Notes under the pieces: generated by a model
Database searches by the model: none
The model's input: the letters and a program-made list of their open reading frames with translations, nothing else
What the model was told of the DNA's origin: nothing
From: a virus
Lineage: Duplodnaviria > Heunggongvirae > Uroviricota > Caudoviricetes
Length of the DNA: 19,974 bases
Direction: 5' to 3' (one strand)
IMG/VR virus record: IMGVR_UViG_2778261458_000009
Location: 1-19,974 of that record
Translations under genes and position numbers: made by a program
In this document: positions 1 to 19,974 of the stretch, piece by piece
How the letters are laid out: every line of letters begins with the position of its first letter
Position numbering within the stretch: position 1 is the stretch's first letter

Positions 1-408
1 TTAAACCGGAAAATTTTCATAAATAGCGAAAACCCGCGCGCCTTCCGCCCCGTAACGTTCTGGATTGCCGGAAAGGACCCGCCAGCCATTCGGGTTTACT
101 TCACAATGGGATTTAATATCTGAACGACCAAAGTTGTGCGACCACGGTCGCACGCTCCTGAATGCATGCCCTGTTTCTTCCACCATCGCACAGGGCTGGC
201 GAGCATGAGAGACAAACCCGCGAACCATAACCGCGCTGATGACAGGACTGGCCAGGCTTGTATTGCTTCCAGCCTTCGCTTTTGTGGCTTTTGCAATAGC
301 CTGACGGATCTGTGGTGGTATTGCGGTAGCCGCGAACACGGCAGGTTTTTGGGGTTCGTGGGGGCATATGTACTCCAATGAAGAAGCCACCAACATAGCC
401 TCCTCCAT
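1..408 (-). CDS. Hypothetical protein (135 aa)
   Basis: ORF ends exactly at window position 1 (TAA). A possible alternative start at Met5 is preceded by GGAGGAGG. Overlapped by three shadow ORFs in a GC-rich stretch, so the frame choice is uncertain. No family recognised. Confidence 0.4.
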   Translation of the reverse strand: MEEAMLVASSLEYICPHEPQKPAVFAATAIPPQIRQAIAKATKAKAGSNTSLASPVISAVMVRGFVSHARQPCAMVEETGHAFRSVRPWSHNFGRSDIKSHCEVNPNGWRVLSGNPERYGAEGARVFAIYENFPV

Positions 409-486
409 TCATCGTGAAACTATTTTCATCTACCCAGTAATGAATTCTTTGAAGAGTTGTGATCAATACAACTCGCTAATGGAGAG

Positions 487-524
487 GCTTGTCTCACACG
501 TGAGACAAGCTTCCTGTTTGATTT
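487..524 (+). terminator. Hairpin (10-bp perfect stem GCTTGTCTCA / TGAGACAAGC, loop CACG) followed by T-rich tract TTCCTGTTTGATTT
   Basis: Inverted repeat read directly at 487-510; the T-rich run follows on the plus strand only. Could instead be a protein-binding palindrome. Confidence 0.3.
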
Positions 525-589
525 ACTGGACACTATAGAAGGACAGAATGCCTTCCTCACTCGAATAACATCAATTAAGGAGGTTCAAC

Positions 590-712
590 ATGTTTCATTC
601 CACAAGTCATCAGGCTGTAATTATGGCAGCATCAGTTTGTGCCACAGACCTTTTCCGCTTCACTTTGAGCTTGATTCATTTCTACCTGACCGGCTCGCCT
701 CTATCTTTCTAA
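590..712 (+). CDS. Small ORF (40 aa, hydrophobic: MFHSTSHQAVIMAASVCATDLFRFTLSLIHFYLTGSPLSF) with near-consensus RBS
   Basis: TAAGGAGGT at 575-583, 6 nt before the ATG at 590; stop TAA at 710-712. Below the ORF-track size cutoff. No homology recognised. Confidence 0.3.
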   Translation: MFHSTSHQAVIMAASVCATDLFRFTLSLIHFYLTGSPLSF

Positions 713-989
713 TCCCCGATTTATCCAAATTTCACTGCCATAATGCCGACATTCTCTGCCATTGTTGGCTCCATTTATCCGTTAAAAGGGATATTAGTTA
801 AGTTATCCCGTGTAGGGCATAAGCCATTGTCGAGACCATTCATTGAATGGCCTCTGCAATAACCGATGCCTTTCCATCAGTCCGCCACCACAAAGAATCT
901 TTTTTGCCATAAGGCAGGAGGTTCATCTTTCAGTGGCTGCCAGTGTTATTTCCCCACTTACTGGCTTGGGTTGCTTCGCGGTGCTGCCG

Positions 990-1532
990 TTAATTAGTGA
1001 GTCCAGGGATTACGGTTTGCCCGTGCTGTTCAAGGCGTTCAATTCTCGCCAGTAGCTGAGGCTTCTTAATTTTTCCCCAGCGATTAAGCAGGCGACCTGA
1101 CATGCTGGCAACATCCTTCTCTTTCATGTACTCCAGCATTACGGCATTTCTCTCTTCTTCAAATTGACGATGACCAACCTGAAGCATGGCGTACATCCAG
1201 TTAAATGCGTTGATGTAAGCAATTTTGATACGCATTGCTTCTTTTTTGGTGTAGGACATAACCAAAAGCATCAACCCATCCTTGCGGAGACGGTAGAATT
1301 TTTGCGGCTTACCATTCTGTAACTTATTGTTTTTATAGCAAAGCTCAAAGTTGAGCTTTGTATCAAACTCAGGAGGGTAAGCTTCTATGGTTCGTTCAAT
1401 GTCACGAACTACGTTCTTCGGCAGCTTTCCAAATGCTTTTGCCACCATAAAAGAATCTGTAACCGGATCGTTGTTTGCCACAAAAATCAGATCTCGGAAA
1501 TCGATGCCGTTAACGATAGTTGGATAATTCAT
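990..1532 (-). CDS. Rha-family phage regulatory protein (180 aa)
   Basis: Segment ...FGKLPKNVVRDIERT...YRLRKDGLMLLVMSYTKKEAMRIKIAYINAFNWM... matches the Rha (Phage_pRha) signature recalled from memory. RBS AGGTG upstream of the ATG. Confidence 0.7.
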   Translation of the reverse strand: MNYPTIVNGIDFRDLIFVANNDPVTDSFMVAKAFGKLPKNVVRDIERTIEAYPPEFDTKLNFELCYKNNKLQNGKPQKFYRLRKDGLMLLVMSYTKKEAMRIKIAYINAFNWMYAMLQVGHRQFEEERNAVMLEYMKEKDVASMSGRLLNRWGKIKKPQLLARIERLEQHGQTVIPGLTN

Positions 1533-1677
1533 CAGTGCTCACCTTTTAGTGATGAACCTTGTCACACAGGATTCCGGCCCACAGAAAGGCACCGATCACC
1601 AAACCGGCATCCTCAAGGGTCATCCTGAAAGGTTCTGTGTTCATAAGTCGCGCGTGTGAAGCGCGTTTACTGCGGAC

Positions 1678-1702
1678 ATAAAAAAGCCCCGCATCGCGAG
1701 GC
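1678..1702 (-). terminator. Rho-independent terminator downstream of Rz/Rz1
   Basis: On the minus-strand RNA: stem GCCUCGC, loop GAU, stem GCGGGGC (7 bp, one G-U pair), followed by UUUUUU. Lies 33 nt after the Rz stop. Confidence 0.55.
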
Positions 1703-1734
1703 TCATTAAATTGACTTTGTAATTTGCAAAAAAA

Positions 1735-2172
1735 TTATTTCAGGCATTGCGTCCTGATGTACTCCTGCAGGTAGTTAACCTGCGCGGTTATCCTGTCGAT
1801 TCCACTTCTGAGACGGTAATAATTGAGTTCAGCATCTGCTGTAAGTCTTGGGCTTTCTCCATCGCCCATGCTGCTGGCTCCGGTCGTTGACTTTGCACAG
1901 GTGGCGGAGACTTGCAGGCGCTTACGACCAGCAGAAACATCAGCACGGAGACTTTCGATAGTCGCGTTAGCATCAGCAAGCTCCTTTGTGTATCTGGCGT
2001 CGAGTTCTGCTACATCACGTTGACGCTTCTGCATGTCAGCGATGATGTACGTGGCTTTATCGCGCTGTTCTTTATAGGTAATGGCGTTACCACGGTAATG
2101 ATTAACAGCCCATGACAGACAGACGATGATGCAGATAACCAGAGCGGAGATAATCGCGGTGACTCTGCTCAT
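1735..2172 (-). CDS. Rz: Rz i-spanin (145 aa)
   Basis: N-terminus [27 protein letters not shown] matches lambda Rz as recalled. ATGA overlap with the endolysin stop. Rz1 embedded in the +1 frame. Confidence 0.9.
1788..1979 (-). CDS. Rz1: Rz1 o-spanin lipoprotein, embedded within Rz (63 aa; true start may be a downstream Met)
   Basis: Entirely embedded in Rz in another frame. Lipobox-like LLVVSAC followed by a proline-rich stretch [11 protein letters not shown], as in lambda Rz1. Confidence 0.75.
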
Positions 2173-2645
2173 ACCTCAATCTCTCTGACCGTTCCGCCTG
2201 CTTCTTTGAATTTTGCAATCAGGCTGTCAGCCTTATGCTCGAACTGGCCATAACCAGCACCCGGCAGTGAAGCCCAGATATTGCTGCAACGGTCGATAGC
2301 CTGACGAATATCGCCGCGGTCAATCATCGGCAAAGCGCCACGCTCTTTAATCTGCTGCAATGCCACAGCGTCCTGACTTTTGGGAGAGAAGTCTTTCAGG
2401 CCAAGCTGCTTACGGTAAGCATCCCACCAACGGGAAAGAAGCTGGTAACGTCCGGCTGCTGTTGATTTGAGTTTGGGGTTTAGCGTGACAAGTTTGCGAG
2501 GGTGATCGGAGTAATCAGTGAACAGTTCGCCACCAACAATAACGTCATAACCGTGGTTACGTGTCGGTTGTCGCCCGTTATCCGTTCCTTCTGACCATGC
2601 CACCATATCAAGGAAAGCTTTACGCTGGGAATTTAGAGCCTGCAT
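2169..2645 (-). CDS. R: Endolysin, lambda R-type lytic transglycosylase (158 aa)
   Basis: Near-identical over its length to lambda R as recalled (…[47 protein letters not shown]…). Position between holin and Rz. Confidence 0.95.
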
Positions 2646-2648
2646 AAA

Positions 2649-2984
2649 TTACTCCTTCGAGCTACCAAATTTATTACCGATTACTCGCATTGCAGCCCCA
2701 CGAATAGCATCGACACCGATCAGCCCAACGCCACCACCAATGGCAACAGAAAGCGATTTAGGCCATCCGACATACTCAAGCGCGGATGCAAAAGTCAGCG
2801 TCAGAGCACCACAGAGCAAAATCTCGAGCGTTTTTCGCTTCCAGCCACCACCACCACCAAAATAAGCAATACGCAAACCAGCCATAACGATCGACATAAT
2901 CACTGCGCCAAGAGGCGTATCTCCACGCCACCAGCTCTGGAAAATCTCCAGCCAATCCGGCCATGTGTTTGGATTATGGGGCAT
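2649..2984 (-). CDS. Holin (111 aa, multi-TMD, not lambda S-like)
   Basis: Immediately upstream of the endolysin. Several hydrophobic segments and a charged C-terminus. Position-based call. Confidence 0.7.
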   Translation of the reverse strand: MPHNPNTWPDWLEIFQSWWRGDTPLGAVIMSIVMAGLRIAYFGGGGGWKRKTLEILLCGALTLTFASALEYVGWPKSLSVAIGGGVGLIGVDAIRGAAMRVIGNKFGSSKE

Positions 2985-3064
2985 GAATATCGTCTCTCAC
3001 CTCGTAAGTTATGCAGGCGACATATAAAAAGTTAAATAAAATAGTTGAATCAGATTGAGACATG

Positions 3065-3095
3065 GAAAAGGCTCGCCTGTGCGAGCCTTTTATTT
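3065..3095. terminator. GC-rich hairpin terminator (stem GGCTCGC / GCGAGCC, loop CTGT) flanked by A-run and T-run
   Basis: Perfect 7-bp stem at 3070-3087, TTTTATTT on the plus side and AAAAG on the other. About 70-100 nt downstream of the 429-aa cargo gene stop. Confidence 0.45.
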
Positions 3096-3128
3096 AGGTA
3101 GAGTGTTATAATAAAATCAAATTTACAT

Positions 3129-3153
3129 TATCTTCTTCCAAAAAGAAGATAAT
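3129..3153 (-). terminator. AT-rich hairpin (10-bp stem TTATCTTCTT / AAGAAGATAA, loop CCAAA) directly after the cargo operon stop
   Basis: Perfect inverted repeat read directly. On the minus-strand RNA it is followed by U-rich sequence. Confidence 0.3.
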
Positions 3154-3164
3154 CATCATATCCT

Positions 3165-4454
3165 TCAGAGCTCCTGATAAGCAGGTTGCAATTTTTCACA
3201 CCACTGCCTTAAAGTAGAAGCCCTTCTCTTTATTGTTTTGGAGCTGAGAGATATACATCTATCTTGCAAAAATCGTTCAGCTGTAAGTGGATCGAGCTCA
3301 GAAAGATTTTTAGCTTGACTCCAGGTAATCCACGCCCACCCGCAATGACTTGTTTCAAAACCGCGTGCAGCGATTCTTAGTCTCTTATCATAGTCAGATT
3401 CAACCAATTGCTGACCAAGAGCTGAAACAGAACCATTACTATTTAGTAACCCAAGTATTTTGGCCGCATGAATATAATACAATATATGTCGATTATCCAG
3501 ACCAGTACTAATCAGGTTCAGATGCTTCTCTTGCCATTTTAATTCAACTATCTTAAACACTTGTTCAATTAGGTTAGCCTGCGGTACCTGATAACTACTA
3601 ACAACTTGAGTAGCCATTTTAATCAATGTGCCAGAATAGAACTCAGCATCAGTTTTTCTGACTCTAAGAATAATATCATCAGTCACATTACTTTTTAGTT
3701 CAAAACATGAACTTGTCTCTATCACACTTTCAAATAAAGCAGATAACATCTGAGCATCGATATTATTCTGCTTAACAAAACCAATAATATCTTTTCTTGA
3801 TAGAATCAGATCATTTAGTTTTTTCAGCAATGGTTCAATTTGCTGCATTTTATCTGCCTTGAATGAAAGAACAAATGAACCAGGACGTCCAGATACTGGA
3901 CTCATTACATCTTTTTCATCAAATGCAGCTAATATTGATGAATAGAAATCATTAAAACACTCAAAAAGCTTCGAGACGCCTTTTAAAACCAAGGGTTCCA
4001 CAGAAGTTGCTGTTTTCTCCACATGAATCTCATGCGTAGAGAATTCTACCTCCTTTCCAATTTTACCATTAGGTAATACAGGAAGAACACTACTAATATA
4101 TAAGTTAGGTTCTGGAATTTTTATCTTCTCATTTAACTCAGAAACATTTATTTTTATTTCATCAACATGATTATCTTCATAGTAAATATTAAACTGATAG
4201 CAAAGCTTTTGTTCTTGATAAACTAAAACACTTCTAATATCAATTCTTTTACGCTCGAAGTGCTCCAACCTATCTTTTGAAATCGGTATGATAATCCATT
4301 TATCATAATCTTCTTCGTCGCCAATCCAATAGACAACAAACATGCTATTTATTTCATTAGACACAGAGAAAAGTTTTGGCTCTTCGAAGAACTCATAAAT
4401 TTTTTGCATATATAATGTGCCGAACACACTATCTTCCAAAAAAATATTGCTCAT
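3165..4454 (-). CDS. Hypothetical protein, cargo gene B (429 aa), no recognised domain
   Basis: ATG at 4452-4454 preceded by AAGAGAGGTGG. ATGA overlap with the upstream gene stop. AT-rich (roughly 30-35% GC by eye). Confidence 0.8.
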   Translation of the reverse strand: MSNIFLEDSVFGTLYMQKIYEFFEEPKLFSVSNEINSMFVVYWIGDEEDYDKWIIIPISKDRLEHFERKRIDIRSVLVYQEQKLCYQFNIYYEDNHVDEIKINVSELNEKIKIPEPNLYISSVLPVLPNGKIGKEVEFSTHEIHVEKTATSVEPLVLKGVSKLFECFNDFYSSILAAFDEKDVMSPVSGRPGSFVLSFKADKMQQIEPLLKKLNDLILSRKDIIGFVKQNNIDAQMLSALFESVIETSSCFELKSNVTDDIILRVRKTDAEFYSGTLIKMATQVVSSYQVPQANLIEQVFKIVELKWQEKHLNLISTGLDNRHILYYIHAAKILGLLNSNGSVSALGQQLVESDYDKRLRIAARGFETSHCGWAWITWSQAKNLSELDPLTAERFLQDRCISLSSKTIKRRASTLRQWCEKLQPAYQEL

Positions 4455-4891
4455 CTAACCACCTCTCTTATACAGGTGAATTTTTCATGAACTCGAGCAT
4501 CTTTACAAAGCCAAATGGTAAAATGAGTCGAATCAGGAGCTCCTGTTTTTAGCATTCTTCCATCCTGTGGATTCAACTCGCCTTTAGCAATAAACCTTTC
4601 ACCTATTCCTTCAGGAAATTTATTAAATACATTTACCAGTGATGTTTCGTCCATGAACATAGAAACACCATAGCAGCATTTCAATTGTAACCCTTGGAAC
4701 TTTTTCATTCTTTTTGGGTTTTCTTCTTTCATGTTTAAAAAACAAGCTTTCCCAGGTGGATTATTTCTGGCTAAGCGATAAAAAACCCCTTCAGCATCCA
4801 AGGACTCTTTTGGAGGAACATCTGCAGGAAAATAATCGGGAAAAATCTGTTGGGCAGAGTCTTCAAGAACCTGCTGTGCATTTTTAGTCAT
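4451..4891 (-). CDS. Hypothetical protein, cargo gene A (146 aa from the ATG at 4889-4891; the ORF track extends to a TTG at 4918)
   Basis: Translationally coupled to gene B (ATGA overlap). AT-rich. Start codon uncertain because no strong RBS precedes either candidate. Confidence 0.65.
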   Translation of the reverse strand: MTKNAQQVLEDSAQQIFPDYFPADVPPKESLDAEGVFYRLARNNPPGKACFLNMKEENPKRMKKFQGLQLKCCYGVSMFMDETSLVNVFNKFPEGIGERFIAKGELNPQDGRMLKTGAPDSTHFTIWLCKDARVHEKFTCIREVVR

Positions 4892-4918
4892 ACAATACGC
4901 TACCCAAGTAATTAACAA

Positions 4919-5486
4919 AAATCTGCCAATTTATTGGATATACACGTCCCAAATCCCTTGGCATCGTATTGAATATAACAACAAGCACATTAATCACATA
5001 TGCAATAAAGGCATAAAAAACACAACATATATAGCAAAAAGAAATCAAAAACAATATACGGGATGATGCGGATTTTTTTTATCTATATATAGTGGCTGGG
5101 CATAAGAATTGTTATAAAGTTGGCGTCCCTTGCTCCCATGTAATCATATGAAACACAGGATATAATTCCTGAAGGTAATCACATACTTCCCTAGATACAT
5201 AGATGAGAGACTAAAATAAAACCTACCGCCAAGAACTATGCCTTTTTCAACCAATCGTACTCTCTGCCCTGTCTAAAAGGCGGCCATTCAAAGCAAGTAC
5301 TTTTTTATGTTTATCAAGAAGCTACTAAGACTATTCAGAACTGATATTTGGATAACAAAATACCAACTTGATGGCGGGTTCTTGAAGATTCTCAACGGCA
5401 GACATACAAAGCCCATCGTTGAGAAAATCTTATCCATATTTTTTGAAAAATGCAAGCTTCATGTCGCTATCTTCGGCGAAAATCAC
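4919..5486 (-). promoter_or_regulatory. AT-rich intergenic region; expected location of the Q-dependent late promoter/qut site and of a promoter for the cargo operon
   Basis: 568 bp with no convincing ORF between the Q stop (5487) and the cargo gene start. Promoter elements not confidently placed. Confidence 0.3.
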
Positions 5487-6239
5487 TTATCTCGTCACCT
5501 TTCTCAATTGTGTTTCAGCATATGCTTCTTCCTGCCAGCACTTTGTTACTAGTTTATCAATTACGTCTGCATATCCTTTGTACCACTGATAATCAGTCAG
5601 GTCTGGAACCAGCTTCTGGACATGACGTCGTGCCAGTGTAGTCGGTAAACGGCTAAACCGGTTTCCATTGCAACGCCCACAAGTCTTATAAACAGGCGTG
5701 CCATGAAGCCGGGTTCTTTTTTCATCCAGGACAATACCTTTCCCCTTACACCCTCTGCACGCCGTGCTGACTTCTCCCTTGCCATGACAATGCTGACACA
5801 GTTCCTTCACCCACTCTTCTTTGATAACGGATTCCCCGCTTCTGGAATATTTCACCACTTCGCGCAATACATTATGAAATCCAGTACCAGCACAATGCTC
5901 ACAGCGAGCCTTACTTGCCGCAGACCTGGAATAATCAGCAAAGGCAAAATTCACAAGGTAAGGGATGATCTGTAACCGGGTTTCTTCACTCAATTTGTTC
6001 AATGTCTGGTTATCCAGTGCCATCGCGTAATTGAGCAGGCCTTCAATCGCAAACTGAGGATCCTGAACTCCAACTTTTGCCAGGAATAAGGCAAACCCAA
6101 GCGGTGCTTTCGACTGCACCATCCCCTGCGCAGCCATTACATCCGTAATTGTTAAACCACCCGAGCCTGTCGCCGGTGCGTCATCGCTCAATTTTGGAGA
6201 TTTTGGGGAGTAATATTTCGGTAAGGCTTCAAGGTTCAT
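5487..6239 (-). CDS. Late-gene antitermination protein Q-like (250 aa) with four CxxCxGxG zinc-finger repeats
   Basis: Position immediately upstream of the lysis module. Repeats CEHCAGTG, CQHCHGKG, CRGCKGKG, CGRCNGNR. Size and architecture recalled as similar to Qin-prophage Q homologs. RBS GGAG 8 nt upstream. Confidence 0.6.
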   Translation of the reverse strand: MNLEALPKYYSPKSPKLSDDAPATGSGGLTITDVMAAQGMVQSKAPLGFALFLAKVGVQDPQFAIEGLLNYAMALDNQTLNKLSEETRLQIIPYLVNFAFADYSRSAASKARCEHCAGTGFHNVLREVVKYSRSGESVIKEEWVKELCQHCHGKGEVSTACRGCKGKGIVLDEKRTRLHGTPVYKTCGRCNGNRFSRLPTTLARRHVQKLVPDLTDYQWYKGYADVIDKLVTKCWQEEAYAETQLRKVTR

Positions 6240-6252
6240 GCTCGTTCTCCAC

Positions 6253-6513
6253 TTACGCCAGTACGCCTATTGCCAGCGCACGATCGATAAAACGAAATAT
6301 CAGCTCCAGCTGGGAGCCATACTTCTCTTCAAATGCCACGGTATCCGCATGCAGCTCGTCGTGATGCTTTCTGCACAAAGGCAACACAAAGAGATCATGC
6401 GCTTTTGTCCCCATTCCACCCTGACCATGGCCTATCAGGTGGTGGGGATCATCAGCAGGCTTTCCACAACATGCACACGGCTGTGTCTTAACCCAGCGCG
6501 TGGTACTTTTCAT
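6253..6513 (-). CDS. Cys/His-rich zinc-binding protein (86 aa), probably the C-terminal part of a split DUF968-like prophage gene
   Basis: CACCGK…HH…PLCRKHHDELH motif. Overlaps the upstream ORF by 26 nt in another frame. Weak RBS. Confidence 0.55.
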   Translation of the reverse strand: MKSTTRWVKTQPCACCGKPADDPHHLIGHGQGGMGTKAHDLFVLPLCRKHHDELHADTVAFEEKYGSQLELIFRFIDRALAIGVLA

Positions 6514-7249
6514 TAACCCAGCGGCGACGTTTTGGGCGTAACATAAAAGACTCCGGCGACTCCGGCTCCACTTTCAGCGCCAGCACCTTTTTCGCCTTAT
6601 CCTGGATGATGCTGGTGGCAGGAACCGAAGGCACAAGGTCACTTTCCCGGGTGACAGACGGCACAACAGGCTTCGGTAATCTCAGTGCCTTACGGGCTGC
6701 ACTTTCCGGTAAGGCATCCGCCAGATCATTACGAATCAGCCACCAGCACAGTTCCGGCATTGTCACAACGTGACTGTCATCAAAACCGAGATCCCGACGC
6801 ACGACAGATAACACCCACCGGGCACAGTTATCCGTTGCCATTGATTCCAGCCGTTCCGTGAACTGATCGCGCAGCTGGTTATCGCAGTGCCAGCACAGAC
6901 GGATTGCGCCCGGCGCGTGTCGCATTGTGGTCATGTTCTCGCTGTGCCAGTCGGAATGAGGCCACTGGCAGCCTTTTTCACGAAGTAACCAGCTTTCAAG
7001 ACATTCCACCCCACCAGCACGACGGATCACTGTCTCATTGCGGAACACGGCCCGAACGGCAGGATCATCCGCCAGCGGTTGTGATGCCGCCGGAACGGCA
7101 CCACTGGCAAAAGATGAATAACGTTCCGGCTCAGGCTCCAGCAGGACACGCCCCTGCATAAACAGGGGCATCAGCTCTGAACCTGGTCTGAACAATACGA
7201 TCCCCATACGTGGGGCAATTTCAGGGGTCAGTAGTGCTCTCACGGTCAC
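6488..7249 (-). CDS. Hypothetical protein (253 aa), probably the N-terminal part of the split DUF968-like gene
   Basis: Long ORF tightly following the KilA-N gene (1-nt gap). Ends within an 11-bp direct repeat. Confidence 0.55.
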   Translation of the reverse strand: MTVRALLTPEIAPRMGIVLFRPGSELMPLFMQGRVLLEPEPERYSSFASGAVPAASQPLADDPAVRAVFRNETVIRRAGGVECLESWLLREKGCQWPHSDWHSENMTTMRHAPGAIRLCWHCDNQLRDQFTERLESMATDNCARWVLSVVRRDLGFDDSHVVTMPELCWWLIRNDLADALPESAARKALRLPKPVVPSVTRESDLVPSVPATSIIQDKAKKVLALKVEPESPESFMLRPKRRRWVNEKYHALG

Positions 7250-7250
7250 C

Positions 7251-8060
7251 TCAATGAACGGTATCGAGCAGCTTTAACAGCTCAGGGAATCGGGATTCGA
7301 AGAAATGCGGCTGCGTCTCGCGCGGATTTGCGGGACTGGTGATGTTCTTGCCGAACATGCAGCCTTTCGCTGTCAGCGACCAGAATTTTTTGATGTTGTT
7401 AATCGCGGTACGGCTGTATCGTTCGCGCTGCTCGACGATCCCCAGCTTCACCATCTGGTGATATGCCTGATTAGCCGTCAGGCGGATACCATACTGTTTC
7501 AGCAGTGCACTCAGTGACAGTGTCGGGCGACTTGAGCCATCGTGTGCATCAGCAGGGGCATCAATGGCATAGCGCGGTGCCAGATTCGGTAAGCCAACAG
7601 CCTCCTGGAGTTTCTGACAGGCACCAAGCACTGAAGAGTTAGACAGGTTTAATTCCCGGCGCATAAAGTCCAGCAGAATCACGCCAGCCTGCATCTTGTC
7701 AGCAGCCTGCCCGGATAATTTTTCCAGTGCGCTGGTTACCATATCGAAAGTACGGATCACCTTTAGATGGAATGACGGGCTGATCCACATTGCATAGGCA
7801 TACACCAGTTCTTTGCAGACATACGTTCCCCGTTCATTTCCCCCATGAATCACACTCACCGGGTCAACACCCAAATTCTGGGTGTTGGTCAATTCATGAA
7901 CAAGCTCAACAGTTTGTTGGCTGGAAAGAAACTTTCCTGGCTCCTTGGTTCTGGCATTTGCACCAGATGCTACTGCTGCGCGATGCAGATCGTTCAGGCT
8001 GTAACGCCCATAAGCATCACGACGAACTTCAATACCATCAATGACCATCAGATTATTCAT
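7251..8060 (-). CDS. KilA-N domain protein / antirepressor-like (269 aa)
   Basis: N-terminal segment …GKFLSSQQTVELVHEL…YVCKELVYAYAMWISPSFHLKVIRTFD… resembles the KilA-N signature. RBS AGGAG upstream. Confidence 0.7.
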   Translation of the reverse strand: MNNLMVIDGIEVRRDAYGRYSLNDLHRAAVASGANARTKEPGKFLSSQQTVELVHELTNTQNLGVDPVSVIHGGNERGTYVCKELVYAYAMWISPSFHLKVIRTFDMVTSALEKLSGQAADKMQAGVILLDFMRRELNLSNSSVLGACQKLQEAVGLPNLAPRYAIDAPADAHDGSSRPTLSLSALLKQYGIRLTANQAYHQMVKLGIVEQRERYSRTAINNIKKFWSLTAKGCMFGKNITSPANPRETQPHFFESRFPELLKLLDTVH

Positions 8061-8079
8061 ACTTCGTTTCTCCTCTTAA

Positions 8080-8469
8080 TCAGGCGGCTGCACCCGCCGG
8101 TTTCTCATACTTACTGATAGTGATCTCGACCTTCCCTTCCGGGATAACCGGTCCCCACTCCACCAGCATTCTTTTCACCTGACTGTCGTCTTCCCACACA
8201 CCCGCGTGGGTCAGGGCGTCAAACAGTGCCTTGTTATAGTTGTCCAGATCGCGGATCCGGTTATCCGGAGGAAACAACACGATCTCCACTGAAGCAGGTG
8301 CCGACGTTGGTTTCGGCAGACGACGTAACTGCTCAACTATTGCTGCGCACGCCGCGCTCTGGAATTTGCGCCCCGCCGCGCTTATCAGGCTTTTACCAGC
8401 AAACGCCCCTTTGTTAGGGTGTCGCCAGTACGTATTCACGCTGGGCGGGAAAGGAAGGATCAACTTCAT
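8080..8469 (-). CDS. rusA: Holliday-junction resolvase RusA (129 aa)
   Basis: …LPFPPSVNTYWRH…RIRDLDNYNKALFDALTHAGVWEDDSQV… matches the RusA family pattern as recalled. Confidence 0.85.
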   Translation of the reverse strand: MKLILPFPPSVNTYWRHPNKGAFAGKSLISAAGRKFQSAACAAIVEQLRRLPKPTSAPASVEIVLFPPDNRIRDLDNYNKALFDALTHAGVWEDDSQVKRMLVEWGPVIPEGKVEITISKYEKPAGAAA

Positions 8470-8792
8470 ACTTTCAGGCCCCTCTCATGTAACCAGTAGG
8501 CTGCACGCAGCCTGGCGTTTTCCTCACCGGCAAGCAGTGAGCGGATAATCCCGACCGCCTCGCTGTCGTCGTCCTTCACCGCGGTATGAAGCGTTATCCC
8601 CCGGGCCACGCCACGCTTTATCGTGATGACGCCTTTTTTCTCCAGTGCGCGAAGATGCTCCACCGCTGCATTCACCGAACGGTATCCCAGCATGGTTGCC
8701 ACCTCCTGATTGGTTGGCGGAAAGCCACGCTCTTTCTGATAAGAAATCAGCATATCCAGCACCTGCTGCTGGCATTGAGTTAACGTCGTCAT
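8466..8792 (-). CDS. LexA N-terminal DNA-binding-domain protein (108 aa, no peptidase domain)
   Basis: …LTQCQQQVLDMLISYQKERGFPPTNQEVATMLGYRSVNAAVEHLRALEKKGVITIKRGVARGITL… parallels the LexA N-terminus as recalled. ATGA overlaps with the Dam and RusA genes. Confidence 0.8.
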   Translation of the reverse strand: MTTLTQCQQQVLDMLISYQKERGFPPTNQEVATMLGYRSVNAAVEHLRALEKKGVITIKRGVARGITLHTAVKDDDSEAVGIIRSLLAGEENARLRAAYWLHERGLKV

Positions 8793-9442
8793 GCCGCCAT
8801 CTCCCTGACCAGTTTTTCCGCCTGCTGGCGAACCTGCGCCAGAAAGGCCTCACCACATGCCTCAAGTTCATCGCGCCCGATGTAGCTGATTGCCGGTCCC
8901 TTCCAGGTCTTGTCGAAAACAGCAATAGCACCAGCGAAGAAAGCGCCTGTCGGCACCTGCTTCTCGTCCTTCGGGATAAACCAGGCAGGCAGTTCAAAAC
9001 CAATACGCCCGCGAATAAAAGCAATATGGTCCGCATCTTCCGGCCACCACACTTCGCTGGTGGCAGCTTTGATCAGGAAAACATAGCGCCCGCCCTTATC
9101 ACGCATGGCACTGGCATGTTTCATGATGTAACGCATGCCGGTGATGTATTGCCCCTCATGCTGACTGGCGCGGCTGTATGGGGGATTACCAAAGGCAGCA
9201 CCTTTAAGCTCCGCAAGACGTTCTGACCAGTCATGCGCCAGCGCGTTGTCTTCCGCCGTGTAATACGCGGCACATTTGGCGTTATCACCGTCAGTGAACA
9301 GATCCAGAACAAACGGACCAAACAAGGTGTTAATTCCCCAGAAAATGTTGTCCGGCGTGCGCCACTGATCGCCCACTTCCTTCAGTTCATGGGCTGGTTT
9401 GTTCCGCAGTTCTACCAGCGCCTGGCAATATTTATTACTCAT
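8789..9442 (-). CDS. Phage DNA N6-adenine methyltransferase (Dam family, 217 aa)
   Basis: NPPY motif (AFGNPPYS). Position within the early-right operon. Confidence 0.8.
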   Translation of the reverse strand: MSNKYCQALVELRNKPAHELKEVGDQWRTPDNIFWGINTLFGPFVLDLFTDGDNAKCAAYYTAEDNALAHDWSERLAELKGAAFGNPPYSRASQHEGQYITGMRYIMKHASAMRDKGGRYVFLIKAATSEVWWPEDADHIAFIRGRIGFELPAWFIPKDEKQVPTGAFFAGAIAVFDKTWKGPAISYIGRDELEACGEAFLAQVRQQAEKLVREMAA

Positions 9443-9534
9443 TAAGCCCCCACGTAAAAAGCATCCGCAATGTCTCCGGAAGTACAGCCCGGATGGGCTT
9501 CAATGAATTTCTGAACTTCATTCAAAAGACTCAT
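9442..9534 (-). CDS. Small ORF (30 aa: MSLLNEVQKFIEAHPGCTSGDIADAFYVGA) translationally coupled between the O-like and Dam genes
   Basis: ATG 2 nt after the O-like stop (TGATCATGA). Its TAA overlaps the Dam ATG (TAATG). Hand-translated; below the ORF-track cutoff. Confidence 0.35.
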   Translation of the reverse strand: MSLLNEVQKFIEAHPGCTSGDIADAFYVGA

Positions 9535-9536
9535 GA

Positions 9537-10355
9537 TCACCCCCTGAATCCTGCCGGGATCTGGCTGTAGTCCACGTTGTCGTAACTGGCTTTGAAGTAC
9601 GGGTCCTCGCGTCTGGCTGCAGATACCGCAGGAACTTCCCAGGATTCTTCGAAATGACGATCCGGACCAAAGAACGTGACAGCCTGTTTCACAAATTGTG
9701 TACCGCTATTGCCCATCGCAGATACCCAGCCCGCGTAGCGTTTCACACCTTCCAGCATGGTTTCGGGGTTTACCCCCTCGTTCAAACGGGCTTTCCAGGC
9801 TTTGAAGGCTGCTGATTTTGAATTGCCACCAGCACGTTTGGGATATGCCAGCCATGCCTGCTCAAACTCCGGAGAGTATTCCGGTCGGTTTGAACGAACT
9901 CGCACAGACTCATCAGCAGATGCACCAACAGCTATTGGTTCATTGACTGATTCTTTGACTGGTTCAAAAGAGTGACTGGTTCTGGGTGAATCTCCTGCAC
10001 TACCCCCTGGTGCAACTCCTGCACTACCTGGTGAATTTGCTGCACCAGATAGTGAATTATTTGCACTACCCCCTAGTGAATCTCCTGCACCATCCAGATG
10101 AAGGAGATAGATATTACTTGAGTTACCTTTTTCACCTTTCCGGGTGACTTTTTTTACCAGCCCGGACTCACAAAGGGCCGCAATATGATTCATCACAGAA
10201 CGTTTGCTAATCTCGCACTGGTCAGCAATATGCTGGTAGCTGGGCCAGCACTCACCCTGATCGCTGGCATTATCAGCCAGCTTGATCAGAACCAGTTTTC
10301 GCAATGGATTACCCACTCGAATTTTCATCGCTTTAACCATCAGCTCCATACTCAT
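9537..10355 (-). CDS. Replication initiator, O-like (272 aa): N-terminal wHTH, Gly/Ala/Ser linker, conserved phage C-terminal domain
   Basis: N-terminal HTH-like segment, low-complexity linker encoded by tandem DNA repeats, position after cII/Rha as in lambdoid replication modules. Confidence 0.7.
   Translation of the reverse strand: MSMELMVKAMKIRVGNPLRKLVLIKLADNASDQGECWPSYQHIADQCEISKRSVMNHIAALCESGLVKKVTRKGEKGNSSNIYLLHLDGAGDSLGGSANNSLSGAANSPGSAGVAPGGSAGDSPRTSHSFEPVKESVNEPIAVGASADESVRVRSNRPEYSPEFEQAWLAYPKRAGGNSKSAAFKAWKARLNEGVNPETMLEGVKRYAGWVSAMGNSGTQFVKQAVTFFGPDRHFEESWEVPAVSAARREDPYFKASYDNVDYSQIPAGFRG
9985..10095. repeat. Five tandem ~21-24 bp imperfect direct repeats (approx. GTGAATCTCCTGCACTACCCCCT) inside the O-like gene, followed by an AT-rich stretch; candidate origin iterons
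   Basis: Repeats read directly at 9985-10008, 10009-10029, 10030-10051, 10052-10074 and 10075-10095. Lambda ori iterons likewise lie within gene O. Confidence 0.5.
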
Positions 10356-10576
10356 GCTGCACCTCCGAGATGCTTCATGTTTTTTCCGGAGCGAAAGGCT
10401 ATAAGCGGCATACTGACGCGGTAATTACGGCCCAGCGGTTCACAAATCACCTTCTGACATTCACGGTCAACCAGGCTAACACGTAGAACATGCCCTGCAG
10501 GTGTGGTGTACCACTGACCCGGACGAGGACAACGGAAAGTCTGATTGGTAAACCGTTTGAAAATATTCCGGATCAT
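10352..10576 (-). CDS. Hypothetical protein (74 aa)
   Basis: ATGA overlaps on both sides (with the Rha-domain gene stop and the O-like gene start). Confidence 0.5.
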   Translation of the reverse strand: MIRNIFKRFTNQTFRCPRPGQWYTTPAGHVLRVSLVDRECQKVICEPLGRNYRVSMPLIAFRSGKNMKHLGGAA

Positions 10577-11721
10577 TTGCGCCCCCTTACCTCTGAAGGG
10601 TTCAGCGACAAATTTATGAGGCAGGCCAGCGCCGAAGCATCATTAATATAGTCATACAAGCTAACAGCCAGCGGAGATTCGTCTTTTGCCAACATAGGAT
10701 AAAGCTGCTGCAGCCAGACCTGATGAATTGATGAAATGTAGGAATAGAGAACGCTGGCGTTATGTGCAACGTCGCTCGGTACAGGGGGTTTTGAAAGCTG
10801 TTTCTCCATCTGGTTAAAGGCATTGATATATGCCTCTTTGAACTGGGCAGCACGTTTACCCGTGAAACCCATAGCAAGAAACGCAAAGCCGTCGCGGGTT
10901 ATTTGATAGCAAGGTAGTTTGCGGCCTGATGCGTCGATGTACTCACTGAGCTGAAAATTCAGCTCAGTAAATTCGGCAGAGCATTCAAGAGACGCAATTT
11001 TTTGAATGACATTTTTGTGTTGTTTGCCGAAATAACTAGCAACAGCCAGAGAAGAAGTAACAACTTTGTCTGCAATAATGCAAAGTTCAGGTTGTACTAA
11101 GGCAGGGATCGTAGCCATGATGGCAGCCTCCGTATGCAATGGATAACTTCCACCACCGGAAACGCCAATTTCGCTGGTGGTGAACTGAGCAGGGTTGGCG
11201 TAACCGGCGCATACGGAAACCGGCGCACCTTTCGGTGCCCCCACCCAGCCCACCATAATTTGGGTATAGCTGAGTTGTAGCAACAAAAAAGACGCTAACG
11301 CGCCAATTGTCGCCGTATGCAATTCCAGGACGCCAATCCCGGCACCCGCTTTATAAGGTGCCTGAACAGTGTAACGTCCCGGAATGGCAGAATCAATGTG
11401 CTGGTGGTCCTTCACACTCAACAAAATCACGCCTGAATTTCCACAAAGGACTAAAGCACTCATGCGGGTAGTCTTTGCGAAGATAGATAACGCGCTGTGT
11501 TTCTGGTTCCCAACGAATAACATGAACATAAAGCCCTCTTCCGTCACGAAACCAGCGGTTAAGTTCCTGCACAACTCGCCCCCCACAGTCAGGTAAAGTT
11601 CTCTGTGGTTACTTACAGCCAGGTGATTTGGTAATCTGCATTCATGCCGTAACAACAGGTGTTCAGAGACGCTGACCACCAGCTGTTGCGACAAACGGTT
11701 ATTTGCCGTTAAACTGTTCAT
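10573..11721 (-). CDS. Rha-domain protein: 382-aa ORF with the Rha domain in the C-terminal 182 aa; a strong internal start at 11116-11118 could give a 182-aa Rha protein
   Basis: …FGKQHKNVIQKI…YQITRDGFAFLAMGFTGKRAAQFKEAYINAFNQM… matches the Rha signature. The 5' ATG at 11719-11721 overlaps the cII-like stop (ATGA). The internal ATG is preceded by GGAGG. Confidence 0.65.
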   Translation of the reverse strand: MNSLTANNRLSQQLVVSVSEHLLLRHECRLPNHLAVSNHRELYLTVGGELCRNLTAGFVTEEGFMFMLFVGNQKHSALSIFAKTTRMSALVLCGNSGVILLSVKDHQHIDSAIPGRYTVQAPYKAGAGIGVLELHTATIGALASFLLLQLSYTQIMVGWVGAPKGAPVSVCAGYANPAQFTTSEIGVSGGGSYPLHTEAAIMATIPALVQPELCIIADKVVTSSLAVASYFGKQHKNVIQKIASLECSAEFTELNFQLSEYIDASGRKLPCYQITRDGFAFLAMGFTGKRAAQFKEAYINAFNQMEKQLSKPPVPSDVAHNASVLYSYISSIHQVWLQQLYPMLAKDESPLAVSLYDYINDASALACLINLSLNPSEVRGRK

Positions 11722-12326
11722 GCGTTAGTTTCTCCACAGACACAAAACGCCACGACGCCCGGAGCTGCACACTCGCGGGCGTCACTCTTTTCTGGAGCGC
11801 AAAAGATTTTGTAGACCAGTGCTGCATGCTCCTGGAGCTTCGAAATTGACAGATACAACTCATCATTAATTGCTGTCTGCTCGTGTGGTTCCACCACCCC
11901 GTCTTCAATTGCTGAACGAATCTGTTTTGAATAACTGCCGATCTGTTCAATGACCTCCAGCAGGCGTTGGTTTATATCGGCGTTCTCTACTTCCTCAATT
12001 TCAGGAAGCGATACAAACACCCCACCAGCAGACTGTGCGACTGCATCCGCAATGTGGTGAGTGCCAGCAGCACGCTGTAAAACCATTGCCCATCCCAGCG
12101 GGAAAATCTGATCGCCATCGGCACGAAGGCGGTTAAATAATGCGTTCTCTGTTACATCCAGCCAGTCAGCAGCTTCAGCGTAACCCCCCGGCAATGCCGC
12201 GATAGTTTTTCTGACAGCTTTCACGTACCACTCAGGCTGTTTTTCTACTTTCCAGTGATGCTTACCCACGGTTAGCCTCATCGTTCTGTGGTTTCTGTTA
12301 ATCGATTTATCCATTAGATTTTTCAT
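11718..12326 (-). CDS. cII-like phage regulatory protein (CP76-type; about 202 aa from Met20; start uncertain)
   Basis: Position directly after cro. Family assignment is from memory and tentative. The ORF-track start at 12383 would overlap cro by 77 nt, so a downstream Met (12326, 12314 or 12281) is more likely. Confidence 0.5.
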   Translation of the reverse strand: MKNLMDKSINRNHRTMRLTVGKHHWKVEKQPEWYVKAVRKTIAALPGGYAEAADWLDVTENALFNRLRADGDQIFPLGWAMVLQRAAGTHHIADAVAQSAGGVFVSLPEIEEVENADINQRLLEVIEQIGSYSKQIRSAIEDGVVEPHEQTAINDELYLSISKLQEHAALVYKIFCAPEKSDARECAAPGVVAFCVCGETNA

Positions 12327-12507
12327 AAAGCTCAGGTTTAAATGGCAACCGTCCGCAAGTTCTATATGCAGCTTCTGCTGCACGTCCTTTTGGAATTAAC
12401 TGGCCCGGACGGTTTCGCCACTGATAAACGGCTTCAGTTGTTATGCCGAAAAAAGCAGCAACTTTCTCAATACTGCCGAAGTAGCTTTCGATATCGTCAG
12501 TTGTCAT
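12307..12507 (-). CDS. Cro-like HTH regulator (66 aa)
   Basis: Divergent from cI. RBS GGAGGG 5-6 nt before the ATG. HTH-like …VAAFFGITTEAVYQWRNR…. Confidence 0.75.
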   Translation of the reverse strand: MTTDDIESYFGSIEKVAAFFGITTEAVYQWRNRPGQLIPKGRAAEAAYRTCGRLPFKPELYEKSNG

Positions 12508-12604
12508 ACGCCCTCCAAACTAAGTTTTATTAGATGCTAATTACAAATCTATCTTTGGTCAATAAAAACTAAGATTACTTAGCAATTCAAGAAATGGTGC
12601 TCCT
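12508..12604. promoter_or_regulatory. OR-like operator/promoter region between cro and cI
   Basis: Perfect 14-bp palindrome CTAAGATTACTTAG (12569-12582) and related CTAAGTTTTATTAG (12520-12533). Minus-strand -35 TTGACC (12557-12562) and -10 TAGCAT (12534-12539), spacer 17, with the second operator over the -10/start. Confidence 0.6.
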
Positions 12605-13231
12605 ATGGAAACGGTTGGTCAGCGTATAAAAGCTCTGAGAAGAGTTACCAGAACGTCCCAGAAAGAATTGGGTAAATTTTGTGGAGTAAGCGACGTTGCT
12701 GTGGGGTACTGGGAGAAAGACATCAATACCCCTGGTGGGGAGGCACTTTCGAAATTAGCGAAGTTCTTCAATACGTCAATAGATTACATTCTTTATGGTG
12801 CTGAGTTTGAAGGCAAACTCGTCACAAACATGCGCAGAGTTCCTGTAATATCGTGGGTTCAGGCTGGGCAGTTTACTGAGTGCAGGGCAGCAGAAGTGTT
12901 TAGTGAAGTGGACAAGTGGGTAGATACATCATTAAAGATTGGTGATAACTCATTTGCATTAGAGGTTAAAGGTGACTCCATGACTAACCCTAATGGCCTC
13001 CCAACAATACCAGAAGGCGCAACAGTGATTGTAGATCCAGATGCAGAACCTCGTCATGGAAAAATAGTCATCGCTCGACTTGATGGAACAAACGAAGCTA
13101 CAGTAAAAAAATTAGTCATCGATGGCCCTCAAAAGTTTTTAGTGCCATTAAATCCTCGGTATCCCAACATCCCTATCAATGGTAATTGCCTTATCATTGG
13201 TGTAGTCAAAGGAGTTCAATACGAACTCTAA
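12605..13231 (+). CDS. CI-like repressor, HTH plus S24 LexA-like peptidase domain (208 aa)
   Basis: N-terminal HTH (…QKELGKFCGVSDVAVGYWEKD…), Ala-Gly cleavage-type site (VQAGQF), catalytic Ser in GDSM and Lys in KKLV. Confidence 0.9.
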   Translation: METVGQRIKALRRVTRTSQKELGKFCGVSDVAVGYWEKDINTPGGEALSKLAKFFNTSIDYILYGAEFEGKLVTNMRRVPVISWVQAGQFTECRAAEVFSEVDKWVDTSLKIGDNSFALEVKGDSMTNPNGLPTIPEGATVIVDPDAEPRHGKIVIARLDGTNEATVKKLVIDGPQKFLVPLNPRYPNIPINGNCLIIGVVKGVQYEL

Positions 13232-13284
13232 GACCTCTCTTCTCTAACTAAGGCACCGAACTAAGAAAAGTTTGGTGTTTTCTC

Positions 13285-13313
13285 TTGCCATAATAACTAA
13301 GTTAAGTTAGATT
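13285..13313 (+). promoter_or_regulatory. Putative pL-like promoter with OL-type operator
   Basis: -35 TTGCCA (13285-13290), 17-nt spacer, -10 TAGATT (13308-13313). Operator-like CTAAGTTAAGTTAG (13297-13310) lies in the spacer; further CTAAG copies at 13248-13252 and 13261-13265. Confidence 0.4.
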
Positions 13314-13421
13314 TTATATCAAAGATAACGAACAGGCAGGACGCCCACGAAGTAGCCGCCGGTGGCGTATGAATGACCGGATGATTCGTTAGCAACAAAA
13401 AAAGCGCCCTATAGGACGCTT

Positions 13422-13434
13422 CGCTCTTTAACAA
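13422..13434 (+). promoter_or_regulatory. boxA-like element CGCTCTTTAACAA (candidate nut-site boxA)
   Basis: GCTCTTTAACAA matches the rrn/nut boxA core as I recall it, about 100 nt downstream of the putative pL. No convincing boxB hairpin or N-like protein found. Confidence 0.4.
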
Positions 13435-13465
13435 TCCTGGTATCCCCGTAACAAAAGAGGGTTCT

Positions 13466-13759
13466 ATGGTCATATTCTGTGCTTACGTTCATCCTAATGG
13501 ATTTTTTATCAGCACCAACCAACAAGACGAATTCTGGATTCTACTTAGTAAGCAGGTCGGATGGGGACGATTCTGTCTAATCCGACCAGAATCAGAATTT
13601 ACAGAGAATGGAGGGCTTTTTGAATTACGTGAAATACGTCCGGCAGATGGTCAAGCCCCTGACCAAGTAATCGAATCGTCAGCTGTTTTATGGCGTCGGC
13701 AGGAAGCGTTCGAAGCTGAGAGAGTAATTTCTTCTTATCTTCAGTCGTGGCAGAAGTAG
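13466..13759 (+). CDS. Hypothetical protein (97 aa)
   Basis: RBS AGAGGG 5 nt before the ATG. Its 3' 161 nt overlap the convergent 167-aa ORF, so one of the two may be spurious. Confidence 0.4.
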   Translation: MVIFCAYVHPNGFFISTNQQDEFWILLSKQVGWGRFCLIRPESEFTENGGLFELREIRPADGQAPDQVIESSAVLWRRQEAFEAERVISSYLQSWQK

Positions 13760-14102
13760 AACTATTGATGATACGTTCAAGTTCACAGAGAGTCTCATCA
13801 TGCAATCTTATTGTCATAATCCCAAGAATAGCTTTAAGACCTCCATCATCACGAATGAAATCAATTCCATCTTTAGTAATTCTTAATTCAGGAATATTTA
13901 TATTTATGCCATCCAAGTAATAATCAAGAGCATTCTTAATCAAGCCATGTTCTTCGAGATAAATTAAGTTCGAAATTAGGACATTATCATCTCCAAATGC
14001 GTCACGAACAGACTGCAACGCATCATCAGAAATTTCATAAGGATGAGCATCATACAGTATTTGTAACAACTGCCTTTGTGCACTTCTATCAAATTTGTCC
14101 AT
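13599..14102 (-). CDS. Hypothetical protein (167 aa), AT-rich accessory gene convergent with cI
   Basis: ATG at 14100-14102 with GGTGA about 9 nt upstream. 5' two-thirds markedly AT-rich by eye. No family recognised. Confidence 0.55.
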   Translation of the reverse strand: MDKFDRSAQRQLLQILYDAHPYEISDDALQSVRDAFGDDNVLISNLIYLEEHGLIKNALDYYLDGININIPELRITKDGIDFIRDDGGLKAILGIMTIRLHDETLCELERIINSSTSATTEDKKKLLSQLRTLPADAIKQLTIRLLGQGLDHLPDVFHVIQKALHSL

Positions 14103-14571
14103 CTTAAATAATCACCATGTTATTGGGGTTATCAAGATTAACCGAATCCTTGTTGTTGGGGAATAACCAGGTCCACCTCGCCTGATGTGGCTAAAAGCAG
14201 GCACATAACAGCTAAGTATTTTCAACCAGAGAGAATCCTTAGCGTTGTGGTGAATGCGGCTCAGCGCACGCGGGTTAAGGTTGAGGCTGACAGTCGACCT
14301 TCTGTGGATACCCACCCGTCTGGTGTGCAACCTTCGCCAGGCACCGGGAGGCACCCGGCACCACAACTTTATGCTGTGTGTAGTCCTGGCGGTACCAGTT
14401 TGTACCCTTGCTTCCGGCTGGTACCGTCCTTTTTACAAAACAGAGAAGAGCATCACCGGACGACGGGCTCATAACCCAATCCATCCTGGCGGCTGCCACC
14501 GCAGGTGTTCTTCTCTGTTTTGTGGAGAAACTAATCGGCCTTGCAGGGTCGATATGATGAGGAGCAGCAAA

Positions 14572-14934
14572 ATGGCTAGCGAACGCAGTACTGATGTGCA
14601 GGCATTTATCGGGGAGCTGGACGGCGGCGTATTTGAAACCAAAATCGGCGCAGTTCTCAGTGAAGTCGCTTCCGGTGTGATGAACACGAAAACCAAAGGT
14701 AAGGTCTCACTCAACCTGGAAATCGAACCATTTGATGAGAACCGTGTGAAAATCAAACACAAACTCTCATATGTTCGCCCGACTAACCGCGGGAAAATTT
14801 CCGAAGAAGACACCACCGAAACGCCGATGTATGTCAATCGCGGTGGTCGCCTGACTATTCTGCAGGAAGACCAGGGACAGTTACTGACTCTTGCCGGTGA
14901 ACCTGACGGAAAACTCCGCGCAGCAGGTCGTTAA
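14572..14934 (+). CDS. Hypothetical early-left protein (120 aa), YfdP-like by size and position
   Basis: Strong RBS GAGGAG 7 nt before the ATG at 14572. The ORF-track 226-aa version has an implausible Arg-rich N-terminal extension. Confidence 0.7.
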   Translation: MASERSTDVQAFIGELDGGVFETKIGAVLSEVASGVMNTKTKGKVSLNLEIEPFDENRVKIKHKLSYVRPTNRGKISEEDTTETPMYVNRGGRLTILQEDQGQLLTLAGEPDGKLRAAGR

Positions 14935-14999
14935 TATCGTTTTTAATTAACTGATTATTTATCTCATCACTGAATATCTTTATATAGTGAGGACTTATT

Positions 15000-15824
15000 A
15001 TGTCTCAGAACTTAGACGCAACCGCAATTAATCAAATCCATGCCCTTATTTCTGCTCAGGGTGTTAATGAAATTATCAGTAAGATTGGTGCCGATGCTGT
15101 GGCATTGCCTGAGAATTTCCGCATTCATGATCTGGAAAAATTTAATTTAAATCGCTTCCGTTTCCGTGGTGCGCTTTCCACTGCCAGCATCGATGACTTT
15201 ACCCGTTATTCTAAAGATCTTGCAGATGAAGGCACCCGCTGCTTTATCGATGCTGATAATATGCGTGCCGTCAGTGTGCTTAACCTGGGTACTATTGATG
15301 AACCAGGTCACGCAGATAACACCGCCACTCTCAAACTGAAAAAGACAGCACCGTTCTCTGCTCTGTTGTCTGTTAACGGCGAGCGTAACTCCCAGAAGTC
15401 ACTGGCAGAATGGATTGAAGACTGGGCCGACTACCTTGTGGGCTTTGATGCTAATGGTGACGCCATTCAGGCAACAAAAGCGGCTGCGGCAGTCCGTAAA
15501 ATCACAATTGAAGCGAACCAGACTGCTGATTTTGAAGACAATGACTTCAGCGGCAAACGCTCCCTGATGGAGTCTGTCGAAGCGAAGACCAAAGACATTA
15601 TGCCAGTGGCATTTGAATTTAAATGCGTTCCGTTTGAAGGCCTGAAAGAACGTCCATTTAAATTACGACTCAGCATTATCACTGGTGATCGCCCTGTACT
15701 GGTTCTGCGCATTATTCAGCTGGAAGCAGTGCAGGAAGAAATGGCTAACGAATTTCGTGATCTGCTTGTTGAGAAATTCAAAGACAGCAAAGTAGAAACC
15801 TTTATTGGTACTTTCACCGCCTGA
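15000..15824 (+). CDS. DUF2303-type prophage protein (274 aa), YfdQ-like
   Basis: Size and operon context match the CPS-53 yfdPQRST cluster as recalled. RBS GAGGA upstream. Confidence 0.7.
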
Positions 15825-15951
15825 TTTCATTACTGCAAATGCCCCTGCGGGGGCATTTATGGAAACGTAATTAACTCAATAATCACCGGATGGTGAGGGC
15901 TTCCTTTTACCAGAATTCAGCGCGGTGCAGTGCATATACGTGGAGAACAAA

Positions 15952-16488
15952 ATGTCATTTATTAAAACTTTTTCCGGGAAGCATTTTTATTATGACAAGA
16001 TAAATAAAGACGACATCGTTATTAACGATATCGCGGTTTCCCTTTCAAATATCTGTCGCTTTGCAGGACATCTTTCACACTTCTACAGCGTCGCCCAACA
16101 TGCGGTGCTTTGCAGCCAGCTGGTACCGCAGGAATTTGCTTTTGAAGCGTTAATGCATGATGCAACAGAAGCGTATTGCCAGGACATTCCCGCACCACTG
16201 AAACGCCTTCTTCCTGACTATAAACGGATGGAAGAAAAAATAGACGCCGTAATCCGTGAGAAATACGGGTTACCCCCGGTTATGAGCACACCTGTGAAAT
16301 ATGCCGATCTCATCATGCTGGCGACCGAACGCCGCGATCTCGGGCTTGATGATGGCTCTTTCTGGCCTGTACTGGAAGGTATCCCGGCAACAGAGATGTT
16401 CAAAGTGATTCCACTGGCACCGGGTCATGCCTACGGGATGTTTATGGAACGTTTTAACGAGTTATCGGAGTTACGCAAATGCGCATGA
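15952..16488 (+). CDS. HD-domain phosphohydrolase (178 aa), YfdR-like
   Basis: H…HD motif (…SVAQHAV…LMHDATEAY…). ATG at 15952 preceded by GGAG at 6-nt spacing; the ORF-track GTG at 15925 is less likely. Confidence 0.75.
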   Translation: MSFIKTFSGKHFYYDKINKDDIVINDIAVSLSNICRFAGHLSHFYSVAQHAVLCSQLVPQEFAFEALMHDATEAYCQDIPAPLKRLLPDYKRMEEKIDAVIREKYGLPPVMSTPVKYADLIMLATERRDLGLDDGSFWPVLEGIPATEMFKVIPLAPGHAYGMFMERFNELSELRKCA

Positions 16489-16841
16489 ATGTTTTCGAAA
16501 TGGAAGGGTTTCTTCGCGGGAAATGTGTACCGCGAGATCTGAAAGTGAACGAAACAAATGCTGAGTATCTGGTGCGTAAATTCGATGCGCTTGAAGCTAA
16601 ATGTGCGGCACTGGAAAACAAAATAATACCAGTGTCAGTTGAACTGCCACCATCAAATGAAAGTGTTCTGTTATTTGATGCTAACGGAGAAGGCTGGCTA
16701 ATTGGCTGGCGTTCTCTCTGGTACACCTGGGGACAAAAAGAAACCGGAGAATGGCAGTGGACATTTCAGGTCGGGGACCTTGAAAACGTCAATATCACTC
16801 ACTGGGCAGTAATGCCGAAAGCACCGGAGGCTGGGGCATAA
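16479..16841 (+). CDS. Hypothetical phage protein (120 aa) with DUF551-like C-terminus (…THWAVMPKAPE)
   Basis: 10-nt overlap with the upstream gene; TAATG coupling to the downstream gene. Confidence 0.65.
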   Translation: MRMNVFEMEGFLRGKCVPRDLKVNETNAEYLVRKFDALEAKCAALENKIIPVSVELPPSNESVLLFDANGEGWLIGWRSLWYTWGQKETGEWQWTFQVGDLENVNITHWAVMPKAPEAGA

Positions 16842-17452
16842 TGACCACTTTCACCGATAAGGAACTGATTAAAGAAATCAAAGAACGAATCGGCAGCTTA
16901 GACGTGCGAGACAATGTTGAGCGCCGTGCTTATGAAATTGCTCTGGCATCACTGGAAGCAGAGCCGGTGGCGTGGCTTCATTCAGACAATGGCTTAGGTA
17001 TTCCGGCAATAACCAGGAGCAAAAACATTGCTGACAGTTGGTTATCAAAGGGCTGGTATGTTCAGCCGCTATATATGGCTCAGCCTGTGTCGGTGGTGCC
17101 GGATGCTCTTCCGTCTTTAAATAATGGCATAGTCGGCTTTGATGAAGGCTGGAACGCCTGCCGCGCCGTCATGCTTCATGGTGCCGAACCTGTAAGCCAG
17201 ACTTACAAGTTGAACAAGCTGTCGGGCAACCCTCCGGTAACTCCGGATGGTTGGATAAGCTGTAGTGAGCGAATGCCAGAGGACGGTCAGCACGTAATTA
17301 TTTTATGTGATGGCGCATTCGTTCTTTATGCGCAATATCGAGACGGTGAGTTTTTTGATGTTGTCCGCAGTGGTGAGGAGTTCTTCGAAACGCAGAGCCG
17401 CAATGTAACCCACTGGATACCGCTACCGGAGCCGCCGCAGGAGGTAAATTAA
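16841..17452 (+). CDS. DUF551-like phage protein (203 aa; C-terminus …VTHWIPLPEPP)
   Basis: TAATG coupling on both sides. C-terminal motif recurs in the preceding gene. Confidence 0.65.
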   Translation: MTTFTDKELIKEIKERIGSLDVRDNVERRAYEIALASLEAEPVAWLHSDNGLGIPAITRSKNIADSWLSKGWYVQPLYMAQPVSVVPDALPSLNNGIVGFDEGWNACRAVMLHGAEPVSQTYKLNKLSGNPPVTPDGWISCSERMPEDGQHVIILCDGAFVLYAQYRDGEFFDVVRSGEEFFETQSRNVTHWIPLPEPPQEVN

Positions 17453-17646
17453 TGAACAACTTAATGACAACAAAACAAGTCGCCGAATTCTGTGGCGTTT
17501 CAATATCGACGGTGCTTCGCTGGAATAGCGTAAACCGGAGAACTGGCAAGAAATACAGACCAGACTTTCCAGATCCTGATATTAAATCCTGCCCAAATAA
17601 ATGGGCATCACAAAAGATTTACAGGTTTGCAGGAGTCATTGAGTAA
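17452..17646 (+). CDS. Excisionase / AlpA-family HTH protein (64 aa)
   Basis: …TTKQVAEFCGVSISTVLRW… HTH pattern; last gene of the early-left operon, adjacent to int. Confidence 0.65.
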   Translation: MNNLMTTKQVAEFCGVSISTVLRWNSVNRRTGKKYRPDFPDPDIKSCPNKWASQKIYRFAGVIE

Positions 17647-17781
17647 TATGCCTTAGATCAGATGTAAGCTGACACACCACTATGGCACAGAGTCAAACCT
17701 AATCTAACTACCTGCTCTGTGCCAAAAGAAGATACTACTAACATAATTATAAAATAATCAACGGGAAATAGCTCATCTGTA

Positions 17782-18597
17782 CTACTCCACAAGCGGGATA
17801 AGTTTTTTACCTGTGTCTTCAAAGAATGAAAACGAAGACCAGCGGTAAGTATATAAAAAAGCCACCTTGCCTGCATGTTCTTCGATAGCTTTTTTTAAAT
17901 ATGACTTGCGTTTACTGACTTTTGGAAATTTATCCGAAAAGATAACTATTGCTCTTGATGATAGTCCACCACCATTTCGCATAAAGAGAGTAAACTCACT
18001 CAATCTAAGCATGTTGAAATTTGCACAATTCGCTACATCATTATCAAACTTAGCAACTATACTTTTTATTTTGTCATACAGACTGACCATATCCCTAAAA
18101 ATATTTTCATCTGCCAACTGAATATTTCTTTCATTCAACTCTGTTATATACTTATTATCATCCACTATTCCAATAGGGTATCGAGCATTTAAAACTATAT
18201 CTCGAGACGCAACCTTCAATAACTTCAGCTCGTCAACGGTTAATGGCAAACCTAAATCAACAGCCATACAATCAAGTTTATGCCCATAATTACAAAACTC
18301 ATTTTCAATAGCTTTTTTTCTCGCACCGAGATTCATTAGAAGAATCGCTGACTTTAACAACATTTCAAAAGCATACCCCAACATAAGTCTGCTAGTTTTA
18401 TCAGTTGCCGATGCGATATCGATGTATTCATGAACAACAGGAGATTTCTTACTTGCTGTCCGAAGCAATTTTTTGTTTCGCTCACCTTCACTTCTCAACA
18501 GCTTCGCAGATAAATACAGTTGTTTAGACTCTGTTAACCAAGCCTTTCGATCAAATATACCTTTCCCATTTTTCTGCGTGATTATCTCGCTCTGCAT
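17782..18597 (-). CDS. Hypothetical protein (271 aa), AT-rich accessory gene between xis and int
   Basis: ATG at 18595-18597 preceded by AGGAG at 6-nt spacing. Markedly AT-rich by eye. No family recognised. Confidence 0.7.
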   Translation of the reverse strand: MQSEIITQKNGKGIFDRKAWLTESKQLYLSAKLLRSEGERNKKLLRTASKKSPVVHEYIDIASATDKTSRLMLGYAFEMLLKSAILLMNLGARKKAIENEFCNYGHKLDCMAVDLGLPLTVDELKLLKVASRDIVLNARYPIGIVDDNKYITELNERNIQLADENIFRDMVSLYDKIKSIVAKFDNDVANCANFNMLRLSEFTLFMRNGGGLSSRAIVIFSDKFPKVSKRKSYLKKAIEEHAGKVAFLYTYRWSSFSFFEDTGKKLIPLVE

Positions 18598-18750
18598 CAA
18601 TAACTCCTATGTTATTAGAATCAAACCTGCCACTAATCAATTGCAAATCTCGTCGCTGTTATTTTGACCAGACATTACATTGCTCCATTTGTAAAATACC
18701 ACTTAACTAACTTGAATGAGAAATTGTAAGTATTCCGACAAAACAGACTA

Positions 18751-19974
18751 TCAGTTGGGGTTTAAGCTAGCACAAGTAACGATCGATTCAACCCTATCCC
18801 ACCACGCCTGGTAGGCTTTACGCTGTTCTTCTAGATAATCGCTCTTGTCATAAACCTGCCAAACCCCTGGCAGTTTATGGCCGAGCATTATTTCTGCAAT
18901 ATGAGGAGCAGTAAGATCAGAAAAATTTGTTCGTGCTGTTCGCCTCAAATCATGAAGAGACCAATGAGGGAATTGATACCCCAAACGCCGCCATGCGTAC
19001 TGCATTAAATTGTAAGGCAGCGACTGCAATGATGTTCGACCAACGGGTTCCCTGCTTCCTTCCTTAGTAAAAAGCATATCGGAACCATTGTTCATAGAGA
19101 TAGCGTTCTTTATAAGCTCTTCCACCGGTTCAATAATGGGCCGCTTTAGCGGTTCGCCCGTTATCTCCCCAGTCTTATGTCGTTCAGGTGGTACAATCCA
19201 TACCTTATTAATGAAATCAAAATCGTCCACCCTAGCAGTAATTAGCTCTGAACTACGACAGCCAAAATGCAGCAATAGCTTAATGAAGGCCCGGTATTTA
19301 GGAACCATTCGAGAACCATCGATCGCAGCATAAAGGATTTTAATTTCATCATGTGTCAGAAACCGTTTCTTCTGACCTTTACGGATATCCATATCTTTAC
19401 CCGTGATATCCGACAGCGGGCGAGTTTCAATGAGCTTTCTCTTATACGCCCAGACATGGGCCTGCTTTGCGTTAATTAGCAATCGGTCTGCTATTGCTGG
19501 AGTCTTAGTGCTAAGAGGCTCCAGGACTTCTAACCAATCATGCAATGTAGCTGCATCGTGAGGGATATTCCCGATTTTAGAAAACAGGTGCAGCTCAAAC
19601 GAGCGGAGTATCTGTTCAGAACCTTTTTTATTTTTTACACAATATGCTTCATACCAGGCACGGATCACAGACTCTACCGTCATGGCCTCAGTAGCTTTTC
19701 GTTTTTCAGCTTGCTTGACCAATCGTGGATTACGGTTTGACTCAAGTTCACCACGGAGACGGATAACTTCTTCTCTGGCCTCTTTTAATCCAGTTGCCGG
19801 ATAAGTTCCGATATCAAGACGCTCACCTTTCCCTGCCCATTGATAACGATATTGGAACACTACGCGACCTTTCGGTGATACTCTGACAGACAGACCATCA
19901 CGATCGGATTTAACCAAAACCTTATCACGTTCCTTTCCAACGACTGAACGCAACCACGCATCAGACAGCGCCAT
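18751..19974 (-). CDS. Tyrosine-type site-specific integrase (407 aa)
   Basis: Start codon at the window edge (19972-19974). N-terminal arm-binding-like region and C-terminal catalytic pattern (…HDLRRTARTN…LGHK…Y…) typical of phage integrases. Confidence 0.9.
   Translation of the reverse strand: MALSDAWLRSVVGKERDKVLVKSDRDGLSVRVSPKGRVVFQYRYQWAGKGERLDIGTYPATGLKEAREEVIRLRGELESNRNPRLVKQAEKRKATEAMTVESVIRAWYEAYCVKNKKGSEQILRSFELHLFSKIGNIPHDAATLHDWLEVLEPLSTKTPAIADRLLINAKQAHVWAYKRKLIETRPLSDITGKDMDIRKGQKKRFLTHDEIKILYAAIDGSRMVPKYRAFIKLLLHFGCRSSELITARVDDFDFINKVWIVPPERHKTGEITGEPLKRPIIEPVEELIKNAISMNNGSDMLFTKEGSREPVGRTSLQSLPYNLMQYAWRRLGYQFPHWSLHDLRRTARTNFSDLTAPHIAEIMLGHKLPGVWQVYDKSDYLEEQRKAYQAWWDRVESIVTCASLNPN

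Follow-up and report, generated by a model that had tools for sequence, protein, structure and literature searches.

PD-T4-10 is an experimentally tested two-gene system of Escherichia coli that acts against T-even phages with an abortive infection phenotype: its B protein is toxic, its A protein neutralizes B and cannot be deleted, and deletion of B, in the strain ECOR65, abolishes T4 resistance (PMC9519451). When the system was reported (Vassallo et al. 2022, Nat Microbiol; PADLOC models PDLC04023/PDLC04024), neither protein had a predicted function, and a 2024 survey still treats both as genes of unknown function. It has been a validated anti-phage system without a proposed domain or mechanism, and it now proves to be a single branch within a far larger family.

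Here, we analyze a two-gene cassette from a 19,974-nucleotide stretch of phage DNA (IMGVR_UViG_2778261458_000009; the window, at its full length), which by sequence comparison is a distant sister family of PD-T4-10, not PD-T4-10 itself. A first-pass annotation had taken it for a novel accessory (defense or toxin) system, neither of whose proteins could be assigned to a family. What stands of that view is a two-gene cargo module with homology to a tested defense system; the module is not family-less, as the two PADLOC models of PD-T4-10 recognize A and B, respectively, and the gene order agrees. The predicted folds of the two proteins, together with their neighbors in other genomes, offer the first testable ideas on the mechanism of the family.

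A foreign two-gene cargo in a lambdoid prophage

The cassette lies in the late region of the prophage, where the lysozyme and Rz genes come after the holin gene that closes the slot (Table 1). In blastn comparisons, homology to the related prophages L009 and L010 stops at position 3004 and restarts at 5355–5372; this break at both cargo edges fits the earlier suggestion that the Q–S junction serves here as a moron slot. The intervening cargo is 2.35 kb long with a GC content of 0.348, against 0.475 in the rest of the window, and codons ending in A or T make up 72% of those in A and B, against 47% in neighboring phage genes; the foreign composition that had been estimated by eye is thus upheld on computation. 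The individual genes agree with this picture: A has a GC of 0.379 (GC3 0.286) and B of 0.344 (GC3 0.277), while the Q, holin, lysozyme, DUF968 and RusA genes range from 0.47 to 0.56. The presence of an AT-rich two-gene insert was likewise confirmed, and both reading frames are real genes, with homologs in 26 clusters for A and in 63 clusters, at 28–99% identity, for B. Of 5426 complete E. coli genomes, only 3 contain the whole cargo segment at ≥99% identity. Foreign composition, a predicted promoter and terminator of its own, and a site where conserved phage genes enclose a variable slot together mark the segment as a prophage moron. A search of Rfam gave no match within the cassette, and neither NCBIfam nor PHROGs matched A or B.

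Table 1. Features of the cassette and its flanks (positions in the window)
Feature	Coordinates	Strand	Remarks
Low-GC cargo segment (moron)	3005..5371	.	Q-to-holin slot of a lambdoid E. coli prophage
Q antiterminator	5487..6239	-	PF03589, E = 4e-54; upstream flank of slot
Holin S, lambda family	2649..2984	-	PF05106, E = 2e-27; downstream flank of slot
Gene A, PD-T4-10_A-like	4451..4891	-	146 aa; ADP-ribosyltransferase-like fold predicted; presumed neutralizing/regulatory partner of B
Gene B	3165..4454	-	429 aa
B N-domain, aa 1-135	4050..4454	-	First half of DUF6575, beta-rich; common to PD-T4-10_B; co-occurs with A
B middle alpha/beta region, aa 136-285	3600..4049	-	From AF2 secondary structure
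B C-domain, aa 286-429	3168..3599	-	BrxA/type-IIS-recognition-domain-like tandem (w)HTH (predicted); borderline Pfam DUF7226
Shine-Dalgarno of B, AAGAGAGGTGG	4459..4469	-	Inside 3' end of A, 4 nt before B ATG; direct reading
Candidate cassette promoter, extended -10 TGTTATATT	4972..4980	-	89 nt upstream of A ATG
Inverted repeat TGCCAA-N28-TTGGCA, then T-run	4924..4963	-	Begins 8 nt past the -10 hexamer
Intrinsic-terminator-like hairpin after B	3066..3091	-	11-bp stem, A-tract before, T-tract after; inside cargo

Signals for transcription and translation

The organization read by the first-pass annotation held up in its details: the two minus-strand genes share an ATGA stop–start overlap at 4454–4451, and the second has a strong ribosome-binding site, AAGAGAGGTGG, at 4469–4459. 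In other loci, A and B either overlap or are separated by a gap of ≤12 nt. Gene A could begin at a TTG (4451..4918 on the minus strand, 155 aa) or at the ATG that yields 146 aa, of which the homologs and the RefSeq annotation favor the latter. Counted from the ATG to the stop codon of Q, 595 bp are devoid of a convincing ORF; the 568 bp of AT-rich non-coding DNA reported previously is the same interval counted from the TTG.

A generic sigma-70 scan for two hexamers upstream of A returned no promoter, and the extended -10 element surfaced only by alignment, in which 12 of the 13 enteric cassette clusters, from different phage contexts, carry an unchanging TG[TC]TATATT at -84 to -95. We infer that this motif would act as the cassette promoter. 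The inverted repeat downstream of it recurs, its spacer being 26–35 nt, in 10 of the 13 enteric clusters. It may function as an operator or as a 5′-UTR hairpin, and covariation is uninformative between the two because the stem never varies. At the other end, the hairpin that had been noticed downstream of the operon folds as RNA at -17.6 kcal/mol (z = -6.2), a value equaled by 0 of 200 shuffles, and the predicted terminator would shield the lysis genes from cassette transcription. To judge from these signals, the cassette is a self-contained mobile unit comprising its own conserved predicted promoter, A, B and its own predicted terminator.

Protein A: a predicted ART-like fold without the usual glutamate

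The match of A to the PD-T4-10_A profile is remote but nearly full length (E = 3e-10, with aa 24–144 aligned to positions 24–147 of 148), and of 24 diverse A proteins, 23 have this profile as their sole match. The distance to it hardly differs among the A proteins sampled (best E = 6e-12), which sets A apart as a sister branch. The predicted structure of A points to an ADP-ribosyltransferase (ART)-like fold, with a similarity to ARTs that is remote. Four residues, R39, S77, H123 and W127, are invariant: in 40 clusters, the first strand always contains [FY]-R39 and the second G-x-S77, and the fifth strand carries H123-x-T-x-W127. There is no conserved Glu, and E82 is not conserved; the equivalence of these motifs to the ART catalytic sets R-S-E, H-Y-E or H-H-h on strands 1, 2 and 5 is judged by how the secondary-structure elements follow one another rather than by superposition. 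Comparison of the A and B profiles with PDB sequences recovered nothing meaningful.

Protein B: a DUF6575 N-domain joined to a predicted BrxA/FokI-type domain

In B, Pfam detects DUF6575 at aa 3–223 with 127 bits against a gathering cut-off of 26.6, and RefSeq names it a DUF6575 domain-containing protein; a profile of B finds 2351 representative clusters (50% identity) at E ≤ 0.001. The N-domain aligns with PD-T4-10_B (E = 1.7e-7, aa 23–120 to positions 26–120 of 353), and no family member aligns beyond approximately position 165 of that profile. It is because B matches PD-T4-10_B through the N-terminal DUF6575 part only that we place the cassette in a sister family. An additional homolog search with the N-domain profile retrieved only short DUF6575 fragments. 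With just 27% of the PD-T4-10_B model covered by B, standard defense annotation probably misses the cassette.

The middle region is conserved across the family only at P186 (in 28 module-sharing proteins), G192 and S193 (164 sequences). An E252-x-K254 motif with D233 in this region, considered as a candidate from the close homologs, is not conserved family-wide. Together with the C-domain, the middle region also occurs in proteins of 500–560 aa with different N-termini. The C-domain is the best conserved part of B, and its predicted structure matches BrxA, FokI and SspB across approximately 130 residues, with the tandem HTH/wHTH arrangement of the BrxA fold. BrxA binds dsDNA (PMC9240713). Hence, the C-terminus of B is predicted to be a BrxA/FokI-type domain, by which B may bind DNA.

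Genomic contexts of the relatives

The order of A and B is identical in all related loci. At 77 of 77 loci, the gene immediately preceding B, or another N-domain protein, is A; among metagenomic loci, 51 have upstream sequence, and 49 of these show the same arrangement. Counted without regard to the fusion partner, approximately 130 loci have A directly upstream of an N-domain protein. The N-domain fusions that are still preceded by A include those to an SF2 helicase, to a PDC-M63B-like region and to other C-termini, and this persistence across different C-terminal fusions ties A to the N-domain. Conversely, no A was detected upstream of the standalone N-domain proteins L080, L084, L138 and L139, which indicates that the N-domain can exist without A.

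Within phages, relatives follow Q antiterminator genes from three Pfam families or come behind Rz or endolysin genes, and some occupy the P2 gpA–portal defense hotspot. Others reside beside DruE (Druantia) or in operons with type IIG restriction–modification enzymes. Outside phages, the A–B pair is found on plasmids, flanked by integrases, and A directly precedes B or another N-domain protein on two plasmids. The cassette adds another example of lambdoid late-region cargo slots as defense reservoirs.

Proposed mechanism and competing interpretations

We propose, with moderate confidence, that the cassette is a lysogen-expressed toxin–antitoxin-like defense module from a new branch of the PD-T4-10 superfamily. 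This interpretation is built on the two genes, their homology to PD-T4-10, the predicted folds, the A-then-N-domain synteny, the defense-hotspot contexts and the conserved regulatory motifs. In the lysogen, A and B would both be made from the cassette promoter, and A, with its ART-like fold, would restrain B by binding its DUF6575 N-domain. B would be the effector, with its BrxA/FokI-type double-HTH domain binding DNA. Upon infection by a foreign phage, the restraint by A might be lost or overridden, and the freed B could then act on DNA, stopping phage replication at a cost to the cell.

The same parts might be deployed with their roles reversed: A would be a NAD+-consuming or ADP-ribosylating ART effector and B a DNA sensor, whose N-domain keeps A off until the BrxA-like domain, on foreign DNA, releases or activates A. 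We regard this as unlikely, given that in PD-T4-10 it is B and not A that is toxic when expressed singly, with A rescuing the cells, that A lacks the usual ART catalytic Glu, as E82 is not conserved and the fifth strand carries H-x-T-x-W, and that its similarity to the ART fold is remote.

A different reading is that of a modification-reading system akin to restriction–modification or BREX, in which B would read DNA methylation and a methyltransferase would protect self. Of 41 clusters, 14 have a DNA methyltransferase from one of three unrelated families in the operon. In nine clusters, a short N6_N4 enzyme is encoded 16–54 nt ahead of A or overlapping it, and in one (L101) such an enzyme is convergent directly after B; two clusters have a Dam enzyme (PF05869), and at 17 of 20 loci an MmeI-type IIG enzyme shares a 4-nt overlap with A. 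In addition, BREX, Ssp and type IIS enzymes use domains of the structural class to which the predicted C-domain of B belongs. However, the enteric prophage clade that includes the window has no methyltransferase within the cassette; the protecting enzyme would be the host Dam or the phage Dam-like enzyme at 8789–9442. The latter is distantly similar to the enzyme of a Psychromonas A–B operon (26% identity, E = 4e-6), but Dam genes are ordinary in lambdoid phages. Further, the methyltransferase adjacent to A–B in the L002 and L056 clusters is the common Q–S slot methylase, which occurs without A–B in thousands of genomes, and no recognized nuclease is present. We considered the 349-aa methyltransferase adjoining A–B in Klebsiella prophages as a dedicated partner and discarded it, as it is 79% identical to the A–B-free Q–S slot methylase. 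On balance, we judge modification reading to be decidedly improbable for this cassette.

It is very unlikely that the cargo serves the phage otherwise than by protecting the host, be it through a counter-defense or take-over function driven late from pR′ under Q or as a factor for lysogenic conversion or virulence. The predicted promoter and terminator are conserved and belong to the cassette itself, A and B are also paired outside phages (on integrase-flanked plasmid segments, beside Druantia and with restriction–modification enzymes), the homologous system was selected experimentally for defense, and the translations of A and B display no signal peptide or secretion features. Finally, the hint that B is a PD-(D/E)xK nuclease with a D72-E81-K83 core can be dismissed almost entirely: D72 and E81 are approximately 90% conserved among close (enteric) homologs, but a D...(D/E)xK signature on core beta-strands is not conserved, and the proposal was rejected.

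Returning to the proposed restraint of B by A, a bolder version of it, which we consider doubtful, is that A and the DUF6575 N-domain form a portable control module. Here, the ART-like enzyme would use NAD+ to restrain a DNA-targeting effector, for example by ADP-ribosylating the N-domain, and the swappable C-termini and methyltransferases would couple the reading of modification to abortive infection. If so, this would be a type VII-like toxin–antitoxin system with an ART as the antitoxin; the operons combining a methyltransferase with A and B, or a type IIG enzyme with A, a helicase and T5orf172, would constitute an unrecognized class of restriction–modification-linked immunity, with the enteric prophage cassette as its methylase-less derivative. 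An ART-fold protein serving as the protective partner and not the toxin would be unusual. Three handles on the family are at hand: the ART-like partner with its four invariant candidate active-site residues, the BrxA/FokI-type predicted DNA-binding effector domain, and the pairing of A and the N-domain on varied DNA-targeting modules, repeatedly in operons with unrelated methyltransferase families.

Comparison with known systems

Like PD-T4-10, the cassette comprises two overlapping ORFs, a small A followed by a larger B, carried on an E. coli mobile element; A is homologous nearly throughout and B shares the N-terminal DUF6575, and by homology the neutralization of B by A and abortive infection are likely to be common to both. 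B differs in having 429 aa against the 353 positions of the PD-T4-10_B profile.

The likeness of the B C-domain to BrxA, SspB and the recognition domains of type IIS enzymes (FokI, BpuJI and N.BspD6I) is one of predicted fold. In contrast to the BrxA-type proteins, it is fused behind a DUF6575 N-domain and the middle region, and is paired with A. B has no match to DUF1819 or DUF4007, and the BREX genes PglX, PglZ, BrxB, BrxC and BrxL are absent from the window and the related loci.

With the ART systems RES–Xre, ParST, MbcTA, DarTG and CmdTAC/PD-T4-9, some of which defend against T-even phages, the cassette shares a small protein of (here predicted) ART fold in a two- or three-gene mobile operon. 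In RES–Xre, ParST, MbcTA, DarTG and CmdTAC, the ART is the toxin, with an R-S-E, H-Y-E or RES catalytic set, whereas here the ART-like A would, by homology to PD-T4-10A, be the neutralizing partner. Moreover, A keeps the R and S but has H-x-T-x-W in place of the catalytic Glu, and the cassette is without a macro, Xre or SecB-type partner.

Lastly, stxAB of the Stx phages is a lambdoid Q–S moron. With it and with the 350-aa DNA methylase common in E. coli prophages, the cassette shares the slot, the foreign composition and the position downstream of pR′; it differs from both in gene content and in possessing its own conserved extended -10 candidate promoter and its own predicted terminator.

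A PD-T4-10-like gene pair

The A–B cassette of the Q-to-holin (Q–S) slot is a relative of a known anti-phage system that lacks a mechanistic account, the two-gene PD-T4-10. The first-pass annotation had left both proteins outside any family, wrongly: A, for which Pfam, NCBIfam and PHROG gave no match, is recovered by the PADLOC model PD-T4-10_A (E = 3e-10, 124/148 positions), and B by PD-T4-10_B (E = 1.7e-7), with only its aa 23-120 aligning to profile positions 26-120 of 353. B also belongs to Pfam DUF6575 over aa 3-223 (E = 9e-37), and its match to DUF7226 over aa 319-420 is borderline (26.6 bits, cut-off 27). As both components of one system are matched in the right order, the assignment is not one of chance; moreover, 23 of 24 diverse A proteins match PD-T4-10_A and no other model (best E = 6e-12). 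Since all sampled A proteins are about equidistant from that model and B aligns only N-terminally, we place the system in a sister family beside PD-T4-10 rather than in PD-T4-10 itself. PD-T4-10 was obtained by functional selection from E. coli ECOR65 and comprises two overlapping ORFs that protect against T-even phages with an abortive-infection phenotype; its B is toxic and neutralized by A, A could not be deleted, deletion of B abolished defence, and neither protein had a predicted function, HHpred having found nothing (PMC9519451). A 2024 survey still lists the pair as genes of unknown function.

Re-reading of the ORFs bore out, exactly as first noted, two minus-strand genes joined by an ATGA overlap. 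The ATG form of A (146 aa, WP_033555993.1) is the one that RefSeq annotates in an E. coli prophage of 99.7% identity, and homologue alignments of A begin at this start; AAGAGAGGTGG lies immediately 5′ of the ATG of B. The AT-richness relative to the flanks also held on computation: GC and GC3 are 0.379 and 0.286 in A and 0.344 and 0.277 in B, against a GC of 0.47-0.56 in the flanking Q, holin, lysozyme, DUF968 and RusA genes, and 72% of codons in A and B end in A/T versus 47% in the neighbouring phage genes. A strong hairpin downstream of the pair was found as well.

Features of the window and of protein B
Feature	Position	Strand	Details
B	3165..4454	minus	429 aa ORF
A	4451..4918 (TTG) or 4451..4891 (ATG)	minus	
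A/B overlap	4454-4451		ATGA
Candidate extended -10	4980-4972		TG[TC]TATATT
Inverted repeat with T-run	4963-4924		TGCCAA-N26-35-TTGGCA
Hairpin with T-tract after B	3091-3066		-17.6 kcal/mol, z = -6.2
Prophage homology stops	3004		~20 nt before holin ATG
Prophage homology restarts	5355-5372		~115-130 nt past Q stop codon
Rha/ORF11CD3 regulatory-protein gene	990-1532	minus	GC 0.425
DUF968 gene	6253-7249	minus	two ORFs, 6488-7249 and 6253-6513
Dam-family N6-adenine methyltransferase	8789-9442	minus	
C4 antisense RNA	11173-11260	minus	Rfam gathering-level, 80.7 bits
isrK Hfq-binding sRNA	11285-11361	minus	Rfam gathering-level, 61.2 bits
B N-domain	aa 1-135		beta-rich; portion matching PD-T4-10_B
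B middle region	aa 136-285		alpha/beta
B C-domain	aa 286-429		

Cargo in a variable slot

The pair is flanked on one side by a PF03589 Q antiterminator and on the other by a lambda-type holin, beyond which lie lysozyme and Rz. The 2.35 kb between the two points at which homology to other lambdoid E. coli prophages ends is an insert, cargo in a variable slot, and the earlier proposal of horizontally acquired defence or toxin cargo was right in kind. The slot flanks were matched by 3975 of the 5426 complete E. coli genomes and the cargo itself by only three; most related prophages have a gene for a 350-aa N6_N4 DNA methylase there, accompanied by one or two small ORFs or hypothetical genes (e.g., L009:1362-3417 and L010:1362-2768). 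The A–B pair recurs at 99-100% identity in eight IMG/VR prophage contigs, and no relative of B was found among 50,697 GenBank records of isolated phage genomes. Within Enterobacterales, the pair is found downstream of Q antiterminators from three Pfam families, behind Rz/spanin or endolysin genes, on a plasmid in an interval bounded by integrases, and in the P2 defence hotspot of Vassallo et al., where gpA and the portal gene flank it.

Other parts of the prophage also deserve mention. The lower-GC Rha/ORF11CD3 gene just downstream of the lysis cassette may mark another cargo position, as prophage L001, elsewhere 98% identical, differs in the region around it. Next to Q, the DUF968 gene is broken in two by a 1-nt indel; it is intact, at 330 aa, in a 98% identical prophage of E. 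coli strain 998, and the copy here is a pseudogene unless the indel is a sequencing error. The C4 and isrK matches are adjacent, in the early/immunity region.

Predicted regulation

An invariant TG[TC]TATATT, a putative extended -10, recurs 84-95 nt ahead of the start codon of A in 12 of 13 enteric clusters; these cassettes are only ~70% identical in coding DNA and belong to different phages. Eight nucleotides past its last base comes the invariant inverted repeat, present in 10 of the 13 clusters; besides the window, the loci that have it at this position are L002, L011, L013, L016, L037, L046, L048, L056 and L068. As its stem never varies, covariation cannot tell an RNA hairpin from an operator: the repeat could serve as an operator bound by the HTH domain of B, as a stabilizing hairpin at the 5′ end or as an attenuator. 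With its own -10 and the terminator after B, the cassette would form an insulated transcription unit, an arrangement that would suit expression from the lysogen while leaving the lysis genes off.

Predicted folds and conservation

The AlphaFold model of A is confident (pLDDT 87.6), and its top Foldseek ranks are cholera toxin A1, LT, Xre-RES, TreTu and pertussis S1; as these matches are not significant (E 0.24 or worse), we grade an ART-like fold as probable rather than proven. Across 40 clusters, down to ~24% identity, P22, P26, P27, R39, F51, S77, H123 and W127 are invariant. The order of elements, rather than superposition, suggests that R39, in an [FY]-R motif on the first strand, and S77, in a G-x-S motif on the second, sit where R-S-E ARTs carry their NAD-binding Arg and Ser; the fifth strand bears H-x-T-x-W.

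For B, an AlphaFold model (pLDDT 91) suggests three parts, the last predicted to have a BrxA/FokI-type DNA-binding fold. Among 164 family members, conserved positions fall mainly in this C-domain (Q292, R322, Y326, Y327, W375, W378, T407, R410, R411 and W418). The middle region retains only G192 and S193 across these members, and P186 too is retained in 28 proteins whose overlap with B is limited to the middle/C module. The B family is large and modular: a profile search reached 2351 representative clusters at an E of 0.001 or better, and many proteins of 500-560 aa have only aa 140-427 or 283-427 in common, with differing N-termini.

Genetic coupling of A to the N-domain and possible links to methyltransferases

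A lies directly upstream of B, overlapping it or at most 7 nt away, in all 77 loci found via either protein; a metagenome scan gave the same order in 49 of 51 loci having upstream sequence, and it is also seen on two plasmids. The pairing is kept where the N-domain is fused to an SF2 helicase (807-897 aa, Acidobacteria), to a PDC-M63B-like region (L115, L128, L133), and in a 404-aa N-domain protein with an unrelated C-terminus, which with a 137-aa A homologue directly follows a full-length Druantia DruE helicase on the Oscillatoria nigro-viridis plasmid pOSC7112.01 (L086:1-7188). Since the pairing persists across different fusions, the genetic partner of A is the N-domain rather than B as a whole. 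No A homologue was detected upstream of standalone DUF6575 N-domain proteins of 127-156 aa (L080:1135-5066, L084:691-1545, L138, L139), the first of which follows a type I specificity-subunit-like protein (by eye), an HD-domain protein and a 193-aa protein.

A DNA methyltransferase is part of the operon in 14 of 41 clusters (80% identity clustering): a short N6_N4 enzyme (225-275 aa) in ten, nine of which have it overlapping A or 16-54 nt ahead of it (Vibrio, Photobacterium, Rheinheimera, Bacteriovoracaceae and metagenomes), the other, L101, having it convergent right after B; a Dam enzyme (PF05869) upstream of A in two (Psychromonas); and a complete MmeI-type IIG enzyme in two, where 17 of 20 loci show a 4-nt overlap with A and where the N-domain–helicase and a T5orf172 protein follow. 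That the methylases stem from three unrelated families, and that the gene order is rearranged in one case, speaks for a functional link in these lineages; the clade of the window has no in-operon methyltransferase.

Two of these arrangements are distinctive. The conserved Acidobacteria operon of four genes—the IIG enzyme, A, an N-domain–SF2 DEAD/ResIII helicase (~810-900 aa) and a T5orf172/MUG113 protein (~440 aa)—occurs in L025 (1831-8613), L026, L028 and 17 further metagenomic loci, and looks like an undescribed restriction-modification-linked defence system. The three-gene unit of marine Gammaproteobacteria and relatives joins an orphan-type N6_N4 methyltransferase to A (~126 aa) and B (~420 aa) in varying surroundings (L007:4856-7269, L021-L024, L106, L108, L109, L112), the V. 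fluvialis copy adjoining filamentous-phage genes (Zot, secretin). A 349-aa methylase beside A–B in Klebsiella prophages was rejected as a dedicated partner, being the common slot methylase, 79% identical to one occurring without A–B. The enzyme encoded by the Dam-family gene of the window's prophage resembles the Psychromonas enzyme only distantly (26% identity, E = 4e-6); such genes are common in lambdoid phages, leaving a tie to the cassette unproven.

Proposed mechanism and relation to known systems

On balance, we favour reading the pair as a PD-T4-10 superfamily defence module with toxin–antitoxin-like logic, in which the lysogen would express both proteins, A would hold B back via the N-domain, and infection would remove this restraint, letting B act on DNA through its BrxA-like domain. 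A more doubtful proposal swaps the roles, making A an enzymatic effector and B a DNA sensor: A alone has catalytic-looking invariant residues, and ART-fold proteins of known systems are toxins. It clashes with the PD-T4-10 toxicity data, though the toxic part of PD-T4-10 B may be absent from this B. The methylase-linked relatives point to a variant in which modification is read; it is compatible with either proposal, and we think it rather improbable. That the cargo serves the phage is unlikely, and least credible is the PD-(D/E)xK nuclease hinted at by the first-pass annotation, for D72/E81/K83 are not kept across the 164 family members and T140-H-E...K147 and E252-x-K254 are conserved only locally, which argues against B as any metal-dependent nuclease.

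The main value of the cassette lies in testable hypotheses for the whole family, namely the ART-like partner, the BrxA-like effector domain, the coupling of A to the N-domain and the methylase linkage. Compared with R-S-E ARTs, A appears to keep the Arg and Ser positions and is missing the usual catalytic Glu; compared with PD-T4-10, B of the window shares with PD-T4-10_B its N-terminal part alone.

Follow-up and report, generated by a model that had tools for sequence, protein, structure and literature searches.

A ydfU-like DUF968 gene of an Escherichia coli lambdoid prophage, probably split into two overlapping reading frames by one extra nucleotide

Introduction

Proteins of the DUF968 family combine an Orf-like DNA-binding part with an HNH zinc-finger nuclease (PMC4118853). 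Together with YbcO/DUF1364 they make up group 7 of the His-Me finger proteins, and their genes are typically flanked by rusA and Q. Such a rusA/Q neighbourhood, in the nin region of lambdoid phages, has been described for YdfU-type proteins, and a role in recombination or repair of phage DNA has been put forward for them as a hypothesis (PMC5714182). Neither of these two papers reports a biochemical characterisation of any YdfU-type protein. YbcO of the DLP12 prophage (DUF1364, PDB 3g27) is a stand-alone His-Me finger that clusters with DUF968 (PMC5714182).

The 'HNH endonuclease' of phage mEp460 (NC_019716.1) belongs to PF06147, has a C-terminal His-Me finger and is encoded by a single intact ORF. 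YdfU of the E. coli K-12 Qin prophage, which we take to be 349 aa long, likewise belongs to PF06147 and has a C-terminal His-Me finger like that of the gene studied here; it is also a single intact ORF but represents a more distant allele. PdcB of phage P1 (YP_006573.1) is a distant homolog, intact and situated in another genome context. The closest relative is an intact E. coli DUF968 protein of 329 aa (EFF1741366.1; also WP_021519679.1, strain S1-JOR-02-A), whose gene shares with the present locus the order Dam, LexA-like, RusA, KilA-N, DUF968 and Q.

Here we analysed a stretch of 19,974 nt from a virus of the Caudoviricetes (IMG/VR record IMGVR_UViG_2778261458_000009), referred to below as the window. 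A sequence-only reading of it had pointed out two overlapping ORFs that meet at an 11-bp direct repeat, had tentatively assigned them to DUF968 and had suggested either a pseudogene created by a 25-bp insertion or slippage event or a genuine two-protein arrangement. The locus was compared with its intact relatives by nucleotide and profile searches.

Results

Prophage context of the locus

The gene lies on the minus strand, with a Q-type antitermination gene (5487..6239, minus strand; Pfam Antiterm, E 4.3e-54) immediately downstream, a KilA-N domain gene (7251..8060, minus strand) immediately upstream and rusA (8080..8469, minus strand) beyond the latter. The order RusA, KilA-N, DUF968, Q corresponds to the nin region of lambdoid phages, between the replication genes and Q and beside rusA, and the same order was found in RefSeq records and in other assemblies. 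The rest of the window is also that of a lambdoid prophage, including an integrase-side end, CII-like, Rha/Ash, a replication initiator, Dam, LexA-like, a holin and Rz.

Three other features of the window were recorded. At 3165-4918 (minus strand), between the Q antiterminator and the holin, lies a low-GC (33-37%) cassette of two genes, encoding 155 aa and 429 aa, the latter with DUF6575/DUF7226. It gave weak PADLOC matches to PD-T4-10_A (E 3.4e-10) and PD-T4-10_B (E 1.7e-07), is also present in the closest relatives and is a candidate anti-phage defence moron in a late-promoter-proximal slot. At 9986-10090, inside a 272-aa HTH_36/DnaD_N replication-initiator-like gene (9537..10355, minus strand), degenerate direct repeats of about 21-24 nt (GTGAATCTCCTGCACTACC...) were found, including a 13-nt exact repeat at 9992/10016; they look like lambdoid origin iterons embedded in an O-like gene. 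Within the KilA-N gene, at 7853-7987, the identity to the closest relatives breaks, being 99.7% at 2253-7853 and about 97% at 7987-9457, and the KilA-N protein has 269 aa here against 265 aa in those relatives. Judged by this change of identity, 7853-7987 is a recombination junction typical of lambdoid mosaicism.

Two reading frames share one DUF968 domain

The minus strand contains an ORF of 253 aa with a GTG start (6488..7249, taken at its mechanically longest extent) and an ORF of 86 aa with an ATG start (6253..6513), which share 26 nt (6488-6513) but are read in different frames; what the sequence-only reading had said of their position and arrangement was reproduced. Two in-frame GTG codons, at 7243 and 7249, are start candidates for the DUF968 gene. 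GTG 7243 is preceded by a GAGG Shine-Dalgarno sequence with a predicted pairing of -6.9 kcal/mol, compared with -1.5 for GTG 7249, and homologs in RefSeq are annotated with the start equivalent to GTG 7243. For these two reasons GTG 7243 is the likelier start of the upstream ORF. With this start, the whole frameshifted ydfU-like (DUF968) gene occupies 6253..7243 (minus strand) and has 991 nt, whereas intact alleles have 990 nt (329 codons and a stop).

The upstream fragment (6488..7243, minus strand) then encodes 251 aa (253 aa if GTG 7249 is used), comprising the N-terminal Cys/His-rich region and the first half of DUF968. It ends with ...RRRWVNEKY, followed by the out-of-frame residues H-A-L-G and the stop. 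The downstream 86-aa ORF (6253..6513, minus strand) holds the C-terminal HNH / His-Me finger half of DUF968; it begins with an out-of-frame MKST start and continues with TRWVKTQPCACCGK...HH...CRKHHDELH.

Against Pfam PF06147 (gathering score 27.8 bits), the upstream ORF scored 101.4 bits (E 7.2e-29), its residues 162-250 corresponding to profile positions 2-93, while the downstream ORF scored 152.1 bits (E 1.9e-44), its residues 5-83 corresponding to positions 93-171. Both ORFs and the protein obtained after a 1-nt repair thus exceed the gathering score, and the formerly tentative DUF968 assignment is now solid. In the PHROG family phrog_96 ('HNH endonuclease', 334 positions), residues 1-248 of the first ORF cover positions 1-253 and the second ORF covers 253-334; further matches were obtained with the HNH endonuclease families 131, 7370 and 22514. 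Since the fragments meet at Pfam position 93 and at phrog_96 position 253, no profile segment is missing or duplicated between them. The DUF968 domain of the window is split at position 93 across two ORFs in different frames, whereas in the homologs that were fetched and translated it is continuous. Judged from these profile matches, the two ORFs are halves of one DUF968/YdfU gene. The full-length protein is a putative recombination or repair nuclease.

The downstream ORF also matched Pfam HNHc_6 with 30.3 bits (cut-off 26.6), and its HNH module, with the Zn-binding CxxC...CxxH and the catalytic His, was read as CACCGKPADDPHHLIGH...LCRKHHDELH. Neither fragment had a match in NCBIfam or PADLOC. 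A PDB sequence search with the single protein and with a 9-sequence profile returned insignificant zinc-finger matches only and no link to YbcO 3g27, and an AlphaFold2 single-sequence model of the 86-aa ORF (pLDDT 53, pTM 0.31) was of too low quality to judge a beta-beta-alpha-metal fold by structural comparison.

The N-terminal half outside the Pfam domain (window 6900-7000, residues about 90-125) has invariant residues of its own. C92, Q93, C117, W118, D121, N122 and R125 (CQ...LCWHCDNxLR) were kept across homologs down to P1 PdcB. This pattern may be a second metal-binding or nuclease-like motif, which the 251-aa fragment would retain.

The frame break is one extra C

Alignment of the junction to two RefSeq E. 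coli homologs required one single-base gap, the window reading GTACCACGCG against GTA-CACGCG. The lesion is a +1-nt insertion at 6502..6503 (minus strand), where the coding strand has CC (plus strand GG) and intact alleles have a single C, changing GTACACG into GTACCACG. A megablast search with 6253-7249 against 5,426 complete E. coli genomes matched 3,734 records, and in the top matches the 997-nt query corresponded to 996 nt in an intact gene annotated as 'DUF968 domain-containing protein'. The top matches among phage records (n=73) likewise aligned 996 nt with the 997-nt query.

After removal of one C, the gene is identical at 990/990 bases to that of four other E. coli assemblies (GCA_013984115.1, GCA_022887875.1, SRR24155106 and SRR18663857), and its translation is on record as the intact 329-aa E. 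coli protein mentioned above, from whose gene the window differs by the extra C that yields the 251-aa and 86-aa ORFs. An intact allele that differs by nothing except the indel marks this gene as a probable recent frameshift pseudogene. The repaired protein is 99.1% identical to the mEp460 protein. Apart from the extra C, no indel separates the window from a further relative (L001) over 4,057 nt, and none other was present in window 2253-7853 (5,601 nt; 99.75% identity to L024, within the L023-L026 group of four sequences given above). Read against these alleles, the gene is split by a single extra C. The pseudogene suggested earlier, one DUF968/YdfU-type gene broken into two overlapping ORFs by a frameshift, was thereby upheld; continuity across the junction, which had been proposed as a check, proved exact by both Blast and HMM.

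The 11-bp direct repeat in intact homologs

Two copies of the 11-mer TTAACCCAGCG, and no more, are present in the window; they lie at 6488-6498 and 6513-6523, with a spacing of 25 nt, as had been reported from the sequence. On the coding strand, the first copy of CGCTGGGTTAA (6513..6523, minus strand) encodes the R-W-V-N of the conserved ...RRRWVNEKY... and is present in intact homologs. The second copy (6488..6498, minus strand) encodes R-W-V-K in intact alleles, 24 nt downstream and in frame; in the window its TAA is the stop codon of the upstream fragment. Translation agrees with the earlier statement that the upstream frame reads the first copy as R-W-V-N and the downstream frame reads the second as R-W-V-K.

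The sequence-only reading had suggested a 25-bp insertion or slippage event. On such a model the 11-bp repeat would delimit the added segment, and the ancestral gene would have had one repeat copy and about 321 aa. The arithmetic behind the suggestion is right, and it is all that speaks for it: removal of 25 nt does restore an ORF of about 320 aa, namely 321 aa from GTG 7243. The frame returns because 25 nt equals the 24-nt spacing of intact genes with one inserted base added. In intact homologs both repeat copies are present with their spacer, 24 nt apart and in the same frame, where a repeat-flanked insertion would leave homologs with one copy and no spacer; the conserved segment across both copies encodes ...RRRWVNEKYTRWVKTQPC..., and the intact E. 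coli product reads ...PKRRRWVNEKYTRWVKTQPCACCGK... within its 329 aa. The exact parent allele, moreover, differs from the window by 1 nt, not by 25.

Repair by the 25-nt deletion gave a protein of 321 aa with a DUF968 score of 238.5 bits, compared with 269.9 bits (profile 2-171) for the 329 aa obtained by the 1-nt repair, a loss of 31 bits of Pfam score. The deletion also takes away 8 residues that no homolog lacks, not even the distant P1 PdcB. This was seen in a junction alignment with homologs from Klebsiella, Yersinia, Providencia and Vibrio phages and P1 PdcB, at 68% down to 27% identity, in which all genes are uninterrupted. With nine homologs aligned there was no gap in the 8-residue interval, and the consensus was RPKRxRWxxEKYTRWVKSQPC. 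P1 PdcB, at 27% identity, aligned over its full length, including the junction segment and the Cys/His motifs. Given this, a 25-bp origin of the frame break is scarcely credible, and the one-nucleotide insertion is preferred.

The repeat itself is not remarkable. In block shuffles of the 20-kb window, 0.35 pairs of an 11-nt direct repeat within 50 nt were expected and at least one occurred in 21% of the shuffles. Further out among the homologs the repeat erodes at the nucleotide level, but the spacing of the peptide is kept, so the DNA repeat is a by-product of coding and not a functional or mutational element. From its behaviour in the alignments, it is a reflection of the repeated R-W-V peptide motif and not an insertion scar.

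Mutation or sequencing error

The frameshifted allele was searched for in large collections. No 100% match to the 91-nt junction was present in the 5,426 complete E. coli genomes, the best matches being 90/91 with a gap; an exact 36-mer scan of GTDB representative genomes gave no match, and none was found in IMG/VR. A degenerate 21-mer matched GTDB eight times, all in unrelated taxa (Chloroflexia, Rheinheimera, candidate phyla), and these matches were taken as chance. The other short members of the protein cluster of the 86-aa ORF that were examined are in-frame partial sequences cut at contig ends (...NEKYTRWVKTQ...), and among the cluster members examined the MKSTT start belongs to the protein of the window only.

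This absence is what would be expected if the extra C were a sequencing or assembly error and the gene were intact in the organism. The same is true of the 86-aa product, which is on record from one contig only, and of the fact that without the extra C the gene is a circulating intact allele base for base. The other records point to a real base. The extra C is present in the source assembly (GCA_002485785.1, contig NNVQ01000060.1), whose contig was recorded in 3 samples, and the 251-aa product was found on four contigs. One of these four is in the Logan assembly of SRR6728001, which was built separately and is identical to the window over 3,874/3,874 nt, extra C included, although it possibly derives from the same isolate as GCA_002485785.1. 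The site is a dinucleotide and not a long homopolymer, and the assembly is not prone to indels, as 5.6 kb of aligned sequence contain none besides this C.

Because the extra C recurs in the source assembly and in the separately built assembly, it is very probably a genuine, recent, clone-restricted E. coli mutation. Because the allele is private and SRR6728001 may not be independent of GCA_002485785.1, an error in one read set keeps a small share of the probability, and we regard an artefact as unlikely.

Two products or recoding as improbable alternatives

The other possibility raised by the sequence-only reading, a genuine two-protein arrangement, was not borne out: the homologs that were fetched and read through the junction are single continuous ORFs. 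In its fuller form this explanation would have the 86-aa HNH part made as a YbcO-like protein by re-initiation or coupling, or the full-length protein made by programmed +1 frameshifting. Several features are in its favour. The break is close to a domain boundary, directly ahead of the HNH module's first CxxC, and stand-alone relatives of the nuclease domain exist in YbcO/DUF1364 (PMC5714182). In addition, the stop of the upstream ORF comes 22 nt after the ATG at 6513, so terminating ribosomes would pass over this ATG; re-initiation at the 86-aa ORF is conceivable, though no more than that.

The junction is, however, not conserved. Neither in the complete E. coli genomes, the GTDB representatives and IMG/VR nor among the distant homologs fetched was an allele with the extra C or a split at this place found. 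The Shine-Dalgarno pairing of the 86-aa ORF is weak and badly spaced (-3.1 kcal/mol, 2 nt from the ATG), compared with -6.4 to -9.1 for neighbouring genes. Inspection of the 26-nt overlap revealed no known +1 slippery motif; its A-rich GAA-AAG would rather promote slippage by -1, opposite to what is needed. Programmed frameshifting was accordingly rejected. Finally, the allele is otherwise nucleotide-identical to an intact one, which leaves no time for the selection of a new arrangement. A functional split or recoding is therefore very improbable, and equally so that this allele expresses a 251-aa nuclease-less Orf-like DNA-binding protein together with a re-initiated 86-aa YbcO-like His-Me nuclease. 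If expressed, the 86-aa ORF would resemble YbcO; no DUF1364 Pfam match was obtained, and the likeness to YbcO is a literature-based one only.

Partial copies in other phage records

In Vibrio phage VPBES (PV171465.1, 1495-2079; 'HNH endonuclease'), the annotation of a YdfU-like gene covers no more than its N-terminal ~194 aa, and a second matching place lies elsewhere in the record; this is possibly another disrupted or rearranged copy. Fragment-sized PHROGs were also seen, phrog_11007 covering the first 133 aa only and phrog_23141 the last 71 aa only. Taken together with VPBES, these suggest that broken or mis-called copies may recur in phage annotations.

Discussion

The best explanation of the locus, and one we hold with considerable confidence, is a single ydfU-type gene of a lambdoid prophage that carries a one-nucleotide insertion. 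By this account, a ydfU-type gene between rusA/kilA-N and Q, with a C-terminal HNH / His-Me finger domain, would have gained an extra C at 6502/6503. The insertion would have fallen within the 24-nt spacer between the natural in-frame CGCTGGGTTAA copies, whose product is the conserved peptide RWVNEKYTRWVK. Ribosomes that begin at the normal start would change frame after ...NEKY and stop four codons later at the TAA in the second repeat copy, giving a 251-aa product that lacks the nuclease domain. The HNH domain would be left only as the 86-aa ORF at a fortuitous ATG with a poor ribosome-binding site.

The alignments and profiles show the lesion itself, the homologs as single ORFs and the domains held by each piece; we infer that the full-length function is lost in this allele. 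The frameshift precedes the HNH module's first CxxC by 7-8 codons and, the break being near a domain boundary, both pieces might still fold. Should the improbable two-product reading be true after all, the allele would catch a phage recombination gene in the act of domain fission. On the preferred reading of a one-base frameshift, the case is ordinary pseudogenisation in a well-known and very common prophage gene family.

Two cautions follow for the reading of similar loci. Short direct repeats on either side of a frame break may simply belong to the gene in its intact form, and repair by deletion of the interval can restore an ORF by arithmetic coincidence, here 25 = 24 + 1.

In conclusion, the proper annotation for the two ORFs is a single frameshifted ydfU-like pseudogene in place of two genes, and the finding has little importance beyond annotation. 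If the mutation is real, the clone would have a YdfU-type protein whose HNH domain has been knocked out naturally, and it would offer a ready-made allele for probing the role of this very common putative prophage nuclease.

Follow-up and report, generated by a model that had tools for sequence, protein, structure and literature searches.

A protease-less LexA-type DNA-binding protein from the early operon of a lambdoid prophage: a conserved two-helix tail, strong purifying selection and an altered recognition helix

The LexA repressor of Escherichia coli combines a winged helix-turn-helix with an S24 peptidase/dimerisation domain. The fragment 1-84 left by its autocleavage binds weakly and is removed by ClpXP, and the isolated N-terminal fragment is said, from work of Kim and Little in 1992, to retain weak operator binding. 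The residues by which LexA contacts the bases are Ser39, Asn41, Ala42, Glu44 and Glu45 (PMC3091678). On the side of the phages, a truncated LexA homologue is known as gp6 of GIL01, a tectivirus of Bacillus thuringiensis; it is 44% identical to the DNA-binding domain (DBD) of the host LexA, recognises a palindrome of its own, GaCACAn nTGTGaC, and acts as an activator of the late promoter P3 (PMC6182141). In the literature searched, gp6 is the sole experimentally studied phage protein of the LexA-DBD-only type that was found; for the enterobacterial protein dealt with below, the full-text searches, including the genome papers of SfI and SfII, retrieved no experimental study.

That protein, 108 residues in length, is encoded in a stretch of 19,974 nucleotides (IMG/VR record IMGVR_UViG_2778261458_000009, positions 1 to 19,974), which is designated here as a whole as the window. 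Its gene has already been catalogued publicly, so that the discovery of the gene itself is not new. The RefSeq entry WP_000210167.1 (locus L001), named 'LexA family transcriptional regulator', is 100% identical to the window protein, and the match to PHROG 362 ('transcriptional repressor') extends over residues 1-108 and positions 1-106 of the 106 of the profile (phrog_362, E=1.2e-58). Of the 5426 complete genomes of E. coli, 2704 carry the 1.7-kb locus, the gene being named there either 'LexA family transcriptional regulator' or 'LexA family protein'. Homologues with 94-99% identity are encoded by the phages SfV (orf42), SfII ('LexA DNA binding domain protein'), SfIV and mEp460 and by cdtI phages, as well as by Stx2a, Stx2c and Stx2k phages. 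When the window protein was used as a tblastn query against 50,697 phage records (E<=1e-5), 61 records were obtained, all of them under enterobacterial names, with no Bacillus phage among them. It should be pointed out that the names 'repressor' and 'LexA repressor' in phage records have been assigned by similarity only, and that the initial annotation of this DNA, made from the sequence alone, did not mention the earlier public one. What is new here is the conserved two-helix tail, the strong purifying selection and the presence of a RusA gene downstream in 80 of 80 viral loci.

The window covers the early region and the lysis genes of a lambdoid prophage, the late structural genes lying outside it. 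The features that define the locus are the following:

8466..8792, minus strand: LexA-DBD-only gene, 108 aa (Pfam, PHROG and allele evidence)
8789..9442, minus strand: Dam-family gene for a phage N6-adenine methyltransferase, upstream (PF05869, E=1e-45)
8789..8792, minus strand: ATGA overlap of the Dam stop and the LexA-DBD start, read directly from the sequence ('tcat' on the plus strand)
8466..8469, minus strand: ATGA overlap of the LexA-DBD stop and the RusA start, read directly from the sequence ('tcat' on the plus strand)
8080..8469, minus strand: RusA Holliday-junction resolvase gene, downstream (PF05866, E=6e-15)
7251..8060, minus strand: KilA-N protein gene, part of a co-inherited nin block at 5487..8060
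6253..7249, minus strand: DUF968/HNH-like gene of the nin block, frameshifted in this prophage
5487..6239, minus strand: Q antiterminator gene of the nin block
12534..12562, minus strand: pR-like promoter, TTGACC-17-TAGCAT, between the cI-type repressor gene and the cro-like gene
12605..13231, plus strand: cI-type repressor gene, S24-type
18751..19974: integrase gene

The ATG of the LexA-DBD gene is the longest possible start according to the ORF analysis, and a GGAG is positioned ~9-12 nt 5' of it. Going along the minus strand from the pR-like promoter, the genes succeed one another as cro-like, cII/CP76-like, Rha/Ash, replication initiator (HTH_36/DnaD_N) and Dam, followed by the LexA-DBD gene, RusA, KilA-N, DUF968, Q, a two-gene cassette and the holin/Rz lysis genes. 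Between the replication gene and Q, neighbouring genes overlap or leave gaps of at most 19 nt, the exception being a 94-nt stretch filled by a 30-codon ORF. No promoter-like site was found inside Dam, 5' of the LexA-DBD gene, and an internal promoter for lysogenic expression was accordingly rejected. Based on this tight packing and on the Dam gene free of promoter-like sites, the LexA-DBD gene is a delayed-early gene of the nin region, presumably transcribed from pR, with the transcript starting at the pR-like promoter at 12534..12562.

Concerning the protein itself, four parts can be distinguished:

8589..8792, minus strand: LexA-type winged helix-turn-helix, codons 1-68 (PF01726; AlphaFold2 model; Foldseek match to 3jso)
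8634..8678, minus strand: recognition helix SVNAAVEHLRALEKK, codons 39-53, read directly
8568..8588, minus strand: flexible acidic linker, codons 69-75 (pLDDT <50 at residues 71-75)
8469..8567, minus strand: conserved two-helix hairpin, codons 76-108 (AlphaFold2 model; alignment; pN/pS 0.17)

The match to the Pfam family LexA_DNA_bind (PF01726) lies far above chance (E=3e-19; 69 bits, the cut-off being 23.7), the full profile, 1-65 of 65, being aligned with residues 1-65. By BLASTP, residues 1-90 are 43% identical to residues 1-86 of E. coli LexA (E=8e-22), and the sequence matches in the PDB were LexA entries only. An AlphaFold2 model of the monomer, built from a 24-sequence alignment (pLDDT 81.7, pTM 0.57), places helices at residues 6-22, 28-35 and 40-52 and wing strands at 56-58 and 66-68 within the first 68 codons. 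It superposes by Foldseek on the LexA-DNA complex 3jso with an rmsd of 1.1 Å over 68 residues at 50% identity, the LexA structures taken together (1lea, 3jso) giving 50-51% identity over 67-69 superposed residues at about 1.1 Å. Pfam detected no S24 peptidase domain in the 108-aa protein; the NCBIfam model lexA (TIGR00498) is aligned over only 1-91 of its 203 positions and scores 70.8 bits, under its cut-off of 110.95. The possibility that a decayed S24 domain persists further downstream or out of frame was rejected too, the tblastn search with the C-terminal domain of LexA as query having returned no match in the window. Since the S24 domain is missing, self-cleavage in the manner of LexA would be impossible, and insensitivity to RecA follows, as a prediction, from the domain architecture.

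The initial annotation had described a LexA N-terminal winged helix-turn-helix without the S24 autocleavage domain, located inside the early operon and coupled by ATGA to both Dam and RusA. Pfam (PF01726 over its full profile), BLASTP, TIGR00498 and the AlphaFold2/Foldseek comparison agree on the domain, the sequence bears out both overlaps, and the position in the nin region downstream of the cro-like gene and the pR-like promoter agrees with an early operon; the observation of a protease-less LexA DBD coupled to Dam and RusA is thus confirmed in all details.

The gene is intact and under strong purifying selection. Among 50 distinct full-length alleles from 81 loci, pS was 0.093 and pN 0.0052, i.e. 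pN/pS 0.06, a value that rules out a pseudogene; over the same 50 alleles, codons 1-70 give a ratio of 0.01 and codons 71-108 one of 0.17. The latter segment holds the hairpin, a feature absent from the initial annotation, whose two helices—residues 76-87 and 93-103—are amphipathic and modelled with pLDDT ~85. The tail is common to proteins of 105-133 aa from Escherichia, Salmonella, Citrobacter, Cronobacter, Atlantibacter, Kosakonia, Klebsiella and Hafnia, its conservation reaching down to ~40% identity in this family, which extends across Enterobacterales, and 135 cluster representatives span the whole family profile, the tail included. Ala97 and Leu101 do not vary in the 24-sequence alignment, and both helices carry a broad hydrophobic stripe. 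From the amphipathic helices and their conservation—the AlphaFold2 model being one of the monomer only—we infer that the hairpin probably replaces the S24 domain as the dimerisation element.

The HMMER and BLAST alignments to LexA continue through the region of the cleavage site ('GIIRSLLAGE' versus 'PLVGRVAAGE'), and this continuity suggests that the family may have arisen from a lexA gene cut off just past that region; a look-up of clusters for the source of the LexA-type domain returned no informative names. In the alignment, Ala88-Gly89 falls on the LexA cleavage site Ala84-Gly85, and with TIGR00498 aligned through position 91, this coincidence could point to a functionless remnant of a captured lexA or to a tail serving as a pseudo-substrate or decoy for an S24 protease. 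Such a fate is, however, very improbable, given the 50 intact alleles with pN/pS 0.06 and a tail kept over the 135 cluster representatives. Moreover, only 84 of the 135 have Ala at position 88 and 97 have Gly at position 89, Citrobacter having Ala-Asn, and in the model the pair is located at the end of a predicted helix, outside any cleavage loop. This poor conservation and the predicted helical position make Ala88-Gly89 improbable as a real cleavage site or a decoy.

With regard to the DNA target, the recognition helix keeps Ser39, Asn41, Ala42, Glu45, His46 and Lys53 of LexA, and Glu44 is replaced by Val, so that four of the five base contacts of LexA are present. Glu44 occurs in none of the 135 family representatives versus 13 of the 22 LexA-length proteins that the search also returned; the position is occupied in the family by Val (48), Phe (21), Asn (20), Ala (18), Thr (14) and Leu (11). 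Ser39, Asn41 and Ala42 are invariant, and 24 different recognition-helix strings, arranged in genus-level groups, were counted among the 135 representatives, residues 44-46 reading VEH in the E. coli subfamily, AEH in Salmonella, TDM in Cronobacter, NDH in Atlantibacter, FEH in Kosakonia and LLH in Klebsiella. These six groups of hosts share one SOS box.

The initial annotation had proposed that such a protein could occupy SOS boxes or phage operators without being cleaved, and had suggested a search of the prophage for sites of the type CTGT-N8-ACAG. With up to one mismatch, 13 matches to this motif are present in the window versus 6.7±2.6 expected; the sole perfect one, at 11603-11618, lies inside the Rha/Ash gene and is without an AT-rich centre. 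A 20-mer PSSM with approximate thresholds, trained on 20 SOS boxes of E. coli, found no SOS box in the 20-kb window; the best score was 9.9, whereas real boxes scored 12.6-25.5 and the maxima of shuffled sequences averaged 9.7; in other words, no SOS-box-like site stands above the shuffles. Near-consensus SOS boxes are nevertheless present in relatives of this phage. They belong to mosaic modules unlinked to the LexA-DBD gene, the 20-mer family of the cI box occurring in 27 of 80 loci and the 20-mer of the methyltransferase box in 19 loci. In Klebsiella, a dinI homologue with an SOS box is found two genes upstream of the homologue of the LexA-DBD gene.

Read in its strongest form, the earlier proposal makes the protein an uncleavable surrogate of LexA on the SOS boxes of the host and of LexA-regulated genes of other prophages or plasmids, which would restore repression after RecA* has destroyed LexA. 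It would agree with the identity of 43-51% to the DBD of E. coli LexA and with the six helix residues retained, as well as with the weak operator binding attributed to the isolated LexA fragment; the protein would be made from the induced early operon just as LexA is being depleted, and the boxes of the relatives, like the dinI homologue in Klebsiella, would indicate a phage group wired to LexA. Yet residue 44 is never Glu in the family and is Val here, residues 44-46 vary among genera with, as is generally known, a common SOS box, the window contains no such box, and those of the relatives travel separately from the gene. A different dimerisation element, too, may not reproduce the half-site spacing of LexA, and gp6 of GIL01, at a similar identity to its host LexA, does not use the LexA box but a different site (PMC6182141). 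Of the earlier claim, then, the uncleavable, RecA-insensitive occupancy stands as far as the architecture is concerned, whereas SOS boxes or phage operators as its targets found no support: what the sequence shows speaks against the ordinary SOS box, although an overlap with SOS boxes seems possible for the E. coli subfamily with its four retained contacts. The surrogate as such is regarded as rather unlikely.

Inverted repeats were searched for across the whole window, and perfect arms of 5-7 nt with spacers of 0-14 nt in 12 intergenic regions, including the one downstream of Q; the former search gave nothing convincing, and the latter nothing convincing or TGT-centred at a promoter. A regulatory site inside the gene's own block was rejected for want of room, the gaps measuring at most ~19 nt, apart from one of 84 nt in Atlantibacter. 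The LexA-DBD gene co-occurs with differing immunity, replication and Q modules; because of this variety, and because the block lacks intergenic space, an adjacent dedicated phage operator is a less likely place for the binding site than the host chromosome, other mobile elements or the inside of a coding region. The mobility of the gene among such modules would equally fit the constant host target required of a LexA surrogate.

Downstream of the gene the synteny is strict, the upstream neighbour being variable. In every one of the 80 IMG/VR loci, RusA comes directly next, joined by the ATGA overlap, and is itself followed by KilA-N and DUF968. The overlap of the LexA-DBD gene with RusA is also kept in the homologues from Cronobacter, Salmonella and Atlantibacter (about 47-57% identity), where the order is methyltransferase, LexA-DBD, RusA, a KilA-N/ANT/Rha protein, DUF968 and Q. 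The upstream methyltransferase comes from three unrelated families—PF05869, PF02086 and PF00145—and Dam occupies this place in ~50 of the 80 E. coli loci of IMG/VR according to a hand tally; in the one Dam-less locus examined (L012) there is a 164-aa gene upstream, which by its position, not by a domain scan, corresponds to a PerC-family gene elsewhere. The Klebsiella homologues have a different arrangement, i.e. dinI, a hypothetical gene, LexA-DBD, a small ORF and DUF968, with neither RusA nor a methyltransferase adjacent. Such an invariant coupling to RusA, where it exists, could indicate a non-transcriptional role.

Accordingly, the protein might be thought of as an accessory DNA-binding partner of RusA, possibly also of the methyltransferase or the DUF968/HNH protein, acting in DNA structure or targeting instead of transcription. 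The overlap with RusA in all 80 viral loci and three other genera would speak in its favour, as would an upstream neighbour that is nearly always a DNA methyltransferase, irrespective of the family. This role is nonetheless judged improbable: the Klebsiella homologues do without adjacent RusA or methyltransferase, tight synteny in a gap-free polycistronic block may be plain co-inheritance, RusA genes occur without a LexA-DBD gene in other lambdoid phages, and the pattern of the recognition helix resembles that of a sequence-specific reader. Between genera, the LexA-DBD protein is only 48-57% identical, versus 69-93% for its neighbours RusA and Dam and for the C-terminal portion of DUF968, and within E. 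coli it is nearly frozen; such a combination typically marks a DNA-reading protein with a changing site, and counts against the SOS-box reading.

Based on the above results, we lean with moderate confidence towards a RecA-insensitive, probably dimeric, delayed-early regulator derived from LexA, the specificity of which would be its own, related to the SOS box without being identical to it. The family would have originated when a lexA gene was truncated just past the cleavage-site region and the remaining stub was remodelled into the helical hairpin. Expression would be confined to the time in which the prophage repressor is inactive and pR open, in other words to lytic growth and the period after induction. 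The hairpin would dimerise and thereby let the two heads read an inverted repeat; Ser39, Asn41 and Ala42 may keep a part of the LexA read-out, and residues 44-46—Val-Glu-His in this protein—may set a specificity related to, though different from, CTGT-N8-ACAG. As the protein would be uncleavable, its occupancy would be independent of RecA*. Regarding the sign of regulation, repression would be the default, or activation as exerted by gp6 of GIL01.

The gene is among the commonest uncharacterised DNA-binding genes of the lambdoid prophages of E. coli, Shigella and Salmonella, the Stx2-converting phages included; copies of the locus are carried by about half of the sequenced E. coli genomes, and it is a strongly constrained derivative of the master SOS repressor. 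Should the favoured regulator with its own specificity prove real, it would add to gp6 a second independent case in which a phage has made the LexA head its private regulator. There is a smaller chance that induced lambdoid prophages produce a RecA-proof surrogate that re-occupies SOS-type operators after the host LexA has been destroyed. The SOS response of the host, together with the LexA-controlled antirepressors, colicins or defence genes of competing mobile elements, would then be shut down during the lytic cycle. A phage-made brake of this kind on SOS or on competing prophages would, if true, bear on the induction of Shiga-toxin phages and on the SOS response triggered by antibiotics.

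Compared with the known systems, the phage protein shares with E. coli LexA the winged helix-turn-helix, the residues Ser39, Asn41, Ala42, Glu45, His46 and Lys53 and a homology traceable to the cleavage-site region. It differs from LexA in having a helical hairpin of 33 residues in place of the S24 peptidase/dimerisation domain with its Ser119 and Lys156, in remaining below the NCBIfam lexA cut-off and in having Val instead of Glu44; moreover, LexA is autoregulated from an SOS box, whereas this protein is phage-encoded, from an early lytic operon. The LexA(Ind-) mutants G85D and S119A and the LexA fragment 1-84 uncouple LexA DNA binding from RecA*, the functional analogy on which the earlier proposal is built; they have, however, the wild-type recognition helix, while the phage protein has an altered helix and a conserved C-terminal module of its own. 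With PHROG 362 and the RefSeq 'LexA family transcriptional regulator' there is no difference, the window protein belonging to the same family by its full-length profile match, its two-helix tail and its position in the nin region upstream of DUF968 and the antiterminator. The closest experimental counterpart found, gp6 of GIL01, is also a phage-encoded, early-expressed LexA DBD without protease and has a similar identity to the host LexA (44%). It ends, in contrast to the window protein, essentially with the wing, has no helical-hairpin tail and comes from a different host phylum and a different type of phage than the lambdoid prophage of the window; and late transcription, on which gp6 acts at P3 in GIL01, is handled by Q in lambdoid phages.

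Among the positions of the window, a perfect match to CTGT-N8-ACAG, of which about 0.3 would be expected, is found just once:

Window 11603-11618, CTGTGGTTACTTACAG, within the 382-aa Ash/Rha fusion gene, in its 5' portion

Because its centre is GC-rich and its score is <8 with the SOS PSSM (a 20-mer matrix from 20 E. coli SOS boxes, giving approximate scores; training boxes 12.6-25.5), it is probably a chance match. Concerning the related loci that carry homologues of the LexA-DBD gene, the following sites have been recorded:

L040 5546-5565, near-consensus SOS box TACTGTTTTTACATACAGTA, inside a cI-type gene (5082..5774), PSSM score 25.6
L008 10310-10329, strong SOS box TACTGTAAAAATAAACAGTG, over the first codons of an N6_N4 DNA methyltransferase gene, score 22.4
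L001 (E. coli FWSEC0008) 8365-8384, variant SOS box AACTGGATATTTTTACAGTA, over the first codons of an N6_N4 DNA methyltransferase gene
L002-L004 (Klebsiella prophage remnants) 5385-5404, consensus SOS box TACTGTTTATTTATACAGTA, 20 nt 5' of a dinI homologue, score 27.0

The first of them falls, as read in L040 only, in the part of an alternative cI repressor gene (230 aa) that codes for the linker joining the HTH domain to the S24 domain. Of the 80 IMG/VR loci holding the LexA-DBD gene, 27 contain this 20-mer or a one-base variant of it; the 20-mer is found also at L001 15945, and the immunity module bearing it differs from that of the window. The SOS box at the start of the N6_N4 DNA methyltransferase gene is present in 19 loci in total. 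In related phages of E. coli and Salmonella, this gene is located downstream of the antiterminator gene Q; in L001, the tRNA and stx genes follow shortly after it. As for the Klebsiella loci, the LexA-DBD homologue may itself be SOS-induced, since it follows two genes after the SOS-boxed dinI homologue on the same strand.

In L005-L011 (positions about 2600-6004), the gene immediately preceding that of the LexA-DBD protein encodes a DNA methyltransferase in each genus, the enzymes belonging to three unrelated families (Dam PF05869, D12-class PF02086 and C5 PF00145), while RusA remains constant downstream despite the changing methyltransferase family. A further LexA-DBD architecture is represented by two LexA_DNA_bind stretches in tandem, with no S24 domain, as seen in some metagenomic proteins, such as P0130 (222 aa), P0148 (352 aa, from a Planctomycetaceae MAG), P0151, P0152 and others.

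The window as a whole is a mosaic: its specific combination of modules is absent from the collection of 5426 complete E. coli genomes, none of which spans >63% of it in one place, each module being nevertheless common. Two of its details are best described together with their counterparts:

Window 9443-9536, minus strand, 30-codon ORF (MSLLNEVQKFIEAHPGCTSGDIADAFYVGA) filling the 94-nt "gap" that separates Dam from the replication gene
L012 (a Dam-less relative) 8081-8575, 164-aa gene directly upstream of the LexA-DBD gene
Window 6253-7249, minus strand, DUF968/HNH-like gene present as two ORFs, 6488..7249 and 6253..6513, that overlap
L001 9355-10344, intact DUF968 reference gene, 329 aa

The 30-codon ORF corresponds roughly to the first 26 plus the last 4 residues of the L012 gene, which stands where other genera have a PerC-family gene; the ORF has the appearance of a scar left by an in-frame deletion where two mosaic segments join. 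Compared with the intact reference, the split of the DUF968/HNH-like gene has been traced to a single additional base near 6502, which points to a sequencing error or to a pseudogene created by the frameshift.

The interval from Q to the holin gene contains the following cassette:

Window 3165-4918, minus strand, two genes (155 aa; 429 aa with DUF6575 and DUF7226)

Its products exhibit weak similarity to the anti-phage defence proteins PD-T4-10 A and B (E=3e-10 and 2e-7, respectively), and it occupies the moron position, i.e. the place where Stx phages carry stx.

Follow-up and report, generated by a model that had tools for sequence, protein, structure and literature searches.

The window, a stretch of 19,974 nucleotides of viral DNA, carries on its minus strand a gene for a replication initiator of 272 amino acids. 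Within this gene lie an array of five short dyad-symmetric boxes, an AT-rich tract and a 37-bp element, listed here in gene sense (the direction of the minus strand):

9537..10355, minus strand: replication-initiator gene, 272 aa (open reading frame and translation; HTH_36; phrog_270)
10097..10140, minus strand: AT-rich tract, the least GC-rich sequence locally, which codes for the wing of the winged helix (KGEKGNSSNIYLLHLD)
10076..10090, minus strand: Box 1, the first in gene sense, GTGCAGGAGATTCAC, an exact match to the pattern GTGMANNNNNTKCAC
10052..10066, minus strand: Box 2, GTGCAAATAATTCAC, an exact pattern match
10031..10045, minus strand: Box 3, GTGCAGCAAATTCAC, an exact pattern match
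10010..10024, minus strand: Box 4, GTGCAGGAGTTGCAC, that is GTGCA-GGAGT-TGCAC, a perfect 5+5 inverted repeat
9986..10000, minus strand: Box 5, GTGCAGGAGATTCAC, which adjoins the 37-bp element without a gap
9949..9985, minus strand: invariant 37-bp element, CCAGAACCAGTCACTCTTTTGAACCAGTCAAAGAATC, directly after the last box in gene sense, encoding P-R-T-S-H-S-F-E-P-V-K-E
9936..9984, minus strand: 12-nt periodic core GAAYCAGTCA(nn), present as AGAACCAGTCAC, GAACCAGTCAAA, GAATCAGTCAAT and GAACCAATAGCT, inside and just past the 37-bp element

The initiator gene and its surroundings

The genes of the neighbourhood encode, in order, a CI-like repressor, a CII-family (Phage_CP76) regulator, Rha/Ash, a 74-aa ORF product, the initiator, Dam, a protein with a LexA DNA-binding domain (LexA-DBD), RusA and KilA-N, and this is the early-right operon of a lambdoid prophage. 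Over the region spanning Rha, the 74-aa ORF, the initiator and Dam, the window shares 96-99% identity with phages mEp460 (gp43), SfV (orf39, annotated as 'replication protein') and cdtI (orf46), and with several Stx phages including Stx2a_WGPS2. The last of these is the type phage of the Eru6 replication region, which is recognised by the succession of a Rha protein and an HTH_36 protein; the 2022 survey that set up this scheme classified genes only, described no iterons or origin, and stated that nothing is known of how the replication proteins of Eru phages work (PMC8951638). Our literature search, which did not extend to the SfV genome paper, found no earlier description of these iterons or of an SfV/Eru6 origin.

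Two details of the neighbourhood differ or recur among these phages. Where mEp460 and SfV carry a 162-aa PerC-like gene (SfV orf40; phrog_1324, 'transcriptional activator'), the window has a deletion, seen as the gap between the initiator and dam (9443-9536). The 74-aa ORF (10352-10576, minus strand), a member of phrog_1153 with unknown function and no Pfam match, overlaps the start codon of the initiator by 4 nt, and the same pairing of ORF and initiator is found in mEp460, SfV, cdtI and E. coli prophage loci L165-L169.

The initiator begins with a winged helix (aa 1-88), continues with a disordered linker (aa ~89-156) and ends in a helical 'replisome-organizer/YdaU-like' domain (aa ~157-272). 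This division is mirrored in an AlphaFold model, in which aa 1-88 have pLDDT values of 77-91, aa 91-156 have values of 29-40, and a small helical domain lies at the C-terminus. Pfam assigns HTH_36 (E 1.8e-11) and a weak DnaD_N match, and the best-fitting PHROG is phrog_270, 'replication initiation protein' (E 1.8e-88); aa 146-249 also match phrog_1701, 'DnaD-like helicase loader', and the C-terminal part further matches 'primosomal protein' PHROGs. The initial annotation had called the gene 'O-like', a label that otherwise appears only in PHROG family names. The gene is indeed a replication gene in the position of lambda O, but membership in the lambda O protein family was rejected: the domain is HTH_36, Pfam gave no match to Phage_rep_O (PF04492) at E up to 0.01, and BLASTP against lambda O gave only spurious short matches. 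In the PDB we found no sequence relative of the initiator, and a Foldseek search of the PDB returned generic winged-helix matches (E about 1e-2) without a specific initiator family. The family itself is large, with 5,410 protein clusters matching at E up to 1e-5. Some database proteins join its N-terminal part to RusA, Dam or PerC domains (P0025, P0027, P0041, P0047-P0050 and P0078); these fusions appear to be deletion chimeras in prophages, and they suggest that the region decays frequently.

Next to the initiator in the window (8789-11721) there is no helicase-loader or helicase gene, the next genes being those for Dam, the LexA-DBD protein and RusA. Among ten relative loci tested, however, seven have a gene of the lambda-P family (L109 and L125, in Erwinia and Shewanella) or an IstB/DnaC-like gene (L118, L122, L085, L113 and L134, in Pseudomonas, Xenorhabdus, Enterobacter and Marinobacter) directly after the initiator. 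In the 41-kb circular Klebsiella record pKPTCM2-4, the initiator is followed by a DnaC-like ATP-binding protein and then by a replicative helicase. Because of these neighbours, we conclude that the family fills the 'O' slot of O-P type modules. Members also occur on circular, non-mobilizable 'plasmid' records of 38-46 kb from Salmonella, Klebsiella, Shewanella, Microbulbifer, Arsenophonus, Edwardsiella and Piscirickettsia. These records look like phage genomes or phage-plasmids, and are compatible with autonomous replication, though no proof of it. No DnaA boxes occur near the array; the window has two matches, both distant from it and no more than chance would give.

The box array and its conservation as DNA

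Tandem Repeats Finder detected a period-24 repeat at 9986-10090 (4.6 copies, 64% matches, score 77). Read on the coding strand, the array consists of five units of 18-24 nt, GGTGCAGGAGATTCACTAGGG / GGTAGTGCAAATAATTCACTATCT / GGTGCAGCAAATTCACCA / GGTAGTGCAGGAGTTGCACCAGGG / GGTAGTGCAGGAGATTCACCCAGA, whose starts are spaced 24/21/21/24 nt apart in gene sense and which encode AGDSLG, GSANNSLS, GAANSP, GSAGVAPG and GSAGDSPR, respectively. At the core of each unit is the 15-bp dyad box GTGMANNNNNTKCAC, i.e., GTG(C/A)A-N5-T(G/T)CAC. In the whole window there are exactly five exact matches to this pattern, starting at 9986, 10010, 10031, 10052 and 10076, and none elsewhere. Shuffled versions of the window are expected to contain 0.09 matches, and five or more were seen in none of 200 shuffles; these figures are descriptive, since the pattern was taken from the same repeats, whose independent test is provided by related loci. 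The tandem direct repeats of about 21-24 bp encoding a Gly/Ala/Ser linker, as noted initially, were thus borne out by Tandem Repeats Finder and the five exact boxes.

Within the gene, the boxes span nt 266-370. They code for aa 89-124, which follow the winged helix, precede the C-terminal helices (aa 162-214) and make up the first part of the disordered linker (pLDDT 29-40 in the AlphaFold model). The array folds better than shuffled sequences (z -2.2 and -3.0), a result that the dyads give trivially. An RNA element was rejected as an explanation: Rfam produced only a spurious mir-875 match over 9000-11000 (22 bits, where the gathering score is 84), and the 37-bp element does not fold significantly as a single strand (z -0.1 and +0.7).

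To obtain relatives we scanned one genome per species, which yielded 80 loci from Enterobacterales, Pseudomonas, Marinomonas, Shewanella, Aeromonas, Xenorhabdus and others; this diversity came from genome contigs, whereas a protein scan of viral contigs gave only near-identical E. coli phages. All 80 loci have short repeats directly after the winged helix. The box type of the window is present in 43 of them (in Enterobacteria, Pseudomonas, Shewanella, Marinomonas and Aeromonas), with 195 boxes in total, at 3-7 per locus and in the same place. Spacing between boxes is 21-24 bp in 142 of 152 intervals, and no box was found outside the array in the 23.5 kb of these 43 genes.

What is conserved in the boxes is the DNA and not the peptide. 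They are read in two frames (164 and 31 boxes) and in both orientations (73 forward, 34 reverse and 88 symmetric). The resulting peptides, such as SAGDSP, VQEIHQ, SESPAP and GAPPAP, are unrelated. For example, one box is read as GGT AGT GCA GGA GAT TCA C (G-S-A-G-D-S), in a shifted frame as GTA GTG CAG GAG ATT CAC CAG (V-V-Q-E-I-H-Q), and inverted as AGT GAA TCT CCT GCA C (S-E-S-P-A-P). In the same loci, the half-sites of the boxes are constant from E. coli to Pseudomonas, while synonymous codons of conserved winged-helix residues are scrambled. Because these neighbouring synonymous sites are scrambled, the constancy of the boxes reflects selection at the DNA level and not recent common descent. 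By this sequence comparison, the boxes are under purifying selection as DNA, and the linker, which is disordered in the model, can tolerate any peptide. The spacers of the array look like a further DNA-level feature, judging by their sequence: the one ahead of the last box is usually CAC(C/T)AGGGGGT(A/G)GTG (window 10001-10009 and 10067-10075; loci L084-L163), and its G5 tract is kept across box classes and is inverted to ACCCCCT in some loci, so that it codes for GG or PP.

Other subfamilies of the recognition helix are accompanied by a different dyad box, while the 5-N5-5 architecture, the pitch and the position are unchanged. The pairs of helix and box are:

ISKRSVMNH-type helix: box GTGMA-N5-TKCAC, 43 of 43 loci
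xxRSTVKxH helix: box GGKCR-N5-YGMCC, 13 of 15 loci
xDRSTVRxH helix: box TAGGC-N5-GCCTA or AGCAC, 11 of 12 loci
CSKSAVRxH helix: box TGYCR-N5-YGRCA, 4 of 4 loci
ISKRSVMRH helix (one Erwinia protein): box GTGAC-N5-GTCAC, 1 of 1

This co-variation fits a pair of initiator and iteron, although it could partly reflect linkage, as the two sequences are about 200 bp apart and co-inherited. The initial annotation had proposed that the number of repeats affects specificity; instead, specificity tracks the sequence of the box together with the recognition helix. The dyad symmetry of the boxes suggests that they would be bound by dimers, by analogy with lambda O (PMC5043065). Taken as sequence evidence, these patterns make the boxes almost certainly the initiator's own binding sites.

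The invariant 37-bp element and the AT-rich tract

The element directly after the last box is also conserved at the DNA level. Across about 70 loci from many genera its codons are an invariant choice, CCC AGA ACC AGT CAC TCT TTT GAA CCA GTC AAn GAA, including arginine as the rare codon AGA in 69 of 69 cases, the two serines as AGT (72/72) and TCT (67/67), and glutamate as GAA (71/71). Over offsets -8 to +28, most bases are conserved at a level of at least 0.9 and six positions at 0.5-0.8; directly beyond this stretch, conservation collapses. In 38 of 43 loci, 23 nt separate AGTCACTCT from the start of the last box. When viral contigs were searched with the 37-bp DNA alone, at least 120 loci encoding at least 108 distinct proteins were recovered, all of which belong to this N-terminal family. 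At least eight different types of C-terminal domain begin right after the element. On this sequence evidence, the element is under selection as DNA, and the conserved cassette is the winged helix followed by the boxes and then the 37-bp element, which also marks the junction with the C-terminal module.

The element contains the dyad TTTGA-ACCAG-TCAAA and, in part, the 12-nt periodic core, which Tandem Repeats Finder reports as a period of 12 at 9939-9966 and which repeat families D2 and D7 span. With a GC content of 0.42 in the window, it is moderately AT-rich. The AT-rich tract has a GC content of 0.33-0.38 (0.37-0.38 over 10080-10159), and the lowest 40-nt stretch of the gene, at 0.325, is centred near 10120. 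Among 71 loci, the lowest-GC stretch of the gene is the 37-bp element in 36 and the upstream flank that codes for the wing in 27, the window being one of the latter. However, synonymous codons within the AT-rich tract vary freely in 68 relative loci, with no constraint at the DNA level. The AT-rich segment that was initially placed after the repeats is therefore real as a low-GC region, but in gene sense it lies upstream of the boxes, as the gene is on the minus strand, and it is not conserved as DNA. Similarly, the interval initially proposed for the origin, 9985-10140, takes in the boxes and the AT-rich tract but leaves out the DNA-conserved element at 9949-9985.

We regard the 37-bp element as a candidate for the unwinding, helicase-entry or host-factor site of an origin. 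A bolder version of this idea, which we put forward tentatively, is that CCAGAAYCAGTCACTCTTTTGAAYCAGTCAWWGAAYC might be a universal, specificity-independent origin core, common to thousands of prophage replicons of Gammaproteobacteria. Such a core would be a duplex-opening site or a conserved site for a host factor (helicase, primase or nucleoid protein) that is read alike whatever the iteron class or C-terminal domain, and it would also serve as a crossover point for domain shuffling. If this is true, a phage origin would contain, in the 37-bp core, an element for unwinding or loading that is sequence-specific and not merely AT-rich.

A probable origin of replication within the initiator gene

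The lambda-like plan of the array and its genomic context of replication genes lead us to propose that the five boxes are probably iterons for initiator dimers and that, together with the 37-bp element, they form the replication origin of the phage, within the part of the gene that encodes the linker. This proposal rests on sequence comparison and on analogy with lambda. Points that weigh against it are that no AT-rich unwinding region of the classical kind stands out clearly, that the window phage differs from most of the relatives examined in having no loader gene beside the initiator, and that a variant with two boxes is frequent in E. coli prophages. The initial annotation had likewise regarded the region as probably the ori; its iteron reading is strongly supported by the comparison with relatives, while the origin function itself we only infer.

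By analogy with lambda, transcription of the early rightward operon would lead to synthesis of the initiator, dimers of which would fill boxes spaced about two helical turns apart and form a wrapped nucleoprotein complex. Strain in this complex could then open a nearby low-GC stretch, for which the 37-bp element is the better candidate and the AT tract encoding the wing an alternative, and the C-terminal domain would recruit the replicative helicase. Since no gene for a loader or helicase adjoins the initiator, the phage in the window would presumably use DnaB and DnaC of its host, via the YdaU/DnaD-like C-terminal domain.

Several other explanations of these features have to be weighed. The repeats could be nothing more than a low-complexity Gly/Ala/Ser linker that changes by slippage and has no role as DNA, given that the segment does encode a disordered linker rich in G, A, S and P whose length differs by whole repeats among close relatives. 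This explanation is effectively excluded by the occurrence of the same 15-bp box in two frames and both orientations with unrelated peptides, by half-sites that remain constant from E. coli to Pseudomonas where the synonymous sites of the winged helix are randomised, and by the switch of the box sequence along with the recognition helix. It is also conceivable that the initiator binds the boxes, but that they serve only in autoregulation or copy control, as an operator or roadblock, and that the origin is elsewhere in the phage. Initiators that bind iterons often autoregulate (RepR of pIGRK, for instance, binds both the origin iterons and an operator at its own promoter; PMC6854812), and the AT-rich partner element is ambiguous. 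We nonetheless consider an operator unlikely, because the array is located within the coding sequence, 265 nt from its start, and not at a promoter (no promoter-like site was found in 9400-10700, which includes the array), because 3-7 sites at a two-turn pitch, accompanied at a constant distance by an invariant element of low GC, correspond to the plan of the lambda origin and not to that of an operator, and because the cassette travels with helicase-loader genes.

A further alternative concerns the 37-bp element, which might be mainly a patch of homology for exchange of C-terminal domains, i.e., a module boundary, and not a part of the origin. The abrupt loss of conservation after the element and the variety of C-terminal domains that start there are what such a patch would produce. 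However, a recombination patch alone would leave unexplained both the purifying selection on every synonymous site across genera, as with the AGA codon, and the 23-nt register to the last box, so we think it quite improbable that this is the element's main role. The roles of patch and origin are not exclusive of each other.

The closest parallel to the proposed origin is that of lambda, whose ori has four dyad iterons at a pitch of 20/24/23 bp within nt 349-433 of O and, downstream of them in the sense of O, a 40-bp A+T tract (PMC5043065). Like lambda ori, and also the origins of the lambdoid Stx phages 933W and P27, the array has several dyad repeats for the initiator at a pitch of about 20-24 bp within the initiator gene itself, encoded between the N-terminal DNA-binding domain and the C-terminal recruitment domain. 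In both cases, an element of lower GC content (here the only moderately AT-rich 37-bp element) flanks the repeats downstream in gene sense, the number of repeats varies, and the N-terminal domain and the origin (here the probable one) form a specificity cassette. There are also clear differences. The initiator here is an HTH_36 protein without detectable homology to O, its boxes are 15 bp long (5-N5-5) where those of lambda are 18-19 bp, the downstream partner is an invariant sequence of 37 bp with about 42% GC instead of a 40-bp A+T tract, an AT-rich tract precedes the boxes in gene sense, and no P gene follows the initiator in the window phage. The arrangement can thus be viewed, by analogy, as an origin-in-initiator of the lambda type built on a different winged-helix family.

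A second parallel is with the iteron origins of theta plasmids (R6K pi, pSC101 or P1 RepA, and pIGRK/pHW126), in which initiator-specific repeats likewise adjoin a conserved element that is not an iteron. The pIGRK origin, for example, consists of a region conserved in its family (CR) and four 20-bp iterons that are bound by the winged-helix protein RepR (PMC6854812). In contrast to the boxes described here, the iterons of plasmids are located outside the rep gene, usually bind monomers and lack strong dyad symmetry. We found no homology between the initiator and Rep proteins of theta plasmids or of the pIGRK type.

If the proposal is correct, it has several consequences. The initiator family serves SfV, mEp460, cdtI, and the Eru6-type Shiga-toxin and serotype-converting phages, and a probable origin fragment (about 9936-10095) and its protein are now defined for replication assays. 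As the level of Stx-phage replication affects the dose of toxin, the origin is a possible handle on virulence. The rule that links helix to box could serve as a predictor of replication specificity, and of incompatibility between co-resident prophages. Finally, the boxes offer a clean natural case of DNA-level selection overriding protein coding, with one box in three coding contexts.

The number of boxes is not fixed. Lambda has four iterons and Stx phages have six (PMC7466680), and near-identical E. coli phages and prophages of the present family have 2, 4, 5, 8 or 9 boxes, differing by whole units, with five boxes in 75 of 84 loci; the expectation from the initial annotation that repeat number varies among relatives therefore holds. 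Among isolated phages, mEp460 and SfV have five boxes and cdtI has eight. The two-box allele, which encodes a protein of 250 aa (E. coli prophages L165-L167), is widespread, being present on 64 contigs, and the gene order around it otherwise looks intact. Because two iterons plus the AT tract are sufficient for unwinding in vitro (PMC7466680), this two-box variant may, by analogy, not necessarily be dead. One of the two-box prophages (L166) has an IS element inside its KilA-N gene.

Follow-up and report, generated by a model that had tools for sequence, protein, structure and literature searches.

Organization of the locus

The window analyzed here, a stretch of 19,974 nucleotides of viral DNA (IMG/VR record IMGVR_UViG_2778261458_000009), comes from an E. 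coli lambdoid prophage of the SfV/SfIV/ST64B type. Between a cI-like repressor gene and the yfd genes lie two ORFs on opposite strands, which we call big and small after the size of their products (Table 1). As originally predicted, the 167-aa ORF is convergent with cI and shares 161 nt with the 97-aa ORF. The two genes meet tail to tail in a phase that places codon position 1 of one opposite position 1 of the other, and position 2 of each opposite position 3 of its partner. The GC content is 33.8% in the part of big that lies outside the overlap (13760-14102) versus 46.6% in the overlap, the value for the whole window being 46.0%. The AT-rich 5' two-thirds pointed out earlier for big thus coincide exactly with its single-coding part, and the good ribosome-binding site attributed to small is found as GAGGG at 13457-13461, 4 nt before the ATG.

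Alignment with the genome of phage vB_EcoM-689R6 revealed that the pair occupies an exchangeable cassette. The two phages share 94-97.5% identity in the flanks (13200-13454 and 14119-14600), and the cassette is replaced in vB_EcoM-689R6 by another convergent pair, encoding 68 aa (+) and 144 aa (-) with a 29-nt overlap. In SfV the same slot holds orf33 (98 aa, +), overlapped by an unannotated minus-strand ORF of 81 aa. The slot is therefore variable, with related phages holding other convergent ORF pairs; the proteins of the alternative cassettes of 689R6 and SfV matched nothing in Pfam or PADLOC. The left junction (13454/13455) lies 11 nt before the ATG of small, so the cassette would bring no promoter for this gene. 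DNA flanking the cassette was present in 2,813 of the 5,426 complete E. coli genomes, and the full stretch from 13250 to 14560 in 76 of them, at ~98% identity.

Table 1. Genes and sequence elements of the big/small locus, in window coordinates
Feature	Position	Strand	Description and basis
CII/YmfL-like gene	11718-12383	-	left of cI
cro	12307-12507	-	left of cI
cI-like LexA-type repressor	12605-13231	+	Peptidase_S24 and HTH_3 (Pfam)
Predicted pL with operator	13285-13313	+	TTGCCA-17-TAGATT, sigma-70-like; promoter scan
Operator in predicted pL	13297-13310	+	CTAAGTTAAGTTAG; copy of the oR palindrome CTAAG-N4-CTTAG
Predicted intrinsic terminator for big transcript	13401-13422	-	9-bp stem and T-run; terminator scan
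Exchangeable cassette	13455-14118	both	BLASTN against phage vB_EcoM-689R6
Shine-Dalgarno-like motif of small	13455-13461	+	AAGAGGG, first bases of the cassette; sequence
small	13466-13759	+	97 aa, ATG start; ORF list
Dual-coding overlap	13599-13759	both	161 nt, 53 sense codons of each gene
big	13599-14102	-	167 aa, ATG start; ORF list
Promoter-like sequence upstream of big	14135-14108	-	TTGATA-16-GATTAT; promoter scan
GTTAATC element upstream of big	14142-14136	-	
Direct repeats CCCCAAYAACA upstream of big	14118-14128, 14151-14161		
yfdP, yfdQ (DUF2303), yfdR		+	right of cassette

The big and small proteins

The product of big matches PHROG 3983 over its full length (E 2.6e-59, residues 1-165 on profile positions 1-164 of 165), a phage protein family annotated as being of unknown function, and its RefSeq entry (WP_000357060.1) is a 'hypothetical protein'. 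No Pfam family was matched at E<=0.01, nor any NCBIfam entry; no system model of PADLOC-DB v2.0.0 was matched, the only hit being CARF_m5 with an E-value of 0.013 (13.5 bits). Below the Pfam threshold, YjcQ (PF09639) matched 6 and DUF2513 (PF10711) 3 of 25 family members. A profile search of 1.84 billion representatives retrieved 1,135 clusters at 50% identity with E<=1e-3; among the best 150 of these clusters nearly all proteins are 150-210 aa long. Thirty homologs (35-99% identity) could be aligned without large gaps. They share an invariant GxDFxxDDGGL motif, positioned after the wing, and a conserved C-terminus (LPADAIKHLT...LPDAFHxIQ).

The AlphaFold model of big (pLDDT 77) shows the predicted N-terminal fold to be a winged helix, spanning residues ~6-84, followed by 3-4 helices; this C-terminal helical domain was without match. 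It is doubtful that big acts as a DNA-binding repressor, because the protein is acidic overall (net charge -9; winged-helix domain, -10; family median, -7) and residues 39-56, which would form the recognition helix, include one basic and three acidic residues. Neither protein has a transmembrane segment, the maximum Kyte-Doolittle values over 19 residues being 0.83 for big and 0.71 for small.

The second protein, small, belongs to an undescribed family that was unannotated in all the RefSeq and GenBank records inspected. RefSeq carries only the minus-strand gene at this locus, and called proteins of the small family number only ~50 among 5.8 billion. The gene is detectable by HMM yet unannotated in phages PhiR49_2 and GF-2, and likewise, in a more diverged form, in a Pseudomonas phage. 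Searches of small against Pfam, PHROGs, PADLOC, NCBIfam, and PDB sequence profiles returned no useful match, with nothing at all in PADLOC-DB v2.0.0. A structure predicted from a 36-sequence alignment of database proteins consists of five beta-strands and a C-terminal helix and matched no known fold. The predicted strand 49-59 and helix 78-96 of small fall within the overlap, as do the only invariant residues of the family (V74, L75, and A81; W76 is nearly invariant), which argues that the overlapped part is integral to the protein. Most of the 64 unique small homologs start with ATG preceded by a GGAGG-, GGGGG-, or GAGG-like motif, an indirect indication of translation.

Recurrence and selection in the overlap

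To gain further insight into the overlap, loci around big homologs were collected from genomic records (23 loci) and from IMG/VR (80 loci; >500 contigs matched), with others added by exact protein look-up. A small homolog was present in 93 of the ~110 loci carrying a big homolog (70 unique modules), from Enterobacterales to Burkholderiales. In all 93 loci small is convergent to big in the identical codon phase, with overlaps of 152-218 nt, and the pair persists down to ~33% identity. The smaller protein is often conserved as well as the larger one: at locus L097, identity to the corresponding protein of the window is 50% for small and 39% for big.

Outside the overlap, each gene has a part in which it is the only coding frame, so selection can be measured cleanly for each frame. 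In the 44 non-overlapping codons of small, pN/pS was 0.03-0.08 at moderate divergence (pS 0.27-0.61), the values coming from two of the three bins below saturation, as the bin of closest pairs held too few substitutions. Differences at codon positions 1, 2, and 3 numbered 737, 698, and 3330 in this part, and neither an untranslated region nor a noncoding RNA yields such a pattern. For the non-overlapping part of big the three bins below saturation gave pN/pS values of 0.05, 0.40, and 0.06.

Within the overlaps of 38 representatives, the small frame runs through 2,138 codons without a single stop. Just past the small stop codon, this antisense phase contains 3.46 stops per 53 codons; for the other two antisense phases the values are 2.1-3.5. 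We then held the big protein fixed, resampled its codons, and scored whether the small frame stayed open. With the sequence of the window the antisense frame was open in 0.34% of trials, and across 17 lineages below 60% identity the probability of an open frame ranged from 0.0006 to 0.15. The log10 P values sum to -32, a figure that overstates the significance as the lineages are not fully independent, even if all of them point the same way. By these tests, the overlap is far beyond chance. The synonymous divergence of big was 0.27-0.41 outside and 0.04-0.13 inside the overlap, a 3-7-fold reduction that is expected under dual constraint. The differences in the overlap fall 744, 1262, and 644 times on positions 1, 2, and 3 of small. 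Position 2 of small is position 3 of big, and big is therefore the more constrained partner in the overlap, the C-terminal part of small being less so.

These substitution patterns identify both frames as conserved, protein coding, and subject to purifying selection. The suggestion that one of the ORFs had been miscalled is thereby refuted, and the suggestion of a genuine overlap with antisense regulation holds for the overlap itself, the regulation being plausible from the anatomy of the locus. A single translated strand matching a known housekeeping or phage structural family is not what we found.

The association of the two genes is not absolute. In Lysobacter, Janthinobacterium, Moraxella, Snodgrassella, and other distant lineages, and also in Kluyvera, big is found on its own, so small is not required for the existence of big. 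Degenerate loci of both kinds were also seen: big is broken and small intact in four (L022, L029, L030, and L115), and the reverse holds in two (L049 and L012). These loci weaken a strict mutual dependence as well as a strict toxin-antidote model.

Genomic contexts of the pair

The gene neighborhood of the pair was found to vary widely. It lies beside cI in the window, in Mangrovibacter (L007), in a metagenomic locus (L119), and in a Proteus prophage (L010), where a gene with a BstA_C domain lies between the pair and cI, an arrangement suggestive of defense without being evidence for it. In Paraburkholderia (L114) it directly follows cro and precedes cII. Elsewhere it follows Q antiterminators of two families (PF03589 and PF06530) and precedes a holin, or separates an HNH gene from the small terminase; it also occurs within a tail operon (L118) and in a Cox/Ash-type region in Salmonella. 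E. coli phage PhiR49_2 has the pair between Rz and terminase, and Edwardsiella phage GF-2 has it after a regulator gene with an Arc-like DNA-binding domain. As far as gene order tells, this distribution shows the pair to be a mobile moron cassette that moves as a unit among gamma- and betaproteobacterial prophages. Of 55 distinct contexts, 51 have an upstream neighbor of small that points the same way as small, and in 43 of the 55 both flanking genes lie on the small strand. Typically, then, big is embedded in antisense orientation in a phage operon whose genes all run one way, which is also the direction of small.

Predicted transcription signals

All promoters, terminators, and operators reported here are consensus-level predictions. 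A sigma-70-like promoter with an embedded operator is predicted just downstream of cI and would correspond to pL/oL. Its palindrome occurs three times in the window (0.49 expected, a count of three being reached in 1 of 200 shuffles), the other two copies lying in the cI-cro intergenic region. A similar promoter-like sequence (TTGACC-17-TAGATT) is found at the same position after cI in Mangrovibacter L007. Small is predicted to be the first ORF after pL/oL, and the view of big as antisense to a pL transcript gains support from the promoter and its copy of the oR palindrome. The rex/sieB-type position first assigned to the gene was imprecise: the predicted pL/oL separates cI from the cassette, which would hence occupy the first position of the pL operon and not that of a rex gene cotranscribed with cI. 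The position is closer to that of N or sieB.

On the minus strand, an intrinsic terminator is predicted for the big transcript 44 nt beyond the start codon of small; it is a poor terminator when read on the plus strand. The hairpin is stable in the predicted fold of the minus-strand RNA and the same hairpin occurs in L007; the minus-strand RNA of 13380-13600 folds somewhat better than shuffled sequences (z = -2.6). In about half of 38 representative loci a terminator-like hairpin lies within ~100 nt beyond the small start. With a terminator at this place, the big mRNA would contain the complement of the whole small ORF, ribosome-binding site included. No Rfam family was found within the cassette, gathering-level matches occurring only elsewhere in the window; a Phe-leader match over the terminator was rejected as noise.

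Upstream of big, a promoter-like sequence and a GTTAATC element were found. The element recurs, in the form [GC]TTA(A)AT, between -45 and -34 in 9 of 38 representatives; in shuffled sequences the frequency is 3.7%. We considered a leaderless big mRNA, with GATTAT 5 nt before the ATG, and dropped the idea as many homologs have an ordinary Shine-Dalgarno sequence upstream. The direct repeats CCCCAAYAACA are a candidate operator of big: upstream repeats of different sequence but the same 33-34-nt spacing occur at the Salmonella, Proteus, and Xenorhabdus loci, the spacing being conserved in four lineages. They are no more than a candidate, because the repeats sit in backbone DNA shared with the phage that holds a different cassette, and big is acidic.

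A model for the pair and its alternatives

The observations above can be combined in a model of a two-gene cassette with mutually exclusive expression, in which small may be a partner or antagonist of big. As a whole explanation, we consider it about evenly balanced between right and wrong. Big would be made in the lysogen from its own promoter, against the direction of lytic transcription, and its mRNA would end at the terminator just past the small start codon. Small would be translated from lytic read-through transcripts, starting from pL in this prophage and from pR or Q-dependent late promoters elsewhere. The two RNAs would then be fully complementary across the small ORF and its ribosome-binding site, and the polymerases would converge, so that expression of the two genes should be mutually exclusive. 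In the prophage state big would be on and small silenced, and lytic transcription would turn small on and shut big off. The most speculative step is the role of small itself, which could act as an off-switch for a prophage-expressed factor, possibly one for exclusion or defense.

A bolder version, which we put forward tentatively and regard as unlikely, would see a new type of prophage module: an effector expressed in the lysogen, such as an exclusion or defense factor built on an acidic winged-helix fold, and its own antidote, the two sharing one piece of DNA with a strand for each. Once the resident phage began lytic transcription, the effector would be blocked both as an RNA and as a protein, and inheritance or mutation of one gene would always involve the other. 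The convergent pairs of 689R6 and SfV might then be further instances of the same design.

The overlap might instead be a frozen accident of genome compaction between two independent genes, for instance after loss of a stop codon had extended small. The presence of big alone in distant lineages fits such a history, as do the variable length of the small C-terminal tail (reflected in overlaps of 152-218 nt) and the greater tolerance of small to change in the overlap. It accounts poorly for a pair that is kept through many unrelated insertion contexts and down to ~33% identity, for an invariant phase and a frame that stays open against probabilities of 0.0006-0.15 per lineage, and for invariant residues (V74, L75, and A81) and predicted secondary structure (strand 49-59 and helix 78-96) located precisely in the shared part. 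We hold this explanation to be rather improbable. An even more radical possibility is that the 97-aa ORF is untranslated and that what is conserved is the 3' untranslated region or terminator of the big mRNA, or an antisense RNA. The records inspected annotate only the minus-strand gene, the ~50 called family proteins among 5.8 billion are few, and the minus-strand RNA around the terminator does fold better than expected (z = -2.6). None of this would account for the three-base periodicity of the differences (737/698/3330) or for the low pN/pS (0.03-0.08) outside the overlap, nor for the conserved ATG and Shine-Dalgarno sequence and the 2,138 overlap codons free of stops, and this reading is strongly disfavored, to the point of being very improbable.

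A toxin-antitoxin or abortive-infection module would also link the two genes, with one protein toxic and the other neutralizing it, and with the overlap adding control by antisense RNA. The toxic partner could be small, as the effector, or big, and the outcome would be a stabilized prophage or the death of infected cells. Two small genes forming a mobile pair in prophage moron and defense hot spots, the adjoining BstA_C-domain gene in L010, predicted convergent 3'-overlapping transcripts like those of prophage type I loci, and a small fold that could not be assigned and leaves room for a new effector are all compatible with this idea. The pair lacks the hydrophobic or membrane toxin peptide of type I systems, and both of its strands are protein coding and under selection; it also lacks the co-directional bicistronic operon with a recognizable toxin or antitoxin fold of type II systems. 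We consider such a module quite unlikely. The model of mutually exclusive expression with small as a partner or antagonist of big is the one that we prefer.

Significance

Long antisense overlaps between protein genes of bacteria or phages are usually put down to faulty annotation, and to our knowledge few have strong comparative support. The case described here, an overlap of ~53 codons held in one phase across gamma- and betaproteobacterial prophages, was not found described in our literature searches, and it adds a new, unannotated protein family, small, absent from Pfam, PHROGs, and NCBIfam. The E. coli lysogen offers a tractable system in which to study how dual coding constrains evolution and whether phages use a convergent overlap to couple a gene of the prophage state to one of the lytic state. 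Should the pair prove to be an effector with a built-in antidote, it would represent a new design principle for prophage morons and defense cassettes.

Comparison with known systems

Both sieB-esc of P22 and lambda and rexAB of lambda are accessory genes expressed from the prophage and located near the repressor, in the immunity or early-left region. The DNA of sieB gives rise to a second product, Esc, which protects the phage against its own exclusion factor. SieB and RexB are membrane proteins, and Esc is an in-frame internal product of the same strand. The likeness of our pair to sieB-esc would lie in the logic proposed for it and not in sequence, as no sequence or profile similarity of RexA, RexB, or SieB to big or small was found with Pfam, PADLOC, and PHROGs. 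Big and small differ from these systems in that they lack a hydrophobic segment, that small is an antisense gene, and that the cassette is not bound to the immunity region. Compared with winged-helix proteins of the MarR, YjcQ, or DUF2513 type, big falls below the Pfam threshold, its domain is strongly acidic, and it carries the GxDFxxDDGGL motif.

Type I toxin-antitoxin loci such as txpA/RatA and bsrG/SR4 of prophages and par of pAD1 have convergent transcripts that overlap at their 3' ends, with a noncoding RNA as antitoxin and a small hydrophobic peptide as toxin. Our pair resembles them in its tail-to-tail units, in RNAs predicted to be complementary over >100 nt, in its prophage location, and in a shared or adjacent terminator. 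It is unlike them in that each strand specifies a conserved soluble protein, one of 97 aa and the other of 167 aa. On sequence criteria, the pair is outside every toxin-antitoxin or defense family with which it was compared.

Most known cases of antisense-overlapping genes involve a young ORF of narrow taxonomic range that lies within a longer gene. The overlap of big and small is instead partial and tail to tail, each gene keeping a non-overlapping domain, and the pair is conserved across orders and classes under clear purifying selection. What it has in common with the bacterial antisense-overlapping genes, among them the antisense protein-coding genes of EHEC (PMC9927249), is that proteins are encoded on opposite strands and that annotation pipelines miss the shorter gene.

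Convergent or antisense transcription is also found in lambda oop/cII, P22 sar/ant, and pR/pL of coliphage 186, where it involves noncoding RNAs or head-to-head promoters. As in these systems, a product of the lysogenic state would be coupled to lytic transcription; unlike them, big and small are two protein genes sharing 53 codons. The pair would thus work most like the antisense-coupled modules of phages, such as oop/cII, sar/ant, and the type I toxin-antitoxin loci of prophages, with the difference that both of its strands are coding.

The cassette slot in related phages

The slot that holds the cassette in the window (13455-14118), that is, the convergent pair formed by the 167-aa gene and the 97-aa ORF, is filled by different convergent ORF pairs in the related phages vB_EcoM-689R6 and SfV, and none of these slot ORFs gave a match in Pfam or PADLOC. 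The Proteus sp. G2658 prophage carries a BstA_C-domain gene in the interval that separates its cI-like repressor from the cassette. BstA is an abortive-infection protein encoded by prophages, so the cassette of this prophage would sit with the BstA_C gene in a common defence-type hot spot.

Features of the cassette region, the compared slots and the immunity region (window positions unless a locus is named)
Feature	Location	Strand	Details
C4 antisense RNA	11173-11260	-	Rfam, 80.7 bits, gathering-level
isrK	11285-11361	-	Rfam, 61.2 bits, gathering-level
Palindrome CTAAG-N4-CTTAG	12520-12533, 12569-12582, 13297-13310	+	three copies
Direct repeats CCCCAATAACA and CCCCAACAACA	14118-14128, 14151-14161	-	33 nt apart
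STnc100-like stretch	14214-14436	+	non-coding
226-aa mechanical ORF	14254-14934	+	in frame into yfdP, crossing the STnc100-like stretch
689R6 ORF pair	L001 3230-3842		68 aa (+), 144 aa (-); 29-nt overlap
SfV ORF pair	L002 3091-3550		orf33, 98 aa (+); unannotated 81-aa (-) ORF; 83-nt overlap
BstA_C-domain gene	L010 2840-3745		Proteus sp. G2658 prophage

No recognisable 97-aa ORF was found beside the homologs of the 167-aa gene at loci L012/L044, L019-L021, L023-L025, L027, L028, L031-L033, and L104. At the Kluyvera cryocrescens loci (L012/L044), the gene is followed by about 400 nt of ORF-free DNA. The remaining loci are mostly non-enterobacterial (Xanthomonadales, e.g. Lysobacter; Betaproteobacteria, e.g. 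Janthinobacterium; and Moraxella), with one from the enterobacterium Silvania (L021) and one on an unplaced viral contig (L104). The small ORF may have been lost at these loci, or it may have arisen later by extension into the larger gene.

Sequences flanking the cassette

The two direct repeats enclose the putative promoter region upstream of the 167-aa gene and lie in backbone DNA that also occurs in a phage with a different cassette. The Salmonella, Proteus, and Xenorhabdus loci carry repeats of other sequence at equal spacing (33-34 nt), and the distance from repeat to ATG (14-17 nt) is the same in all of these loci and in the window.

Between the cassette and yfdP lies a conserved, GC-rich (about 55%) stretch to which the entire Rfam model (RF02076) for STnc100, a prophage sRNA, could be aligned with an E value of 3.5e-7, the score of 41.2 bits being below the gathering score of 47. 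A 2026 preprint (10.64898/2026.05.13.724894) links STnc100 to the PasD prophage sRNAs. Lying directly downstream of the cassette, the stretch would be part of the predicted pL transcript. The 226-aa ORF that crosses it is probably not coding; a frameshifted pseudogene is annotated at the equivalent position in one RefSeq genome.

Candidate operators and a possible second immunity region

The first two copies of the palindrome are located in the cI-cro interval, and the third overlaps the -10 element of a promoter-like site directly past cI; together they probably represent oR and oL, the operators of cI. A comparable promoter-like site (TTGACC-17-TAGATT) is found downstream of cI in a Mangrovibacter prophage.

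The C4 antisense RNA and isrK matches both fall within one 382-aa mechanical ORF. This region resembles a c4-ant immunity module of the P1/P7 type and would provide the prophage with a second immunity system.

Follow-up and report, generated by a model that had tools for sequence, protein, structure and literature searches.

A Composite Non-coding Leader Upstream of yfdP in N-less Lambdoid Prophages: an STnc100-type RNA with a Predicted Terminator, Followed by a Three-way-junction RNA

Genomic Context of the Leader Segment

The analyzed DNA (hereafter, the window) is the whole 19,974-nt stretch of the IMG/VR record IMGVR_UViG_2778261458_000009 (positions 1 to 19,974). Its gene content and Pfam matches are those of a lambdoid Escherichia coli prophage, and the type of the prophage is SfV/SfIV/ST64B, that is, N-less lambdoid. 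Closely related to it are SfIV, SfV, and SfII of Shigella, mEp460 of E. coli, and the Stx2c phages; the Salmonella phage ST64B shares ~77% identity with the window prophage. The genes N, cII, and cIII are absent from this group, and no N gene has been reported for SfII, SfIV, or SfV (PMC3851460). Lambdoid phages with the yfdP-yfdQ-yfbR cluster have been described as N-less, and a put-like mechanism in these phages, like put-like RNAs beyond HK022 and HK639, is only a matter of speculation in the literature (PMC12315714). No small Arg-rich ORF was found between cI and yfdP in ST64B.

The minus strand of the window carries the cro gene (12307-12507; P22_Cro protein in Pfam), a CP76/cII-like gene, replication genes, and the genes for Q (5487-6239), Rz, and holin (2649-2984). 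The cI gene, encoding an S24/HTH repressor according to Pfam, is located on the plus strand (12605-13231). Two copies of the repressor operator CTAAG-N4-CTTAG were found between cro and cI (12520-12533 and 12569-12582). Further copies with mismatches, CTAAG-N4-(C/G)TTAG, were found at 13261-13274 and 13297-13310, overlapped by a plus-strand promoter candidate from the promoter scan, TTGCCA-17-TAGATT (13285-13313). This promoter-like site is probably PL, the presumed origin of rightward early-left transcription.

To the right of this site, a gene for a 167-aa protein is located on the minus strand (13599-14102), convergent with the cI side and divergent from the leader studied here. The consensus scan found a weak promoter-like site for this gene, TTGATA-16-GATTAT, at 14108-14135 on the same strand (9/12 matches). 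The site lies within the phage-specific left edge of the leader segment (14103-14172), and homology to SfIV, SfV, and SfII begins only at 14119 or 14173. Mosaic junctions are present inside the segment at 14173 and 14387.

The early-left operon opens with yfdP (14572-14934, plus strand, 120 aa), as indicated by the RefSeq annotation of near-identical prophages, by Pfam, and by homologs aligned from residue 1. It is followed by yfdQ (15000-15824, plus strand, DUF2303) and yfdR, and RefSeq annotations of near-identical prophages place xis and int further downstream.

Folding of the Segment Between the 167-aa Gene and yfdP

A reading of the sequence alone had described positions 14103-14571 as a GC-rich segment upstream of the early-left genes, with inverted repeats that could form a structured RNA leader. 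The GC content is indeed 0.51-0.57 in the segment vs. 0.33-0.44 in its flanks. The plus strand folds with -181 kcal/mol vs. -150 +/- 5.7 kcal/mol for dinucleotide shuffles (z -5.45), and none of the 100 shuffles was as stable; for the minus strand, the z-score was -2.39. The segment is non-coding (see Coding Potential of the Segment), and the proposal of a structured leader RNA is supported, for the plus strand.

All three inverted repeats that had been claimed are present on direct reading. The 14-bp repeat (ACAAAACAGAGAAG at 14435-14448 with CTTCTCTGTTTTGT at 14510-14523) and the 9-bp repeat around GGTACC (CGGTACCAG at 14390-14398 with CTGGTACCG at 14418-14426) are exact. The hairpin CCGGG-AGGCA-CCCGG is real as well, its true position being 14344-14358, 1 nt lower than had been given. 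These repeats fall into two separate modules, herein referred to as E1 and E2, a division that the earlier reading had missed.

STnc100-type RNA in the First Half of the Leader

The E1 module occupies positions 14173-14436 of the plus strand. It begins with a conserved block (14173-14210), followed by a hairpin (14211-14243). The closing stem that follows is a perfect 9-bp repeat, GUUGUGGUG at 14244-14252 with CACCACAAC at 14359-14367, which was retained in all eight divergent homologs compared. Between the arms of this closing stem, at least three variants of the interior were found. The internal hairpin CCGGG-AGGCA-CCCGG is the most conserved motif of E1. Its stem reads CCGGG/CCCGG in four of the eight homologs and GGUGG/CCACC in the other four, and the AGGCA loop is invariant.

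In a permissive Rfam scan, E1 matched the STnc100 family (RF02076) at 14214-14436 with 41.2 bits (E 1.3e-7) and over the full length of the model (1-206 of 206), a score below the gathering cut-off of 47 bits. The scan of the whole window at the gathering threshold accordingly did not return it. The homologous leaders in ST64B, in phiES15, and in a prophage of Buttiauxella likewise matched RF02076 below the threshold (35-41 bits). Three features carry the alignment to the model, namely, the closing stem, the CACCGGGAGGCACCCGG hairpin, and the terminator at the 3' end. The prophage small RNA STnc100, a relative of PasD, is multi-copy; EDL933 has 11 copies, only one of which was confirmed by Northern blot (PMC5331693).

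In common with STnc100 and PasD, E1 has a full-length model alignment, a closing stem of the form UGGUGAAU...CACCA, the CACCGGGAGGCACCCGG hairpin, and an intrinsic terminator at the 3' end; both E1 and STnc100 reside in lambdoid prophages of Enterobacteriaceae. In contrast to the family, E1 scores below the cut-off (41.2 vs. 47 bits), its interior hairpins deviate, and it is located in the early-left leader, whereas the described copies reportedly lie near late genes (STnc100 downstream of stx2, PasD near Q). Thus, E1 is a divergent RNA of the STnc100 family.

The suggestion of a small RNA by analogy with DicF holds for this first half of the segment only in its general part, through the sub-threshold but full-length relationship to STnc100. 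DicF itself (RF00039) was rejected: the match in the Rfam scan reached 15.7 bits vs. a cut-off of 48 (E 1.5), a chance-level score confined to the terminator hairpin. A nut site, with boxA and boxB recognized by N, was also rejected. The boxA consensus is degenerate in E1 of the window, which has AAUCCUUAGC where other E1 variants have the boxA-like GUGCUCUUUC, and N is unreported in the group (PMC3851460). In other loci, the boxA reading of E1 is suggestive. Neither the promoter scan nor the reading of homologs revealed a convincing conserved -35/-10 pair of a sigma-70 promoter belonging to E1 or E2.

Intrinsic Terminator Between the Modules

The repeat around GGTACC corresponds to a predicted intrinsic (Rho-independent) terminator between the two modules, at the 3' end of E1 (14388-14434, plus strand). 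It consists of a 13-bp stem, 14388-14400 with 14416-14428, and the run UUUUU at 14430-14434, and its hairpin folds with -20.5 kcal/mol (z -3.86). The STnc100 model ends with the same element. Terminator stems of homologs vary in sequence with pairing intact (GGCGGUACC/GGUACCGCC, GGCGGCGUC/GGCGCCGC, AGCGGCACC/GGUGCCGC, and GGCGGCAUC/GAUGCCGC), and a run of 5-8 U follows the stem in every homolog. Positions 14388-14434 are thus likely to have termination activity. In mEp460 and the Stx phages, homology to the leader extends only from 14387 rightwards, and therefore the terminator and E2 move as a unit.

Three-way-junction RNA in the Second Half of the Leader

The E2 module (14430-14528, plus strand) folds into a three-way junction with a minimum free energy of -46 kcal/mol (z -6.66). 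Its closing helix, P1, is formed by 25 consecutive pairs between 14430-14454 and 14504-14528, in which the UUUUU of the terminator pairs with GGAGA. The 14-bp repeat is a part of this helix; it can be extended to arms of 25 nt (14435-14459 and 14499-14523) with 84% complementarity. The apical hairpin P2 consists of GGG (14465-14467), the loop CUCAUAA (14468-14474), and CCC (14475-14477), and a variable hairpin, P3, is located at ~14486-14499. The P2 of the window is itself weakened by a G-to-U change, CCUGG for CCGGG.

Homologs of E2 were gathered through YfdP in genomes and through the loop motif in viral contigs. The resulting alignment comprises 20 distinct sequences, which represent more than 12 genera, and its consensus structure consists of P1, P2, and a P3 of variable length. 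In total, 97.4% of the alignment cells are paired under this structure, and for P1 the pairing across homologs is 98.9%. Twelve pairs are changed on both sides, vs. 4.7 +/- 1.3 in shuffled alignments, and none of 500 shuffles reached 12. When the partners were shifted by 1-3 columns, 0-5 double-changed pairs remained; horizontal spread of phage modules makes the aligned sequences non-independent, and this slid control corrects for it only in part. The E2 model scores 115.5 bits on the plus strand vs. 27 on the minus strand, and the alignment contains invariant U:G pairs compatible with the plus strand only, which together indicate that the functional form of E2 is the plus-strand RNA. At the nucleotide level, E2 is 79-91% identical among 12 loci, vs. 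71-79% for the yfdP coding sequence in the same loci.

In the Rfam scan, which had been proposed as a check, no family matched E2 of the window or its relatives. E2 is a strongly covarying leader RNA module. No second, putR-like copy of E2 was found in the window, including ~12 kb of the PR operon; the next, unrelated match of the E2 model in the window has an E-value of 0.38. Both E1 and E2 are absent from CPS-53 of E. coli K-12, in which homology starts ~20 nt before yfdP. The literature that was searched contained nothing on an RNA in the yfdP leader, on an ST64B small RNA at the position of E1 or E2, or on a mimic of the initiator tRNA in prophages.

The stretch between P1 and yfdP (14524-14571, plus strand) contains the box GGAGAAACUAA(U/C)C, which is conserved in the E2 alignment. 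Next come a small G+C hairpin, formed by 14534-14541 and 14546-14553, and then the Shine-Dalgarno sequence AGGAG (14560-14564). Pairing of the small hairpin is kept with changed sequences in homologs; folded alone, it has a z-score of -1.34.

Coding Potential of the Segment

Conservation of codons in homologs had been named as an observation that would speak against a structured RNA. It was looked for, and no conserved frame was found: substitutions track base pairing, not codons. Across the 19 homologous loci tested, almost all six frames contain stops, and the yfdP frame ends 3-96 nt before the ATG codon in 15 of these 19, the distance being 3-39 nt in most homologs. Differences in P3 length among the homologs are not multiples of three. 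Nearly all relatives of YfdP from 31 loci in other genomes aligned from residues 1-5 of the 120-aa form, which starts at 14572. The ORFs overlapping 14103-14571, which had been taken for shadow ORFs, have no Pfam matches, and their frames are not kept in homologs.

An upstream ORF starting with GUG in the 3' arm of P1 was rejected for lack of conservation; as judged by eye, it has 11 codons in the window and would stop after 3 where GGAGAACUAAC has lost one A.

Since the frames are interrupted and YfdP starts in its short form in homologs, the 226-aa SfIV_34, SfIV_35, and the PGAP pseudogene, a "frameshifted hypothetical protein," are most likely mis-annotations over a non-coding RNA.

Distribution of E2 and Its Form in Late Operons

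E2 was found in hundreds of prophages from at least 12 enterobacterial genera, including the serotype-converting phages of Shigella and the Stx phages. Most loci have yfdP as the next gene, other loci have rdgC, and in SfII yfdR follows E2 directly. The presence of E2 ahead of different first genes indicates that it belongs to the leader of the operon rather than to yfdP.

The early-left form, preceded closely by a U-run, accounts for most of the 154 distinct contexts of the motif. In other prophages, a shorter form of the E2 core is located between Q (PF03589) and the holin gene, 7-8 nt after a tR'-like terminator. In this late form, P1 has 6-7 bp, the P2 loop is unchanged, and P3 bears a CUUG tetraloop; four pairs of its consensus fold are changed on both sides. 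In the phage collection, the late form was found only in four induced E. coli prophages. Late-operon copies of E2 occupy a position equivalent to that of the tRNA genes found after tR' in Stx phages. Two prophages (L050 and L092) carry both forms, one in the early-left and one in the late operon, on opposite strands. No copy of E2 was found in the PR operon of L050, a locus that spans cI to the holin gene.

Prophages of Providencia differ in the interior of the element but retain its terminator, its long hairpin, and GUGGAGUAAUAAC. This exchange of the interior suggests that P1 and the E2 core have separable functions.

Similarity of the P2 Hairpin to the Initiator tRNA

The apex of P2 in the window reads GA-CGGGCUCAUAACCCAA-UC. 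Direct reading and an exact-match scan revealed that CGGGCTCATAACCC (14464-14477) is identical in 14 of 14 nt to the anticodon arm of the E. coli tRNA-fMet encoded by metY. The identity covers the CUCAUAA loop and three G:C pairs. More than 100 viral contigs carry a variant with two G:C pairs in the stem. Variation also affects positions 37-38 of the loop (AA, UC, or UA), and one Scandinavium copy (L031) has no CAU. The commonness of the two-pair variants and the variation at positions 37-38 weaken the case for a strict mimic of tRNA-fMet.

No cloverleaf was found in the window: ARAGORN reported 0 genes, and an Rfam tRNA match was absent at E-values up to 10. The complement of the P2 loop does not occur anywhere in the window, and inspection of homologs by eye revealed no compensation of loop variants in the Shine-Dalgarno and start region or in the terminator loop.

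The operator of thrS is an anticodon-arm mimic in an mRNA leader, and the E2 hairpin similarly reproduces the anticodon arm of a tRNA. E2 differs in that it lacks a cloverleaf and that its three G:C pairs are not universal.

Proposed Function of the Leader and Alternative Explanations

The description of the segment as a composite non-coding leader, in which an STnc100-type RNA and its terminator are followed by a three-way-junction RNA without an Rfam match, is well supported. For its function, we lean toward a model in which the STnc100-type RNA and a terminator gate are followed, in the 5' leader of the early-left operon, by E2 as a cis-acting element for processing and binding of a host factor; this model is somewhat favored by the available evidence.

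Transcripts would enter the leader from the left, probably from PL at ~13313 and possibly also from a local promoter. E1 would be transcribed first, as an RNA of ~220-260 nt ending at its own Rho-independent terminator, and polymerases halting there would release a discrete small RNA. Only read-through would allow the expression of yfdP, yfdQ, yfdR, and the genes onward to xis and int, so that the terminator would act as a gate. We have moderate confidence that the terminator gates early-left expression and frees a small RNA. Read-through RNA would run directly into E2, the closing helix of which starts in the U-tract of the terminator. P1, a near-perfect helix of 25-28 bp, could then serve as a processing site of the RNase III type; its cleavage would separate the small RNA upstream from the early-left mRNA and define the 5' end of the latter. 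A conserved host component would be bound by the invariant loop of P2, GA-CGG(G)CUCAUAACCCAA-UC, a copy of the anticodon hairpin of the initiator tRNA. These predicted roles of P1 and of the loop in read-through transcripts are likewise put forward with moderate confidence.

Processing hairpins for RNase III are present in the lambda N leader, in lambda sib, and in the early region of T7. E2 resembles them in that a long near-perfect duplex separates the first gene from a promoter-proximal RNA element, and it resembles sib in particular because the duplex includes terminator sequence and is complete only in read-through transcripts. The 25 bp of P1 compare with a near-perfect duplex of at least ~20 bp for an RNase III site, and the processing site that had been suggested for this leader is compatible with P1, a candidate for cleavage by this enzyme. 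In contrast to these hairpins, the interior of E2 is branched and has an invariant loop, and P1 of the late form has merely 6-7 bp. Because of this short P1, the late form is unexplained by RNase III. The enzyme also does not account for the invariant loop.

A different role, rather unlikely but the foremost of the alternatives, would be that of a cis-acting processive antiterminator. E2, perhaps together with E1, would be an analogue of HK022 put or Bacillus EAR and would make RNA polymerase resistant to downstream terminators and to Rho in phages without N. The lack of N in the group (PMC3851460) and the put-like mechanism speculated for such phages (PMC12315714) are consistent with this role, and so is the position of E2 at the head of long operons. 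The invariant loop suggests contact with a conserved host machine, and the two prophages with an early-left copy and a late core copy on opposite strands are reminiscent of paired nut or put sites. HK022 putL and putR are, like E2, structured RNAs of an N-less lambdoid phage (putL in the early-left leader) and candidates for cis action on transcription. However, put consists of two stem-loops of ~70 nt, whereas E2 forms a three-way junction closed by a helix of 25 bp and has no sequence or structure match to put. The leader, moreover, has a single E2, with zero copies in ~12 kb of the PR operon; this E2 stands ~1.1 kb from the candidate PL and follows, rather than precedes, the only clear terminator in the leader. 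Copies of the late form are found in operons already served by the Q antiterminator.

A put covariance model, built from only two sequences (HK022 putL and putR) and recovering both at 93-100 bits, found nothing in the leader; its best match in the window, 12.1 bits at 18013-18099 on the minus strand, lies outside it. Membership in the put family was rejected on the basis of this two-sequence model, and no paired copies were found in the early operons; the put-like antiterminator that had been suggested for this leader gained no support from these tests.

It is improbable that E2, once excised, works in trans by imitating the anticodon arm of the initiator tRNA, as a stable decoy directed at toxins that cleave tRNA-fMet (VapC/MvpT) or at a factor that reads the arm (the P site of the 30S subunit with IF3, or MetRS). 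Such a role would agree with the 14-nt identity, CUCAUAA and three G:C pairs included, and with a loop that is nearly invariant while the stems covary. Shigella and Salmonella carry VapC toxins that cut tRNA-fMet, and both are among the hosts of these prophages. The two-pair variants, the changes at positions 37-38, and the Scandinavium copy without CAU all point away from a decoy, as does the failure of ARAGORN and Rfam to see a cloverleaf or tRNA.

More doubtful still is a translational operator for the first gene, in which E2 with the small hairpin would mask or expose the ribosome-binding site of yfdP, or the CAU loop would pair with the start codon. The leader does lie in the 5' UTR, 50-140 nt before the first ORF; P1 is followed by an SD-like GGAG, and the loop could pair with UAUGA(G), its complement, at the start of several first genes. 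However, the first genes are unrelated and their distances from E2 vary, loop variants lack compensation in the start region (as judged by eye), and in the window the start region AAAAUGGCU is mismatched and the loop has no complement anywhere.

Very unlikely is an action of the repeats as DNA, whether as operators, as a recombination site, or as the tRNA-gene remnant of an attachment site: palindromic pieces such as GGTACC, the tRNA-fMet-like 14-mer, and the mosaic junctions at 14173 and 14387 could be read in this way, but the repressor operators have another motif and lie at 13261-13310, the segment is common to phages with different repressors, int is distant from it, and the invariant U:G pairs and the difference between the strands (115.5 vs. 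27 bits) indicate RNA. Least probable of all is a protein-coding region, either as the long 226-aa YfdP (SfIV_34) or as the PGAP pseudogene (14248-14558), since the open ORF 14254-14934 of the window and ST64B and the database entries (SfIV_34 in SfIV, the PGAP call in a near-identical prophage) stand against the closed yfdP frame and the stops in most homologs, the indels not in threes, the short-form start of YfdP homologs, the empty Pfam search, and substitutions that follow pairing rather than codons.

Significance for N-less Lambdoid Phages

The annotations SfIV_34, SfIV_35, and the PGAP pseudogene are corrected by this analysis. An STnc100-type RNA with its terminator in an early-left leader also ties a widely detected family of prophage small RNAs to the control of early genes.

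We further suggest, tentatively and as a rather unlikely possibility, that the E2 core, the P2 loop within its three-way junction, represents a new class of leader RNAs in phages, with an initiator-tRNA-like hairpin as the point of contact with a core machine of the host. If so, its partner would be RNA polymerase, the 30S subunit, or an enzyme or toxin specific for tRNA-fMet. Because the core stands at the head of both early-left and late operons, it could be the missing RNA device of N-less phages. E2 is located in the right position and is a concrete candidate for the means by which these phages traverse their early operons. If this were true, it would let N-less lambdoid phages such as SfV, SfII, SfIV, ST64B, and LLS-like phages express long operons or, alternatively, would act as a decoy for defences that target tRNA-fMet.

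Variants of the Terminator and the Leader RNA

In six of the homologous loci (L008, L024, L027, L030, L036 of ST64B, and L038), an alternative terminator hairpin was found directly 5' of E2, the three-way-junction RNA. A conserved GAGGA.GA.GATAATGTTCTG box spans the loop and the 3' arm of this hairpin; the box is absent from the window. Candidate readings of the box are a -10 element, a very small ORF, and an additional structural motif.

Many variants of E1, the STnc100-family leader RNA, are preceded by a boxA-like sequence, GTGCTCTTTC or GCGCTCTCAG, located immediately 5' of GTTGTGGTGAAT (L010, L012, L018, L038, L041, L091, and others). At the corresponding position, the window has the degenerate sequence AATCCTTAGC. 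The boxA-like sequences would suggest Nus-factor antitermination of the rrn type. A tandem pair of E1-type modules (GTTGTGGT...CACAAC), followed by a single terminator and E2, was found in L154 (7505-7990).

Loci with E2 Absent, with a Different Interior, or in Another Context

In the yfdO-yfdP intergenic region of Escherichia coli K-12 CPS-53 (L043), E1, the terminator, and E2 are all absent and yfdP is retained; homology between this locus and the window begins only about 20 nt upstream of the yfdP ATG. The Providencia loci L030 and L032 have a terminator, a long hairpin, and GUGGAGUAAUAAC in the same layout, about 100 nt 5' of yfdP. The interior of this long hairpin is unrelated to that of E2 and lacks the CUCAUAA loop.

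In late operons, the Q-holin interval holds a shortened version of the E2 core, at 12006-12060 (+) in L050 as well as in L046, L051, L057, L092, L147, and others. This version includes a P1 of 6-7 bp, the same loop as in E2, and a P3 with a CUUG tetraloop, followed by GCC. A tR'-like terminator, also between Q and holin, lies 7-8 nt upstream of the core. In L057, isrI is located about 320 nt farther downstream. A third, unrelated-looking context was observed in L194, where the exact motif CGGGCTCATAACCCAATC lies between GATGCG...CGCATC at 10448 (+), possibly as another class of E2 element.

Neighboring Genes and RNAs in the Window

The 167-aa gene to the left of E1 (13599-14102, -) is convergent to the presumed PL transcript and had no match in Pfam or PADLOC. 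It has its own terminator (13401-13422) and a promoter-like TTGATA-16-GATTAT (14108-14135, -). A start from this site would fall approximately at the ATG of the gene, giving a leaderless mRNA.

Two genes in the Q-holin interval matched the PADLOC models PD-T4-10_A (4451-4918, -; E 3e-10) and PD-T4-10_B (3165-4454, -; E 2e-7), the latter gene also matching DUF6575. The pair is probably an anti-phage defence moron of the late operon.

In the PR operon, Rfam matches above threshold were found for C4 antisense RNA (11173-11260, -; 80.7 bits) and isrK (11285-11361, -; 61.2 bits), both enclosed by the mechanical ORF 10573-11721. This pair, also found in ST64B (L036, 409-597), looks like an antirepressor control module of the P1/Gifsy type.

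What the first reader, a model, noticed from the sequence alone, without database searches (positions are those of the whole stretch)
17782..18597. AT-rich 271-aa gene of unknown function in the xis-int gap
Strong RBS (AGGAG, 6-nt spacing), markedly AT-rich by eye, opposite in orientation to the early-left operon, with its own upstream AT-rich region (18601-18750). The int-proximal slot is a recognised cargo location in integrative elements. No motif I can assign; it is a second candidate accessory or defence gene.
Basis: partly seen in the sequence, partly recalled or inferred. Interest (0 to 1): 0.6.

Follow-up and report, generated by a model that had tools for sequence, protein, structure and literature searches.

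The report
Prophage cargo gene encoding solo HEPN protein
The AT-rich gene between the excisionase-like gene and the integrase of this E. coli prophage is a real, swappable cargo gene. It encodes an unannotated HEPN-fold protein (the fold of many phage-defence RNases) joined to a small domain of unknown fold, so it is a credible but untested anti-phage gene.

Summary
A 271-aa ORF lies at 17782-18597 on the minus strand. It has an AGGAG 6 nt before the ATG and 35.9% GC, lower than any same-size window outside the two AT-rich islands. It is under purifying selection (dN/dS 0.13-0.19).

It sits in a ~1-kb cassette (about 17734-18743). Sister prophages with the same integrase, also integrated next to yjjG, carry unrelated genes in that slot. 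No Pfam, NCBIfam, PHROG, PADLOC or PDB sequence match exists.

Relatives (185 clusters at 50% identity) sit beside integrases, in a P4-like satellite between Abi_alpha and Mrr genes, and in a RES/SIR2/STAND island. None was found in sequenced phages or plasmids.

Best reading: a solo HEPN abortive-infection-type effector, comparable to HepS, Tha or AbiV. Defence function and RNase activity are inferred, not shown.

The parts
17782..18597 (-). CDS of 271 aa (stop codon included), identical to WP_096932276.1 'hypothetical protein'. It is a solo HEPN-fold protein with a C-terminal alpha/beta domain.
   Evidence: dN/dS 0.13-0.19; AF2 model pLDDT 83.6, pTM 0.80.
18040..18558 (-). HEPN domain, residues ~14-186. 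Helices are 17-47, 54-88, an insert (94-104, 108-115), 121-138, and 147-161/164-186.
18352..18366 (-). E78-x3-K82 motif in HEPN helix 2 (GAA ... AAG).
   Evidence: E78 is present in 56/57 and K82 in 57/57 family members. Ex3[KR] is described as the second conserved HEPN element (PMC3710099).
18280..18282 (-). H106 (CAT), the invariant histidine in the insert between helices 2 and 3. It is the candidate catalytic His. The basic residue 4-5 positions upstream (K/R in 51/57) is Cys102 in the E. coli alleles.
   Evidence: An alternative His from this insert is described for AbiV and AF0298-type HEPN-T proteins.
18175..18183 (-). R139-Y140-P141 at the end of helix 3, which is where the R of Rx4-6H sits in HEPN domains. 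No His follows within 4-6 residues.
   Evidence: R in 56/57, Y in 57/57, P in 57/57. Helix limits come from DSSP. Motif position per PMC3710099.
17785..18039 (-). C-terminal domain, residues 187-271 (three strands, two helices, two strands). It carries R207-x-G209-G210 (17965-17979 covers R207-G211) and W253. The fold is unassigned and it is proposed here as a sensor or regulatory domain.
18604..18608 (-). Shine-Dalgarno AGGAG, 6 nt before the ATG.
   Evidence: Read directly from the sequence. It is conserved in the Klebsiella copy L016.
18598..18750 (-). AT-rich (33.3% GC) non-coding gap between the int stop codon and the gene. Only the last ~45 nt are shared with homologous copies elsewhere. 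There is a weak TTGATT-17-TAATAA candidate promoter, but no consensus promoter was called.
17734..18743 (.). Variable cargo cassette (~1.0 kb). This is the segment replaced by unrelated genes in sister prophages.
   Evidence: blastn breakpoints at 17730-17733 and 18744-18767 against L021, L022 and L023.
17683..17724 (.). Perfect 10-bp inverted repeat (TGGCACAGAG / CTCTGTGCCA, 22-nt loop) in the convergent gap. It belongs to the conserved prophage backbone, not to the cassette.
   Evidence: It lies inside the region shared with L021-L023. It has no T-run, so it was not called as a terminator.
17452..17646 (+). Flank: 64-aa HTH (excisionase-like) gene, the last gene of the early-left operon.
   Evidence: Sub-threshold HTH_17/MerR hits. 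It is conserved in sister prophages that carry other cargo.
18751..19974 (-). Flank: P4-type tyrosine integrase (Arm-DNA-bind_3 + Phage_int_M + Phage_integrase), upstream of the cargo gene and on the same strand.
   Evidence: It lies next to yjjG in E. coli genomes.

Best explanation
The gene is horizontally exchanged prophage cargo. It encodes a two-domain protein: an N-terminal HEPN domain of the non-canonical HEPN-T/AbiV-like type and a small C-terminal alpha/beta domain of unknown fold.

The most likely function is a single-protein abortive-infection or superinfection-exclusion effector expressed from the lysogen. In this model the protein is held inactive as an oligomer. The C-terminal domain, or the oligomer interface, senses a component of an infecting phage. 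The HEPN cleft (H106 and R139, positioned by E78/K82) then cuts RNA such as tRNA or rRNA, which stops translation and the phage cycle.

Shown: the gene is real, it is a discrete swappable cassette, it has a HEPN fold, it has the conserved residue pattern, and its relatives sit on mobile elements and in defence-type neighbourhoods.

Inferred: expression in the lysogen, oligomerisation, RNase activity, the trigger, and the defence phenotype.

For: Motifs: E78 (56/57), K82 (57/57), H106 (57/57), R139 (56/57) and Y140-P141 (57/57) are conserved across relatives that share only 21-41% identity with the window protein. Their positions are helix 2, the helix 2-3 insert and the end of helix 3. These match the 'alternative active site' described for AF0298-type HEPN-T and AbiV proteins (PMC3710099). 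AbiV, whose closest structural neighbours are the same PDB entries (2HSB, 1UFB, 3O10), is an experimentally shown RNase (bioRxiv 10.1101/2024.05.05.592566).

Cargo: the slot is variable, with sharp breakpoints. The gene stays at 36-38% GC in Escherichia, Enterobacter and Klebsiella hosts.

Neighbourhoods of relatives:
- a P4-like satellite between Abi_alpha and Mrr_cat genes;
- directly after integrases of phage-like elements;
- beside an AbiJ_NTD4 gene;
- in a RES/SIR2/STAND/NADAR island;
- beside a KAP NTPase.

Precedent: the solo prophage HEPN defences HepS (PMC13043305) and Tha (PMC11087260). Tha also lies next to int.

The same prophage carries a second AT-rich cargo that resembles PD-T4-10.
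Against: - There is no canonical Rx4-6H motif, and no histidine 4-6 residues after R139.
- The basic residue 4-5 positions before H106 (K/R in 51/57 relatives) is Cys in every E. coli allele examined. If that residue is catalytic, this allele could be inactive.
- No defence-database model matches.
- No consensus promoter or terminator was found.
- One relative sits among housekeeping genes.
- The 78-80% identical copies examined in Klebsiella and Enterobacter (P0002, L002, L003) follow an Mrr-type nuclease gene by ~40 nt. The protein might therefore normally work with a partner that is missing here.
- The neighbourhood evidence is qualitative (11 contexts), not a statistical enrichment.
- No experiment exists for any family member.
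Confidence: 0.5

Rival explanations
1. It is a non-catalytic HEPN protein. It would act as a nucleotide- or RNA-binding regulator or adaptor, like MtlR or the substrate-binding HEPN domains of nucleotidyltransferases. Any benefit to the prophage would not involve RNA cleavage.
Against: H106, R139, E78 and K82 are (near-)invariant across sequences only 21-30% identical. This is the residue set proposed as an alternative HEPN active site. No nucleotidyltransferase partner appears in any of 11 contexts.
Confidence: 0.17
2. It is one half of a two-gene system, for example nuclease + HEPN or toxin + unseen antitoxin. In this prophage it would be an orphan, or would rely on an unrecognised RNA or protein partner. 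It might serve prophage stabilisation (addiction) rather than defence.
For: The 78-80% identical copies examined (P0002, L002, L003) lie ~40 nt downstream of an Mrr_cat gene on the same strand. Other copies follow small or unknown ORFs of 232, 93 or 66 aa. AbiV needs an RNA antitoxin. In phage 80alpha the gene annotated 'xis' is really the Tha inhibitor.
Against: The upstream gene differs in every lineage, and it is absent here and in L020. The cassette holds no second ORF of 40 aa or more other than ORFs that overlap the gene itself. It holds no tandem repeats that could be a type III antitoxin. The xis-like gene is backbone shared with prophages carrying other cargo. The E. coli copy is intact in 19 complete genomes and on hundreds of contigs.
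Confidence: 0.15
3. It is an ordinary phage function (replication, recombination, lysogeny control), or it is not a functional gene.
For: It lies beside int and xis, where lysogeny functions are found.
Against: It is replaced by unrelated genes in sister prophages. It is absent from 50,697 phage records and 72,556 plasmids by tblastn. It has no PHROG match. Purifying selection and conserved motifs rule out a spurious ORF.
Confidence: 0.03

Closest known systems
AbiV (Lactococcus abortive-infection HEPN RNase) and AF0298/TT1696-type HEPN-T proteins (Pfam PF05168 clade)
   Same: They share the structural neighbourhood: 1UFB, 2HSB and 3O10 are the top hits both for this model and for the AbiV crystal structure. 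Both have an Ex3K-type acidic/basic pair in helix 2, a conserved His in the insert after helix 2, and a retained basic residue at the end of helix 3.
   Different: No sequence model matches. Pfam HEPN_AbiV, PADLOC AbiV and PF05168 are all below threshold. The protein has an extra 85-residue C-terminal domain with an RxGG motif. No abiV2-like RNA or MNT partner was detected. The spacing is [KR]x3-4H rather than Rx5H, and the basic residue is lost in the E. coli allele.
HepS (Gifsy-1 prophage 'HEPN solo' anticodon nuclease, Salmonella)
   Same: It is a single HEPN protein carried as lambdoid-prophage accessory cargo, with no partner gene. It is the model for how such a protein can both sense a phage protein and execute abortive infection (PMC13043305).
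Tha-1/Tha-2 (tail-activated HEPN defence of S. aureus prophages)
   Same: It is prophage-encoded, ~300 aa, has two regions (HEPN plus a non-HEPN part), and is located next to int and a small 'xis'-annotated gene (PMC11087260).
   Different: Tha has a C-terminal HEPN with canonical R265x4H270 and a dedicated inhibitor, Ith. Here the HEPN is N-terminal and non-canonical, and the neighbouring xis-like gene is shared with prophages that carry other cargo.
HEPN-MNT (HepT/MntA) type VII toxin-antitoxin toxins
   Different: No MNT gene is adjacent in any context. There is no RX4HXY motif.

Membership tests
HEPN superfamily | Four-helix up-down bundle with an insert between helices 2 and 3 | tested here: met
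HEPN superfamily | [quoted passage not shown] | tested here: not met
   R139 is in the right place (56/57), but no His follows within 4-6 residues. The only invariant His (H106) is N-terminal to it. PMC3710099 documents this variant for the AbiV and AF0298-like families.
HEPN superfamily | Conserved acidic residue in helix 2, typically Ex3[KR] | tested here: met
   E78 in 56/57 and K82 in 57/57, within helix 54-88.
HEPN superfamily | Dimerisation that forms a composite RNase site; metal-independent RNA cleavage | not testable with these tools
   No multimer prediction, model coordinates or biochemistry were available.
Pfam HEPN PF05168 (HEPN-T) | Score above the Pfam gathering threshold | tested here: not met
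   The window protein has no hit at E<=10. Only 4 of 57 relatives give hits at E<=1, the best being E 0.0028.
HEPN-MNT toxin-antitoxin | Adjacent minimal nucleotidyltransferase gene | tested here: not met
   No NTP_transf_2/MNT neighbour appears in the window or in 11 homologue contexts.
AbiV defence system | Match to AbiV protein models (Pfam HEPN_AbiV, PADLOC AbiV) | tested here: not met
AbiV defence system | Cognate abiV2 RNA antitoxin next to the toxin gene | tested here: inconclusive
   There are no tandem repeats or conserved non-coding element beyond ~45 nt upstream. An unstructured RNA partner cannot be excluded.
HepS / Tha solo prophage HEPN defences | Sequence homology to HepS or Tha, and a canonical catalytic R...H | tested here: not met
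   There is no PDB sequence hit and no canonical motif. Tha was not compared directly, because its sequence was not at hand.
HepS / Tha solo prophage HEPN defences | Single gene on a prophage, in an accessory slot, with no conserved partner | tested here: met
Anti-phage defence system (generic) | Protection against phage infection on expression | not testable with these tools
   No experimental data were found for any member.

The most novel reading that the evidence does not exclude
This is the founding example of an unrecognised family of single-protein immune effectors. The family is rare but widespread, occurring in Enterobacterales, marine Alphaproteobacteria and Nitrospirales. Its non-canonical HEPN site (His from the helix 2-3 insert plus the Arg of an RYP motif) would be switched on by a new C-terminal RxGG sensor domain that recognises a phage component.
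Probability: 0.35. Interest if true: 0.6.

Novelty: new variant of a known kind. Interest (0 to 1): 0.45.

Why it matters
Solo HEPN proteins on prophages (HepS, Tha) have only recently been shown to both sense phage structural proteins and kill by RNA cleavage. This family would add a third, unrelated lineage. It has a non-canonical catalytic arrangement and a sensor-candidate domain with no known fold. It would also mark the xis-int slot of yjjG-integrating E. coli prophages as a hotspot whose other occupants are equally uncharacterised candidates. No current annotation or defence-finder model sees the family, so it is currently invisible in genome surveys.

Tried and rejected
- Sequence family searches of the window protein gave only noise: Pfam, PADLOC, PHROGs and NCBIfam, and PDB sequences with two profiles.
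- Foldseek against viral BFVD structures gave nothing at E<1e-3. The afdb50 library was unavailable.
- The wide alignment A2 could not be used for locus scans. The A1 scans returned only 3 genome and 4 viral loci.
- tblastn against phages and plasmids gave no match. megablast against phages gave none.
- The idea that the neighbouring xis-like gene is a cognate inhibitor, by analogy with Ith/Tha, was rejected. That gene is conserved in prophages with different cargo.
- A type III RNA antitoxin repeat was looked for and not found.
- The inverted repeat at 17683-17724 was tested as a terminator. It has no T-run on either strand and it is backbone, not cassette.
- Literature and supplement searches for accessions or the GYAFEMLLKSA motif, including the DefensePredictor tables, gave no mention.
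- A DUF1493 literature search was uninformative.

Full report
**1. Observation**

The ORF is present exactly as described: 17782-18597 on the minus strand, 271 aa from the ATG at 18597. AGGAG lies at 18604-18608, followed by TTATTG and then ATG.

The gene is 35.9% GC (GC3 32.7%), against 46.0% for the window and 45-50% for its neighbours. No 816-nt window outside the two AT-rich islands falls below 39.3% (mean 48.4 +/- 4.1%). The 153-nt gap upstream is 33.3% GC.

The gene is convergent with the + strand early-left operon, whose last gene is a 64-aa HTH (xis-like) ORF at 17452-17646. It lies downstream of the P4-type integrase (18751-19974) on the same strand.

The rest of the window is a lambdoid prophage of the yfdPQR/CPS-53 type. 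It has an S24 repressor, a CII-like gene, Rha/Ash, KilA-N, DUF968, Q antiterminator, holin and Rz. In E. coli genomes this prophage sits next to yjjG.

A consensus scan found no sigma-70-like promoter on the minus strand upstream of the gene, and no intrinsic terminator.

**2. A real, selected and mobile gene**

The exact protein is WP_096932276.1, annotated 'hypothetical protein'. Its 90% identity cluster has 69 member sequences, and one variant was seen on 643 contigs.

The DNA occurs in 19 of 5,426 complete E. coli genomes. Homologues of constant length (269-272 aa) at 46-80% identity occur in Klebsiella, Enterobacter, Serratia, Yersinia, Pectobacterium, Pantoea and others.

dN/dS against Enterobacter and Klebsiella copies is 0.13-0.19. 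These copies stay at 37-38% GC, although Enterobacter and Klebsiella genomes are GC-rich (my own knowledge).

A profile search over 1.84 billion representatives found 185 clusters at E<=1e-3. Most are 260-295 aa and cover both domains. Named members include Roseovarius, Pseudoruegeria, Methylobacterium, Litorivita, a Rhodovibrionaceae bacterium and a Nitrospirales MAG. All are 'hypothetical' and none carries a Pfam domain.

There is no homologue in 50,697 phage records or 72,556 plasmids.

**3. The slot is a cargo hotspot**

Prophages at the same yjjG site with a 96% identical integrase keep homology with the window up to 17730-17733 and again from 18744-18767. Between those points they differ:
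- strain IR53017 carries two + strand genes (248 and 137 aa);
- strain 2014C-3011 carries a 460-aa + strand gene;
- isolate 30821_1#117 carries a 413-aa minus-strand gene.

None of these has a Pfam or PADLOC match.

The finding is therefore a ~1.0-kb cassette (about 17734-18743). It holds the gene, 48 nt downstream of it and 146 nt upstream of it. The 10-bp inverted repeat at 17683-17724 and the xis-like gene belong to the conserved backbone.

**4. What the protein is**

No sequence library recognises it. Pfam, PADLOC, PHROGs and NCBIfam give nothing, and neither do PDB sequences searched with two profiles.

- a nucleotidyltransferase-associated HEPN (11.1);
- the sacsin HEPN (10.5);
- HEPN-MNT toxins (10.2, 9.7, 9.2);
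- YutE, HI0074 and Csm6 (8.7).

Four of 57 distant relatives also give weak Pfam PF05168 hits.

Across 57 sequences that share only 21-41% identity with the window protein, the invariant or near-invariant residues are W20, E78, K82, H106, R139, Y140, P141, R207, G209, G210 and W253.

In the model:
- E78/K82 lie in helix 2 (residues 54-88);
- H106 lies in the insert between helices 2 and 3;
- R139 lies at the end of helix 3 (residues 121-138).

Anantharaman et al. (PMC3710099) state three relevant things. The Rx4-6H motif sits at the end of helix 3. Many families carry an Ex3[KR] motif in helix 2. In AbiV and AF0298-type HEPN-T proteins the motif's His is missing, while 'a second strongly conserved H' from the helix 2-3 insert could build an alternative active site with the retained basic residue. 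That description fits the pattern seen here.

The AbiV crystal-structure preprint reports the same nearest structures (2HSB, 1UFB, 3O10). It places AbiV's R91-x5-H97 in the flexible segment after the second core helix, and it shows that R91A abolishes RNase activity.

In the present family a K/R lies 4-5 residues before H106 in 51 of 57 sequences. It is Cys102 in all E. coli alleles checked. This is a genuine uncertainty about whether this allele is catalytically competent.

**5. The C-terminal domain**

The domain is present in nearly all full-length relatives, so the two domains form one unit. I propose it as the regulatory or sensor part, by analogy with HepS and Tha. That is inference only.

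**6. Neighbourhoods of relatives**

- The 80% identical Klebsiella copy (P0002) sits in a P4-like satellite at smpB. The order is integrase, a 214-aa gene, Abi_alpha, the HEPN gene, Mrr_cat, AlpA, and a DUF927 primase.
- The 52-57% identical copies follow the 546-547 aa integrases of phage-like elements.
- A Serratia copy lies in an element with a resolvase and an integrase.
- More distant copies lie beside an AbiJ_NTD4 gene or an ImmA-type regulator.
- One lies inside an island with RES, a 1,273-aa SIR2 protein, an AAA_16/TPR (STAND-type) NTPase, and NADAR and YAcAr genes.
- One lies beside a KAP NTPase.
- One lies among housekeeping genes.

The immediately upstream gene differs from lineage to lineage (Mrr_cat, 232 aa, 93 aa, 66 aa, or none). 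No fixed partner is therefore evident.

No tandem repeats suggest an RNA antitoxin.

**7. Comparison with known systems**

The protein works like, but is not a sequence member of, the solo prophage HEPN defences.
- HepS (Gifsy-1) has a canonical R100-H105. [quoted passage not shown]
- Tha (S. aureus) is int-proximal, has a C-terminal HEPN with R265-H270 and is tail-activated (PMC11087260).
- AbiV is the closest in active-site layout.

I considered the Tha analogy in which the gene annotated 'xis' is really the inhibitor. I rejected it because the xis-like gene here is shared with prophages that carry other cargo.

DefensePredictor validated four HEPN-containing systems in E. coli. Neither the accessions nor a signature peptide of this family occur in its stored supplements, some of which are truncated. 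No paper in the library mentions the protein.

**8. Verdict**

The gene is a swappable prophage cassette encoding an unannotated HEPN-fold protein with a non-canonical, AbiV/HEPN-T-like residue set and a C-terminal domain of unknown fold.

A defence role by triggered RNA cleavage is the best-supported mechanism, at about 0.5. The main rivals are a non-catalytic HEPN and a partner-dependent or addiction module.

It is a new variant of a known kind. It is of moderate interest and is directly testable.

Noticed in passing
window 3165-4918 (minus strand): This is a second AT-rich cargo (34-38% GC) between the Q antiterminator (5487-6239) and the holin (2649-2984). It holds a 155-aa gene and a 429-aa gene (Pfam DUF6575 + DUF7226). 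They match PADLOC PD-T4-10_A (E 3.4e-10) and PD-T4-10_B (E 1.7e-7), so it is probably a distant PD-T4-10-type two-gene defence system.
   Followed up: partly
L021 2948-4104; L022 2320-3702; L023 1998-3239: These are the alternative occupants of the same xis-int slot in sister prophages at yjjG: 248+137 aa, 460 aa and 413 aa. None has a Pfam or PADLOC match, so they are further uncharacterised cargo candidates.
   Followed up: partly
L009 6841-7607; L020 9037-9821; L012 6752-7078: A DUF8209 (148-154 aa) + DUF1493 (108 aa) gene pair recurs next to HEPN-family genes in Pantoea and Enterobacter, and DUF1493 alone does so in Serratia. The side and orientation vary. It may be another mobile module that shares the same hotspots. 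It is not present in the window.
   Followed up: no
P0051 (locus L024 378-1853): This 491-aa relative carries an extra ~230-residue C-terminal extension containing 'RNKHVAH' (Rx5H with N after the R). It gives a weak HEPN_AbiU2 hit (E 0.025). It may be a fusion of this family to a second, canonical HEPN domain.
   Followed up: partly
window 17683-17724: A perfect 10-bp inverted repeat (TGGCACAGAG/CTCTGTGCCA, 22-nt loop) lies just after the xis-like gene. It is conserved in sister prophages. No T-run follows it on either strand, so it is not a canonical terminator. It could be a protein-binding or RNA-processing site.
   Followed up: partly
window 13599-14102 (minus strand): A 167-aa ORF with 37.9% GC lies on the strand opposite to the early-left operon and overlaps a 97-aa + strand ORF (13466-13759). 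It has no significant Pfam match. It could be another moron or a spurious ORF.
   Followed up: no
L016 7052-7960: In the P4-like satellite and in Enterobacter copies (L002, L003), a 302-aa Mrr_cat/NA-iREase1-like gene ends ~40 nt before the HEPN gene on the same strand. This may be a two-gene nuclease + HEPN arrangement in those lineages.
   Followed up: partly
P0133 (769 aa): This is a metagenomic protein made of 12 tandem ~55-residue repeats ('WQRSAGAAAGGRLYVRATVVFSDKEQ...'). The repeats hit the C-terminal-domain part of the profile (positions 208-254). It is probably an assembly or eukaryotic oddity, but the resemblance to the RxGGG-strand motif is notable.
   Followed up: no
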